Made by a program: the position numbers and the translations under genes
Notes under the pieces: generated by a model
Databases searched by the model: none
Seen by the model: the letters and a program-made list of their open reading frames with translations, nothing else
What the model was told of the DNA's origin: nothing
Source of the DNA: Marsupella aquatica
Taxonomy: Eukaryota > Plantae > Marchantiophyta
Direction: 5' to 3'
Assembly: GCA_973895155.1 (NCBI GenBank)
Contig: OZ316895.1
Coordinates: forward strand, 13,379,186 to 13,443,185
DNA: 64,000 nucleotides
Part shown: positions 1 to 64,000 of the stretch, one piece after another
Layout: each line of letters starts with the position of its first letter
Numbering within the stretch: position 1 is the stretch's first letter

Positions 1-3000
1 TCCAGTGGAGATCTCGGCAGTGACAGGCCTGCGCTTAATGCAGCCACCAGCGCACATGTGAAAGTTACAGAGGTATGCTTTTCGGAGTTGTGCACCATAT
101 TTTCTTAAAATCACCCTCAAGTCAGGAGAAACCAGTCACCTATTTAGAGGATTCTCGCTAATCTCTTTATGATGGTACATGTTGATGTTAGTTCTCATTC
201 CTTTCCATCGTGCCTTCTTTGTGCACTTTAAGAGTTCCAGGATTGGGATGACTTAACCTGATCAGGTTGAATGGGTTCTGTCGCCTTATTATGTGTATGA
301 TGCCATCCAGGAGCACACGAAGAAGTTATTGGAGGTTGTTCTTCAGCTGCCAGAAAATGAGCTTCTTTTGCAACGCCATTTCGGAGCTCTCCTTACTTCT
401 GTCCGGAACATGATAGCGAAAAGGAAGGCCGGCATTGGGAAACCTGTTGTTCCTGGAAAGGGGGTCACCAGTACACAGGGTGGAGATTTCGTCTCGCTTT
501 CAAAACTCACCAAGCTTTCACTGTCAGCTCATCTACCAATTTCAGAGAAGGCTGGAAGCCTAAAATCTTCAAGTGACATGCAGCAGTCAGTTGCAAAGGC
601 ATTGAACGATGTGGAAGAAGCTGAAGAACGTCGATCGAGCATCGTGAAGGATTCTCTTCTCCTACAGCCTAAAAATATTGTCGATAAGGAACGTCATCTG
701 GAAGATGACAGATTCAACATACTAGAGTTCTTGAAGGTAGATGCTGCTTCTGGGAGCCCATCCGATGACAGTGCCGACCTGCCTTCGTCGAAGTATAAAG
801 CTGTTTCGGCCTCTGTTGAGGATCTTCTTGGATTGAAGCTACCGACTGCCCCTCTTCCTCCTCCAAGTGCTCTCCGGAATTATGCGGAGAACAATGCAGA
901 TCAACGATTCAGGTATGCTTACCAGGGAAATGAAATTGATTTGTCTGTCGTTGCAATCTGTCCCTGCTTCATGAAAATCAATCGTGAAAGAAGCAATAGT
1001 CTGAGGAATTCCGCCGCCCCCCTCCCGCCCCCCTCCCCCCTTCCCTCCACATGATTTTTTATCACAGTTTAAGGTATCAGTTAATCTGTATCCGAAGATT
1101 CATTGCCTTGTTGGATAGGAACTCATCTTAAGATGGCACTTAACAAGATTGCTAATGATTTTCGTGATAGAGATCACTTAAAGTCACTGCGTCAACTTGT
1201 CATTAGTATCCATGTGGTGGTGTACTTTAGATAAGTTACCACTCGGCAAATTTACTCGTTGTAGCTCTTCAGTAGAATTGAGATAAACTGGCTCCTCGGA
1301 GTAAAAATCTCCTTAGCCTTGAAAGTTAGAACCCGATTGAACTCATTCCATTTATGATTGACCTAAAATGGCTAGAGATACAATACGAGCAGGAATGAGC
1401 TATTATACGTAATGTTCCAAATGCAACATATCTTTCGGATGTCCAGCTACATTTGTGGGGTCCTTCAATCCGATCTTTGCAGTTGGAGAACAACTTTAAC
1501 AATTCTGTAGTTATTATAAATGTGACCCTTATGCCGTTGTCCTGAGGCGCTACAGGAACGCTTATACCCACAAGGGATTCTCTCTTAAAAACCGGAAATA
1601 GAAGATGAAGAAATGTGCGTTGGTGAAGATAAATACGATTTTCCTAGTGTGCAAGTCCTCCCCTCCCAATCAGTCACTTGGTAGTCAATTGTTTCGGCTA
1701 GCCCTCAGGTGGATGACAATGCCTTAAGTGAAGAAAATTTATGGCAATGCCCTCCAGCAAAAGATACTCTACTCCACAGGTCGTGAGGAGGAAGTGCACT
1801 TCTCCTGTAGAAGTAAGTTTCCAATTGTTTCCTCCGTAAAGATGTAACTGTAGCTGCCACATAATATCCGAAAGCTAATCTATACGTCTGATAATTTAAA
1901 TTCTTTGCAACGTAGGAGTCAACCGGGATTACGAAGCTTAAATACCTTACTGGCTGCACCTGATTTCCGCTAGTCTTGACCTAACACAGCTAATCTTCAA
2001 TTAAGGTTCTGTAATTCTCACGGTTATCCTGAAGCACCTAAATAGGTATCGTTAAGCTTCAAGTAAACACTTGAACAAATGCCGTCAGTCATCGATGTTT
2101 CGTCCTTCGAATATTCTTCAGTCTCCTCTGTAGTTTTGCTCTATTAATGTAGAGCAAGAATCTAGCAGAGCAGGGTGCACAGTTCCTCATGTCTAGCCAA
2201 CTTTCTCTCAGATTGAGAAGCTGTGTTCTCACCTTAGGTCATTTGCTGTGTCTTATCAGTTTAGAGTTAAGACGGTAGGTCTTCAATGTTGTATGGAGTG
2301 CACTCAAGAGTCTTGCTTCCTTTGCAATGCAGGGCTGCAATGAATGGTGGATGGGGAGCTGGACTATATGAATGGGCAGCTGCTGCTTTATCTGGGTTAG
2401 GCTCGTCGAGTATGCCTAGAGGTAAAGCCAAGAAGCGACCTCCTCCAGCAGATTCTAACAAACCGCCTAAACCAAAGCAACCACGAATATCAAATGCAGG
2501 TAAGAAAGGGCCTGCTGAAAAGAATACTCCAAAGAGTCCTCAGCCTGCCAATAAGAAAAAGAAGAAAACTTCATCTGCTGGTTCAGAACAACCTCCTGAA
2601 GATGCCAGGAATCTCGCAGCAAATGTGAATGGAGCTGAAATCTCCGATAAGAAGGATAATCTTGCACCAGAGAAGCAGATATCCAAGGATGTCACTGGTG
2701 AGAGGGCCGATAACCGGGAGACAACTGAAGTAGGTGACGGTGCAGCTGTTCTGAAGGGTGCGAAAATACCCCCCCCGGGGTCTTTCACACCCGCAATAAA
2801 ATCATCTAAAGGCAAAGCTCTCAAGCCGAAAAAGAAACCGTCCTCCCCAACTAGCTCATCGAAGAAGGGTACCAAATCAAAGTCCTCTGCGCAGAACGTC
2901 AGTGGTTCCAGCTTAGAAGGTGGAGTATCTGGAAGGCTCATCCAAAAGACTGCACCGTCTGGTGATGCTCTTGCTTCCTATCCTACTGGTGCTTCGGCTC

Positions 3001-3902
3001 TTCACGACTTCAATTCTGGGACCGATGATGGGGTTATAACCGGAGTTTCGGTTTTATCTGATGTAGGCCCTGACATCTCACCAAATCTAGTCCCTGATGC
3101 TGGAAAACTACTTATTCAAGGAGAGGTGGGGTCTGATGTACCGGGGATGAATGAAAGACAGCGGCGTGGAGAAGCTGCCCCTTCTCGTGTTTCCCAGAAC
3201 ACTGGACTAGATATTTCCTCAGCTTTGGCGAACTTGGGGCCTAACGTAGACGGAGAGACTCTTGGGACTCCTCAAAGTGCCAGGGTGCAAGTGAAAGCTG
3301 GAGCGACACCAGATGCCGAGAAAGCATCCGGTACCCCCAAAAGCAGGAAGGGGGATACTTGGGTTCCACCTGCCGAGATGTTGGCACCTATGGGCCCATT
3401 TTCCAGTCTCGCGCATCCGGATTCTGCGCAGAAGTTGTTGGCAGATATGTCCAGGAGGGCACCTACTTCTGGCGAAGGTCCTGCTTCACTATTGGATACT
3501 TGGGCCGCTGAACCAAACTTGGGCGAAATCTCTGGACTTAGTCCTACTGGAAGCTTTCCTATGCCAGGTGCGGACTCGAATGTCTATCATCTGGACAGCT
3601 ACGACAGTCCTATGAAAGTTGGAAGTAATTATTTCCTTCTTCAAGAACAAACCGAAATGGAGCTGCCTCAAATGTCCTCCTTGCATGAGATTGATCCAGG
3701 GGAGGAAGCCTTCTCATCACCTTCCTTGGCCAAGACTGTGCGACCCAAATCCTCAGACCTGGATACGTCACTTCATAGCAGTAGTCATCACAGTAGATTA
3801 AATTTAGGTGGTAGTCCTGGCCAAGGGAGGGAACAACGTGCGTCTGCTGGTTCGAGACCAACGTTGCGGAGTACATCACCACACCAAAGACCTAATCAGT
3901 AG
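1..3902 (+). CDS. PIE1: 3' portion of PIE1/SWR1-like SNF2 chromatin remodeller (partial, starts upstream of window); exons approx. 1-72, 311-912, 2333-3902
   Basis: GT-AG splicing keeps frame and gives ...HVKVTE/EHTKKLLEVVLQLPENELLLQRHFGALLTSV...QRF/RAAMNGGWG. This resembles my recollection of the post-SANT region of Arabidopsis PIE1 (KVTEDNIRTLL...EMLLQKHFSCLLSSI). Last exon is low-complexity and ends at TAG 3900-3902. The ATPase domain is outside the window. Confidence 0.7.
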
Positions 3903-5312
3903 TTCCTTCACCTCATTTTTGTCCCTATCAACAATATGAGTGGGCACTGTGGAAGGGCCATAGTGTGACAGCAATTCTAACATCTGGGAGTATCCAAGAA
4001 GACTAAGCATCTTTTTCTTCCCCAACTGGGATGATGTTCTTCGAGACGGGGCTGGCAGAGATTGTCTCCCACGGCAAAAGCAGTTCACCAATTTTGGCTT
4101 GTACATCTTCGCAGTAATGATATACAAGCTTGTACCATGTTTAATTATTCTTCTCCTCCCAAATTCCCGGCGAAGGTTCATTTTTGACACTCGACCGTGT
4201 CCATGACGTACATTTTGGCGCAGCTTGCTTTTTTGGGGTATATCTGCAATGTTCGTGACAACGTCTCGATTTGTTTTGAGGGATTCTGCGGTCTCGTATC
4301 CGGAGAGAAGAGAGGCTTATAGAGCCTGGGAAGGGTTATGTTTTGGCTGTGTGCAAGTGAGTGGAGAGGTTAGGCATGGATGTCTGCGTGGTGGCTTGAA
4401 TATGTGCCTTGTGACAGCTTTCCTGTTGTCTCGTGGTCTCATCTACGTCTAGTCAGAGTTTGTTATGTTTCACACTGGGCTTCTTTATGCTGTGTCCAGT
4501 ATGACCTTCTCATTCATTGACCTGTCAGGAAACGTCTTGAAATTGTTATTTTATTGTCAGTTGAACCCCAGCAGATTCGAATTGGGTCATGTCTTAGACC
4601 ATTCCGGGTCCACCTGCTTTGCTGCTGATCGGGAAGTTATGAAGAAAGTCAGTTCGACAATACAAATCTATGAATTTGTGTGGAATTCTTTGTCAAAGCA
4701 TTGCGACGTTTGAAATGAGTCATCTGAAATGCATTGAAAAGGAGTAAGGGTCGGGATGATTTTGAGTGTGGCCAAGGATTTTCTCAGCAATTCAGGGAGC
4801 CACATTGCTTCATGACAGACAGTCCTTTCAAGAAATTAAGACGATCATGTCATGCTAGTCAAATAACCAAAGATTTCATAACAGCTGGCCGGCTTCTAGT
4901 TTATCCTGATTTCTAATTTCGTCCATTGCTCCCCATTAGTGTTTGATTCATAGTAAGCAGTTGTCCAACACTTACAAGTTCTACATAGTCCTATATGTAA
5001 TATTGTCAACCAGTGTACCGATCTCCCGATGTTTGAGGTAACTTAACCATGCACTTCTTAAAATCACAGAAAATCACACACTCGCAGAACCTCGCGATAT
5101 TTTCACCAAGGCCAGCAGACAAATTAAAGCGTGTTCTGCCTTTTCACAACTCCGAAAATGAGGTACAGTACAAACATCAGCGAGCCAGCTACGTACTGTA
5201 ATTCCTTTCACAATGTCCCCTGCGACGCCGAACTTCATGAACTCCAGTCTGGTTACTCGACCCAGCTTTGTATGGAGGTGACATCATCTCTGCCTACAAT
5301 GCGTGCACTAGT

Positions 5313-8300
5313 TCAGTCTCGCATCTTCTCTGAAATACTTCTTCCATATCTCACACCTAGCTGTGGTGTCCTCAGAACGGACCCAATTTCCAAAGCCCTG
5401 GGCCATGCCCAGCGAGACGGGTGTGGAAAGTACTTCGTTATAATTCTGTTCGCTGTCTGCTCTAGTTTGTCATCCTCAAGCCCATTGTGCCCGCTTCTCA
5501 AATACACAAACACCTCTAGCATGGAGCTCTCTGTTTCCTTGACGACTCGCTGGTGAAAACCCAACCATCCTATCTCTTGCAGTTCCGAATGCCATGCAGA
5601 TATATATGGACATCTTTGAATCTGCAACAGCTGCAAAGACTTCAGCTGCCTAAAACTCTGAGGCAGGGACTTAGCATCAATGTCAGACAGTCGGAGCTTC
5701 TGTAGTGACAAAAGCTCGCCTAAGCTATGTGGTAAGCTATTGACGCCCGTGATCTCCAGCTTGACCAGGGAGTACATAGGGCCCGACGTTGAAGTCCATG
5801 TCAAGCTATTGCAGTAAGATATTTTAAACTTCTGAAGTGCACATAGCCTTCCAAATGATTCTGGCAACTCTTCGAGTTTAGGACACACAGAGATCTCCAG
5901 GGCCTGCAGCCTAGCTAGATCTCCGAAGGACTCCGGCAACTTTTGGATGTCTTCACAGCAAAGGAGATGTAGGGTCTCAAGGGATGAAAGCCGGCCAAAT
6001 GATTCTGGCAGGGCTTTTAGGCGGAAACACTCCAGACTTAATTTCTTTAAGGACGAAAGAAGCCCGAAAGAGTCTGGAAGAGTGACAAGACCTGTATTGG
6101 ATATGAACAGCTCCTGCAGAGATGCAAGACTCCCAAAGGAATCAGGGAGGCTTGTTAATCGAGATCCGCTTGAAAGACTGATGCTCTGCAAGTGATGGAG
6201 GTTACCAAAATCCTTTGGTAATTGCTGGAAATCCCCCTCAAACTTAAGTATACGAAGCTCTGAGAGACTTGCAAGACTCTCTGCGATGTCATCGAGATTC
6301 TGTCTGGACATTAGAGCTCGGGCGTCAAGTTCAAGAACAGCAAGCTTATGAAGGTGGGACAATCCATTCAGTTCTGGTGTGCTGGAACCCGTAATACGCC
6401 ATTGCAGTAAACACAGCCCTTGTGGTAGACTGTCACAAGATCCACGGACAGGAATATTCTTGAGGATAAGGAATTTAAGGTTTGGCAATCGAGTGAGAAA
6501 ACTGATATCAAGGTTAGAACCCCATTCTTTCCTCCATCTGTTCAGCATCAAACCCTTAAGCTGAAGCTTCTCCTGCGTTCAGATGACACAACAGTCAGCA
6601 ACAAACGACCATTCACCAGTAGAAGTAGAGATCATTGAGTAATTCTTCTTGAAGTAGTGGAAGAAACTGCAAATAGATACTGAATGCATCACATTAAAGC
6701 TGCCAGATAAGAATCACACCTGAACTTCGCCCAGAAGCTTCGGTACTTGATCTTCATGAATAGAATTAGAAATCCTACTTTGTGACTTCAGGGCTATGCT
6801 CCTGCCCAGATCTCTTAGCAAATCATGCGTGTATACAATGTCTACGCTTAGCTCAGACAGGTGCCTCTGTCTAACCAAGCCCCTGGCAACCAAGGTTGAC
6901 CAGAAAGATTCCGAATTTTTCCAACAAGAGCTCCACGCTGCGTGAATTTTGTTCATTGGCCAGCCATAGAAAATGCTTGCCACATCTATAAACATACTTT
7001 GCTCTTGACATGCAAGACTGTCATAACTCACCATCAACTTTCTCAATAACATACTCTTGGAACTGCCTTGGAGGGATTCTACATCATAAAGCCTTGTAAT
7101 ACATTCCTTCCATGCTTTGTCTGTGTATTCTTCATACTTGGGTCTGTATAAACTGCAACCTATCACTTCAAGTGCGAGTGGGAGGCCGTTACACTTCACA
7201 ACCACTTGCTGTACCAAACCCTTCAAATTCGTGAGCTGGGGAGGAATATTTGGCTGCCTGAAAGCATGGTGGCAGAAAAGCTTCTTTGAAGCCTGCTCAT
7301 TTAGGTTTCGGGCCCAATGGATGGAAAATTCCAATACCCTCAATTTTTCCAGTTCATGGGCAGTTATGATGACGCGGCTTTCCTGTGTGAACCAGGCTGC
7401 ATCAAACACAATACGTAATTGTTCTCTTGAGTTGACATCATCCATGACGAGTAGCACTCTTTTTCCTTTGAGAATACTCCAGTCACCTTTACAGTTCTTC
7501 AGCTTCCTTCCATATTGATATAAGTTGGATAGAATCTGAGTCTCTAGCTTTTCAATCGTTGAACAACCTTTTAGAGTGTCGATGAAACATGTAAACTCGA
7601 AGTCGTATGAAATTGTGTTGAAGACAGCCTTTGCAATTGTTGTTTTGCCAATCCCTGCAGCCCCGACTATAGCCACTAATGGAGATTCCTCCAGTAATTG
7701 TTTCACGTTCTCCACTTGCGAGTGCAGACCAGCAGCATGGAGTGGGACTCCTTGACAAAGGTGAACCTGTACGTAGTCATTGATTAAGGATATACTCTTC
7801 ACTAAGATCATATAATTTTATAACTTTAGCCAAACTGAAAGTGGCTATAGTAAAATTGAACAAAGTCCTTTCGATACACAATTCTCTTGAAAATTACTAC
7901 CAGAAAGAATAATATGTTTGCAATCCTGCTTTGGTCTTTTATCGTATTTGTTTATTGTCTAGAAAGCAAGTAAAATATCTAACTCAGTAGAGAGTTGTAC
8001 CTTGCCAACGATGCTGAGGATAAATGAAATGAGGTGCCTGTAGCTACTGCAAGACTTTGCCTTCGGTTTACAAATTGTGACGTGATCCTCCCCTAGCTGA
8101 GCAAAATAGTCCATGTCACATCGTGCAGATTCTTCTGGAACTACGATCAAGCCCCGCGACAGTCCTGGCTGCACAAGTATAGGAAAGAAATGCAATCACA
8201 TGATAGGTCGTTCTATATTCCAAGTAAGAAATGCAATACTGGCGTGATTGCAGACTTTAGTAAGAATTACTGCAGTCTCTGCTACAAGACCCATTTTCTG

Positions 8301-10062
8301 CTGTTTCCTTAAGAAGAGAAAGTTTACCACAAATAGCTCTCGTGCCTCTCCGAGCCCAGATGCCTTCCACTTATACTTTCTCCGAAGCTCACAAAAGCTG
8401 TCATTGAGGCTCTCAGTCTCCTTGTTGAGGAAACTCAAATACTTCAGTAAAGAGCTGGGATACCAGGGCAAGTAAGCTGCTATACTCGCAAGCCTAGAGC
8501 CATGATGAGGAGTTGCATAAAAGAATACACCCCTCATATTGAGAAGAAACTTGTGAAGAGCATCTTCTGATGATTTGGAATTGTAGATGCTCTCTGCCTT
8601 TAGACAAACTTGCTTAATCACCAGCCCACCCAAGCTGTGTCCCACCAGTATCACTGGATTCGTCTGGCCCACTCCTGATGCACAATAGTACATTTTTAGT
8701 TTTCTGTACGGGTCCACTCACTCGTAACTAGAGCACAACTTCTTTCATGTTTACTATTTGGGCAAGGGGTGCCAAGTACCGTCTCGTTGCCATTTTGTAG
8801 TGTCTGTCCCTCCCCAATGTAGACCTCCATGAATTTAATTCCATTCTCTCTTCTGATTGCCTGAATAATATCTCTACGACAATTTGTCCTCATTTGTAAT
8901 AATGGCCACCAAAGAGACATAAAAGATGGACAACTAACCTGCTTGACAGACAAGAAAGTCCAGCAGGCTTTCTCCAGTAGCCTCCATATCCCTATTGCCT
9001 TGCTTGGACCCTCTGATCGCTGATGAGTCGTAAGAAACCGAGAGGATTCGAGCTTGGGGGAAATCATGAGCCAGCCAAGCCTGTGGCCAGCACTCATCTC
9101 CCTTTGCAGACAACCACGTTTCTGTATATGCTGTGGAATAGTCTTGGGCTTGGAGGCCGTGGAAAAAGACAATGTCAAGGTTGGAAGCAGCAGAGGAAGG
9201 CTTGTAAAGCTCATACACGGCATCGTTGAGCTGAAAGTTGATGCAAACGGACAAATACCAGAACGGAGCAAACAAATGATTTTTAATAATCTCAAGGGCT
9301 AATTTACTAAACATCGCGAATCCTCCAAAATGTAACAATAGATGGCTATTTATCGTATTCCGAACATGACATGAAATTTATCGCCTAATAGAGCTGACTT
9401 GCGGCTATACACGAAATTATATTTTCTTTCAGATCGACGCGCAAACTAGCAGGCTGTTCTCTTCAACGCAGGACTTTTCTAACAAAGGGCTGCGAGTGAG
9501 TTTATAGAACAGACACAAATAGGACCAAGCATAATAACCATGCTCGACACTTAAGGTTGATTTAAACAGATTTTCTATTGCATTGAAACAGGAGCATCAC
9601 AAGAATTCCAACTAGTCTGAGTTGGACAGTTTCTTTGAGCTCGTCTGAAATTGTTTCAGCTCAACTCAGAGGAGCGTAAATTCTTGTACCGCTCCTGTTT
9701 TCACTGCAGTACAAAATCTGGAACAGAGCAAACTTGAATACATGAACAAGGAATCTATTAGGAAGAGAACTCCACAGAGAATAGACATCTGAATCAAAAC
9801 AGGACGAACTGATCACTGCCAACTCTCTCGACAAAGAGAGATGCAATGAGCCCACAGGATCTGGTGACGGTAAGTTCAAGATTTCCAAGGCAAAGCACAA
9901 ATTCACACATCTGCAATGCAATTAGAGAAACTCCATTCCAAGATCTGATTTTGTGATGTGGGCGGTTGCGGTAGGCGCTCTTCTAACCTTTGTGGGTCGA
10001 GCTGTGGACACAGGCACATGTGGAGCAGGAGCTTCAGCGGAGTTGAGCATTGTCATGTCCAT
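5313..10062 (-). CDS. alpha/beta-hydrolase-NB-ARC-LRR immune receptor (HNL class); exons approx. 10062-9988, 9230-8939, ~8675-8326, ~8170-8020, ~7767-6720, ~6573-5313
   Basis: Hydrolase motifs DIVFFHGL, RILSVSYD, GHSLGG, FFYATPHHGS and DHVTICKP. NB-ARC motifs GAAGIGKTT, VLLVMDDV, GLPLAL and THDLLRDLG. About 10 LxxLPxSFGxL LRRs. The first exon (MDMTML...PTK|gttag) and the 3' end are less certain. Confidence 0.88.
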
Positions 10063-11206
10063 CTTGCGGACAATCCTCAACACTCGGGTCTGTAGTGTCA
10101 CGACGACCAAGCTAAAGCCCCGCGGGTGATCAAATGCAATTCAAATGCCCACAAAACATTGACCCATTGCTCAGGCGAGAATGGGCTCTTCTTCAATCTC
10201 CCCCCAGCTTAAAAAGGTACCGGTGTGCTTATCCATGCGATCCCAGCTGATCTTAGATTGACCTAGGTCGATCAGCGAGTGGGGGTAGTCATGAAGTCTG
10301 AAATCTCCTTTCTAACCGGCTAGATATGCACGTTGCAACAGAGACGGAGAGAGTTTTTGAAGACTTGCAACTGCTGGCTATAATAGTTAGCCATAATGAA
10401 TGCAATCTTGCGAGCTGGAAAGCTTTAAGAACCACGGAAAAATGAACGAGAACTTACATCTTCACTGTTTTTCATTTTGAGTAGGATCTTGAGAACTGGA
10501 CCGCCATGAGAGAGCCCCGTAAAAATAGAACGAGGTAAATCTCCACTTCCATAGTAACTAGATCTTGAGGAAGTGGAAGGCCATCACACGAGCTTTTAGC
10601 CATCGAGCCAAAATTCATGCATCACCACGGCTCTTGCGCAGAACTGAGGCCACTGACGCACAAGACACTGAAGATTGAAGGCACTGACGGATGCCCAGCA
10701 GCAGCGCTTCGAGGGAATCGTTGGCCCAGGCCGAGAATTTCCTTGTGACATGCGATGGAAGGAATTGCTTTTACAGTACATTTCTGTACCACCCAATTCC
10801 TAAGAGCCACACCTTTGGAGCGATTCTCCAGTGAGTTGATAATGTGAGCTCGTAATGTGAGCTCGTAATGTGAGCTGTTGATTCCCAGACGATTTCGTAA
10901 GAATGCATCAAACGTCAAATCTCGGGAAGAGTCAAATTTCGTAAGCACCTTCATCAATGACACTGTCGACTCCTGGAATCGATGAGCAGAGACGACCATT
11001 GATGCTGTTTCTCATCCTGGAAGACAGTCTACTTTACTTCATCAACAGGAGAAGCCGCACTCAATCAACTATCCTTTCTGTCAGCTACCGCACCACTCAA
11101 AGGGGCCCTACCAACACGTGTAGTGCCGTCGTTGGTACAGTGGCTATGTAGTACTTTGGATTTTTCTATGTGGGGATGTTATTAGTCACAAAGTTTTTGA
11201 TACTTA

Positions 11207-11630
11207 GAGCATCTCCATGGTGGGGACTCATAGGGGTATATATATTTGGCGAGGACGCAACCCAAAAGTGCCTCTATGTAAAGTTTTGCTGCTACTGCCA
11301 TGTGCACTGCCTCCCGACCTCCATTTCCTGGCAGAAAGGCGGTCGGGAAGCAACGCCCCTCCACCAATCTGCATGTGTATTTACAGTTGTCCAGACACAA
11401 CGCACCAGCATCTGTTCGAAGGTCAGGCTTGCGCCAGAAAACAGTAGATCGACTCCCGGTGGTCGATTGTGCACAGGTAATGGTTAGGGGATGGTTAGGG
11501 GATGGCGGTCAATTTGGTGTATGACGATTTGGCATTGGGGAGTTTTGCAGGGGCCTGCATGTTGGCGGCCCCATCTGTTGTCTAGAACGGTGCTTTTTGG
11601 CGGTTTGCGGCCACTACACTGGAGATGCTC
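11207..11630. mobile_element. Tourist/PIF-Harbinger-like MITE (424 bp)
   Basis: TIR GAGCATCTCCA...TGGAGATGCTC with TTA on both sides (11204-11206, 11631-11633); no coding capacity. Confidence 0.8.
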
Positions 11631-12446
11631 TTAGTCTCCAAATTCACAATTTGTCCCGCAAATAATCGAGTTTTTGTAAAAGCGAAGAAGGGTGAGATGG
11701 AAGCCCGGTTGGGAGTCGGGCTTGGAATCGAGATCAAGGGCATTTAGGCTAGAATGCAAGGGCATGATTACGATTGAGCCGTCATTGTGCTACGATCAAC
11801 AATCATAATTTACCTCCCAAACTGAGAACACCTGCTGACAACGATGACTCAAAGTTGACAAGGAAGCAATCTTATGCTCAAACATAATTCCTCACTCATC
11901 TGAAACTTGAGTCAAACTCATAAGGACTTGGTGTGACGAAGAATTAAAAGTCTTGAATGATCAGTTTTACTTTTGCTCTCTTGGGAAATGTGATTGCAAT
12001 GATAACGTAAGGATAAATCGTTGCTTCGCATGAAAGCAAAAGTAAACGCATTTCTTCAAAGCTTTTACACGCATCTTCTTCATGGCGTGTTTGGGCTTCA
12101 TCCTCGTGTTTGAAGCTTTGGGACTCAAAAAAGGTAACCTCAGTTGGGAAGTAATGAATGAATCTCACCTGTATCAAGATGCCCAGGTAGGAATCTTGAC
12201 ACGGGTGAGAAGTGGTTGTTTGAAGCTCCACATACTTCCTTCAATTTTTAGGGGAGGTGCAAGTATTCTTCGCAATTTTTTAGAGGCATTGGAACAAGCA
12301 AACATAGCGAGCTCCACACGGATTGTAGCTTTTACGTGTATTAACCCTATCAAATTTGTTAAAAAATATCTCTGCTTGTCTTGTTGAGCAAAATGTAATC
12401 TACTTATGTATACATATTGGTATAAAAGATCAAGAACTAAGTGGTC

Positions 12447-15400
12447 TCAAGATCTTCCAATGGTGACAACTAAACTCTTGTTTTCAAACTTGGCTTTCGT
12501 TACTTTCCCATGCATCCCCCGAGGCAGAGCAATACTCCTACGTTGATCTCCAGCCTCAACGAGCAGTTCTGTGTTCCCCCTCCACTGCGCAACACAACAA
12601 CCCAACAGTCTTCACAGCTTAATTAGTGTTGCTCGCATCAGTCAAGTCAAGGTTATCATTCTGCTCCATCCGCTTACTGGAATCTCTAAGAAGCGCAATG
12701 TTTTGACATTGGTGACGACAACGCTGTAGTGGAATTTCTTTAAGCTCAACAAACCTGTGATAGTTTAACTTCCGACTTTGGAAATCCAGGTAAAAAGAGC
12801 TTGATGGTGTTGGAAGATGTGTCAATTGCCACAGGAGGTGGTATGGGACTCGTGGACTTGTCCTGTAGAATCTGACCCAACTGTGGATGCAGATTGCTCA
12901 AAAGTTCCTGCCAGTCTGGTGGTTCTCCAAAAGAGAAATGCGGAATCTTTGCCAGAGTTAGGGGAGAGTAGTCTTCCTGACTAGAGTCTGATGATGCTTC
13001 AGAGTCCCCTCTGTGAGCTACGTGCAGTGCCCCAGTAACGTGCACTCCAGCTTGCATTGCACACCCCCAGTAACGAAGAGCACACTCATGGGCTAGTTTG
13101 TTTCGGGGATTTGTAACAAGGTAACATCCAAACCTCCTTCTATCAGCAAATGCAGCTACAGATTTCTGCATGAAATATGACAGTGGTTCAATGATTCAAC
13201 AAATTAATCAAGTTCAAGGCTCTTCTACAGGAAATTCAGATTCTTTACCGAATATGTCTAGGTAGGTTTGACTGCAGAGTAGTAAATTTCTGTAGAAATG
13301 TGGTTCAAATGAAAGTCTTCTGGAAGTGTGTCAGCAAAACTTACACTGATAGTAGAGTCCACGGCGGACCAGATTTCAGCGGTTGATCTGTCACCAAGTC
13401 CATCAAAAATAGAAGCCTCCACTGCCTTTAATATTGATGGTAACGCTACTCTTCCAGCATCAGTCTTGTCCGCAAGGCTCCGCAACCTTCTCACATACCA
13501 CCTGCTAAACAACTCTCAGTTTAGATTCTTGAAGATGTTATCGAGGACTGAACATAAGAACACTAAAACATAGACTTGTCATCATCCTCATCTAATAAAA
13601 GTAGCCAGGCAACGGCTTCATGAGATACAGAAAATTTCCAGCTTAAAAAATTTAGTAAAATATCACTATTTAAACGAGGGTCAAACAGACAAACTGGCAG
13701 CTAAAATACCATAGCGTCCATTTGCACTGTTCACTCATACAGCTAGGAGAGACACATGCGACTCAGACCTGTCCAGCTTACTACTGTAGCACCTGTCGGC
13801 ATGATTGTGAAGAAATTTACCGGACCCTCTCTGCAGCACCAAAGATTCGCAATGTCTCCTCGCTGCTTGTACCATCGTAGACAACAATGTCATATTTTTC
13901 ACCGCCTTTTCCCCTTTTTTTGAGCGAGTCACCAGTGAAACCTGACAGCCTCTCCAACAATCCAATTGCTAAAATTGAGTCCATTCCTGGGAGAATACTC
14001 AATTCTTCACTGACCACCTGCAAGATATTTCAATGACCTAGGAGCTTAAATTGGTCCCAAACAATTAAAAGAGATCTGTGAATCTCATTCTCATAAAATT
14101 GACAATCCTTCTTCAACTTCGTCCCTCAGGCAGAAGTACCTCATTTGAACGTAGAGGGACAAGCAGATGGGTGATCTCCAATCACTCAAATTACGGATTC
14201 CAGATAATGTGTTCCTAGGGGAGTTATCCCTACAAGTGAAGAAGAGAGATTTCTAACGACCAGCTACACCAGTCTTGATTTGGTTCAGAGGTTCTCATAT
14301 CTACTGCTTTGCTTATTGTGAGGCTATCGACTTTGAATTGGCTACTTTCCCCTCTCCGAAGAGATTTCACGAAAAAGGAAGAGAGAACGTTCGCATTCAC
14401 AATTACTTATCAGAAATTGGAAATCTGCTTACACAAATTCTTCATTATCCTTGTAGTGTAAATACATCAAAGAAGAAGGTGAACTTTTACAATATGATGT
14501 ATGACGGGAACCCCGTTGTAAATTTCAAATGCCTAAATCTCATGGGCCGGCATGAAATTTGAAGCATTGGAAATTTCCTATGGAGTTCCCATCGAGTGCT
14601 TGACCAATTCAGTCAGCTGTCAAAAGTAAAACATTTCGTGAATGCTATAACTCAAGAACCATTGGCAGTCCCAGAAACATCAAAAATTGAAATCTTTCGG
14701 GGCCCAACGCACGACTACACCTTCATAGTAAGGCTAGACTACTCCAGAAGTCCAGATAACTTCATGGAATCCCCAGCAGTGGAAGGACCTAGATGCCCTC
14801 TAACACCGATGCAAAATGACTGTTAAAACCATCTACATTACATCAATCCTGACAGCGAACTTTGCTGATGCTGCTGGCTTATTAATGTGATGAGCAAGGC
14901 TCGGGCATGTCCATTCCATCCATCTGAATATTTAAACCCTTACAGCATGACAGGGGGACCACAGAGGTCTCTGAACTTATTGTCAAAGTATAGATAGTTG
15001 AGAATGGGAGCCCGATACCCCCTCGAATGGATTGGCCAACGACAACTGGCTATATATTTTTCACCCGTGTCATTCTTTTCTACACTGGCAGTGACCTAGT
15101 CAACATTTTTGTCCTCGTTACCTCATCAAGAGCTCCTTGACTGAACTTGAGCTCTGCGTCCGCTTGCTTAACTAGTAACCATGGTTCTTGAAGTAACTGG
15201 CGTACATAACAAGTATGCCATGCCCCCAAGAACAAAACAAAACAACAATCATATCAGCCACATGGCAGATCGGAATTCAACGATCCAGTGTCACTAGCGT
15301 ACCTAGGAACTGGGAAATGCACACCAATGAATAAAAAACGGATGGGAACCCAGCAGGGATACAAGGGCTCGAGGATGGTCCAAAGGATCAACTTAAGGTG

Positions 15401-16286
15401 AACAATGTAAAAGATACCCTACAGAGAAAAGAAATTTCGGGATAGATATCCAAATTTACACAACAGCACCAACAAAACAACTACATACTCAAAAAATGAT
15501 CTCACTCACAGTTTTACCTCTAGCGCATCAAGCAGTCAACCTAGTCTTAATCCAACGTTGTGTGAGGCGAGAAAACCAACCTTTGTGGCATCCAATCTGA
15601 AAGCTGAAAGATTTCCAACTTTAAGGGGAGCTGAGTAAGTACCGAGCTTGCTACCTAACAAGAACTCCGCGGTGGGATCTTGGGACTGAACAGCTAGAGC
15701 AGTCCGTAGACCAAGGCTGGCGTAGTACTGCACACTCAGCAACCACGACAGGAATCATTACGCTCCGTCCACGCTGCATCCAAATGAGAACGTTCATAAC
15801 TAGTGAAAAATGCTTCATTTTGATGCACCAAAAATTCTACAGTAAGAGAGAGGGAACTATGCAGCTAGTTCCTCGCATCCTTTGAGATTATAAGTCAAGA
15901 GAGTGAAGTGAGTGTCCTTTGAGAGCAATGGGCAGAACAATAACTACGGTAGGAAACTCTGAAGCTCAACTCCCCGAGCTGGAGACGGAGATGAGACTAA
16001 GAGGGGGAGAGATCACCTGAGCAGCGAGAACAGCAGCGAAGGTTTTGCCAACTCCACCCTTGCCGACAAAGGTCACGATCTTGGAGGAAAATGGGGCGTC
16101 ACCAGCGGTATTGCTACAACAAATTCGGAAGCGAGAGGGAAGATAACGTACTTTCCTACATTCATTCCCTCTAACAAGTAAAAGTGCTCTCGAATTACTC
16201 ATTCCACTGCTTCCACTTGAAGCATAGGACGAACTTGGCGAGGGTCCAACCAGGAGTGAAGGATGGGAAGAGTAGGAAAATGCCAT
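12447..16286 (-). CDS. GET3d: Chloroplast ArsA/GET3-like ATPase with C-terminal alpha-crystallin-like domain (GET3d / At1g26090-like), multi-exon
   Basis: Ser-rich transit peptide, P-loop [31 protein letters not shown] and [11 protein letters not shown]. Last exons read [36 protein letters not shown]...VVTIGRS* (stop at 12447). Confidence 0.85.
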
Positions 16287-18000
16287 GCTCGCAATCTGTG
16301 CTGTTACTAATGCACTCCCCGAAACCCAAGCAATTGGGCTACAAAAACCTTTCAGGATTTGGAGCTCTCATGAGAAGCAAAGCTCACGAATAGATCTCTC
16401 AAAGAACAGACAAGGAGCCGTAGGCAAGCACCATTGGGAAAGGTGGTATTGTAGCTCCAAACTGTAATCACAGTCTTCATAGCCGATTCACCTGATGGCA
16501 ATCTTCGGGATCTTCCGGAAGGGAGCCTACCAGTGTGGACAGATGTAAAGCATTCATCACATTCCAAAATTCGTCAGTCCACTGGCCGCAGCGGAGCATG
16601 GCCACGTCTCAAGGAATTTTGTGAAGCTGAATCGAGCTAATTCAGTTTGAGCTGAGCTGAGCTGAATCAAATTGAATTGCATTGGTATTATTGTAAAGTG
16701 CAGGTGCGACAAAGAGAAACATAGATTGCTGGACAGACTAATATCAGATCAATGCAGGCGAGGACAGAGCCTTGCCTTACAGTCCCTCTAGCCATGACCG
16801 CTACACTTCCAATCATCCATACTTGAGCTGAGCCAATTTGGGCTGAATCTCATCTACTGTTGTGTAAAAAGCCCACTCTCCCTGATCCAGTCATGAGCTC
16901 GCTTGGACGGAGATCCCATCTCGTACTAAGATCCCTTGGTACTAAAATCGAGCTTTTTTATTAATCCAGACTAGACTAGACTACTCTAGATCCCGACTAA
17001 AATGAATGTTTTAACAGATCCCCTGAAAAATCCAAAAGTATAAAAAAACACCTACTGTACCACGACACAAGGAACAAAACGATGTGGGATGAAATTCCCA
17101 TGCAAAATAAGATGTCTTAAGCGTGTGACAATGTCTCAAGATTCAGTGGCATAAACCCGGGCATAAACCAGATTACTAAGATCCACCAATGCATACCTAC
17201 GGATAGAGTAGCTGTAGCCCAATTCTACTGCTTTTTTGGTCAGAAGGTGTACTTTTAAAATAGTTGACCACAAGATTGAGATGCCCCACTGGCCCACTTA
17301 CCTCTTCTCCTGCTTAGCTTGGGAGAATGTAGGCTTCTTGGGAGTTAGGCTTATCCAGCAGGCATAGGTATTGTGCCAGAGTCATGGAGAGACTTTTTTG
17401 TCATGGAGAGACTTTTTGAATCCAAGTCTGATGGTGGCAGTATTACACTCTATGTGTGAGGCCCCCAACGTTTGATGTTGGCCTAATATTGTGTTGCAAA
17501 ACATTTGGTGCAAAAGGCTCTGATAGGCACAATGTTTGTCCTTAGGACTTTGATGAACCAAACACATTTTGACATGAAAAAATGTGAGCATATATACCAA
17601 GTAAAAGTGTCATTTGAGTAAAACCACATGTTCCAAATGATCCATTTGAGTTTCCTATGGTGACCATTTTGGGTTCACCATAGGAGAGGCTCGTTAACAA
17701 CTCTAGGTAGTCATATTAAGTGGTTAGCAGAGTGGTTAGCAGAGTACGTGGTCAATAATGTGAGGGAACTCTTGCAACCTGGGAGACACTTAAAAAATGG
17801 ATTACTACAAAAACAAAGAAAGTTCAGGGGTGTTCTGCCGATATTCAAAAATCTAGGAAAACAAACAATAGACTCTGCTAAAGCAAATTAAAAATTAAAC
17901 ACTTACCCCTGACAAATAGCATTTCCTAGCAGATCAGGTGTATTCTCCATTGGGGGAGGTAAAAAAAATCCTTTACTAATAAAGTTCCGGGGCTCTCCCG

Positions 18001-18045
18001 TAATAATAATAAATAATAATAATAAATAATAATAATAATAATAAA
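18001..18045. repeat. (AAT)n-like microsatellite
   Basis: taataataataaataataataataaataataataataataataaaa. Confidence 0.8.
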
Positions 18046-21000
18046 ATCAATGTCCTATTTATTTGCCACAAAAAATAGATGTATTTCACTAAAAAACTTA
18101 AACTTTTTGCTAGAGGAAAAAAAAATTAAAATCCTTTACTAAGCCACTAGATTTAAATGTTTCATTATCAATTCTCATTAAACATGGGAAGAAAGTGCAA
18201 AAACGTAACCCTCATGTATCCATACTATAATTTGATATCAAAGTCTAGGGTTTATTACCTCATGACCTACTATATAGAGTGAAGCCATGAGCTGTACTTT
18301 CTTGGCTAAGAACATGTCATGATAGTTAGGGTTTAGGGTTTAAACAATGCTTGTGAGTAGGGACCAGCATGGGAGTCTGTGTAGGCAAGCCCACACAAGT
18401 GTTGGGGCTAGTGAGACTAATTTAAATTAAATGTTTCATTTTGTGCCTATGAGGGTTGTGCCTCGTTATCAAGACATCATGTCAAAATTTTGCGTCCATC
18501 TCCAAACTTCCATCCAGCAGCGCTCAAACTTTTGTGTGTCCATCTTTCTCGTCTTCCCATTTGTAATGTCCTAAGATAACCCAGGCTCCTGACAAAATAA
18601 GTCTTTCTATTGCAGTGTTACTCTGGTTGTATTGTATTAGGGGTGTCAAAATAGCTCCATTAAGGAGGTATTGGCAAGGACATAAAACTATTTTATGGCC
18701 AGGACAATACCTCAAGGGTCACCTAAATACAAGGTCTGTAAGAATCTTATGTCCCAAAAAATTCAGCCATAGGAAAAGTCCATTAATAGTGAACTTTGAC
18801 ACGCCTTATTACAGCTATGGGAGGAAAGGTTTCTGTCTGCTCAGTATGCTCATGAAACAACAGGCCTGATTTTAATTGGTAGTTCATCTTCTTCAGGCAT
18901 CTGCTCTGCGTGAATTTGCTCAAAATTTGCTCGAATAAGTCCCTTGGAAGAAGAAAAAGAAGAAGAAGAAGCCGCTGGAGTCGATAATTGAGAGCTGTTA
19001 GAGACATTGGAAAGGGTGGCAACGCTGAATTTTTGAATTATGCCATACTAAATTGCTAGTCTTTTTTGCTGAGCTCGATGGCTTGGTAATGCGTAGCGTT
19101 GGCGCAGTGCTCAATTTCCGCAGTGAATGAAACTTCATCTTCGTGAAGTCACGGCTTTGGAGTTGGTGAAAAGGTCAGTGCCATGTTAGCAATGCACGAC
19201 TGGAGTCGGACCACCGCGTAAATGCACTGCAAGTCTCAATGTTGAATTTGAAGTGTTTGATTTTGTCCTACCAGAATTGTCTCTAAGCCCTGATTCTTTT
19301 CACTGGCAGTGACCTGCAAGTCGGTGAATCGGACGAACGAAAGAGTTGCACACTGTAACGTTCTGCGTGTAAGGCGTTTTTTTCCTTCGATTTGTGGCTA
19401 CTTGTTGCTATGTACTTTGTCCCTGACTCTCTCACAGGATCTTCCTATAGTCAGATTTATTCGAGTCGGGATCCTTTCAGGTTGCTCGATCTGCCTTTTG
19501 GGGCATGGCTTGGTCACGATAGGTTCTGTGTTATGGTGGGGAACCATGGGTTGTTGTTGTCTTTTCAAGCTGGTGTCGTCTGAATGAGATACCATGGGTC
19601 AAGGAACCCAATTAGGCATCGTGACCTAAAATAACTATTACTTGTAGACAACCAACGAAGCACCCGTTCTAGTTCTTCTCTTGGTGCAACAGAACGTTAA
19701 AGTTTATCATCACTATTCTGCTTCATGCCCTTCGGAATTCTGTGTCCCCTTGATCTTGTTGGGAAACCAGTGACTTCTAATAGTAAGCCTAATCTTTGTA
19801 ACCGGATGAACTTTTTCTACTGGCATCATCATAACTGGAAGATTTCGATTGATCTATAGATAATTCTGATTGGAAAGTTGTGTACAGCAAGCCATAACGT
19901 TATCTTTGATACTATCATTGAGTTGTAGCATTCATACCTGCTTCCACAATTGATCTCCGATATGTGCTTCACTCCAATTTTCCATCCCGAACGTGAAGCT
20001 TTCTGCTGCAATCCGGGATTGCTGCAATTGTTGGCTGTTCTCCTGTAGCACTGTCAAATTATCCTTTCAGACATTCCGATATTTCTCCCTTCTTGTCATT
20101 GAGCTCCTTTGTTTGAATTTAGACTGTTGAGATCACTTGTATTAATGAAGGCTTCCTTCGGGATATTGAGTTCATTTACAGAGCACGAACTTGATTTGGC
20201 TAATTCAAGATACCCAATGTTCGCTCAGTTCATTCAGTTCCTCTCAATTACCTGCTCATCTGATGTCTTAATGATATGCTAATTTTCTAGGAAAGGTCAG
20301 GTTTGAAGTAGAAGAAACAATCTGGGTTCTGCAAGAGCTGCTCTTGAATTTGCCCAGTATTCACAAAATTGCCTCGAGAGAAGTTTGCCTGGTGGCTAGG
20401 TGGTCGGTTGTGTGGGTCCCTTATCACTTCTTTTCCTCAGAGTCTTCACCTTGCCTAAGAGTCTTCGCCTTGCTCACTTAAAGACTTACGTCACTTTAAG
20501 ATGTGCCCAGCAGCTCTCCTCTCCAATCTTCTACAATCTCTTCGAGAGTCGTCCCAGGATCTCCACGATTTCAGCTTCAGATGTATTTGCTTTCTTCTCC
20601 AGAATGAACGTACCATGTGTGTTGATCCCGGATTGGACAGATTCACCTCCCAATCCATTATTGGTTGCCCCTCCTAGAGAGCCCCTTTTCGGACATATAG
20701 CAAGGGACAGTTCGAACTCTCACAATCATGCAGTGTTCTAAGATGCATGCGTCGGCTTGAATTTGAACTGTTTCAACAAGTTCACTTCAGGTGTCATCTG
20801 TTGTCGAATGGCTTACCGTTATCTTGTTTTTCTGTGCAGAACGGGAAGAGAAGAGTGTGTTTCATTTGCTCAGTGAACTGGACTCAGCAAGATTGTAATT
20901 TTCACTCGAAAACAAAGGTAGATTCACCTGCTGCCTTCGTGAGGCTCTTTGACCGACTTTTGAGTTGACTGGCCCTAGCAATCGAAGTACCCTGCTAATA

Positions 21001-21314
21001 TCAAACGCTGGGGGAAGACCAGGAAAGGTTGCGGCCCCTTTCCCCTGCTTTAGGTACAGAGGGACACACGGCCCCAGTCCGGGACTCTTCTGTGTTCAAC
21101 CCGACCTGCCGTCTGCTGCTCGACCTCCATATCCCTCGTGCATGTTCGATTTCTTCCCCTGGACTACCCAACACTCTCGGGCACCAGATTGTCTCACTAT
21201 GGAAAGAATTTTGTGCAAAATGGAGTATTTCTAAGGGCGCAGCGAGCGCGCGTGGGAGGGTACGCATGCTTTCTGCAGGCGTTGTGCAAGAAGGACAATA
21301 GCTTCTGCGAAGCG

Positions 21315-24234
<2,920 letters not shown>

Positions 24235-26647
24235 GGCCGTTTTGCAGCATATACGACATATGTAGTAATGTAATGTAGCTACTGTTTTCCAGTTCTGTGT
24301 TTCCCAATTTCCATCTTTCCAATTCGAATTCGAAGTTTTTGATTCCCGATGAAGTGGACTATAAAGGGAGAGTAAATGGCGATATGATTTATCGTCTGAA
24401 TCCGGTTTTGTTGTGTATTGTGTACGGCGCTGGAAGGAAATGGGACAGACCTGCTTAAGTGAAACGGTGACAGTACAGCTAGGAAAGTACTTGCTAGCAA
24501 GTTCAGCACCAATCATAGAGAACAATTCTGGGATTGGAATTCATATCATTCATTGTCGTGAATCGGATATTGATTTGCAGTATTTACTGAAAAATATAGG
24601 TTGAACTTCCAGAAGGGACATCACAAATCTGATATTAACGGCATTGAATGCATGTGCTGTTTCAATTCTCTGTTGAAGGTGTGGAGGAGAAGGACTACAT
24701 TCTGGTTTTGGGCATTCATAGTCCCTCTTGAATTGACTAGTGAAACCTGTAATGTGGAGGAAGGAGGAGACTATTTTTATAGAATGTTCCTCAATTTCTT
24801 GAGAGAGCAAGACTAAGTAGCATGCACTCAGTCCCACAACGACGCAGCCTACTGCAAACCGCTGGAATGACAGTAGCTCTATTGGAATTTTACTCATGTT
24901 GAACGTTTCTATTGCCGGGATTTCTCGATTACTTGCGCAAATTGAAGCGGTTTAAAATTAGGGAACGCAACAAGGAGTCAGCGCTTTGTGCAACGAACGG
25001 TACAGGAAAGCTGTCGGCGAGAAGAGAGAGTGATGGGTGGCAGCCGAGCCCGTGTAAACAATGGGCCTGGCTCTGAGGGAGAGGGAGAGGGAGAGCGAAC
25101 GAGAGCAACAAAAGTTCCTCGGTGTGGCATTAGGGCACATGAGAGGGATGGGCAGGAAACTGGAGTAGAAAGTAACTGCAGGTGAAACTTGGGATGGGCA
25201 GGGAGTGGGTCTCGGCCATGCCCACTTTTCACCGGGGCTTTTTTAGGGCTGTCTTGCATGTGATGGTCCTTGGACCGGCCCTCTACATTCCTTAACATGC
25301 AGGGAAAAAGTAGATTTAGATTGTCCACAATATCTCTGTAAATCATGTATGTGAGTTGCTCTTGTAAAAGAAAGTTATTTGTTTGTTATGAAATTTGAAG
25401 GAGTTGAAGGGAAGGCTGGAAATGTTGTGGCGCTTGCCTTAGTTTCCCTCAAATGCTGCAGTCAGGCCTGCCTAGGGAGATGGGTCAAGCATGAAGCACT
25501 CACTCAATGATAAGGTGACATGAGTGAATGAAAAGGCCTATTTTTCAAGGACCTTGCACATGCAAGATGGCTCTTAGTAAACAGTGGCCATTCAGGACCT
25601 GGTCCCCATCTATAGGGGCAGGTGTGGTTGAACTACTACTGAGTAAGATTATTGAAGCATTCCCTTCAGTCTTGCTATCTGTGGGCAGACTGGCATTTGG
25701 GTTCTTATTTGGGTGCACTGGATGTGGGACTACAGGTGGATTAGGTGGTGGATGATACAAGTGGGACTATAGGTGGATCAGGTCCCTATAGGTGGATTAG
25801 GTGGATACATCTTTTGCCCATTATAAGTTGACTGACCAGGACCCATGCCCATCCATAGGTCTGGACCTAGGGGCCTGAGGCATTGTTGTTTGTCCCCAGT
25901 GGCACTGCGGCTTCTGCCAATGCCTCTCGCATTACTCCTGGGCCTTGTTCCCAGTCCGCCGCATGTCCTTGCCACGGAGTTTCTCAGGGCCTTGATCTGT
26001 TACAAATAAACTTTATTTCATATAAATAAAAATGAAATGAATTTTGTTGACCAATTTGGGGATGAAAGTGAAGCCCGGATGGACCTCCATGTTGGACACA
26101 ATGCTCCCATGGACCACACTTTGGTGGTCAGTGGGAGTTTTGGTCTTAAAACTTGATAATTATGAGTCTTAAGATAATTTTTAATTTTTCACCTGCAAGG
26201 CACCTAGAGGAGGAGACATAAAAAAACACAAGCCCAAATATTTCATTTCACACAATAAAAATCAATCTAATAGAATTTACCCCTCCTCATTCCATGATGA
26301 ATAACTCAACCAAAATGGTCAAAATCTCACTTTGATGCAAGTGTAACTTGCCTACTTCTCTAGCACATCCTCGACGTTAAAAAAATTATGAACATCAAGT
26401 TATTACAATAATGAAACTAAAATTTATGGGAAAAGTGGTCCATGGGGGTTTTCAAAGACCAACGTTTGTGGTGTTTCGTTTGGGGACAGAAAGTAAAGAA
26501 AATGTATATACGTATATACGTATATACCTGGCCGGCTGGGCGGGAGCGGGAGCGGGAGCGGGTCGAGGAGATGCAAAACCGGGGCGGGCAAAAATTTCAC
26601 CGTCCAACTGTCAAACCATTTGTCATCGTCGTCCCTCGTAGAAATGA

Positions 26648-26835
26648 ATGATGTCTGCTCCATCACTCGTTCAACAATGGCGGACTTGAGTCGAAGTGGG
26701 GGTTTTGGCAGAAGTGCTGTCCCGTCCATCGTTCGTTGAACAATGTCGGAATTGAGTCGAAGTGCGTTTTTGGTAGACATGATGTCTCCTCCATCGTTCG
26801 TTGAACAATGGGAGACTTGAGTTGACTTGCGTTTT
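26648..26835. repeat. Degenerate tandem repeat, ~65-bp unit x3
   Basis: Recurrent ccatcgttcgttgaacaatg..gacttgagtcga core upstream of MED28. Confidence 0.65.
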
Positions 26836-27287
26836 AGGTCCAGTACTGATTAGGTTCGTTTCTTCCATTCTTCGTTAGCGTGGTGCCATGCAGTCCGTGG
26901 GATATGTCGTCTGGCTGCTACGGGTCTGTCTGCAATCCATGAAACTTCTGTGCAGTAGCGCGACTGCTCTCTATCAAGGGATGGCGATGCAATACTGGTC
27001 CTACAGACGCGCCCAGAGAGCATCCCGCGAACATTTTGATTGATCGTAGACGGTACGTCGATATACTCATCTGATATGCAATCTTGTCAAATGGATAAAT
27101 TGCGCACTCTGGTTTATGTCTTGGAAATATTTTGATTGAGAGAGAACGAAGTCTTAAATCGCTTATTCGAATCGGAAGAAGTCTGGCATTTTTGGTTCGC
27201 AGTTGAGCAAGTGCGTCTAATTTTATTCCTAGGTCTTGCAGTGCCGGAGAGATATTGTGGTGACGCGTTGAAGTTTGGCTGCCTACT

Positions 27288-28510
27288 ATGGCTTCCTCCC
27301 CTTCCTCCATGGGGGAAGTGCTCGGCCTTGTGGCTGCAATGGACGCGGCCCTTCTGCCGTGCTTGCCGGCTAGAGAACTTCAAGCCGCTGATCGGTCCTC
27401 CCACCCTTCGCTTCATGGTACTTTCCCTCGTTATACACATACTTTATTTAGGTTTGTAGCCATTGTTCTGTTCAGGATTTGGTCGTGTCTAGCTCGTTTT
27501 TGCCCCGCCGTCTTGGTGGAATGTACGCAGTGCAGGGATCAAAGACGCGTGACCGCTAGTTATCGCAGAAGAAGGCTGATTGGCAAGAAGTTACATGAGC
27601 AAATATTTTCTAGGCGGGAGGTTTTGACATTGTTAACCCGTATTTTTATTTAAGTAGGATATAATTCCAACGATCGTAACGCGGAGTTATTTAGTAGCTG
27701 GCAGGGCTCTCAGTACTTTTTCTCGCAAACTGTAAGGAATGGTTCAACTTCTGCCTCTATGCTCCTCTAATCGTCATATTCCTCCTGGAATTATTGAAAG
27801 TGAGAGTTGGAACGTTTTTGAAAAGTGGCAGTGGACGTGGAGAGACATTCGAAGGAGTTTATGGATGCTGCCAAGAAAATTCAGCTCTTTTTCATTCGCG
27901 CTGGACATCAGTATCAGCCTAGTAGAGATTCCATCTTGAGAAAGGTTTGTTTTTGTCACTCTACCTCCAGGCTGTGGTCGACTCCGAAAACCTACTTCTC
28001 GATACTGCCGTTAGTGCCAGCAATCCAGGAAATAACTCTAGTCTGGGTGGGAAGATGTAGCATCGCACACTACGCCACTACTTTCATATTTCTCCTGTGA
28101 TAGAGCAGAGACTGGAATGACCCCAAAATCTCAAATAGTAGGGGGCTCTCGCAGATACCCTCTTTATAGAATTTCAACATCAGGAATCTCGTTTTGGCGG
28201 AAATGTTGAATGTTGAGTATCCATCACATGTGAATACTTTGACAGCTGGGCCGGTCAGCCCCTGGCGTAAACTCTCATTAAATCACAGCTGCCAAAAGAG
28301 AGAGTTGTTCAGTAAGTGCTTTTACTTCTTTTTCTACTGCCTTCTGGGTGACTTCAGCTTGTGAATGTTGTGCAGGAGATAGCAGCGCTGGAAGAAGAGC
28401 TCAGAATTAAAGATGATTTAATGCATAGACAGCTCCAATTAGTTTCTAAGTGGAGACAACGGTTGCGGTCGCAGAAGGCTGCCAGCATTGACGAAATTGT
28501 GAAAGTGTGA
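27288..28510 (+). CDS. MED28: Mediator complex subunit 28 (3 exons)
   Basis: AAMDAALLPCLPARELQAADRSSHPSLH/VDVERHSKEFMDAAKKIQLFF...LRK/EIAALEEELRIKDDL...EIVKV* matches the plant MED28 signature LLPCLPARELQA.DRS.HPS..DVERH. Confidence 0.9.
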
Positions 28511-31500
28511 GGTTTAGTATACCACCATAGATCAAGGCTGGGATGGCTGCCTGGTACTTAAGACTGCAGAATCGTCTAGATATGAGCCAAGATAAAATGG
28601 ACATAGAACAGAGCTTGTGAATGAGCAATGAACAAGTCTTTTGATACATTGCTTCGTTTACCAAGTTATGTTGAACTTGGATTTCTTCCTCCTTTTGCCA
28701 AGCTGCCAGTGTCATCCTCATCGATAACCCGTAATTTTGCGCACTTATATGATAGTATTCAGTCCATCATCGCCTGTTCTCCACCTGCTGTGTACCATAC
28801 TTACAGGTGAGGTCTACATGTTCTTTTTGTAGCTATATCCCTGCAGGTGCATGCAAGAATATCTTGTAGTCTCAACTGCCACACATTTTAGTTGATAGCC
28901 CTGATTTTGTATCTTCATGGTTTTTTAATGCTATTAAGCTGCCATTGCAGCCAACTTTTGGATACGTCGGCGTTGTTGATTGTTATGCACGTTCTTGATG
29001 ACTGTTTAGAGAGCAAACTGCTGATTGATTGTTAGTGGAGTCAACCTTCCATTGCAGGCTGCTTTGTAATACTCCCATCCCTCTGCCTTGGTGAAGGTCA
29101 TCCCGTTGCCTTGGTTGAGTCATGACTTGGTGGTGACCTCCAGATACACTTGTGCACTTGTAGGCAATCTCTTCAAATTTGCCTCCTCTCTCATATATGT
29201 TTCTTTGTTGAAGGAGAAGAAAATTTGCCTCCACTCTCATATGTGTTTCAGAGAACTACCACTGACCCTGTGTTTTTCTTCTCCTTCAACCAAGGTGCCT
29301 TCAGATCACTGTGTCACGCGGCATTGAAAATAATTTGGCAAGGAAAGTTTTAGTTACCAGTCAAGCTCCTCAATCCAACCCTAAAACGAACCTCATGCCT
29401 AGGTGCCTTATCTGGTCAAGGCTTGGACTCCCCATGCCTAGTCTGGGAGCAATCTCTTCGATATCTTGGTCACCATTATCCACTTCGTTGTTACTCACAC
29501 TAATAAGTGTGAAGCTTTTTTTAGAGCTCTCACTAGTCTTACTCACACGAAATTTGAGCTAACGCTGATAGCGCGCACGTAAAATAGTATTATGTACCAT
29601 TCAATGGCAGCTTTTTCAGAGCTTGTGGGCACGTTAAATAGTGTTATGTACCATTCAATGGCAGCTTTTTCTGAGCTTGCACTAGTGTTACACTGAATCT
29701 GAGCTATCACTAATAGCGTGCACATCAAATAGCGATATGTCCCACTAATTTCAGGTGTTCGCGTTGATTTTCGCTTTTAGTTTGGAACACCACATGGCAT
29801 GCTTAGATGGAAGGTGACAGTGGGTTGTGCCCCAGCCTGGGTCCACACACAAGCCAAGGTTAGCATCGCCATGTTCCATGAGGCACGCAAACTTCCAGTC
29901 TTTTGGGAAATTTGAGATTATATGGAATCTACATCGATAAGCATTACCCAGGCTCTGTTTTTCGATCCCATCCAAATTAGTCTCTCACACTAATTTAGAA
30001 CTGTTACTAATTCTTTGCTTACAGTAAATGAGGTGAAGGGTCTACCGCCAATGGCTGATCATGTTTTTGCCATTTTTGGAACCTCTCCCAAATATCATTC
30101 AAGCCTGTCCCAAGCTTTTGTGATGTGTAATAGCTTTTTTGTAACCTCACCCAAACAACATTCAAGCCTGTCCCAAATTTTCTTAATGTGTAATACCTTG
30201 TAAGATCCACCATGCAGCTCTGGGGTAAATTACAAAAATTTGTGGGAACCATGTGCAGAGCAAAAAGAAATATGATTGTATTTATAGGCAAGAAATTGAA
30301 AAGGCTTATTGAATAAATAAAAGTAATAAAAACACTAAAATATGAAGAATGTTTTTATTCCACTTTTAGTAACCTAAACCTTACACGTTGAATGTTTTCT
30401 GTACAAAAGTATATATACTTAAATTATGCTAAGATTGCAAGTGATATCTCAAAATAGTCACTTAGTTAACTTGTTAAGTTGGGGAATCACTTATTTAGCA
30501 AATCATGCAGGTTTTCAACAAGCTTTAGTGGACTCTTAAATACCAAAGGCATGTATTTGGCAAGGGAATGTTTAGTGGGGTACCACCCATTAATGATACT
30601 CTAACAAATAAGTCTTTCTGTGAAAGATATATAGAGGTTGAGAGTGTAGTTTTCCCCAATTGAGTTGGATGAGCTACCATGAACTAAGTGGGTGAAGCAC
30701 ATTCACAAGATGAGTAACTTGCTTCATGTTAGTGTTAGTTCTGCCTCACAAAATCAAGATCACCTGGTGACTTAGCAACTGGCATCTTGAGGACATTAGC
30801 AATTGGCATGTTTTCCCTTGTGCTCCCCATTTTATTGGGTCTCTGAGTACCTGTCTCTTTGCTCTTGGCTCTTCATGTTTTTTCCCTTGTATTCCCCCTT
30901 TTATTGGGTCTTGGGGTACATGTTTCCAAGTTACCATTTTATCCTTTGGCACTATGATATCCCTTGTATTCCCCCTTTTATTGGGTCTCTGGGTACATGT
31001 CTCCCAGTTACCCATTTTGTTCTTTGGCACTGTGACTGTGATATATATATATATTTGACGAGCCCTATGCCCATGTGTTGCACGGCGTAATGAGGGCTGG
31101 CTCGGGCCCGGGGGCGAGAGGCAGGGGCGAGTGCATCGGGACCGAGGAGAGGGCAAGGCAGGGTGTCAAGGCGAGGCATCGCAAGCATTGATGCCCATAT
31201 ACGTATATCACAAGGGGGGTCCATAATGAAGGCACGGGCGTGGGAGGCCTCGCCAGAGAGGGCAAGTGCTAATCAAATTGATACGAAAATACTCTAAAAT
31301 ATCTAATGGCCAGTTTTGATTCACACCTATTCTGGATTTCATAAAATGACAAAGGATGAAAAAAAAAAGAGGAACACTTATTATAGTTGTAGATATATAT
31401 CCCCTACACTGTGATATATATGATATATGATATAGTTCCATTGTGAATCTGTACATTTCTTGGCCCGTTGTTATAAATTTATTGTTTGCTTTTTTTTTGT

Positions 31501-32013
31501 CAATGCGGAGCTCCAAAGGGTCTATGTTCTGAAGAGAAAAGCACCCATAGAGCAACGGGCCCACAGCTTGACAGCCCCCTGATGTGTTGTGTTGTGGTGT
31601 GCTGACTGGTCTAAAGTACTTGACAAGCTGGCCTCCATCCCTGCCTCATGCGCCTGCGGACGCCTGTGCTGAAGAAAACAGAGCAATTTGGAATTTACGA
31701 ATTTATCTTCAGCAGACCTGTGTCCAGAACTACTGTACCTGTAAAGAGGAAGAAGAAATTGGCTCACTCTGGTTCCCTCTCCTTCAATTCCGTTCACCAT
31801 TCGTCTGCAAGTCCTACTTCACATTGACAAATTGTCGTCCCTTTCATCTGTATCTGTTTCTTTCGGTTTGGGCCCCTTCCTTGACGGTGAATCTCTCTAA
31901 TGATTCATTCGTATGAACTTTTCTGATAGCAACCGATCTCTGGAGAACTCCCCCGCTCTTGGGTCTTGGAGTCTACCTCTCTTCGGGATTTCTTTCTGAG
32001 GAGAGGAGGCAGG

Positions 32014-35000
32014 ATGCAAATGCCGCAGTGGGTGACGTCGATTAGGCAGCAGGTGGATTCGTGGGCGCAGCAGCAAAGGGCAGCTCTGCCAGCAATGAAC
32101 CCGGCGGGATGGCCACCATGGCATTGGAAATTGAAGCTGCCGTGGCACGAGGACAAGAAGAGGAAAGAGGAGCTGCAAGCGGAGTATCGGAGGAGGAAGA
32201 TGCAGATCGAGGATTTGTGCGGAGCCGTGAAGGCGGAGGACTTGGAAGATCTGCAGGATGTGCTGGGCGCCATGGTCTTGGCAGAGTGTGCATACAAGGT
32301 GCGTAACGCAACGTCGTGTTTAGCAATTGCCTCCTCGTTCGTGGCGGATTCTCCATGAATTGAAATTGTACTTTAAAGGTCAACTCGAAATCATAGCTTG
32401 TTAGATCAACCCTATAATAGTAAGGTGCACATATCTCAATCTTGGAAGTGTTTTGTCTTGGACTTATAGAGCTTATGTTTGCTTGGTATGGGCTTTGGAC
32501 TGCGTTAGCAAATTCATGACTGGAGTAGTGAATCTCTTCCATCCCCCCGCTTCTTTAGCGATCACGGTGGTTTATCTGACTGATGAAAGCATCTCTAAGT
32601 TGGACTGTGTGTCCATGCTTTATAACTAATTATGAAAACCACTCTCAATTGACTTCCACGATTAGTAAAATTAGATTTCTGTTGCTGAACGGCCAACTGC
32701 TGTCCGAAGTAGACAGAAGGGTGCATTCCAATGTTCCTTGATGAAGAAAAGCATTTCAGGAACTAGTGAGGGCTTTGACGGTTCAGTAAGTGCTCAAGAT
32801 TTCCATTTGATATAAATCATTCTGTTCCAGGGAATACTGCTCAGTCTTTCTCATTGCAAACCTTTGGCAGAGACCTGATGCAGAAGTGTTGCGAGCCATA
32901 AACAGTTTCAAGGCAGACTTTGGTGGACAGATAATATCTTTGCATAAAGTCCAGACTTCTTTGGATCATGTTCCGCACAGGTTTTCATCTTTATCCATTT
33001 GAAACGTCCTGTGATGTGCTGTTGAACGAAATAGTTATCGAATGAGTGATTTTCATGTCAAGCCTCTTGTGGCAGCACCTTGGGGTTGTGAGCCTCCCAT
33101 TCCATTGCTTCTATTTGAGCCCTTCAGAAGCAGATTGCTAGATATGCACGGGTAGGAACACTAGGTGTTTCTTTAGATCCACGGTGAGATGGGAGACAAA
33201 TGGGCACCACACCCTAGTGATACTAAGCTGTGTGGTCCGCAGTGGGATTTGAACCTCTGGCTAGTTGACTGCTAGGAAACTCCTCTACCACTACAACAGT
33301 ACTGATGTGTGAAAAGACAACTTCTTGGAAAACAATGCAGTCAATTTCAAGGCTGGGGACAACTTGGGCTTCGTGTAGCGAGTTCCTTTTCTCCTGATAC
33401 GTTTTGACACGTTTATGCCGTCGATGGTACACCAGCACTTTTTTGGCACATTGTTTCCGTTTATGTGATGCATGCAGCTTGTGTTGACAGGTACATACTC
33501 GCAGAGGGTGGAGATACTCTCTTTGCTGCTTTCGCAGGAACAAAAAACTATAGGTGGGCGTTTCTTAAATCCAAATGACCTGTTGCAGCAGTTTCTTGGC
33601 AGTTACTCAGTGTATATTTGGTAAGAGGCGTCTGGGAAATAATCCATGGGGTTTGTGTCTCAGGGATTTCGTTGCAGATGCAAACATTCTTCAGGGTGCG
33701 TTATTTCACGATGAGGAGCCTGAGGAAGAAGTCAGTGAAGAAGAAGTTGAGAAAGCAGCTGGAGTGGGCAACGAACTTTCAACTTCATCAAATGCTAAAC
33801 CAAAGCTGAATCTCCTCAAACCTGCTGCCCACAGAGTACTCTCAAGACTAGCCATTTTGCTGTGGTCCTTTCAATGCAATATTAACGCTGGCTAAGAGGA
33901 AGCAGAGCTAGAGATCCTACTTTTCATTCTTTCTTACATAACTCGGAGCGTCTGACTTTACGGTTGATGACAATCACGTGTAGGGGTTTCTTGGTCGGGC
34001 CAAAGGGATACCAGCAGTGGAGCTATATAGACTTGCCCAGAAGAGAGATTGCAAGCTGGTCCTGTGTGGCCATTCCTTGGGGGGTGCGGTAAGCTTCTAT
34101 TTGGCTCATTTTCTGGTTATAATTTGGGTTTTCGTGTCATTAAGGTACCCAATTAACTGGATCCAATTTTGGCAGGTTGCAGTTTTGGCCACTCTTGCTA
34201 TATTGAGGGTCTTTGCTACTCCTTCGGTGGCAAAGTCTGGGGGAAGACTCCAAATCAAATGCATAACCTTCTCTCAGCCTCCCGTTGGAAATTCTGCTCT
34301 TCGAGAGTGAGTTCTGGCGTCTAAGTGACTCTTCCGTATATGTAATAGAATTTGCTTTCCTTCGACCTGGTACCACCCATTGTTTCGATCCTTTCTGTGA
34401 TATATAGGAGGGATTTGCAATGTTTAGTGTTGTATCTTGCTTTGCTAGGTTGAGTCATCAGTTGTTTCTTGCAGGTTACCACGAGTAAATCCATCCCTTT
34501 TGAGTCACTTTTTAAACATAAATGGTTTGTGCTTTTGCAGCTACGTTCATAAAAGAGGATGGCAGGACCATTTTCGAACTTATTGCATCCCAGAGGATTT
34601 GATTCCACGCATTTTGTCGCCTGCGTATTTCCAGCATTATCGCACCCAAGCTTCTGAGCGGATATCTCAAGTAGCTCAAGTTGTGCATGCTATTTCTCCT
34701 GAGGCAAACAAGGAGCAAGAAAGTAGCTCTGTCGGGACGACATCGAGTGGCCAAAGCCCAAACAACGCAGAAAGTGATCGGATGGTCTTAGGTGTAGGTC
34801 CCCTTCCGAAGTACCTTTGGAGATTACCAAGGCTTGTACCTCTTATTGGAACTCCGCGACCATTTCAATGGTTCAAGAATAGAAATGTAGATAATGTTGC
34901 CAATAGGAAAGAGGATACTAAACTAGAGACACAGGCTGAAATTACACCTCTAGAAATTGAAGAAGAAGCAGGGTCAGTTAGTCTGACATCAGCAGCACCT

Positions 35001-38000
35001 GTATCAGACATTAAACTGGTGTTGGTAGAAAGTGGGGATGCATCGTCTGTAGCAAAGGAAGGGGATAAGCTTGAAACGCTGGGAGGAACCAAAGAGGTGG
35101 TTACTCCAGCTTCTGAAGGAGACAAAGAGGGAAAAGGTGGCAATGGATCTGAATGGCTGAAAAGGGTTCCATCTGTTTCTGTACCATCTTTGCCTTCCTA
35201 TGTCCCTTTTGGTCAGGTGGGCATCTATGTGTACCTCATAGTTTAATTTTCAACTTTTATCCCATGTTCCTTGTGCATTGTTCCTCGTCAGGTAGTGTTC
35301 CAGTGTGGAATCTGCATTCCATACGACTATGGCCATGGCAGGGAAGGTAGGAACCAGCTGTGGATGGTTTGAAAGATCTCCCAGTGAATATTTAGGCAGT
35401 CTCAGAAGCTCGCAATTCGTGCTTTAATTTTTTCTGTTGGTTTAAGCGTTGCTGCTGTATCTTACATCCTATCATGCTGCAGCTCTATTTGCTGGAGAGA
35501 TCATCAATTGTACCCTTGTCTGCATCAGAGTACACTCAGCTAACCTCTGTAAGTATTTTTTTCCTGATCTTCAATCTCAGGGATTCTCATGCAAAGCAAC
35601 AGCTTGTAATGGGTTTTTTGACGTTGCCATTTCTTCCTCCGGCCATTTTTCATTAACGTACTCCTTCCATATACTTTTTCCGGTCTGAATGTTGAGATGT
35701 AGTAATCATCTCTCATCCCCGACAAGGGGTTCCGAAATGTCAGAACGAACTTAATAATATATGGTCGTAGTACAAAGCTCATCTACTTCGAACGTTCCCA
35801 AACTGTGTTGAATATCTCAAAGAAAAATAGGTGAAGTGGCTTATGCTCTAGAGCAATAAGCTATATCTAAACCAAGACTCCATGGTCTATCAGTAGCAGC
35901 CTCTTCAGATCCTAATCTTATGTAACCTATATATCCTCAGGTGCAGTCAGTAATTCAGGAGGTGAAAGAGCGATTCCGTTCCCATACTATGCGATCATAT
36001 AGGGCCAGATTTTTGAGGTATGTCAAGATGTTTGTCTTTGTATATTTTACATATAGCTTAGACTATTTTTTCCATGATCTCACTTCCCCTTTTATCACCA
36101 GAATATAATTTGACAACTTTTTTCTGATGCTCTTGCTACAAGGCAGTGCTTGGGCTCAGATCAGAGTATGCGGTCAGGTCAGGTTTAGCAACCCTGGGTT
36201 TGGTGCTTGCATTTAAAACTGCTACATCTGGGAGAAATTACGAATGTCTTCTGGTCGTTGTTGCAGAATATACGATTCTTGCATGTCTGATAATTCAGCA
36301 TCACCATTGAAAATGGAGCACCTGCCACACTTGCCACATTTGCAGAATTGGCTGGGTGTACTAGGCGCTCGCATTGTCGAGTCAGGGATCATATCAGAGC
36401 CTATTGTACTACGGACAGCAACAGCATTGGTTCCCCTTGGCTGGACAGGGGCCCCAGGAGATAAGGGAGCAAAACCATTATTTGTCGATGTACATGGTTT
36501 TGGCCTTCATCTTTGTACACTAGTACGTGCACAAGTGAATGGACACTGGTAAATTTCTATCTCGTGAACAGAAGTCTGCTGCAGTGTCAGGACACTTACG
36601 TTGACCACAAAGCGCAATGAGACGTAGCATCTAGCAAAGTTAGTTGCAATGCATCTTTTCATTCTTGGTTTGCTACTGCACCACTTAGCTCCCCATGTTT
36701 GTTTTATGAATTGTGAACTTTCCATTCATTGGTCATCGCCTGGTTCATTTCTGAAGTTTGTTCCAAACTCTAGTGAATATTATTTTCTGGAGGTGGAAAA
36801 GTATTTTCTGACTTGCCAACGCGGTAGAGGAATCCGAGCATGTCCTGGATGACGCATGCCGACGGTGTCCCGATGATGTGCTGAGTTTACAACCATGGTC
36901 GACAGTTGCCCTTCGCGGGTTTGCTACTGTAGACCTTCTCATCCCAATATTTGGGCTAACAGATAATCACAAATAACATAAATGCCCCGCCTTTGTTTGC
37001 AGGTGCTCTACGACAATGGAATGCTTACCCCCTCCAGCTTTTCCTCAACAGGAACTACAACACGTTCAGCCTAAGTTGCAGAAGATGCGGATTCGTATTG
37101 GACCACCTCTTGAAAACAAAAACTCTCAAAAGAAATCAAACCCTGACGAGATTGTTTCCAAAGGTGTTCCCGTTGCCAATAGCTTGGGGAGTCCTGCAGT
37201 CAACGTAGAATTGGCTAATGTTGGCAGTAAAGATCTTGGTGTTTACGAAGTTGGGGGCCTGGGAGAGGTGACTATACAATGCAGTACCGACTTCATGACT
37301 GCATCTCAAAGCGTGGTCTCGAGATTACGACGTGTTCGTTTACTTGGATTAGAGGTCTGCACTCATTCCAGTTACCTCATCACTACGTATATTGGGCATT
37401 CGTTTGATTTTCCAACCCACTTGGGTTTGGCAGATTTGTAATTTAATTCTAAGTTGTGGGTCTGATATCTAAGCAGACATCTATTGTTGTTGTTCTGTAC
37501 CCAGGGTGCTGGGAAGACCTCATTGTATTTTGCATTGTTGGGAGAAGCCGGAAGGATTGTAAGCACTAGTGATGGAGGTGTGCTTCCAGACATAGATTTG
37601 AGAGAGGGTGTAACCACTGGCATTAATTATGTTGATGCTGCTGGAGTGAACTTGCAGGTGTGCCTCACTTTCCTACTTTTCCAGTTCATGGGCCTGTGAA
37701 TGCATCACTGTCGACAGCTTTCTGCCACTCCACAAGTTCATCATTTAGCGTTTCGTTGTTGAGTAGCTTGCCTGCTTTCGGTAGAACACTAGTAGGATTA
37801 CATTGTTATCTCATTATGATTCTCTGCCGAAGCTCCAGATGGGTCCAACTTTGTCGCTTAGGCAACAAGCCAATTTTTTGAAACTAGGTCTCCATACCGA
37901 TGTTGTTGGTTGGATGATGTAAATGGTCTCATGCGCTCACAATTGCAGGTTACCTGCCAGATGTCGTGAGCCTTATGTGTCAAGCTTGTTGTCTAAGAAA

Positions 38001-39135
38001 ACATTTACTTCGTGGTAATTTGCAGGACCTTGTGAATGAAACAGAGCGGCTAAGAGAGGAAGTTAGATTGAGCACTGGGCGTAGCGGAAAGAAGTTGGAT
38101 CTTATTATTCTTGTACATAATCTTGCACATAAGATCCCCCGCCTGCATAGCACTGACTCTAAGCAATCACGGCCTGCCTTGGGAGTGCTCCTGGATGAGG
38201 TTACCACAGCTGGAATTCCAGTGGTCCTGGCAATCACAAACAAGTTTGCTGTCAGTGCTGACCGTCGGCACCTTGCCGCCTTAACAATCATGAATACCTA
38301 TCAAGTTCCCCCGAGCTTGACGGTGGTTGTGAATTCATGTCCCTACAGTGTCCATGGATTATCAACTGAGTCCCTTGATTTCCTTGTTCCTGCACTAGAA
38401 GGCAGCAGCAAAGGATCGACTGGAAACGGACTTGTTCAAGGTGCGGCGCAACGGCTTTTCTTTGGACCAATGAGACTTGTCCCACGTCCATTTGGCAAGC
38501 GAGAGGTGGTGCTACCCACTGAAGGCATTAACAAGCTCACGTCTCTCATCCAAAATGTTTTAGCTGACAAAGAAGAGTCTGCTTTTGAGGTATGATTGCT
38601 CTTTGACATACAAATTAGGCAGTGTGTGTTCGTGGAGTTAAGTTGATGGAGAAAACATTCGTTTGCGTCCAAAGAGTACAGAGGAAATGTTGTAGCGTTT
38701 TTAACATTCAGCGTCTATAGCAAGAAAACTGTGGAGCAGATTCCTGTATAGATGGCTCATCACAGTTTAAGTTGGTGATTGGAGGTGTTGTTTGTGATTG
38801 TTGCTCTGTTTATTATCGGATGCAAGAAAATGGTTTAGTTACCATCTTTTTCATATTGTATCATCGAAGTTCGTAAGTCTGAAGAAGCTATCCAACTAAG
38901 AAGGCAAAACCAGTGCTGTGAGACCGACCTTGAGTTACTATTCCTTGCTGTGTAGGATCTTGCAAAGGAGCAGCTAGCACTTCAGAGTGCAGAGGACCTG
39001 GTCCAAAGTACAAGACAGTCCGCCGGAAAATCTGGGGCTGCAGCAGCAGCGGCAGTTGGAGCAGCATTTGGAGCTGGATTTGGAGTGTTTGTTGCGGTAG
39101 TTGTTGGTGCAGCAAATGCTCTTCGGAAACCATGA
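32014..39135 (+). CDS. Class 3 lipase family protein with C-terminal P-loop domain (At3g07400-like), multi-exon
   Basis: Motifs QIEDLC..VK..DLQDVLGAMVLAECAYK, DFGGQIISL, ADANILQG, LVLCGHSLGGA, CITFSQPPVGN, YCIPEDLIPRILSPAYF and P-loop GLE/GAGKTSL; ends ANALRKP* at 39133-39135. Start ATG could be 32014 or 32020. Confidence 0.88.
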
Positions 39136-40518
39136 TTTTGAATTGTAGCTGTGCAGAACTTCTCACTTTTCTATGTATAAATTAATGTGGCCATTCCAGT
39201 TGTGTGCATAATAGGGTGAACCAACTATATCGGAAAGGGAACGATAGAACGAAGGCTGAGTTGATTTAGAATAGTGAACCGCTAGATAGGGTCAAGAAGG
39301 ATGCCGTTGTATTTATGGTGACGGTGCTAAGATTGTGATGATCTGATCGCATCCTGAGTGACTAATTAGACGACAGTAAAGGATAGAAGTCCTCGTACTG
39401 TGCAATAGCTGATGCAATTGCACCGAGTCAAGTTCTCTGAAGGTTAGAGTTTGGGCATGAAAGGGGTATATTGGCGTGTGAAACACTAAGGACGTTTTTG
39501 CAGATGGGATATGGTACGTTGTACAATGGAGGATGTTTCAGGAAATTTGTTAACCGAAGCACTGAAAGTGAATTGATTTAGTTTGAATCACGAACTTTAA
39601 TTGTATTATAGAGGTCTACCGTGGTTGACCTTGTACTGGTTTGAAGTCAAGGTTGGTTTGCGTACAACATCAAATAAATTGAACGTTGTGCCACTCAAAG
39701 TAATGATGGGCATTGTTGTAAACTTTCCTCAGAGAATCCGGTTCAATTCACTTATTCCTGGAATTACAGTGGGGTTTCACGTTTCGTGCTTGGCAGACCT
39801 TGAACGTTGAAGAATGTCAAGACTGCGGGTGGACCTTCATCCTTTGCGTCTTTCGTTTCCCACCGAATGAATGGAATATTGCTTTTTTGTTCTCCTTGCC
39901 ATAAGGTGAATCGCAATGGGTCATGAGGCTGTTTATGCAATCTCCTACTGAAACTTTAGCTGACGTCCCTGAACAATGGAATTGGTAGATACAAAAACCT
40001 CTCATATGTGTCGGAAGTGGATTTTGTGAGTGAGCATACATGACAGGCGAACTGCACAATGTTTGTACCTTGTACCTTAACCATGGGTAAAATTTATGCT
40101 ATGCTCAATTGTGGTACATGAGGTAAGGCCTACGTACATTTCCTTTACATGAAGATTTGCAACACATTTAGATTTTCCACTATAATAATACTCTTTAATT
40201 CCAAAGTCGATTGTCTTTGCTTGTTGAAAGGTGGTGGCGCCTTTAAGAAGTCTGATATTAATAATAATCCAATAGGAGCCCTCACAACTCTGGCTCCACT
40301 TCCAGCACACCACAGCATCTCTCGGAATTGTGCTGCCCCCTGTGGAAAGTTCTCCCAAGCAAGCATTTGACCACACCTGTCACTATAAAAGCCCCATACC
40401 ATGTCTCACTACTCACTATAAAGGTGGAACATTCAACCATAAAGGTGGAACATTCAGCATCTTTTGTGAAGCACTTGCCAAATAAAGGTTTTACACTCAC
40501 CATCTTTTGTGGAGCTCA

Positions 40519-40638
40519 AAGTTTATTCCTGAACTTGTGCACTTTACAATGATACCTTAAGTTTATTCCTGAACTTGTGCACTTTACAATGATACTTTAA
40601 GTTTATTCCTGAACTTGTGCACTTTACAATGATACCTT
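40519..40638. repeat. Tandem repeat, 40-bp unit x3
   Basis: aagtttattcctgaacttgtgcactttacaatgatac(c/t)tt repeated head-to-tail with no spacers. Confidence 0.9.
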
Positions 40639-43084
40639 GCGGACTTCTCTGGCTTCACTCTTCTGTGTAGCCAATGCAGAAAGAGAAAAGAGAACTGGAG
40701 ATGAACCTGCCTTGCCTTTCTCTCTCTAGCCGGTGCGAAAAGAGAGAAGGAGATGAATAACCGACCTCCAGAAAGTAGAGGAATCATACACAAACAAACT
40801 CAGAAAAAGGAGCCAGGGATGGAGATGCTAAGCGTTCCTCTAACTGCACTCCTCCCTGTAGCCAATGCTCGAAAGGAAAAGGAGATGGAGGGGGCTCGAG
40901 AAAGGATTTACACACAAACGAATACAAAAAAGTAGCCAGTGAGGGAAAAAGGAAAGGGAAGGGAACATGCAACGAAAAGGAAAACGAAAAAAAGATTCCT
41001 CCACTCCTCCCCTATATGCTCTTGTTTATACTAAGGAGTGGTTTTTAGTCACTTTGAATTTTAGGAAGGGTGCCCATTTGGTAGCTTTGCCCCGAAAATT
41101 CGTTTTTATCTTTAACGTTTTAGAAGTGAATTATTGAAAGCTACAGTGGCTATGATACTTTAGCACAATGTCAGCGATGAAATGGGGTGTATTTTTGTTC
41201 ATTAACAGACTTTTGGAAGTCAAAAATTCAAGTTGCAATGGTACCCACCCGATGTAATGTTTTTCTAAAAGACTTTTGCGAGTTCCTGAAGAGATGTATT
41301 TCTAGTTTCACTGCACCAAACGTTGCTTTTTGGTTCAGAGTGATGTGAAATACTTCATGAAGATGGATCTTTGCACAACAAGCAACCCCGCTTGCGCTCA
41401 TTTGACAAAGCTCGCTGTGGGTAGCGCAAATGAGCAGGACATAAGTCTACAGCAACGTTGTAGACTTATGGCCATGTTGCAGACCTTTTTCTTAACTCTC
41501 TATCGAGTTAAGAATATGGTCTGCACCATGATTAAAGACAATTATTCGGTTGAGGACTAGCTGCGCTAATTGCTCAAATTCACAGGAGAATGCCCTGCCC
41601 CACTGACACCATCAACCCAGAGCTGTATACTGAGCAGCCATTAGCCTGGAAGAGATTCAGAGTAGTATTTGTACGAGAGAGATTGCAAAAAAAGGAGAGA
41701 TTGCAAAAGTGACTTCTCGAGAAAGTTTGAAGCAAGCTGTGAGAACCTTGACAATCCCAGTCTTAGAGAAACCCCTCAGAGATTCATAGGGAGGGAATTC
41801 TTCTAGTAATTGGCACTCCCACAAAGTTCCTCGTTCGAGTGCCACATAACAATTCTAATTACAACGGGGGTACATGAGAAACCTTGTGAGGGTCCATTTT
41901 TTTACGGACACTGGCTTATTGGCCCATTTTCAGCAAACTGGTCTAATCTTTCTTCATTGAGTAAGCCACTCTCTACAGTTGGTGCTCAACCCCGGCCAGA
42001 GATTGACCTCCTACCATCAGTCTAGACCTAACACAATACAACCAATGATGCTAGACTTTGAACATTACAGTAGAAGCCTGTGAAAGGACACCTGTAGTGG
42101 CTAGGCAAGACACCAATGTTGCAGCTTGACGGACCCCACTACCTGATCTACGTGACACGAGATTTCTACTATTGCCATTGCACTTGCAGCGCTCATCTGT
42201 GAAATCAGAACGACATGGAACAAGAAAACGGAAACAAAGTATCATTCTGGAGGTAAATGGACTAAGCACCATTCCCGATGCCCCATACATAAATGACTTG
42301 GCAACGGTCACATGGAAATCTGACGAACGTAGATGGCTCATAAAAATGAGAATAAACAATTGAAATCCAAGGCAATCCCTGTTTCTTGCAATTTTAACAC
42401 GACAATTCAATGCAGAATACATTCCTGACCAGCTAAAAGAGTCTGCAAATCACGGAAGTAGATTAAAAGTTGTAGGCTGCTATGTTTCAGATGTAGTATA
42501 TATATTATTGATTGGTATAACTGCCAAAAAGGAAAGTCTGCTAATCATACGACAGTAAATTGTAGGGCTAGCACAAAATTCAGACCAGGCTAATCAATTG
42601 TTGATACGTTATGGAACAACTCAGACTTCCATCTCTAACCTTGCTAAACGATCTCGAAATTGGAGGACAGAAATGGATCTCTAATTACCCCATCTAAGAC
42701 CATCTTTGAACTAACTTTGTCTGTATGTATATGAACTCGCCATTTTTAGGTGTTTCAAATGTTGCATGATGAATTTAGATTTCCTGTCCTTATAAGCTAC
42801 AGAGCAAGGACGCTTGAGGCAACGGTGGAGATAACTAGTAGACCAAATTGTTCTTTTTCCAGCTCACCTAACCAGATAGAAGCTTAACTCTCCAGCAAGG
42901 CCGCATGAGGCAATGCTGGAAATTAAATGGTGGAAATAACTCTAGTAGATTGGGTTGTTCCTTTTCCAGCTTACCTAGCCAGATCGAAGCTGAACTCTGC
43001 AGCAAAATTACGAAAGTAACGAGAGTTGGGGCGCGTACAACTCATTCTTATTGCTTGCGTTGAGGGAGTCAACAGACAATTTCT

Positions 43085-44512
43085 TCAAGTTGGAATGCAT
43101 TCTACAAGATCGTTCAGTGCATTCTTGCTCACTCCGCCATCTCCTACAGCTGCTTCAGCCTTCCTCTTCAGCTCCTGAATTCTTGACCTTAGAACGTTTC
43201 CTTTCTCCGCCAGTAGAAACCGCACTACACTCTCCAATGTTTGAGGTTTATTTGGACCCGTAGAAAAATCTTGGGGTCTCACCTCGACCGCAATTTTTAG
43301 CACATCCACTATATACCTGCAATTTATAAACTGGTCATTATGCAACTGTGGCCAAGCTCCCATTGGTACCCCCGAGATTATGCTCTCTATGATTGAATTC
43401 CAGCCGCAATGAGTCAAAAAGCCTCCAATAGCAGAGTGTGCTAGGATTTGCAATTGTGGCACCCAATCACTGACAACCAGCCCTTTTCCTCTCGTTCGCG
43501 CTTCAAAATTCTGAGGAAGACCTCCCTCGCTTCCACTGGGAATCACCCACAGAAAACTTTGCCCACTAGCCTCCAGAGCTAGAGCCAAGTCCTTCATCTG
43601 CTGGGGGTTGAAATGAAATATGGTGCCGACGCAGACATAAACGACCGATTTGGGTGGTCGCCCATCAAGCCATTGCAACCAATCTGCTCCTGGGCTGACT
43701 GAAGTCGCCACAAAGGACCGATCCTTAAAGGTTGCAGGATTCGAAAGGGGCCCAACCAGAAATAATTTAGTGGCCTTCCCTCGATCTATCCAACTCTGTC
43801 GAATTGCGTCGATCTGTGGGGCTTCCAACTCGTAAAACGTGTTCACAATTACTCCATCGGCTTGTCCTATGGCAATTCCGAGGGAATTCACAAACTCTGC
43901 ACCGAGCCGAGAATTCGTCATCTCTCGAAATTGTAATGCTGGAAGACCTGATATTTTCATGAGGCCCTCGAACTCTCCTAACGACTTTTTTCCCCCTGGC
44001 TCCTCTTTCATGGTCAAAATGCCATCGGCAAACAGCTGAGAACATGCCTGCAGTGATCTAACAAAGATCGCTCCGCAGCTAAAAAACTGATAATAAGGAA
44101 TATTCAACTCGTTTGCTACATCTCTGGCCCACGTCAAAAACCTGTCGCCAATTATACAAGTAGGTCCAGGAAGTCCTGCCTTCTGGTCTTCCAACAACTT
44201 GTTCAAGATCGGCTGAAAGAGGTCTCTCGCTGAAGCCAGAAAGACTGTAATGGTCCTAATGTCCCCCGAGGTTCTAGGGGACCCAGAATCCTCGTAGGAA
44301 ACCAGATTGAAGTCAAGCTCTAGCACGTCGTCGAACGTGTTCAGAAAGGTGATGTGCTCTTCTAAAGCCACAAAAGTGACAGTGACACCTCGCTTAGCCA
44401 GCTCTACAGCAAGCCTGAATATCCCTGCAAAGTGGGCATGGAAGACCACTGGCAAAATCAGTGCATGTTTTTTAACCCTTTGGGACTTCTTCAAACAGCA
44501 GTCGGCATCCAT
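43085..44512 (-). CDS. Family 1 UDP-glycosyltransferase, intronless, 475 aa
   Basis: PSPG box WVPQLQILAHSAIGGFLTHCGWNSIIESIISGVPMGAWPQLHNDQ; also WLDGRPPKSVVYVCVGT, NTFYELE and PTCIIGD. Confidence 0.95.
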   Translation of the reverse strand: MDADCCLKKSQRVKKHALILPVVFHAHFAGIFRLAVELAKRGVTVTFVALEEHITFLNTFDDVLELDFNLVSYEDSGSPRTSGDIRTITVFLASARDLFQPILNKLLEDQKAGLPGPTCIIGDRFLTWARDVANELNIPYYQFFSCGAIFVRSLQACSQLFADGILTMKEEPGGKKSLGEFEGLMKISGLPALQFREMTNSRLGAEFVNSLGIAIGQADGVIVNTFYELEAPQIDAIRQSWIDRGKATKLFLVGPLSNPATFKDRSFVATSVSPGADWLQWLDGRPPKSVVYVCVGTIFHFNPQQMKDLALALEASGQSFLWVIPSGSEGGLPQNFEARTRGKGLVVSDWVPQLQILAHSAIGGFLTHCGWNSIIESIISGVPMGAWPQLHNDQFINCRYIVDVLKIAVEVRPQDFSTGPNKPQTLESVVRFLLAEKGNVLRSRIQELKRKAEAAVGDGGVSKNALNDLVECIPT

Positions 44513-45825
44513 TTTCAGGAATGTCTCTGGACCCCTTCTGCCTCTGCTCTTGTGGGCTGCTCAAGGCAGTTTCGCAATTCACGAAATTCCAGCTTCGTAA
44601 ACGTTCTCAGGATATAACTTCGTACGTGACGAGGGGATGATGGGGAACTAAAGCGCTGGCACAGTCAATCCTGTACATCTCGAAACCAAAAATCTCATCA
44701 TGTTCAGCATTCGAGGAAGACAAAGGCACTCGTGGTCTACATTACATTAGATTTCGACCCAATCTCTGTACATTGGCTTTCACCCTACACTCAATATTTC
44801 TCGTACGTGTCCCCTCCCAGTGAACTGCTTTGCCTGGGAAGCAATGTTTCATAAATGTTAAGCAGAAAAGGGCCAATTTACTGAAAGGGTCCAAAGGAGC
44901 ACAACGGAGTACAAGCAAAAGAAGTCCAGAGAGTACAAACACGAACTCAAACACGAAACTCAAAAAACTCAAAAGAAGAGGGCAAATGCAAACCCCAACA
45001 ACTTAGAAATCAATCCATAATACCCAAAAACACCGTTCCAACATTCCAATGAGTCTGTCTTTGGATGCTGAACCCGAGTGTGGGTCTTCTCAATCTCAGT
45101 TGATTTGCCTCAGTCCATGACACTCTTGTTACCGAATACCGCTCCTAATCCCTGTCTAATTGCTATATTTAGTGATTGTCATAGTGTACTGGATGGATTG
45201 GGGACGATCGGTGACACTTGATGACTACGGTCATGTACTAATTGACATGAGGTGGACCGTTGTCCTCTCCATCTTTCCATGGCAGTTGGAGATCGATCTA
45301 CTGGAAATACACTTCGAAAGCCATTTTTTAATTGGTCAACCAAGGTCGAGGGCCAAGGGCCCATCTCAGGTCAGTGGATCACTTTCCTCCATTTGAACCC
45401 TCCAAATTCGTTCTTTTCTCCGACCTCAAAATGGAGGAGGATTGTCAGGGACCATCACGGAGCGAGGGCGTGGCGGAGGAGCAGAGCGAGGCTATGGCTC
45501 GAGCACGGAAGGGGACCTGATTGCTTGTAGCTTGCTGATGCTGTTTTTCTGTGAGCTAGGCTGTGAGTATGCTGGCCGAGACATTTCCAGTGGAGAGTTT
45601 CTACGACAGCAATAGCCCACCTGCCGTGGTTCCAGCCGCCTTCCAGGAGCTTCGATGATCATACTGTAGGGAGCCCACAGTGGAGAATAGAGTAGTGGAT
45701 CTGCTCTGATGAGACCGGGAGAGGAGCTTCGATCGCAGACTGTGGCGGGCCCAGCCCATGCCCACTTTTGTAGAGCTTTTATGGTCGTCTGCGCGGTCTC
45801 CCTTCGCGATTCGAAGATTGTGAAT

Positions 45826-45950
45826 ATTTGCAATGCTTCAATTTCGCGATTCGAAGATTGTCAATATTTGCGATGCTTCACTTGACGCTGTTCATCGTGA
45901 TTCGAAGCTTGTCAATATTTGCGATGCTTCGCTTTACACTGTTCATCGCA
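45826..45950. repeat. Short imperfect tandem repeats
   Basis: gattcgaag(a/c)ttgtcaatatttgcgatgcttc recurs three times. Confidence 0.65.
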
Positions 45951-47399
45951 ATTAGTCTTGATAATACAATTTAGCCTAAATTTTTGGTGCTTATTTTGAT
46001 AATACTATTTAGCCTAAATTTTGGGGGCTTATTTTTCCATTAACAATATTAGTTTTAATTACAAACTGACAATAATAGTGTATGCATTAAATATCATTAG
46101 TGTAATACTAATTCTGGCTTTTGCATAACACTATCTGGAGAGTAAAGGAATTCCAACCCTAAATGATCTTAGCCCGAAAACCCACCATTCTTTTCTATTC
46201 AAATTTTCCCTCTTTTAATTTAGGATTACCAACATTAATTACTGACACCACATTCCCAGATAAGATCAATTAGGGTGAACCTTCCAAACAAGTTCTTCAT
46301 TCTGTTATATTTCAATCTCCAAGTCTCCCTTACTGTATTCAAGACTCCTTGGCTTGTTGGGCCTCTTTGGTCTTCCCTGGGGTTTTTCATTCTTCCTTTT
46401 TCCTTTTATTGGGTTGCTTTGCCTTTCGTACTCTGCCTCTTGATTGGGCATTTTTGTCCGTTTGTACTGTTATATATATTGGTTTGCTGCATCGGATCAA
46501 AAATTTCTTTGGCAGGACAGATAGGGTTATGGAGCAATTTATTGCTTCTCCCCACTGCATCTATTCGTATTGGTTTGACCTCCTGAGTCTGTATATGGTA
46601 TTGATCCCCCAGATGGACCGTTAGTGCATATAAAGGTAGACCTTATGTCGACCTACTTATGTAAGGAGGCATGGGAGACCATATATGCGTAACGGTCCCA
46701 TCATGGGACCATTGCTAAACATTAAGAGAAGTGGTTGACTAAAGGAACATTTGGAATGGGCAAATCAAGCTCTGCCACATCATCAAATTGTACTCCATAA
46801 TGGTGAGTATAAGGTTTGAGACATAAACTCATAAAAGGATTGTGTGTCAAAAGGTGGTTTCTATCAATGTTTCTAGTATGTGCCAGAACATCTTGGGCCT
46901 GTTTGTGACAACCATTCCCTTTACCAGTAGTCTTATGGTGGACCATTATGCAATATGGCCTCCCATATACCTCCCCACATATGTAAATTGACATATGGTC
47001 ATTTTTTACACACAGTAATGGTCCATCTCGGGACCATTACCATATATCTTTAGGGAATGGCTACCACAAACAGGCCAGAAATGTTTTGGCATAGATTAGA
47101 AACAGGAAAACCACCTTTCAGACACAATCTGACTATGCCTCCCTTGCACATCCAAGCTTTATGACCCTATGAAAAATCTAAACCGTTTTTTCATTCCTCT
47201 CAACATTTTATAGGAGGTAGCTTGAAAGTTTGAGTCCAAATGGTCCTCAGCCCATTTCTCAAACTCTTGTAAACCAAACGGGTTGAGGACCCATGATCTC
47301 CTTAATAATGACATTATCTGCCCATGTTAGACTCAGTCTCAATGTTCTGATTTTCTAAAATGCTTCTAAGTGTTTAGCACAAAAGTTTCACTGAGAGAT

Positions 47400-48000
47400 G
47401 AGTGAGAAATGAGATCATGATTTTTTGAATTTCTCTTGGTTTCCACTGAGTATCACACAGGAAGATTTGGTCAATTACCAAGGAGATTGTGAGGTTATCA
47501 ATTTTCTAGGTTTCCAATGAGCCTCCATTGGCAGCTTTAGCAAGTACCAAATGAGTTTTTAAATTTTTCTGGCTGCCTTTCCAATAAGTGTGACATTAAG
47601 AGATTTTTGTTGAGGTCCTACACAGATCATGAGTTCATTTGTGAATTCTCCTAACTTTACAACATTGAATTTGACATTGATAAATTCCATGTCAGATTTT
47701 GTCAAGTATTAAGGAGAGTTTGTGAATCTCTAGCTAGAGCTTTATAATGTGTGACATTATGAATTTTTGTCAAGCTCTAAAGAGATCATGAGTTTCTAAA
47801 TTTCTCTAGTTTTCCAATGAACCCTAGCATTGACAGATTTTTTCCAGTACTAAAGAGATTATAAGTTTTATATTTCTCTAGCTTTCCAATGAGTGTGACA
47901 TTGGAAGATTTTATCAAGTGGGGTCATGACTTTCTAATTTTTGCTTGCTTTCCAATGAATCTAACATTAGCAGATCTCATCAAGTACTGAGGAGATTGAT
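47400..48000. repeat. Degenerate satellite-like array (~60-bp unit)
   Basis: Recurring tttccaatgag..tgacatt..agatttt.gtcaag...agagatcatgagtt motifs. Confidence 0.55.
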
Positions 48001-48152
48001 TATTTTATTTTAAACTATCAATCCCAAGGAAATCTAACTATACTGATATATCACTAATAAGACATCAAACTAGTAGCTTTGTTTTACCCAAATGTTTGTT
48101 GTTCTAAAATTTAATTTTCTATTTTTTAATCTTTTAACGTTATTATGTATAA

Positions 48153-49568
48153 CTAGCCTGATGCCCGTGCGTTGCACCAAAGATTTTGAGGTGAGAGCAA
48201 GATGTCAAGGAGAAGGCAAGATTTCAAGGCGAGGCAAAAGATGTTGAGGTGAGGGCAAGAGGTCGAGGTGAAAAAGAGATAGGGAGGTAAGAGAAAGATG
48301 TTGAGGAAGGGCAAGATGTCAAGGAGAGGCAAACATAAGGAGCTGAGGTAAAGATGTTGAGGTGAAAAAAGATGTTGATGAGAGAAAGGGATGTTGATGT
48401 GAGGAAAAGAAGCCAAGGTGACAAAAGGAGGTCAAGGAGAGAAAAGGTGGCAAGGTGAAAAAAAGATATAATGATGAATAAAAGATGTCAAGGAGAGAAA
48501 ATATGTTGAGGGTGACGGAAAGATATTGTAGTGAGATAACAATGTCAAGGTGAGCAAAAGGTAAGATGTCGAGATGAGAAAAAGATGTCAAGTAAGGTGA
48601 AAATAGATGTCGTGGTGAGCTAAAGATGTCAATGTGATAAAAAAAATGGTGAGATGAGAGAAAGATGACAAAGTAAGGTAAAATTGTTGTGGTGGGCCCA
48701 GAGAGGCATGACTTTGTGGTAGCTCACTTGAGTAAAGACTGATAGATCTTGGGTTCAACTATTATGGTTGACTCTTCCCTTTCTGTGGGGTTTCACAGAT
48801 TTCTCTTAAAATTTAAAAAATAAAATAAAATAAAAATTGTTGTGGTGGTGTTTAATAACAGGCGCCTTGCACATAGAAATTGAAGCCGCAAGATAAATAC
48901 TACTGCATCTATTCAACCCATAATTATTTTTTTACCCAAAATTTTCTGGCCTCCCTATTTCCCCCCTCTCCCATCCTCTCCCTTTCTTTCCTTGCTTTCC
49001 CCTCTTGCCCTCCTATTGCCTCGTCCTTCCTCCTCCCCCCTTTTTCTTCCCCTTAACACCATTAAAAAGATTTTAAAAGGAGTTAAAAAATGGGAAGAAA
49101 AGACAATTAACCGCCAAAAAATGAAATCTCCTTTTTAAGAGCAAAAGGTAAGATAATTTAATGTCAATCTACTCTACTTGGGTACTTCCCCTTTGGTACT
49201 TCCCCTTAGTGCTAGCTCCATGCCAAAAACCATTATATGTAGTCAATTTATTTTCATGTTAATGCTCCATGCCAAAATGTACTCTAAATAGTCCATAAAA
49301 TAATTTACTTACACTTTAATGCTCCATGCCAAAATGTACTATAAGCAAGCTGCAAAATAACTACAATAACACATTCAATTATTCTACTACACAGTATATC
49401 TACTTTGTACTATGAATTAGAATCGATCTTAGGTACCCATCATACTCAATCCAAGAGCCTTAAATAATTTTAGAAAGTATCTAACGGCTGAGCACTGTTC
49501 CCTCATGTTTTCATTTTTGTAACGGGACGATGAACAAAATTGGCAGGATTTGTTAATATAGTAGTAGA
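48153..49568 (-). mobile_element. Non-autonomous Helitron (~1.4 kb) with internal ~20-bp degenerate tandem array (~48180-48680)
   Basis: Minus strand starts A|TCTACTACTATATTAA (49568) and ends with hairpin GTGCAACGCACGGG then CATCAGGCTAG|T (48153). These are the canonical TC...CTAG termini in an AT target with no TSD. Confidence 0.78.
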
Positions 49569-50266
49569 TTGTTTTTTCTTGCATTGATCAAACACTAATA
49601 TCTGTGTTTGTTTCTTGTTGAGAACATCATTGTTCCTGTTTGGGATTGAACTTGATAATGTGGATCAATGTGGTGCTAAAGATTTTGGAAGGAGCTTCCA
49701 TGGGGGTCCATAAATATCTAGTTAGTGGGGACCAGAATTTTAATCATGATCTATTTCTTGTGTAAACCTAGGTGGACTACTTTGTGTGAAGCACCAAGGT
49801 TGATTTTAGCAGATGTGATGAAGTCAGACAATGGAGGGTATGGGAATACCTCAGTCTGCAAGATGCAAGCTATCTATTTTTTGCTTTGCTCTTTTTTTGC
49901 CAAAGTCCCTACTGTAGGTTACTTTAGTATTAAAGCCAGGTAAGTCCAAAAAGAAATTTCAAAAGGTGCATTGTTCATGCACAACTATTCTCCTTGTTAT
50001 CTCATGACTTTATCCCCCATTTTGCTAGCATATTCCTCTTTAGCATAGTATCTTTTGGATATTTTTAGCCAGAAGCTTTATTCACTATCACAAGTGATGT
50101 ACAATCTCACATGGCACAGTCATGGACAAAGCAAAAGACATAGAGTAAAAGTAGGATCCCTCTCCCTCCCTCTCTCATCCCCCTGTCCTCATTGTTTGTG
50201 GATTTTCCAGTCGCATCATATAATTTAGAGAATTTATGTCTCTATGGGTTACTAAATATTCCAAAG

Positions 50267-50617
50267 TGTCATGCCGAGGGACAGTGCCGCTTGTGCACAT
50301 CGGCATGTCCCTCGCATGCCCGCTAGGTATGGTTAGGGCTAGTGTACTACTTGAGTTAGTGTCATGTTCTTGTAGCGAGTCTGGGCTGTTCTTGAGGTTT
50401 GTTAGTGTGACGCCTGGACCCGGTCCTACTTAGGGCATGTTTTTCTTTGCCGTTCTTCAGTTCTTCTTGAATCGCTGTGAGACAGTTTTTCAGAGGCTGC
50501 TCGTCGATTCCGTACACGGAATTCACACAGTGATTCGTTAGATGCTCCCGGCCGATCTTGGCATCTCGCCGGTTTTCGATTCATTTTCAGTACGTTTGTT
50601 TCTATCACGCCTTTTAT
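50267..50617 (+). repeat. Repeat A1 (351 bp), 5' terminal repeat
   Basis: Near-identical to 59491-59843 apart from a 2-bp indel and a small change near the 3' end. Confidence 0.95.
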
Positions 50618-50630
50618 TCAAGAAGAACTG
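50616..50630 (+). promoter_or_regulatory. Putative self-priming primer-binding site
   Basis: ATTCAAGAAGAACTG is the exact reverse complement of CAGTTCTTCTTGAAT at 50458-50472 inside repeat A; no TGG-type tRNA PBS follows A. Confidence 0.7.
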
Positions 50631-53600
50631 CCGAGTTAGCGGTGAGGAGAAGAAGTTTGCTCGTGGCAATTTCGACAATTTCTGGTGAAGCCATTGCAAT
50701 TTCTTCGACGGACATTGGAGTGACGAGTTAAAAGTTATGGGTTTATTGTGGTGTTATGTGTATACTTAAGTGTATACACATAACAAGGGACCCGGATTAT
50801 TATTTTCTGGCCGCAACTTGTTTCGCGACTTGCTGTTGTCGACTGCTGCATCGACGCCGACTTCAAAGGGCGCACCCACGCTCGCATTTTTAACGACCTC
50901 TTTGGGGCCCTTTTTCGTTTACCGGCCACTACTGCCTCGGCCACCGTGCGCCCCTTTTCTTTCGCCCTTTTTCGCCTTGCCAATCCTCGAAGTTCCTCCC
51001 TCCGTTTGTTTTCCTGCCTTTTTCTTCTCTCGGTATCTCGCAGGCTATGCGCATAGGGCATCGTGCCCTCCCACTGGCAGCATTTAATTAACGAGAGGAG
51101 GGGGAGCGAGTGCAAGCCGGGAGGAGGAGGCACAGAGGCTACGAAGCATTAAAGGGGGGGGAGTACATTCGACTCCCTCTCTCGGGACTCCTGCCAATCA
51201 CGAGGCCCAACTTACAGGGCATTAAAGGAGGGGAGGGGAGGGGAGTTCAATTCGAACTCCCTCACACGGTGACACAGGAGTCTTTTTGCAGGGCACGAAG
51301 CCCATCCAACAGCATTAAGGAGGGGGAAGCAACAGGAGGGCACGAGGCCCTATGAGGAATTAAAGAGGGGGGGAGTACTCGCGACTCCTCTCTCGGGAGT
51401 CACTCGCTGCCAGGGCACAAGGCCCAAAAGGGGGATAGGGGGAGCTCATAGTGGGGCACGAAGCCCTATGCAGGGCCCGAGCCATTAAGTTGTCACCTCG
51501 CCTCAGCCTCGCCTCGCCTCGCCCTGCAGCATAGGGTACCGTGCCTCCCGAGTGTGCGTACACCTGCTTCTTTCCGGCCTCTTTTTCTTCCAGGGAGCCC
51601 GACGATGTATCCACATTGGGCACTGACCGGTGCCCTTTATGTGTATACACAGACCCCTGTCACCGACCAGTGCCCTTTATGTGTATACACAGACCCCTGT
51701 CTATACACATAACGGAGGCCCCTTTTGACCATTTCCTCTTGTTTTCTTTCCATTCATTTTCTTGTGAGCATATTTTCGGCAGGGCCGGTCTACACATTTC
51801 TGCCTCGCAGTGTTGTTTCCTTTGTGGGTTACATTTCATAGCCTTGGGGTTGCCACACCTTTTTCTTGTCAGTTTCTTTCCTATTGGCACCCCGGGTGAG
51901 CATGCAGCATGTCAGCAGAGGAGCCGAGTCGTAGCAGCTCATCGCCACCGACACCCCGGTACCACTTACGGAGTGATCCATGACCGTTGGTGCCAATTTC
52001 ATTGGAGTCTCGGCAATTTCGACGACGTCCACAGACAGCAGCAGCACCCACACCACGCAATCCTCCTGCTACATTTGGCGGTCGCTTCACCACTACTCCG
52101 AAGCCTGCTATCACTTCATTGCCATTTACCCCTTCTACATCCGTGGTTGTTCCTGCTTCACCGACATATAGCATGGACGCCAGCCACTCATCTGGCCGCA
52201 TTGAACGCTTCAGCGGGCGGCCAGGCACTGTTTCTTTACGTGAGTTCAAATCCACTTTCTACACTATCGTTTACGAATTGGAGTTGAAGTACGGCAGCAA
52301 TTTCACAAATGCTTTTGCATTTAAGCAGCTAGCCAGGTATGTGCACCACGAGGCTTTGGATGTGTATGAGCAGCACTCTCAACGGCTGCTTGCTGTCACA
52401 CAATTGCCTAACCCTGCCTATGCCAGTGCAATTGCGGCTGCCTCACAATTGGCATTACAGAATGCCATTGCAGCCCATGCTGCTGCTCCTGCCACTTCCC
52501 CTCCTACTCCAGTTCCTACCACTGCGCCAGTTACTCCCACTATCTTGGCACAGGCTACATCAGGCATTTCTCCCACCATTGATTCCCCTGCCTTTGTTGA
52601 TCCAATGGCTGAGTTTTTCCAGGTTCTTGAATTGGAATTCCCAATCAAGAGTGCTGACAAAATCATGCAGTTGGCGACCTTTGTGAGGCAGCGCGATGAA
52701 ACCTTGAAGATGATGTATCGTCGGCTTCTTAAGCTGAAGGAGGACACCCAGAGCATCACTGACCTGGAAGCTGCTCATCGTTATCTTCGCGCATTGGAGG
52801 GCACACCAGCTCTCCATTCACAAGTGTTGCAGCAAGTATTCTCAGAGTTTGGAGACAGCTACACATTGCTCAATGTCTACGACACTGCTGAGAAACTTGA
52901 GTTGGCCCATGCACATTATGAGGCCAGTATTGAGCGTCCACCGCGATCTAGGTACCAGGCTGCTGCTCCTACAATGGCCACCCCTTCCCGTGTGCCACAG
53001 TATGCTTCCAAGACCAAACCAGCACATGCTGCTTTCATGCTGCCCTCTTGCAACTACTGTGGCAATCCTAATCACAAGGCTAATGAATGTGATATTGTTG
53101 CTGAGGACCTGTCTTGTGATTTTTGTGGGAAAGTGGGCCACTTGGAGGCAGTTTGTTTTGCCAAATTCCCAGAGAGGAAGCAGCTACGACAACAGGCCAC
53201 TCATCCTACTCCTGTTTCCACTCCCCCACCAGCTAGGAGGGCTCCTACTGCATCAGTTGCTCCTCCTTCCAGTGGCCAAGCAACCAGTGCCAACAAATTG
53301 CCCAAGCAGCCACAGAAGCCCCCAACTCAAAAGGAGGCTCACAACGCACAGGCAACTCAACTCCAGTCTCTAACTCATGAGGTTGAGTCCTTACGTGCCC
53401 AACTTGCCAACATCAAAGGCAAGTCCACTGCCTCTGCTGGTCCTTCTCAACCGGCTGGTCACGTGCAACCCATCCCTGGCCCAGGCACCGCTGACAGTTC
53501 AGCACCTCTACCCCGCTCTTTCTATGGCTTACCATTTGATGCTCATATGGGTGAGTGTGTGCTGTCCTCTGCTCCACAGCCTGGCCTTACAGCAGAATTT

Positions 53601-54999
53601 TCAGATTCATTCTGCCCTTCCTATTTTGCTTACCAGCAGGCCAGTGCTGCCTCCCGTATTGCTCCCACACGCCGCATTGTACAGGCTGATGGTCTTGCTG
53701 CCGGTCCTATGACTAGAGCCAAGGGAGCTCGGGCTATCATGCCCCAATCTTTTCAGCCACTCACACTTGCTGAAGAGCGCACCTTGTTGGCGAGGGGGGA
53801 GGGAGCTGCAGCTACATCCATTCCACCACCAGGTGCTGCTGACATTTCACAGGGAGTTGTTTCTCCTGAGCTGCTTGAGCATTTCACCTTCGGTATGGCA
53901 CAAAGGATTCTTACAACTCCACTTTTCAGTTGCCATGATTTACAGCTGGATGCTAGAGCTGTCCTCAGGGCGCTAGAGGGTTCACTGCATTCTTCATCAG
54001 CCCCTGTGACACCGGTTTTGGAGGTCCAATCTCATGTACATACTGGACCTTCTTCTTCTCCTTTACATGTTTCCACTGGTTTGGCTGCCCCAGTACCGAT
54101 TGCTGCTGATTGTGTGACCAGAGCTACACTTGATTCTGGTCATGCTGCTCCATCTTTCCTGGCTATGTTGTTGAGTGGAAAGACCGTGGACACTAACTCC
54201 CTTCACAAGGTACCTCATCATTTGCCGAGAGTGGTGCCTAGTGACAGGACTTCAGTTTCCACCACCATTGCCATTGTTGACAACAGGAATTCAGTGGTCA
54301 AGTTGGAGGGTCACACTCCTCAGGTGGTCATGCTAGACACAGGTGCTCAACCAGTGATATTGGGCATTCAGTTTGCCAAGAAGATGGGACTGTTGACTGA
54401 TCATTTACAGCAATCCAAGTGGCACATTCGGACTGCTAGTGGCACTGTGGAGGATGTGCTGGGTGAGAGTTCTACTTTACTCACTCTCACTTTTAATGGA
54501 GGTACAGATCAGGAATTGCATTTCCCAGTCAGATGTCTGGTTACCAATGCCACTACGTATGATGTGCTCATTGGCCAGGAGGCTTTGTTCCCACCAGGTT
54601 TTACCATTGACAACTGGCATGAGCATGCATACTACAGAGTTGATTGGCATAGTGATGGCTCACACTTGGGCTACATTCCACTTGATTTGCATGGTGCCCA
54701 TACACCTATGGCTCACCACTGTGTGTTGAAAGCAGTGCACACAGCTACCTATGTCAACCACCCATTGCAAGATTGGATTGAGGAGGATGACGATGAGGTG
54801 GCTGCTGCACATGCTGCTGCACGTATAGCAGCACTTTCCAGCAACGTGGATCATCAACCAGAGGTGGTACAACGGCTCCAAGCAGCCCATGGACCTTTGG
54901 TGGCTGCATTGCGCAAGTTTGAAGACCTTGGGCAGCACAATGGACAGCCAATAGCCCCAATCTTGAGCGCACCATTTACATGGACTCCTGCTCCGGATG

Positions 55000-55940
55000 G
55001 CCTTACATTGCTTGAGCTTTTTGGTGGCATTTCTACAGGCCTGGAAGCTCTCCTACAGTCTGGCATGGTGATGAAGCAGTACATCTATGTGGATATTGAT
55101 CCAGGTGCAAGGCAAGTGACTGAATCCCGTCTGCTGGAATTTTCAGAGCGATTTCCTCAGCAGTTCCCACACAGTGCATGGAAGTCTGCATTTTCTTTCT
55201 TTCCTTCAGATATCCAGCTTGTCCAGCACCGGCACTTAACCCTTCTTGGCTCCCTTGATTTGATCATAGCTGGTTGGGAATGCCAAGGGTTTTCAGCTGC
55301 TGGTCACGGTGCTGGACTTCATGATTCTCGTTCTGGCCTTTTCACAACATTGGCTCAGATTCTCACCTGGGCTCAATCCCTTTATCCTGCTGTTGGTTAT
55401 ATCATTGAGAATACTCCATCTCAGTTTGACCAGCGACCACAGGTCAAAGAGGATTTCAGTGTGGTCCAGCACTACTTGGGACCACCCCTTCTCATTGATG
55501 CAGTGCACTGTGGTTCTTATGCACATCGTCTTCGTAACTTTTGGACTAACCTTGCACCACCTTCCTTGTTGGAGTTAGCTCTTCACCACACATCCAGGGA
55601 CACTAACCTCACAGTGGACCAGATTTTGGATCCTGACAGTTCTTGCCAACCAGTTACACGGCAAGAGCTAGCACCTTGGTATCCAGCCAATACCATTGGA
55701 CAGCCCCGTGCTGCTTGGCCTACATTTGTGTCCTTTCCAGGTGCACATGCTTTTCAGGGTGATGGTCCTGGCCTGGTTTACCGACATTCTACCGGTACAT
55801 GGGATGAACCTAGTCCTGAGGAGAGAGAACGAGCTATGGGCTTCCAATCCAGTACTACAGGTCACACCCAGATCACCAGGCTGGCCAGGAATGCTTTACT
55901 TGGCAGGGTAATGGATCTCAATGCTCTCACTTGGCTTCTG
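55000..55940 (+). other. DNA cytosine-5 methyltransferase domain (DNMT3-like) within the retrotransposon polyprotein
   Basis: Motif I LLELFGGISTG, II YVDID, IV DLIIAGWECQGFS, V DSRSGLF, VI IIENT, VIII AHRLRNFWTNL, IX/X ERERAMGF...TRLARNALLGRVM. Confidence 0.88.
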
Positions 55941-58900
55941 GTCACTTGCATCCTTTTTCAGATGTCCATTCCTCCAGCATCAGGAGTTCCAGTTCTACCA
56001 CTCCATGGTGCTGCTACATGGCATCCAGACCAGGTGCACTTACCTTTGTCCAACACTCACCACTTCAGTCCCAGTGTTGGGGGGGAGGAGGTCCCTTGTA
56101 ATGTGGCTGACATTATTTCTGAGTTTCATGGTGTGGATCAGACCAGAGCAACAGATACAGCAGGCCTTGGAGAGGCCTCATCACCTTATCAGCAGCATGC
56201 TAGCAGCTTGGATAGTGGAGAGGCTAGCACTTCTGGCTCTTCAAGCACGAGTACATCAGGTCCTATTCCTAGTGTTGCGAACTACACATTTATCATGGGC
56301 AACCACTTGAGTAAAAGACAAAAGGACCAGCTGCTGAATTTGCTCCTCAAGCATGAGAATGTGTTTGCTTTCTCTATGAAGGACTTGGGTAAGTGCAAGA
56401 CTATGCAGTTCTCCATTGAGTTGGCTGATGAAACACCTATCTTCAGGCGGAGACACCGTTTGAGTAAGCATGAGTGGCAGTTGGTGGATGAGAGGTGCCA
56501 AGAGCTCTATGAAGCTGGTCTTATTCAGCCATCTACATCAGATTTTGCGGCAGCTACAGTGATGCCAGCAAAGAAGGATTCCAGTGGATTGTGGACAGAG
56601 AAGCGCATGTGTGGGGACTACAGGCCACTAAACCTGGTCACACCCCAGGACAGGTACCCCATGCCACGGCCAGAGGAGCTATTTGATAGCATTGGAGACT
56701 CAAACATCTTCACTCTTGTGGATCTAAGGCAAGGCTTTAACCAGATTTTGCTGCTTGCAAAGGACCGCAAGAAAACAACTTTCTATGGTAGTAACCAACT
56801 ATGGGAGTGGTTGGTGATGCCATTTGGCTTGAAGAATGCGCCCATATTCTTTCAAAGAGTCATGGACCAGGTTCTTCAAGGTGCTGAGTTTCTGAAATGC
56901 TACATTGATGATGTGTTGGTCCACAGCAAAGGATTTGACCAGCATCTACTTGACCTTGAGGAGCTATTCATGAGGCTTAAGAAGGTGAACCTAAAGATAC
57001 ACCCCAAGAAGTGTGAATTTGCTGTCAGATCAGTAGTATATCTTGGGCATCGCATTCTTCCAAATGGAACCATGGCTCACTGGGCCAAGGTGGTATCCAT
57101 CTTGGAAATGCCCACTCCTACCGATGTTCACACTTTGAGGAGTTTTATTGGGTTGTGCAATTACTACCGAATCTACATCAAAGATTTCAGTACCATTGCA
57201 CACCCATTGTATGCTTTGTTGAAAAAGAATGTGACTTGAACATGGAGTACAGATGCTGAGGCAGCATTTGCCACTTTGAAGGAGAAGCTCTCAGAATACC
57301 CGGTGTTGAGAAGACCTGATTTCAGCAAGGTCTTTGTGTTACACACAGATTGGAGTGCCCTTGGGATTGGTGCCATTCTGGGCCAGCATGATGAGGAAGG
57401 TAAAGAGTACGTCATTGCCTATGCATCCAGGAGCAACAATCAGGCAGAGAGTCATTATTCTTCTTATGAGGGTGAATGCCTTGCTGTTGTGTGGGCTGTC
57501 ATACATTATAGGCCCTACCTCTATGGGACCAGGTTTGTTCTCTACACCGATCACCAGCCCTTGAAGTGGTTGATGACCAACGACAAGCTTACTGGCAAGC
57601 TTGCTCGTTGGGCGCTCATACTCCAGGAGTATGATTTTGAGGTAATTCATAGGCCTGGTGTGACACATCAGAATGCTGACACTATGTCCCGCAGCCCTTT
57701 GATTACCTCTGATGATTCCTCAGATGCACGGCAAGATTTTGACCAGGCTTCCATCCTGCCTACATTTCATGCATCGACCTATCTTGCTTTGCTGCCATGC
57801 TATGTTGTTGACCAACCTGTGGTGGACATATGGGAGGACAGCGACACTCTGAGATTTCTGCAGCATGGGGAGTACCCCTCACATGTTACTGCTGCCCAGA
57901 GAGACCGAATTCAGCAAAGGTCCAAGCGCTACTTGTGGAAGGGAGATCATCTCGTGCGTTGCTTGCCAGACAGGGAAGTGGTGGTTCCACCTATTCATGA
58001 GAGGGTTGGCCTTATCCGTAAGGTACATTCTGAGCTTGGTCATTTTGGTGTTAAGAGGACTTACAGCCTCTTGGTCCCTCATTATCATTGGAGAGGCATG
58101 CATGGCCAGGTTCGAGATGTTATTGCCCGGTGTGAATAGTGTGATAGGGTGAGGACTTCCTTCACATCTCGACAACCCACACTTCATCCACTCCCTATTC
58201 AGGGCATGTTTTATCGTTGGTCATGTGATTTGGCTGGAGAATTACCCCTCACGTCTCGGGGTAATCTCTACATCATGATCATGATAGAGCATTTCTCCAA
58301 GTGGATAGAACTTGTGGCATTGCCGGATAAGACCTCCCATAGCACCAGCCAGGCATTCCTACAACAAGTTCTCAGCCGCTTTGGAGCTTGTGCAGAATGT
58401 CTCACTGACCAGGGCTCAGAGTTTAGAGGAGAGTTCCAGGAGCTGCTTGATCAGGCCCTCATTGATCATCGCCGGACATCACGAGATCACCCACAGGCAG
58501 ATGGCTTGGCAGAGCGCATGGTTCAGACATGCAAGAAGGGCCTTCGGAAGATCTGCCTCACCAAAAACAAGGAGGATTGGGACCTGGCCTTACCCTACAT
58601 TGCCATGGGGTATAGGATGTCCAGACATGCATCACTGTCTAACTTTTCTCCCTACTTCTTGTTGTTTGGTCGTCACCCAGTTCCACCTTCTGCTATTGCT
58701 TCTCACATGTTTCAAGTGGTGGACTTGGATTCAGTTGTGACTTGGTCTGATGTGATCTCTGAGAGGGCTGCCCTATTCAGGAGGGTTATGCCCATGGCCA
58801 TGGAGAATTTGGCCATTGCACAGCACAGGGACACACTGCGTTATGCACACACACGAGGGGGCACTTTTCAGCCCAAGGTCAGGAAGTTTGAAGTGGGAGA

Positions 58901-59120
58901 TTTTGTGTACTTGCAGCGGCAAGCTAACGACACCCTGGACACCTCTACCAGTCGCACTATTCTCAGGGTCAAAGCTATTCGACCGTCTGGAGTGCTAGAG
59001 TTACAAGGGGCAGATGGGCGCACAATTGCTGACAATGCCAAGAATTGCGCCCCTTGTCATCTGCCTAACCTGGATCCCACCATTGTGACTTCTACTTGGA
59101 TTCCACCTGTGGACTACCCT

Positions 59121-59255
59121 TGCAAAGTGTGTTTGCGAATTGATGATGCTGACCAGATGCTGCTGTGTGACAATTGCAATGGAGGGTACCATCTTTTCTG
59201 CCTTCGGCCTGAACTTACCCAGGTGCCAGAAGGGTTATGGTTTTGCCCTTCCTGT
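59121..59255 (+). other. PHD finger at the integrase C-terminus
   Basis: CKVC...MLLCDNCNGGYHLFCLRPELTQVPEGLWFCPSC (C4HC3). Confidence 0.92.
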
Positions 59256-59305
59256 GCTCCACGTGCTATCTGACTTTTCTTCAGGCCTCCTTTTGGCTGT
59301 GGTCT

Positions 59306-59312
59306 GGGGGGG
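59306..59312 (+). promoter_or_regulatory. Polypurine tract (G7)
   Basis: GGGGGGG directly abutting the start of repeat B1. Confidence 0.6.
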
Positions 59313-60019
59313 ATACAGAGGTTTACACCTCCACTACGTACATACCACCTCAGTTGCTTTTTCTTGGCACCTGTGAATGTGATTGGACTTTTTCTATGCA
59401 TGTTGGTTGCTAGCAACTTGCACATATGCATTGCCGGTGACTTGTATGTTTTTGATACACTATGGCTACGATACTATATGTCACGACAGCTGTCATGCCG
59501 AGGGACAGTGCCGCTTGTGCACATCGGCATGTCCCTCGCATGCCCGCTAGGTATGGTTAGGGCTAGTGTACTACTTGAGTTAGTGTCATGTTCTTGTAGC
59601 GAGTCTGGGCTGTTCTTGAGGTTTGTTAGTGTGACGCCTGGACCCGGTCCTACTTAGGGCATGTTTTTCTTTGCCGTTCTTCAGTTCTTCTTGAATCGCT
59701 GTGAGACAGAGTTTTTCAGAGGCTGCTCGTCGATTCCGTACACGGAATTCACACAGTGATTCGTTAGATGCTCCCGGCCGATCTTGGCATCTCGCCGGTT
59801 TTCGATTCGATTTTAGTACGTTTGTTTCTATCACGCCTTTTATATACAGAGGTTTACACCTCCACTACGTACATACCACCTCAGTTGCTTTTTCTTGGCA
59901 CCTGTGAATGTGATTGGACTTTTTCTATGCATGTTGGTTGCTAGCAGCTTGCACATATGCATTGCCGGTGACTTGTATGTTTTCGATACACTATGGCTAC
60001 GATACTATATGTCACGACA
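59313..60019 (+). repeat. 3' repeat block: B1 (59313-59488), GC, A2 (59491-59843), B2 (59844-60019)
   Basis: B1 and B2 are both 176 bp with 2 substitutions seen; A2 matches A1. Confidence 0.95.
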
Positions 60020-61224
60020 AAAGCCTTGAATCATGATCTACAGAATATGTCCACCACACATGGATGTGGTGGGCATCCATGTGTCCCTTGCAAACTTTGT
60101 TATGACACTAGATATGAACCATTAGATCATCATATTATTGCAATGCTACAGTAGATATTCATTTCTTTTTTTTCTCCTTTCTAGGTTTTTGTGGTTTGCA
60201 TCATTCTTTTGAGTTTAGTTTGTGTCCTCTCTAGACCTCTTTTGCTCTTACTCGAGTGGACTTTGGCTGGCTCCTCTTCATAAGTTGGTCCTTTTTCCTT
60301 CTTTGTGGTAAAAGAAAACCTGAGTGACAATGTCATGACAAACGAGAATCTACTGCTTTGCTAGAATCACTCATGAGGGAGGATCATCCCTGGACCAAGT
60401 TATGACAGTTGTGATTATTTGAAGGATAAAGAGAACTCTCCCATGCAAAACAAAAGAGGAGTTACTTCTGTAGTGGCGATTCAACAAAAAAGGTGTTTTG
60501 ATTCCTATTCATGCACAATGGGAGCAGTCATGAGGGCCTTTTTAGATTACCCTGCAGTCTTCCCCCAAACAAAGCACCATGGAATGTGTTCAAATAGTGG
60601 GCCACGGGGCACTCTATTTGAATAGTGGGCCTGGGGTGTTGTGTTCAAGTTTTGACTAATTATTTGTTTTGGTTTTTTGTACTTGCAGTGTTGTGTCCAA
60701 AAATTGCTGTTCTGATTGACTATGGGTATTGTGTTTGAATTTTGGAATTGCGAGATGAATTAACCTTGGCTGTAAGGAGTGTTTGAGTTCATGCAAGCTC
60801 TTTTACTTCCCCACATTACCTTACAAATCTGAAGTTTACTATTGTGACCTAGCAAAACACGTATGTGAAACATGCATATTTTTGTCAGGGAATAGTTCAG
60901 CATGTGATGTGTCTAAAATAACGTACTGACTCTTAAAAATTGCTCTAAATGGCCACATTATCAACTGAACATAATAGATATTGTAAACATAACTCTTTGC
61001 TTGCCCACCCCCCCCCCCCCCCACAAAAAAAAAAACAAAAAAAAAAACTTTTCTCAAAGTGACGATTTACTAGGGACCTTGATCATCAAAATTTGACAAC
61101 ACTGGAACTTGTCACACCATTCTAGGTAGTGTTAGAGTGTATCGTACTATCTAGATCCGTATGTTTGGTATGTATGCTATATGAGCCAATAAGGTTCTGT
61201 TAGGTTTGTGTGAGAGGGTACTTC

Positions 61225-61811
61225 TCACTTGTGAGACATTGAAAGGTCATCTTTCAATGTAATCTTGCTACAATCGGCACAACGATCCCGATCAACAATA
61301 CCCCATCGATCCCACACCGATCTGATCACACACGTATGTCAAGCCAACGCACCTTGCACTACTCAAGGAATCCACGTTACACAAGCGGAGCTCACAGCCA
61401 CCATAGCCACACTCAAGCTCCTGTTGAACTAAGACATCATTCGCAACGACCATACAACCATGACTTATTCCATGCACACGTAGTCGACACAATCTCTACG
61501 TGGTTCACCTCTTCTCCAAGGCTACGTCCACACGAACACTCAAGCTTTACTTCAAGAGTAAACGAACACACATGCTCTCCCTCTTCCTCAAGTTGCTCCG
61601 TTACAATGAGTAAGCACCACTCACCAGCGGCTTACACTAGCCCTGGTATATACAAGGTCACACACGACTAACCTAACCTCAGCTAAGACCCTAACTGTGG
61701 TTAGCCTAAGTGTCGTAACCTTTGAGTCACAAGACTAAGAGCAATCCTTAATAGCTCCTCTCTCTCCAAGGCTCAACATTGAAAGATGACCTTTCAATGC
61801 CTCACAAGTGA
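61225..61811. repeat. 36-bp inverted repeat pair flanking an LTR-like segment
   Basis: 61225-61260 and 61776-61811 are reverse complements with 1 mismatch; each arm contains the hairpin cattgaaag-N5-ctttcaatg. Confidence 0.75.
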
Positions 61812-64000
61812 AAGGCTGGACAGATTGTTGAGCAGGAAGGGACTGCTCAATCTACTGCTAAATAGCAATCATCGGCTATCTCTTCTACCCTACAAAGGGA
61901 AATATGGGATTTGGTGGAGAGTTGGGAACCACAGCTTGGCCCTAAGTTGATTGGGGAGGAGAGACGTTGCATGCATCGATTCCTGAAGAGTTACTGGAAT
62001 TGTTTTGCATTTAGCATGAAAGATTTGGGGACATTAAAGGGTCATGGTATTCAGATTGAATTGGCTAGTGATGCGCCAATCTTTCGTAGGCCATACCGTT
62101 ACAGTGACATGGAGAGAGCTCTGATTCAAAGTAGAACTCAAGATTTGTTGGAGGCTGGATTGGTGGAGATTTCATATGGGGAGTATGCATCTGCCACAGT
62201 GATGCCAGCCAAGAAGGATGTGCATGGCAATTACACAGATAGGCGCATGTGTGGTGATTACAGACCCATTAATCGCCAGACAAAATCTGATAGATATGCC
62301 ATGCCCACACCTGAGGAGATCTTTGATGCTGTGGGGCATGCAAAGGTTTTCAGTTCATTGGATCTGAGGGGTACCATCAGCTTCCAATTAGGCATGCTGA
62401 CAGGTCCAAGACAGCATTCTGGGGGATTGATTCTTATGGCAAAGATCGTTTATATCAGTGGTTATTCTTACCATTTGGGTTGAAGAATGCACCAGCTGAG
62501 TTCCAGAGAGTCATGGATCGAATCCTTGCAGGTTTGGATTTTGTCAGATATTATATTGATGATATTTTGGTCTATTCTTCTACCGTGGAAGAACATCAGC
62601 AACACTTGCAGATTGTGTTGGAGAGATTGAGAGCACATTGATGGGTTGAAGCTCCATCCTAGCAAGTGTAAGTTCTTCCAAGACCAGATTGAGTATTTGG
62701 GCCACACTATATACCCAGGGGGATTGGGTGTACAGCAGACTAAAGTGGAGGCCATTACACAGATTCCTTGTCCTACTGATGTGAGTAGAGTTTATGCATT
62801 CTTGGGATTGGCGAGCTACTACAGGAAGTATGTTAAAGGATTTAGCCAGCTTGCTAAACCTTTGACCATACTCACTAAGTTGGATCAGGAATGGATTTGG
62901 GGTAATGACCAGGAGCATGCCTTTCAGGAGTTGAAGCAAAGGTTGGCATCATCCCCTATTTTGAGAAGACCCATTTCAGGTAGACCATTTCAGCTACACA
63001 CTGATTGGAGTGGAGTAAGACTTGGAGTAGTGCTGACTCAGAAGGATGATGAGGGGAATGAGTTTGTTGTGGCTTATGCCAGTAGATCAAACAATTCAGT
63101 AGAGGCTAAGTATAGCTCGTATGAGGGAGAGTGTTTGGCAACAGTGTGGGCTGTTGCATACTTTCGTTGCTACTTGTTTGGTAACCCCTTCACCTTGATC
63201 ATTGATCATCAGCCTCTTAAGTGGTTAATGGAGTCTGACAAGCTTACAGGGAAGCTTGCACGATGGGCATTGTTGTTACAAGAGTATGATTTCCAGGTGG
63301 TGCATAGGCCTGGAAAAGTGAACTTGGATGCAGATGGATTAAGCCGCAATCCATGTACCAGTCAGCAGGATGAGAGTGGAGCCAGATAGCATGATGAGTC
63401 AGATAAGGAGATGGTGCCAGGATGGCATGCATCTGCCTTTCTTTGTTGGGTGCCAGCATACAGTGGATCTGTGGACTCTACCTCATTGGATGGAGTGGAT
63501 GATGAGTCTTTAGATGTGGATGTTGGTGAGGTAACTTCTGGACAACAAGATATTCACAATGATGTGAGAGTGTTGGAATATATGCGCAGTGGTTCTATTG
63601 TTGGCAATGTTGATGCCAAAGAACGTGACAGGGTTCTACAGAGAGCCAAGAGGTTTCGATGGGAGGGAAACCATCTTTTGAGAGTACTGCATGATGGTAG
63701 GGTGTTAATGGTACCAAAACCATCACAACGAGTACATTTGGTGCGACATGCACACGAGGAGTTGGGTCACTTTGGTGTGAAGTGCACTTATAGCTTGCTA
63801 CAGACACAGTATTGGTGGCGTGGTATGCACACTCATGTCCAACAGTTGATAGCTAAGTGTGTGGTATGTGATAGAGTGAGAGCATCATTTAATGCTCCCA
63901 CTCCCCAGTTGCACCCGTTGCCGATCATGGGTTTGGGATATCGTTGGAGTTTGGATTTTTCTGGTCCATTACCTCTTACCCAACGTCATAATCGGTATGT
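61812..64000 (+). mobile_element. Degenerate Ty3/Gypsy pol fragment (RT-RNaseH-IN), runs off the window end
   Basis: Motifs ASATVMPAKKD..RMCGDYRP, YIDD (~62552), YASRSNN..YSSYEGECLA and HEELGHFG..CVVC. Frameshifts near 62370 and ~62640, stop at 63387. Confidence 0.9.

Follow-up and report, generated by a model that had tools for sequence, protein, structure and literature searches.

Split direct repeats on a Gypsy-type retrotransposon of Marsupella aquatica and a candidate route of integration through joined cDNA ends

A Gypsy-type LTR retrotransposon of Marsupella aquatica, 9.75 kb in size and a slightly decayed copy of a very abundant family, carries its repeats in the order A-body-B-GC-A-B, confirmed to the base by self-comparison of the window (the whole 64-kb stretch of DNA that was analysed). 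Judging from sequence features, we think it probable that this layout arises by self-primed synthesis of B-GC-A repeats, joining of A to B at the cDNA ends, and an integrase cut at the ACA-GC-TGT palindrome beside the primer site. The features of the element are as follows, in window coordinates:

50263-50266 (+): target-site duplication AAAG, left copy; boundary read directly
50267-50617 (+): A1, 351 nt, starting TGTCATGCC; from repeat comparison
A1 positions 1-191 and from about 192: predicted promoter part and predicted R-U5, respectively; from the primer complement
50458-50472 (+): CAGTTCTTCTTGAAT, predicted transcript 5′ end and self-primer; A2 holds the second copy, at 59682-59696
50616-50630 (+): predicted primer-binding site ATTCAAGAAGAACTG; exact complement of 50458-50472
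50631-51986 (+): untranslated leader; no Pfam match
51987-59273 (+): gag-pol, a single frame with two in-frame stops (57237-57239 and 58137-58139); from ORFs and Pfam
53049-53156 (+): Zn knuckles
54297-54587 (+): protease
about 54954-55976 (+): cytosine methyltransferase; Pfam PF00145 and motifs
56595-57056 (+): RT; RVT_1
57318-57632 (+): RNase H; RT_RNaseH
57990-58136 (+): integrase Zn
58212-58493 (+): integrase DDE core; rve
59121-59255 (+): PHD finger at the integrase end; PHD
59301-59312 (+): polypurine tract GGTCTGGGGGGG; read from the sequence and conserved in relatives
59313-59488 (+): B1, 176 nt, starting ATACAG and ending GTCACGACA; from repeat comparison
59486-59493 (no strand): palindrome ACA-GC-TGT, formed by the end of B, a 2-nt spacer and the start of A; likely integrase site, with putative cleavage
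59491-59843 (+): A2, 353 nt; from repeat comparison
59838-59849 (+): joint of A2 to B2, TTTTAT/ATACAG; read from the sequence, with variation in relatives
59844-60019 (+): B2, 176 nt, ending GTCACGACA; from repeat comparison
60020-60023 (+): target-site duplication AAAG, right copy; boundary read directly

The two A repeats are 98.6% identical over 353 columns, their differences being 4 gap columns, and the two B repeats are 98.9% identical over 176 columns, with 2 substitutions. Such lengths and identities are far above chance expectation, and repeat comparison across the whole window found no further copies of A or B. The 5′ boundary reads AAAG followed directly by TGTCATGCC, where A1 begins, and the 3′ boundary reads GTCACGACA, where B2 finishes, followed by AAAG; the outer termini are TG..CA and the duplication is intact on both sides. 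The GC between B1 and A2 makes a perfect 8-bp palindrome, ACAGCTGT, while A2 joins B2 without a spacer (between 59843 and 59844). A1 continues directly into TCAAGAAGAAC, and the polypurine tract, a run of G, adjoins B1. A first-pass annotation of this DNA had described A1 at one end and B1-GC-A2-B2 at the other, within TG..CA ends and a 4-bp AAAG duplication, and all of these elements hold, to the exact base. The element thus departs from the standard Ty3/Gypsy frame of two like bounding LTRs in having a lone A at its 5′ end, and a primer site that adjoins A, with a polypurine tract that adjoins B, is not the ordinary arrangement of such LTRs. A contig from an independent run covers the passage from the flank into A1 (X3 record 16, 50000-50294). 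A tandem repeat of 40 nt and an inverted repeat of 20 nt lie within the leader, whose depth among copies is much below that of the rest of the element.

The coding content places the element in the Ty3/Gypsy group (Metaviridae): pol runs protease-RT-RNase H-integrase with a DDE (rve) integrase, and the TG..CA termini and short target duplication are those of the group. Pfam matches include RVT_1 (2.9e-27), RT_RNaseH (3.6e-39), rve (1.5e-13) and PHD (5e-12), and the D,D35E of the integrase core can be seen by eye. As in Gypsy-DNMT3 elements, a C5 cytosine methyltransferase domain lies within the Pol ORF (DNA_methylase, PF00145, 7.1e-6, 26.1 bits vs. a cut-off of 22), with the motifs FGG, CQG and ENT present. 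We found 102 relatives with the methyltransferase part, most of them carrying rve; the nearest named one is from Marchantia, at 42%. No tyrosine recombinase domain was detected by Pfam in the 3 main ORFs of the window or in 51 further ones. None of these 51 ORFs (at least 70 aa) rose above any Pfam cut-off, the only sub-threshold match being WSLR (20.2 bits vs. 27).

Tf1 uses an 11-nt primer and an RNase H cut, and a comparable form of priming is predicted here. In the window, the primer site after A1 (of whose 15 nt, 13 sit just past A1) complements a stretch inside A at 13/13 positions, compared to none of 200 shuffles. The 64 kb contain no tRNA gene that could serve for comparison with a tRNA primer. 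Among 30 A1 ends, the complement matched at 13/13 positions in 11, 12/13 in 8 and 11/13 in 6, and was no better than shuffles in the other 5. The distance of the complementary stretch from the A end is constant, and three distinct primer/site pairs, in the window, the L family and the distant relative L113 (13 nt), share this geometry. Four pairs were altered on both sides, a compensated C>T/G>A change occurs in loci L038 and L061, and 93.2% of cells were paired vs. 37-62% when primer and site were slid. The MFE and centroid folds both pair nt 1-15 with the primer site (z -2.8). That the complement within the repeat upstream covaries with the site, through compensatory changes in each of three lineages, points to Tf1-like self-priming. 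With a polypurine tract at B and a self-primer site after A, the reverse-transcribed repeat is predicted to be B-GC-A, as the first-pass annotation had proposed from the positions of the two sites. The polypurine tract adjoins B in the window, in L113 (where the order is PPT-B-GC-A-primer site) and in 13/13 places with a B-A-B end, and the primer site abutting A1 proved to be a covarying one.

The related loci, 80 in number and representing 67 distinct places, are old copies from assembled metagenomes. A lone A stood at 26/26 readable 5′ ends, and the readable 3′ ends showed B-NN-A-B in 13/26 cases and B alone in 13/26; A-B-A-body-B was seen at 0/26 readable 5′ ends. The integrated ends are thereby the A start and the B end, with TG..CA termini, in agreement with the earlier prediction, and the ordinary form, BA-body-BA, did not occur among the readable ends. 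Thus, two of the three forms that the first-pass annotation had foreseen exist, while the third, ABA-body-B, does not appear. Of the 14 places in which both ends could be read, 10 have a target duplication that agrees at 4 of 4 positions, 3 one that agrees at 3 of 4 and 1 none; the B-A spacer was 2 nt in 15/15 elements.

Two loci bear on the origin of the B-alone form. L013 and L015 have identical flanks and duplication and represent one insertion in both forms, which indicates that B alone can derive from B-A-B by deletion. In this only traceable case, the A-body-B form, L015, is, by sequence comparison, a later deletion and not the separate integration product that had been supposed. Metagenome assembly could also shrink B-A-B to B, although the mosaic pattern of L015 argues otherwise for that locus.

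In younger elements, B1 and B2 are as alike as A1 and A2 (98.9 vs. 98.6% in the window, 94.1 vs. 91.8% in L003, 93.9 vs. 91.8% in L013 and 92.3 vs. 90.7% in L023, respectively), which fits a B2 remade in every cycle. L043 and L074 are contrary cases, with B1/B2 identities of 73 and 80% vs. 90 and 86% for A1/A2. The joint of A to B, readable in 14 places, was of full length in 8; it was 2 nt shorter in 4 (with AT microhomology) and 1 nt shorter in one place, and another place had 18 extra nt. These types are mixed within one clade of a poorly resolved tree (0 starred branches, 7/11 inner branches open); such variation among close relatives is as expected of joined ends.

The route that we favour would run as follows. 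The transcript likely begins near position 192 of A and would fold back so that its first 13-15 nt pair with the primer site, as in Tf1. Plus-strand synthesis likely begins past the G run, which would make the linear cDNA BA-body-BA; its ends, ATACAG..TTTTAT, are presumably no substrate for such an integrase. The two ends would then be joined as A to B, whether by the end-joining machinery of the host or through a template switch of the plus strand from one end to the other; the joint would correspond to the predicted cDNA ends, with the last base before the primer site meeting the first one past the polypurine tract. At the ACA-GC-TGT palindrome, integrase would cut one strand after each CA, leaving 2-nt 5′ overhangs like those of ordinary processed ends, and insertion would occur with a 4-bp stagger. 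The absence of A-B-A-body-B suggests that the cut is polar rather than random, and only the palindrome beside the primer site seems to be used. One possible reason is that the primer-side repeat would be double-stranded long before the other. The circle route put forward by the first-pass annotation is consistent with the data as regards the B+A repeat, the termini at A start and B end, and the variation of the joint; its random cut is at odds with the 0/26 A-B-A count, a polarity that a simple circle model does not explain.

Such a model, in which a free two-LTR circle is cut at random at either B-A site, or at both, to give A-body-BAB, ABA-body-B and A-body-B, would explain the palindrome, the joint of A to B (the point where the circle was closed) and two of the three forms, and cleavage of circle junctions by integrase has precedent in vitro (PMC1905944). 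We consider it unlikely, however, given no ABA-body-B form among 26 5′ ends vs. 13 B-A-B 3′ ends: a faster collapse of A-B-A would need all such copies to have been lost while 13 B-A-B were kept, and no isolated A-B unit was seen in the related loci. It is quite unlikely, too, that an unknown path of reverse transcription (e.g. from read-through RNA containing the A2-to-B2 joint, with extra switches) makes a linear A-body-B-GC-A-B that integrates in the ordinary way. This would account for the polarity, dispense with host ligation and fit the lack, by eye, of a clear poly(A) signal in A or B, yet the predicted priming sites allow no DNA 5′ end at the A start or the B end, and no such path could be built on paper. 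Moreover, A2 is not preceded by a purine tract, nor is B followed by a primer site, and the joint varies in length, unlike a templated one.

The many 3′ ends with B alone could instead reflect processing of linear BA-body-BA at two internal sites, with A-body-B as the primary product and the extra A-B gained by unequal exchange or gene conversion; in four such places both ends are visible, and the duplication agrees at 4 of 4 positions in L038, L070 and L079 and at 3 of 4 in L061. As the general explanation we hold this to be very unlikely. An A-body-B element lacks a downstream R and is not recopyable, yet the family is hugely amplified; the L013/L015 insertion reached the B-alone form by deletion; A2 and B2 resemble the A1 and B1 of their own element and not foreign copies; and B-NN-A-B recurs in 13 separate places besides the window. 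Internal processing into A-body-B is possible as a second route, half of the 3′ ends being B alone. The D,D35E core, the rve of most of the 102 methyltransferase relatives, the DDE-type ends and duplication and the lack of a recombinase domain in the 3 main and 51 other ORFs all make it highly improbable that a tyrosine recombinase acting in trans moves the element while its DDE integrase does not set the ends, even though the repeat layout is the same as that of PAT, Ngaro and TOC1 (PMC8547959, PMC4157794). That an ordinary LTR element was rearranged here once, or that the locus is mis-assembled, has nothing in its favour beyond the oddity itself and can almost be dismissed: the layout occurs in 13 other places, is matched by the order in L113 and is published for Klebsormidium nitens (PMC5890265), and the locus has exact boundaries, an intact duplication and one contig across the junction of flank and A1. 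The layout is family-wide in the related loci, as the first-pass annotation had predicted, and so is neither a one-off nor an assembly error.

In LTR retrotransposition, the linear cDNA's own ends are the integrase substrate, and two-LTR circles are regarded as dead ends. The sequence logic of this large, old and successful family runs counter to the textbook view. If the favoured route is true, host end joining or an end-to-end switch by RT is indispensable to the life cycle of a retrotransposon, a DDE integrase works in vivo on an internal palindrome, and the old model of integration from circle junctions has a natural, obligatory version. Split direct repeats would then have arisen independently of tyrosine-recombinase elements, with an account of their origin that could be tested in Marchantia or Klebsormidium, the elements having relatives in model plants. 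We judge the chances to be evenly balanced that a whole clade of DDE-integrase LTR elements, in green algae and early land plants, obligatorily joins its cDNA ends and opens a templated palindrome with fixed polarity. Annotation is affected as well: programs that search for pairs of like LTRs will mis-call these elements, abundant as they are, and their A-B or B-alone derivatives.

TG..CA ends and a 4-bp duplication are marks of DDE integrases, and they set this element apart from those with which it shares its repeat order. PAT, TOC1, kangaroo and Ngaro have split direct repeats, A1-body-B1A2B2, in which the internal B1A2 is an image of the element's two outer ends (PMC8547959, PMC4157794). 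The Marsupella element has this DIRS order, but with a DDE integrase and no tyrosine recombinase, the reverse of what those elements encode. The earlier statement that split repeats are not known in Gypsy elements needs correction: KnitGypsy-Dnmt3 of Klebsormidium nitens, a Gypsy element by its domains whose Pol includes a Dnmt3-type cytosine methyltransferase, is described as having DIRS-like repeats, A-coding-B-A-B (de Mendoza et al. 2018, PMC5890265, Fig. 4c legend). By this published description, the same combination occurs here in another host and sequence, with no Klebsormidium-named match among the 102 methyltransferase relatives. The layout is therefore already in print; as far as that description goes, it gives no primer site, polypurine tract, ends, duplication or mechanism (PMC5890265), and we found no mechanism for this layout in Gypsy elements in print. 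In the Tf1/Sushi group and the plant Tcn1 clade, a tRNA-type primer site is likewise lacking and the complement lies inside the repeat, at what would be the 5′ end of the transcript (PMC6317226), but their LTRs are ordinary.

For the cut itself, there are retroviral parallels. HIV-1 integrase tetramers cut the palindromic two-LTR junction in vitro (PMC1905944), and foamy virus integrase is reported to cleave the palindromic junction of two-LTR circles (PMC1180852); there, too, an internal CA..TG palindrome of two att ends is the target of a DDE integrase. In retroviruses, however, the palindrome is the ligated cDNA joint, and integration in this way is no more than a side path. In the Marsupella element, the repeat itself provides the template for the palindrome, integrase would cut elsewhere than at the ligated joint of A to B, and this way of integrating would be obligatory. 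In copy-out-paste-in transposition of the IS3/IS911 type, a DDE enzyme likewise acts on abutted ends with a spacer of a few bp in a joined intermediate, but these are bacterial DNA elements that move without reverse transcription.

The element spans 50267-60019 of the window and has the order A1, body, B1, GC, A2, B2. A repeat search and BLAST of the window against itself recovered A1 with A2 (98.6% identity over 353 columns) and B1 with B2 (98.9% over 176 columns), and no further repeat pairs. The borders and joints listed below were read from the bases.

Features of the element, in window coordinates
Left border: AAAG followed by TGTCATGCC
50267-50617: A1
50616-50630: primer site, the exact complement of 50458-50472 within A
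50631-51986: leader, from the primer site to gag
51987-59273: single reading frame, interrupted by two in-frame stops (57237-57239 and 58137-58139)
54954-55976: C5 cytosine methyltransferase domain
59121-59255: C-terminal PHD finger
Tract abutting B1 on its upstream side: GGTCTGGGGGGG
59313-59488: B1
59486-59493: perfect palindrome ACAGCTGT, formed by the B1 end, GC and the A2 start
59491-59843: A2
A2-B2 joint: TTTTAT/ATACAG, without gap
59844-60019: B2
Right border: GTCACGACA followed by AAAG

The first seven bases of A differ from the reverse complement of the last seven of B by a single mismatch. Direct reading of both ends and of the internal joints agrees with the border bases given in the first-pass annotation, and the repeat layout is confirmed.

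Pfam searches identified an aspartic protease, a C-5 DNA methylase (26.1 bits, cut-off 22), RVT_1, RT_RNaseH, an integrase H2C2 zinc domain, rve and a PHD finger. Gag has two CCHC knuckles, and the rve core, read from the translation, is of the D, D-35-E type; the 51 further ORFs of at least 70 aa on both strands gave no Pfam match above cut-off and no recombinase. This content shows that the element was correctly called a DDE-integrase element, and places it in the methyltransferase-bearing Gypsy group. The methyltransferase domain lies between protease and RT in pol, with motifs LELFGG, WECQG and ENT, while the PHD finger occupies the end of the integrase, where chromoviruses have a chromodomain. 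The methyltransferase part has 102 relatives (962-3063 aa), most with rve and PHD, whose named sources include Marchantia, Sphagnum, Closterium, Haematococcus, Monoraphidium and Chromochloris. Another 32 loci, in long viral contigs, each gave a short match (27-54%) to the methylase part and were left out of the layout analysis.

Gypsy domains with a DIRS-like repeat arrangement are described for KnitGypsy-Dnmt3 of Klebsormidium nitens in the legend to Fig. 4c of de Mendoza et al. 2018 (PMC5890265); the consulted portions of that text and its supplements give no primer site, ends or mechanism. A 2026 preprint mentions 'Gypsy-DNMT3' of streptophytes in passing. In the consulted parts of other papers, the layout A1-ORFs-B1A2B2 is otherwise the mark of tyrosine-recombinase elements (PMC8547959, PMC4157794, PMC7192593). 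Beyond the legend and the passing mention, our search, outside which fell the older PAT/Ngaro papers of Goodwin and Poulter, found nothing on the mechanism or on this layout in Gypsy. With its split direct repeats, the window element is a new member of the Gypsy-DNMT3 kind already in print.

Contigs from four public runs, very short over the repeat, were placed on the element, and the best-supported placements were considered. Among these, word depth in run X1 was about 72,000-186,000 over 52064-59287, vs. 1,100-3,300 over the leader (50688-51719), and one contig of run X3 passes from the flank to 28 nt inside A1; none of them informs on the A-B joint, the B-GC-A joint or the border between A and the primer site. 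The element is hugely repeated. At position 58137 the window is unlike every contig of runs X1-X3 among the best-supported placements listed, so the stop there is private to the window copy. Leader depth lies 30-100x below that of the body, so the leader is strongly variable among copies. The leader also holds a 40-nt tandem repeat (51621-51700), a 20-nt inverted repeat with arms 263 nt apart (51052/51335), and numerous skip and go-back joints in the placed contigs. Roughly one in eight of the words sampled from the element belong to four air-metagenome runs.

When metagenome contigs were scanned, 384 of 601 stretches were confirmed, and 80 loci with 50-69% protein identity were kept (L-numbers below). 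These represent 67 distinct places; L030 and L033, with one flank in common, were also merged. A and B were mapped on all loci, an end being readable where at least 600 nt were visible upstream (5′) or downstream (3′). A lone A was found at all 26 readable 5′ ends (3 more were too short), with neither B-A nor A-B-A at any of them, while the 26 readable 3′ ends were divided between B-NN-A-B (13) and B alone (13; 2 more were too short). Copies thus begin with A and end with B, as the first-pass annotation had predicted, and ordinary BA-first copies, which would make the layout a one-off, were absent from the 26 readable 5′ ends. The relatives have conserved borders (A start TGTCATGC, B end GTCACGACA), and the B-A spacer is 2 nt long in 15/15 elements, reading GC or one of the transitions away from it (AC, GT, AT). 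A G run adjoins B in 13/13 B-A-B places and in 11/13 B-alone places (exceptions L065 and L075). At the 14 places with both ends, a 4-bp duplication matched at 4/4 positions in ten (window, L003, L013/L015, L043, L074, L063, L067, L038, L070 and L079) and at 3/4 in three (L023, L054, L061); L004 had no match. The A-body-B-A-B layout is shared across the family rather than accidental. CpGs are present in the palindrome and at both outer ends; in old copies of the relatives they have frequently decayed to TG or CA, which fits genomic methylation at these sites.

We scored the best 13-mer complement at 30 A1 ends against shuffles. The match was 13/13 at 11 ends, 12/13 at 8 and 11/13 at 6; at the other 5 (L014, L029, L048, L051, L070) it was no better than shuffles. 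The distance from the complement to the A end is constant, at 117-130 nt for the majority of L loci and at 158 nt for the window. Between lineages the sequence of the pair changes and complementarity is kept:

Primer/site pairs by lineage
Window: GTTCTTCTTGAAT with ATTCAAGAAGAAC
L family: TTTTTCTAGAATT with AATTCTAGAAAAA
L038 and L061: TTTTTTTAGAATT with AATTCTAAAAAAA
L113: ATCTTTGTCAAGT with ACTTGACAAAGAT

In an alignment of 23 sequences the helix was paired in 93.2% of cells, vs. 37-62% when slid by 1-3 columns; four pairs had both sides changed, and the covariation score was reached by 4 of 500 shuffles. In the RNA 50458-50636, nt 1-15 pair with the site in both the MFE and centroid structures (z -2.8), and a tRNA scan of the window detected no tRNA genes. 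The geometry is the same as in Tf1-type self-priming. The Tf1/Sushi group is known to prime in this way, and for the moss and club-moss Tcn1 clade the same has been predicted (PMC6317226). The distant relative L113 (31-56% protein identity), the sole locus from the genome-contig scan, has the order of the window: G run, B (108 nt), ACGACA-GC-TGTCAC, A, primer site.

Judged from the sequence, the G run sets the first base of B as the point where the plus strand starts; with a predicted self-primed minus-strand site after A, the cDNA repeat would therefore be B-GC-A. The earlier assignment of the reverse-transcription repeat to B+A is thus supported by the G run adjoining B and the covarying primer site after A. 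The linear cDNA would be BA-body-BA, with ends ATACAG..TTTTAT, and the A2-B2 joint is exactly the two predicted cDNA ends put together.

The integrated borders (A start and B end) would then fall within the cDNA repeat, where the palindrome is. Nicking the palindrome behind each CA would produce the 2-nt 5′ overhangs that processed ends normally have, and the TG..CA ends and 4-bp duplication are consistent with a DDE integrase. A retroviral integrase tetramer is described as cutting a palindromic two-LTR junction in vitro (PMC1905944).

The A-B joint itself would have to arise by joining of the cDNA ends. Three observations agree with a joint that would be remade in each cycle: the repeat identities, the variation in joint length and the mixture of joint types. 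B1 and B2 are as similar as A1 and A2 in the window and in three younger full elements; in the older L043 and L074, B1 and B2 are less similar than A1 and A2.

Identity between repeat copies
Window: B1/B2 98.9%, A1/A2 98.6%
L003: B1/B2 94.1%, A1/A2 91.8%
L013: B1/B2 93.9%, A1/A2 91.8%
L023: B1/B2 92.3%, A1/A2 90.7%

A-B is the sole border that varies in length over 14 places, being full in 8, shorter by 2 nt in 4 and by 1 nt in 1, and longer by 18 nt in 1. Joints lacking 2 nt are as expected from pairing of the AT common to both ends. Different joint types occur side by side in a single clade of close relatives (L013 full, L074 minus 2, L050 plus 18), in a weakly resolved tree with no starred branch. 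The 18-nt insert in L050 (8885-8902) looks like a second, incomplete copy of the end of A.

We also tried on paper to derive A-body-B-A-B from reverse transcription alone. No route tried, whether a rolling circle on a one-LTR intermediate, long 3′ processing of linear cDNA or a read-through RNA splint, yields the A-B joint. The best supported account is that of the first-pass annotation, in which reverse transcription defines a B+A repeat, the cDNA ends are joined and integrase acts at the internal site, amended by a polar cut; all steps beyond the sequence logic are ones that we infer.

The amendment concerns symmetry. In a free two-LTR circle the palindrome is present in two identical copies, and random choice between them would make A-B-A-body-B as frequent as A-body-B-A-B. 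A-B-A-body-B was seen at 0/26 readable 5′ ends, vs. 13 B-A-B 3′ ends. The A-body-B form, also predicted, does exist (13/26 3′ ends), but it is at least partly of secondary origin. L013 (5658-15312, B-GT-A-B) and L015 (536-9651, B alone) have an insertion in common, with identical flanks, CCAA duplication and odd 15-nt tail on B, and the single B of L015 is a mosaic of the L013 B1 and B2 states with no clean switch. This identity and the mosaic B show an old B1-B2 deletion in a diverged haplotype or sister genome rather than a separate insertion form; assembly collapse is probably not the source of the lone B. The two loci make a natural before-and-after pair for such a deletion. The B-alone class does not restore the symmetry of the circle model and, since no A-B-A was found and B alone arises partly by deletion, the polarity is real. 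As a candidate idea, the repeat beside the primer site would be the first to become double-stranded, the other having to wait until the plus strand had crossed 9 kb; integrase might then engage the early palindrome, and only the last-arriving plus strand might find a free acceptor end, by switch or ligation.

In the 9285-nt L113 contig, positions 1-127 are identical to 9159-9285, so that it closes into a circle containing the body and a single B-GC-A repeat. This could be either a genuine one-LTR circle or a cycle that the assembly made through a repeated element. The record bears the title of a cyanobacterial metagenome-assembled genome, a bin in which the contig probably represents eukaryotic contamination. 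The window itself holds a second, older Gypsy fragment (61812-64000), with RT, RNase H and the integrase start in a broken frame, which extends past the window end and has 42-61% protein identity to the first element; no gag-, protease- or methyltransferase-like sequence lies upstream of it. About 900 nt upstream of the first element, an AT-rich flank carries three tandem copies of a 49-57-nt repeat (49215-49358).

Follow-up and report, generated by a model that had tools for sequence, protein, structure and literature searches.

A Gypsy retrotransposon with a DNMT3-type methyltransferase domain inside pol in the leafy liverwort Marsupella aquatica

The locus and the element

The window, a stretch of 64,000 nucleotides of contig OZ316895.1, holds host genes as well as mobile elements. 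The lipase class 3 family gene at 31930-38592 (+; PF01764 in homologues) belongs to the host, and its exon at 37984-38589 is 88% identical to a protein of Calypogeia fissa, 63% to one of Marchantia and 49% to one of the moss Ceratodon (42 matches). On the minus strand at 5316-9377, the translations suggest exons for an alpha/beta-hydrolase, an NB-ARC domain and LRRs, all oriented alike, which look like a hydrolase-type NLR immune receptor. The same strand carries ArsA/Get3-like ATPase exons at 12749-16367 and a single-exon UDP-glycosyltransferase-like ORF at 43088-44560. Short degenerate tandem repeats occur at 26637-26832 (3 x 65 nt) and 30073-30198 (2 x 63 nt).

A complete Gypsy element of 9.75 kb occupies 50267-60019 (Table 1). 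It starts with TGTCATG and finishes with CACGACA (TGTCRTG/CAYGACA ends), and AAAG on each side forms a 4-bp target duplication. The domains follow the order gag-PR-DNMT-RT-RH-IN-PHD in a single frame interrupted by two stops; the open frame 51984-57239 comprises 1751 codons, with the first ATG at 52173. Because of the two stops neither RNase H nor integrase can be made by this copy in one frame, and it is a complete but now dead Gypsy-DNMT3 element. A canonical LTR retrotransposon has two whole flanking LTRs; here these are missing although TG..CA ends and a target duplication are present. Instead, the repeats are laid out as A1-internal-B1-gc-A2-B2, with A alone at the 5' end and B-A-B at the 3' end. 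A1 and A2 differ by three substitutions and one 2-nt indel and B1 and B2 by two substitutions; as both pairs are nearly identical (about 99%), the insertion is young. The two stops and the split repeats, together with the GWECQ motif, the self-complementary primer site and the PHD finger described below, are additional to the preliminary description of this DNA.

Table 1. Features of the Gypsy-DNMT3 element in the window
Feature	Position	Strand	Basis or remark
Left target-site duplication AAAG	50263-50266	+	Same 4 bases after right end; chance ~0.004
Repeat A1, begins TGTCATG, left element end	50267-50617	+	351 nt
Predicted self-primer, inferred RNA 5' end	50458-50472	+	Perfectly reverse-complementary to 50616-50630 (15 nt)
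Predicted primer-binding site directly 3' of A1	50616-50630	+	Complementarity to 50458-50472
Long leader, GC-rich degenerate repeats and hairpins	50631-52172	+	Sequence
Gag region, two CCHC knuckles (about 53049-53156), low-complexity linker	52173-54296	+	Translation
Aspartic protease (LDTG)	54297-54587	+	PF13975 E 1.8e-6
DNMT3-type C5 cytosine methyltransferase domain	54996-55964	+	PF00145, DNMT3A matches, AlphaFold model, 49-row alignment
Motif I	near 55020	+	DNMT domain
Catalytic Cys	55281	+	DNMT domain
Motif VI Glu	55407	+	DNMT domain
Motif VIII Arg	55527 and 55533	+	DNMT domain
Motif X	near 55902	+	DNMT domain
Reverse transcriptase (YIDD)	56424-57200	+	PF00078 (RVT_1) E 2.8e-27
In-frame stop between RT and RNase H	57237-57239	+	Translation
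RNase H	57243-57632	+	PF17917 E 3.8e-39
Integrase zinc-binding domain	57990-58136	+	PF17921 E 9.3e-11
Second in-frame stop	58137-58139	+	Translation; private to this copy in runs X1 and X2
DDE integrase core	58212-58700	+	PF00665 E 1.5e-13; 34 residues second D to E
PHD finger at integrase C-terminus	59121-59255	+	PF00628 E 5.1e-12
Polypurine tract G7 directly 5' of B1	59306-59312	+	Sequence
Repeat B1, ends CACGACA	59313-59488	+	176 nt
2-nt GC spacer, joint CACGACA-GC-TGTCATG, predicted integrase attachment site	59489-59490	+	Sequence; function inferred
Repeat A2; A2/B2 joint TTTTAT|ATACAG, predicted cDNA end-to-end junction	59491-59843	+	
Repeat B2, ends CACGACA, right element end	59844-60019	+	
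Right target-site duplication AAAG	60020-60023	+	Sequence

The gag region (52173-54296) gave no Pfam gag match and the leader (50631-52172) no Rfam match at E<=0.1. Other sequencing runs cover the leader far more thinly than the coding region, and between copies it shows numerous indels and skips. Tyrosine recombinase families were absent from three scanned pieces of the main frame, in which rve, H2C2 and PHD were found. No chromodomain was detected on the integrase, a PHD finger standing in its place, and the D-to-E spacing of 34 recurs in 123 of 129 family proteins. An origin of the integrase from IS481/IS3 was considered but found no support, as the NCBIfam match (E 4e-18) is far below the cut-off and Ty3 integrase is the best solved match (E 2e-11).

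Downstream of the main element, at 61866-64000 (+), lies a second, frameshifted Gypsy pol of the PHD lineage; its RT piece groups with the family rows and its RNase H is 66% identical to that of the main element. No DNMT match was found upstream of this second pol or between its RNase H and integrase, and it may be truncated or DNMT-less. Just upstream of it, at 61226-61810, an element of ~585 bp is probably a MITE; its terminal inverted repeats are 34 bp long with one mismatch and begin CACTTGTGAG, and no clear target duplication was seen.

Contigs of 4 of 13 sequencing runs were aligned to the element, X1 and X2 being the two closest. Summed contig depth, which is no copy number, is about 20,000-83,000 over the coding region in X2 against 86 for a piece of the right flank, and this excess points to a high-copy family with hundreds of copies. 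The DNMT bins are about as deep as the RT bins in both runs (74,000-130,000 and 109,000-117,000, respectively, in X1), which makes the domain a typical feature of the family. At the second stop (58137-58139), all depth of X1 and X2 reads otherwise. The window copy shows 633 differences from the runs in all; 40 are listed, 27 of them in the coding region, and the first stop is not one of the 40. In this small, selected sample, 18 of the 27 are C-to-T or G-to-A in the window copy, in contexts of 1 CG, 8 CHG and 9 CHH.

The methyltransferase domain and its lineage

The preliminary description had claimed an in-frame C5 methyltransferase domain between protease and RT, with its motifs in canonical order, and both the HMM search and structure prediction bear this out. 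In the pol frame, PF00145 (DNA_methylase) scores 26.2 bits, above the Pfam cut-off of 22, and 54996-55964 alone gives E 5.8e-7. Among solved structures the top sequence match is DNMT3A (E 2.4e-7), with M.HhaI behind (6e-3). The AlphaFold model, based on a 49-row alignment, has a pLDDT of 96.8 and a pTM of 0.93; a structure search with it returned DNMT3A first (6f57, E 2.6e-19, TM 0.75/0.85), and the matches shown are DNMT3A/B/C throughout. A search of the ESM Atlas with the domain gave PF00145 clusters only, one of them streptophyte. Two of the DNMT3 signatures named earlier, AHRLRNFWTNL/AHRARYFWGNL and ERERAMGF..TRLARNALLGR/EMERVFGF..SRLARQRLLGR, are reproduced in the alignments to DNMT3A; of the third, a pairing of LELFGGISTG with DNMT3A motif I, what stands is that the string is present in the window's translation. 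Collectively, these results confirm that the domain is real, has the DNMT3 fold and is part of pol.

Motif numbering and catalytic roles are those generally established for C5 methyltransferases. Motifs I, IV, VI, VIII and X follow in canonical, non-permuted order, which sets the domain apart from the circularly permuted DRM type, and the FxG motif is present. Motif IV of the window's copy reads GWECQ, with Glu replacing the usual Pro before the catalytic Cys. Of the 49 aligned rows, 27 have Glu at this position and 20 have Pro, making Glu a family trait. The catalytic Cys is kept in 48 of 49 rows, the motif VI Glu in all 49 and the two motif VIII arginines in 49 and 47, and this conservation of the catalytic residues extends across homologues at 33-71% identity. 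Judging from these residues, the DNMT is probably catalytically active in intact copies. With host DNMT3 the domain shares the catalytic fold (TM 0.75-0.85 to DNMT3A), but it is only ~21% identical to DNMT3A in the structural alignment, has no introns or companion domains and is fused into pol. The placement as DNMT3-type, which rests on the PDB matches and on the accessible part of PMC5890265, is likely.

Homologues of the domain are numerous: 254 cluster representatives at E<=1e-30, of which the best 150 are listed, and 60 matches among 7993 scored long proteins. Among 192 DNMT proteins, the order PR-DNMT-RT was found in 24 (named proteins from Marchantia, Closterium and Klebsormidium) and RH-DNMT-integrase in 92 (named proteins from Haematococcus, Monoraphidium, Scenedesmus and Pleodorina); in 27 the DNMT directly precedes the integrase and in 49 it stands alone. 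Vascular plants are absent from the named family matches, most matches carrying no name. One protein of Cymbomonas tetramitiformis (P0131), in which no RT was detected, has a DNMT 38% identical to the window's in front of an integrase and lies apart from the prokaryote-type outgroups in the DNMT tree; EpiLTR DNMTs have been reported for this species.

This breadth bears on whether a host DNMT3 retrocopy was captured by chance in recent times and has since evolved neutrally. All three listed differences inside the DNMT domain alter an amino acid, as would be expected in a dead copy, yet the domain is in-frame, motif-complete and covered family-wide, and hundreds of diverged homologues in green algae and liverworts are fused to RT or integrase. 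Chance capture is thus extremely improbable and, judged from the protein sequences, appears already refuted; the earlier suggestion that the domain is no accident of one copy holds, given 254 cluster representatives with near-invariant catalytic residues.

The DNMT tree comprises 67 rows (the window and 21 first-order rows, 31 of 89 second-order rows, 6 unassigned rows and 8 prokaryote-type outgroups; host DNMT3, DRM and CMT are not included) and unites the window, Marchantia, Closterium and Klebsormidium in one clade with an SH-aLRT of 98. The RT-RH tree was built from 45 hand-picked rows and splits them, with support of 100/100, into 31 from the family and 14 from other Gypsy elements. Its 12 chlorophyte-type rows form a clade (100/99) beside Klebsormidium (98/97); a streptophyte clade was not rejected (p-AU 0.19). 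A 97-row RT tree agrees and places one unclassified Closterium row within the family. In the RT trees, which include no named Tf1 or Tcn1 row, the family is separate from the chromodomain-bearing rows. Mixed among the family are 28 clade rows without a DNMT in the called ORF, most probably truncated ORFs. Close relatives are 64-77% identical to the window's element in the DNMT, 71-76% in the protease and 68-71% in gag; RT is more conserved than DNMT, and that of the element shares 86% identity with a protein of Calypogeia fissa.

A metagenome scan with one short motif found 79 loci, mostly prokaryotic-type methyltransferases, and two of the 79 (L001 and L002) belong to the family, both with RT-RH-DNMT order. 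L001 carries at 1400-7483 an intact 2027-aa chlorophyte-type ORF (RT-RH-DNMT-integrase-PHD) with an extra C-terminal extension of ~400 aa, and P0023 and other proteins end in a similar extension. Terminal repeats were searched for in L001 and none were found; L002 is a 2.4-kb internal piece. Scans of viral contigs gave zero family members, one scan yielding 79 loci with weak, phage-type matches, and a pattern scan of genome contigs gave two matches, both by chance in bacterial genes. As a solid addition, the protein sequences show that the Gypsy-DNMT3 lineage is also present in chlorophytes, where the domain lies between RNase H and integrase.

The closest known system is KnitGypsy-Dnmt3 of Klebsormidium nitens, described as having DNMT3 in the pol ORF with Ka/Ks under 0.2 (de Mendoza et al. 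2018, PMC5890265) and repeats arranged as in DIRS (its Fig. 4c legend). Like the window's element, it has DIRS-like repeats and, in a Gypsy pol, a DNMT3-type domain that is intronless and non-permuted. Two Klebsormidium proteins, P0164 and P0287, share with the window's element the DNMT between PR and RT and the same domain order overall, and are 36% identical to it over 327 columns; they are inferred to be KnitGypsy-Dnmt3 elements because the organism and the domain order agree. Given the same domain order, this identity, the same repeat layout and the shared RT and DNMT clades, the window's element almost certainly belongs to the KnitGypsy-Dnmt3 lineage. In contrast to the few copies reported for K. 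nitens in the accessible text of PMC5890265, the window's family is high-copy and young and its host is a land plant. Further, that text is silent on a PHD finger, a self-priming site, target duplication, a replication model and members in chlorophytes.

In the literature outside Repbase, theses and subscription journals, no land-plant or chlorophyte Gypsy-DNMT3 and no replication model were found. The accessible part of a preprint (10.64898/2026.05.21.726589) speaks of 'streptophytes (Gypsy-DNMT3)' with land plants not named, and that of PMC12344493 places DNMT retrotransposons in 'streptophytes and dinoflagellates'. The portions available of PMC11982613 and of an Isoetes preprint contain nothing relevant to Gypsy-DNMT3. 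The earlier remark that no characterised land-plant example was known is in line with that literature; the element shares its lineage with those of Klebsormidium, however, and is no separate case.

Element ends and a model of replication

The sequence 50616-50630 at the A1 boundary is the exact reverse complement (15 nt) of 50458-50472 inside A. In 20000 random placements across the window, a comparable boundary match of even 13 nt arose 18 times. The primer/site duplex is predicted at -20 kcal/mol, and when RNA from 50458 was folded with four end points, the duplex belonged to the best fold for two of them, with a probability of 0.95-1.0 in its core, against 0.03 and 0.3 for the others. The 13-bp core of the self-complement stops precisely where A2 joins B2, and G7 stops exactly at the start of B1. 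The A2|B2 joint brings the base that precedes the 13-nt primer site next to the one that follows the G tract. Read as TTTTAT|ATACAG, and in no other way, the A|B joint neither gains nor loses a base. A short inverted TG..CA motif is found at the element ends and at the inner B-gc-A joint and is absent at the ATACAG/TTTTAT ends; the internal CA-gc-TG joint matches the ends of the element.

From these features a terminal model was built on the one copy with ends. The RNA would start inside A1 near 50458; as in Tf1, pairing of its first ~13 bases with the site just 3' of A1 would then prime minus-strand synthesis. Strong-stop DNA would then jump to A2 and the plus strand would begin after G7, giving an ordinary linear cDNA with B-gc-A as its LTR. 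The cDNA ends, ATACAG and TTTTAT, lack TG/CA and would be joined into the A|B junction of a 2-LTR circle. Finally, the integrase would open this circle at CA-gc-TG in the upstream LTR, losing the 2-nt spacer and inserting with a 4-bp stagger; opening at that point would yield exactly A-internal-B-A-B with TG..CA ends. Self-priming of reverse transcription is, on the complementarity, a probable part of this model. Integration from a 2-LTR circle is an evenly balanced call. For retroviruses, a circle-junction model proposed in 1984 was displaced by the linear precursor (PMC11054761, in the part accessible). That linear DNA is the retroviral precursor counts against the circle model, and end joining would need to be efficient.

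Self-priming has precedents. Tf1/Sushi and Tcn1 likewise have a stretch in the 5' repeat that is complementary to a site just downstream, and no tRNA site, according to the accessible parts of PMC7175516 and PMC6317226. They differ from the window's element, which has a PHD finger rather than a chromodomain, an RT outside the chromodomain-bearing rows and split repeats rather than two whole LTRs. A green-algal Gypsy, Gypsy-7a_cRei of Chlamydomonas, also has a PHD finger in its polyprotein and subdivided LTRs; compared by description (PMC9940879, in part), it is unlike the window's element in having no methyltransferase in the figure legend and LTRs nearly complete at both ends.

The layout itself is shared with other elements. 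PAT-like, Ngaro and SymbioDIRS-Dnmt3 elements have the same split direct repeats, A-coding-B-A-B (PMC7192593 and the Fig. 1e legend of PMC5890265, both seen in part), and SymbioDIRS-Dnmt3 further carries DNMT3 in pol, which was shown to methylate CG in yeast. This identity of layout suggests an alternative in which the RNA carries a B-A-B block templating both ends, with a linear or circular DNA and no ligation of cDNA ends, as in DIRS, PAT or Ngaro. Such templating would explain the precise A|B joint more easily than end joining does, but it leaves the self-complement at the A1 boundary and the purine tract at the start of B1 unexplained. Further, the PAT, Ngaro and SymbioDIRS elements use a tyrosine recombinase, whereas the scanned frame contains none and the window's element has a Gypsy RT, a DDE integrase, TG..CA ends and a 4-bp target duplication. 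DIRS-like templating is therefore rather unlikely. Only one copy with ends was seen, so that the A-B-A-B layout could also be a post-insertion rearrangement of an ordinary two-LTR element; with the target duplication intact on both sides, A1 running straight into the primer site, the purine tract abutting B1 and the same layout reported for Klebsormidium (PMC5890265, in part), this is very improbable.

Possible roles of the DNMT and PHD finger, and significance

Methylation of the new cDNA inside the particle, which was proposed as the DNMT's role in the accessible part of PMC5890265, is likely to be the best candidate for the function of the domain. In the model, the DNMT would be packaged in pol, probably freed by the protease, and would methylate the cDNA; that cDNA is its main target is given an even chance. 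The coding region has a CpG observed/expected ratio of 0.28, against 0.45-0.62 in five host ORFs. CpG depletion was rejected as a sign of self-methylation, since the neighbouring related element without a visible DNMT equals it (0.27) and host methylation therefore suffices.

Alternatively, the DNMT may act elsewhere, on target chromatin, on its own integrated promoter or on RNA, or serve mainly as a DNA-binding module. Inclusion of the DNMT inside pol at two positions, which would put it in the particle with the cDNA, speaks against this, as do the catalytic residues, whose retention across diverged homologues argues for catalysis. In its favour are the self-methylation footprint, no larger than that of the neighbour, the CpGs retained in the repeats (observed/expected 1.02 in A and 0.86 in B), the replacement of Pro by Glu in the PC motif of 27 of 49 rows and the Klebsormidium domain, which gave no methylation in yeast, a result called inconclusive by its authors (PMC5890265, in part). 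A role away from cDNA is thus less probable, though a serious possibility.

The closest solved relatives of the PHD finger are those of CHD4, WSTF, KDM5, ATXR5 and BAZ2B. Most of these fingers bind H3 tails unmethylated at K4, and the element's finger is without the cage tryptophan of H3K4me3 readers. On both grounds it would guide integration towards chromatin in which H3K4 is unmethylated, and it is likely to direct insertions away from active promoters.

Taken together, the best explanation of the locus, which we regard as fairly probable, is a dead Gypsy-DNMT3 copy with a likely cDNA-methylating domain, self-primed reverse transcription and integration from a 2-LTR circle. The wider proposal is more tentative and a little short of an even chance: that Gypsy-DNMT3 may be an unrecognised Gypsy lineage as old as green plants, self-priming and joining the ends of its cDNA, with a DDE integrase that would open a 2-LTR circle at an attachment site inside the LTR and a DNMT3 relocated in pol between streptophytes and chlorophytes. 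It would then be a natural LTR retroelement with a circle as its productive precursor.

The methyltransferase-in-pol design is already known from Klebsormidium, and what is new here is a land-plant member, that is, an extension of range. This range now takes in chlorophytes as well as liverworts, including the genetically tractable model Marchantia polymorpha, and these members argue for an old green-plant lineage instead of a capture in the K. nitens lineage. The analysis further adds chlorophyte members with a relocated domain, the integrase-terminal PHD finger and the self-primer, polypurine and CA-gc-TG anatomy. Elements built in this way would be expected to escape LTR-finding pipelines that require both LTRs to be whole, and this may explain the absence of a name for the lineage in the plant LTR classification PMC6317226, in the accessible text of which 'PHD' and 'methyltransferase' are absent. 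The ends matter more than the range of the DNMT. If the circle reading is true, the substrate of an LTR retrotransposon integrase would be a circle junction that includes a 2-nt spacer, a route once proposed for retroviruses and later abandoned, and ordinary LTR reverse transcription would account for the split-repeat layout that the element has in common with the DIRS type.

Follow-up and report, generated by a model that had tools for sequence, protein, structure and literature searches.

A candidate integrase attachment site inside the repeat of a Ty3/Gypsy element with split direct repeats in the liverwort Marsupella aquatica

Why should a retrotransposon carry, in the middle of one of its repeats, a palindrome whose two halves are also the outer ends of the whole element? 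According to the textbook scheme for LTR elements and retroviruses, the tips of the DNA are fixed by reverse transcription and these same tips are trimmed by integrase, and circles are for the most part dead ends. The question is raised by a 64,000-nucleotide stretch of contig OZ316895.1 (the window, from whose first letter positions are counted), which contains a 9.75-kb Ty3/Gypsy element (50267-60019) built as A1-internal-B1-GC-A2-B2. Two complete LTRs around the internal region were not found: the 5' side consists of A only and the 3' side of B-GC-A-B. Its repeats and borders are as follows.

50263..50266, no strand: left target-site duplication AAAG (same 4 nt at 60020-60023)
50267..50617, plus strand: repeat A1 (351 bp), starting with TGTC (left att half-site); likely the 3' part of U3 plus R-U5
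59313..59488, plus strand: repeat B1 (176 bp), starting with ATAC and ending with CACGACA
59482..59495, no strand: conserved att core CACGACAGCTGTCA, with the palindrome at 59485-59494 and the GC (59489-59490) that is absent from integrated ends
59491..59843, plus strand: repeat A2
59494..59542, no strand: hairpin next to att, also present in A1, with bulges (z -3.0 as RNA, -4.5 as DNA)
59844..60019, plus strand: repeat B2, ending with GACA (right att half-site)
60020..60023, no strand: right target-site duplication AAAG

The junction between B1 and A2 reads GACAGCTGTC, the perfect 10-bp palindrome at 59485-59494 that had been described first, enclosed by cacGACAGCTGTCatg at 59482-59497. Taken alone it is at chance level and no evidence at all, because there are 67 perfect palindromes of at least 10 bp in the window (overlapping repeats counted separately), and its evidential weight rests on its position at both element ends and on its conservation. 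According to the original reading both outer ends equal this junction without the central GC, and this is what we found: the left end reads CCAAAG/TGTCATG (50267) and the right end CACGACA/AAAGCC (60019), with the 4-bp target duplication AAAG on both sides. The termini TGTC...GACA thus provide the TG...CA ends and short duplication characteristic of Ty3/Gypsy elements. A1 and A2 are three small indels apart, and B1 and B2 two substitutions. The 7-nt left flank TCCAAAG (50260-50266), together with the duplication AAAG, is also common to another insertion (L070), by chance or by target preference.

Within the window's own family, four of 23 public runs were compared over 58600-59843, three of them covering the junction (X5 had no cover there). 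Other copies end at 59488 in at least 12 contigs of X2 and at least nine of X3, with flanks that differ (agreement 0.44-0.45), and start at 59491 in at least five contigs of X3 (flank agreement 0.49). The ends of other copies therefore fall on the same bases next to unlike flanks, and no variant was located within 59485-59494 among 40 of the 82 variant rows from the public runs over this family. A second family was assembled from the best 80 of 524 confirmed metagenome loci (61-85% integrase identity to the window). A scorable B after the integrase was present in 68 of the 80, the other 12 being left out as cut off or rearranged, and removal of 10 duplicates by flank gave 59 distinct elements including the window, 28 long (B-NN-A-B) and 31 short (A-internal-B). 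The split-repeat architecture was therefore seen in 27 distinct family-2 loci, and it appears again in a third family (L097 and L098, 56% integrase identity), where the order is G tract, B1, CACGACA-GC-TGTCACG and A2, with L097 continuing to a B2 that ends in CACGACA. The abundance of 10-bp palindromes would suit a one-off rearrangement or an assembly artefact with a chance palindrome, a possibility that we consider negligible and that is refuted by identical ends in two runs, each from a different study, and by the same layout in the 27 other loci and the third family.

Conservation, the other property that had been singled out for checking, held across the three families. The 14 nt at 59482-59495 are invariant across six well-preserved copies, and the core CACGACAGCTGTCA stays identical in such copies down to 56% integrase identity, with the GC lost at integrated ends. 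The spacer between B and A is 2 nt in all 28 junctions scored, window included; the scoring itself demanded a 2-nt spacer, and the BLAST map gave no further A-after-B locus except L074, which stands outside the 28 and also has a spacer of 2 nt. The letters of the spacer vary (GC 10, AC 8, AT 4, GT 4, AA 1, TA 1), even between two versions of the same locus (GC versus AC in L076 and L006). Only four of the 28 junctions still have perfect palindromes, and at 24 of 28 the 10-mer is either perfect or changed by C>T/G>A alone, as expected when methyl-cytosine decays. Among 19 family-2 loci with both ends, nine have TGTC...GACA immediately flanked by a perfect 4-bp duplication, five have one with a single transition and one with two, one was unscorable and three lack a duplication. 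When the window's A and B were used as BLAST queries, no match was found in family 2. No relatives of the element were found among viral contigs, where 16 sequence-pattern matches were taken as chance since they encode no matching protein.

Some of these loci deserve comment of their own. L097 and L098 are eukaryote-like contigs that had been binned with a cyanobacterial genome, probably as contamination from a eukaryote. In L098 the frames are open over long distances, and one stop separates the methylase part from the reverse transcriptase (RT); the 127-nt end overlap of this contig was rejected as a real circle and treated as assembly collapse. L031 (6131-6610) contains a solo A-B that begins with TGTC, ends with GACA and is flanked by a perfect 4-bp duplication; it cannot be told apart from an ordinary solo LTR. 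The short A-internal-B forms may be a primary product, the result of B1-B2 recombination or an assembly collapse; short and long forms do not differ in age (median end branch 0.084 versus 0.072, p 0.66). Differing numbers of a 15-bp unit at the B ends were considered as signs of alternative cutting or of B2 inheritance, a reading given up because unit number differs between L021 and L071, two versions of a single locus.

The coding capacity indicates which enzyme would act on such a site.

51987..59273, plus strand: gag-pol frame with protease, C5-DNA methylase, RT, RNase H, H2C2, rve integrase and PHD; in-frame stops at 57237 and 58137 in this copy

Pfam matches follow the Ty3/Gypsy domain order protease-RT-RNase H-integrase. 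A DNA methyltransferase (DNMT, PF00145) is placed between protease and RT (E 7e-6 in the window, 7e-12 in L098), and the integrase ends in a C-terminal PHD (PF00628); a chromodomain was not found in it, the PHD standing in its place. The window integrase matches Ty3-G Gag-Pol (E 3e-11) and foamy virus integrase, and D27, D87 and E122 in the rve domain of the 58149 ORF are presumably its triad, with D,D(35)E spacing. The named homologues of the integrase-PHD part come from Calypogeia fissa (89%), Sphagnum magellanicum (66%) and Klebsormidium nitens (51-56%). As for the methylase, its catalytic motif is W-E-C-Q in the window (51987-57236, residue about 1097), E-C in 10 of 13 family-2 loci examined (L008-L073) and W-P-C-Q in family 3 (L098). 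The usual motif is P-C, and to judge from these residues the activity may differ.

Split repeats are otherwise known from tyrosine-recombinase elements, and the order A1-coding-B1-A2-B2 is shared with PAT, TOC, Ngaro and VIPER. A DIRS-type tyrosine recombinase that inserts a circle in trans at the palindrome would account for this arrangement. However, the element keeps an rve domain and holds no recombinase: no Pfam match to a tyrosine recombinase was obtained in the three pol pieces or in the other 27 ORFs that reach 90 aa (30 ORFs of the element in all). Besides, the 4-bp duplications are of unrelated sequence and the central GC is lost, both of them DDE-type footprints. We regard the recombinase as very improbable. 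Unlike PAT, TOC, Ngaro and VIPER, this element combines a DDE integrase with a 4-bp duplication, a G tract and a self-primer. With high confidence, and judging from the sequence comparisons, we take GACA-GC-TGTC to be the integrase attachment site of the element, at which integrase would also cut. The original reading as recognition and cleavage site is in agreement with the ends, duplications and conservation; the cutting itself is deduced from its products. The hairpin said to follow the palindrome is real, if bulged, and family 2 has one of different sequence at the corresponding place (z -4.1 to -4.5) and family 3 a weak one (about -9 kcal/mol); any role of the hairpin in cleavage would be speculative.

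If att is inside a repeat, where are the ends made by reverse transcription? The candidate signals are found at the borders of A and B.

50427..50432, plus strand: putative TATA position, TACTTA, at -32, inferred from TATAAA at this place in family 2
50459..50470, plus strand: putative self-primer, i.e., predicted RNA 5' end (complement extends over 50458-50472)
50618..50629, plus strand: putative primer-binding site (PBS) directly after A1, with no tRNA-type TGG start
59306..59312, plus strand: G7 polypurine tract (PPT) directly before B1

The PBS side (50616-50630) is perfectly complementary over 15 bp to 50458-50472, against a maximum of 11 in an internal control of 861 windows. A 15-bp complement is present in the window and in the three family-2 loci tested, and none of 1000 shuffles reaches it in each. 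Primer sequences differ by family (AGTTCTTCTTGAAT in the window, AGTTTTTCTAGAATT in family 2 and ATCTTTGTCAAG in family 3): families 1 and 2 have two positions changed on both arms, and hence compensated, and family 3 has a different complementary pair of 12-13 bp. In all three the A1 border coincides with the self-complement. Of 20 family-2 loci, 19 have a recognisable PBS motif, and a TATAAA lies ~32 nt upstream of the primer in family 2 and a TATA motif ~30 nt upstream in family 3. Complementarity between the predicted RNA 5' end and the site that follows the 5' repeat is shared with Tf1, sushi and Tcn1 (PMC4600332, PMC6317226), and the same signature is given for Tf1 and Tj1 in the part of PMC4600332 compared. 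In folding of the window RNA from 50459 to 50640 the primer/PBS duplex reaches a pairing probability of 0.94, which falls to 0.03 for an RNA reaching to 50700, in which a competing fold is better by 1.6 kcal/mol. On the other side, at least five G in the 8 nt preceding B1 were found in 57 of 58 family-2 loci, the tract preceding B1 and not A, and G7 stands before B1 in both L097 and L098. A PBS after the 5' repeat and a PPT before the 3' repeat are thus present as in Ty3/Gypsy elements, and would presumably serve in priming. By eye, the 5' untranslated region (51085-51460) has about six TTAA(A)-G-rich tracts that look like extra polypurine tracts.

By standard LTR logic the repeat used in reverse transcription extends from PPT to PBS, which here means B-GC-A. 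With priming borders at B and A, the tips would lack TG/CA and att would lie inside this LTR, so that the cDNA ends would have to be joined. Going by these motifs, a self-primed B-GC-A LTR with an internal att is quite probable. The RNA would begin near 50459 and its first 11-12 nt would pair with the site after A1, self-priming as in Tf1; plus-strand priming at the G tract before B1 would then give a linear cDNA [B-GC-A]-internal-[B-GC-A], whose predicted tips, ATAC... and ...TTAT, carry no TG/CA. The A tip would next be joined to the B tip, a step of which the variable joint would be the scar. At the upstream palindrome copy the DDE integrase would cut after CA on both strands, with loss of the GC, and insertion would generate the 4-bp duplication and the product that is seen, A-internal-B-GC-A-B, in which one intact att and a full LTR would be kept at the 3' side for the next cycle. 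This complete account, i.e., att stored inside the B-GC-A LTR, cDNA ends joined first and the molecule reopened at att, is the best explanation that we have and seems reasonably likely.

The place where the tips would have been joined can be compared between copies.

59838..59850, plus strand: A2/B2 joint (59843/59844), variable between copies; likely the joined cDNA ends

Whereas the B/A spacer is constant in length, the A/B joint is variable. By eye, 12 of 27 joints are flush, seven are two bases short and eight are of other kinds, including retained G or T and deletions; in the two-bases-short class the lost AT is common to both tips. Joints between the A end and the B start vary within the window's family too, with an extra T (X1 and X2), a shift (X3) or a replacement (X1). 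Such a joint resembles a fresh end-joining scar. The predicted tips have microhomology, AT in families 1 and 2 (window 50615-50617 and 59313-59315) and CAC(TTGA) in family 3 (L098 7413-7421 and 6948-6954), which may aid the joining. The joint classes do not cluster on the tree (14 changes versus 12.6 when shuffled), weak evidence because the tree is star-like (one starred branch of 24).

These joints bear on a proposal made for DIRS and PAT elements, in which the RNA includes B2 and the B/A junction serves as template for rebuilding att tips with GC overhangs, followed by conventional trimming and no internal cut. It has several attractions: the repeat order is that of the split direct repeats of PAT, Ngaro and VIPER in the parts of those reports compared (PMC4157794, PMC6681497), the existence of one permutation only is explained, and 3' processing of the HIV type takes off 2 nt (PMC1905944, in part). 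An inherited A/B joint, however, should be constant or track the tree, and it is variable and scattered; moreover, the A and B borders are exactly at the PBS and G tract, so that a PBS-primed minus strand would not copy B2, and B1 and B2 of one element have, by eye, subfamily variants in common. We consider templated ends unlikely.

A different constraint comes from the product that is missing. The mirror form A-B-GC-A-internal-B was found zero times, versus 10 long elements of the observed form with both ends visible (two-sided p 0.002), and no B was located upstream of A1 in 20 A1 copies checked. A plain symmetric 2-LTR circle predicts the mirror form to be as frequent as the one seen, and was rejected on this ground. 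It follows that only the upstream att would be opened alone, and some asymmetry is needed. The likeliest reason would be an end-to-end jump by which RT circularises the cDNA, with a stall close to the hairpin that marks this att; on these mechanistic models, the asymmetry could come either from this stalling or from integrase using the end-nearer att before closure. The latter leads to an order of events in which integration precedes repair: the upstream att is cut in linear cDNA, both halves are held and inserted, and host end-joining closes the break between A tip and B tip with no circle. The same product and variable joint are expected, and since the upstream att is nearer to the DNA end (176 versus ~350 bp) the missing mirror form could be explained. 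Nevertheless, a chromosomal double-strand break would be left at every insertion, and a majority of the 27 joints lack filler DNA and are flush or at most 2 nt off. We regard integration before repair as doubtful, and closure before internal cutting as moderately likely.

The closest description that we located is KnitGypsy-Dnmt3 of K. nitens, with a DNMT inside the Gypsy Pol (de Mendoza et al. 2018, PMC5890265) and, by the legend of Fig. 4c, a DIRS-like repeat arrangement with Gypsy domains. As far as the legend text allows comparison, our element is similar in its DNMT in Gypsy Pol and its A-coding-B-A-B repeats; beyond these features the comparison is one of integrase similarity (K. nitens proteins match the window integrase-PHD at 51-56%). 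The passages of PMC5890265 compared give no att, target-site duplication, primer or mechanism for KnitGypsy-Dnmt3, and its figures may show end details; "KnitGypsy" was not found in other papers of the literature searched. Tf1, sushi and Tcn1, in contrast to our element with its internal att and PHD, have att at the LTR tips and a chromodomain integrase in the sections compared (PMC4600332, PMC6317226). In HIV-1 and foamy virus the DDE integrase can cut the palindromic 2-LTR circle junction inside duplex DNA (PMC1905944, PMC4372172, PMC1180852, in part). That palindrome, however, is described as made by tip joining, on a side route, whereas the att of our element belongs to the LTR sequence itself, apart from the joint, and no other route would be open. 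Neither an LTR-internal att nor this insertion route was found described in the literature searched (subscription journals and Repbase being outside it). Apparently, then, the layout has been noted before and the mechanistic logic has not, making this a variant of the Ty3/Gypsy mechanism. We lean slightly towards a streptophyte lineage of LTR retrotransposons with att inside U3, cDNA obligatorily closed end to end and a DDE integrase acting as site-specific endonuclease.

If this is true, two jobs are separated, with the primers setting one pair of borders and att another inside the LTR, and a natural element would need its DDE integrase to cut internally, an activity that in HIV and foamy virus has so far been shown as a side route. 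On this view split direct repeats would amount to a two-LTR cDNA in circular permutation, explained by ordinary LTR priming, and would offer a testable template for how PAT, Ngaro and VIPER elements regenerate theirs. These high-copy elements with no paired LTRs, and their solo A-B forms mimicking solo LTRs, are likely to be missed or misread by LTR finders.

The surroundings of the element contain other repeats. A fragment of a second, related Gypsy element (61911-64000, with RNase H and H2C2 matches) is cut by the end of the window, and its own repeats were not found within the fragment. Between the two, at 61225-61811, 36-bp inverted repeats (97%) flank ~515 bp, possibly a small DNA transposon. 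Farther away, two stretches on the minus strand are, by eye, what we take to be a hydrolase/NB-ARC/LRR-like gene (5313-8717) and a UDP-glycosyltransferase-like gene (43085-44560).
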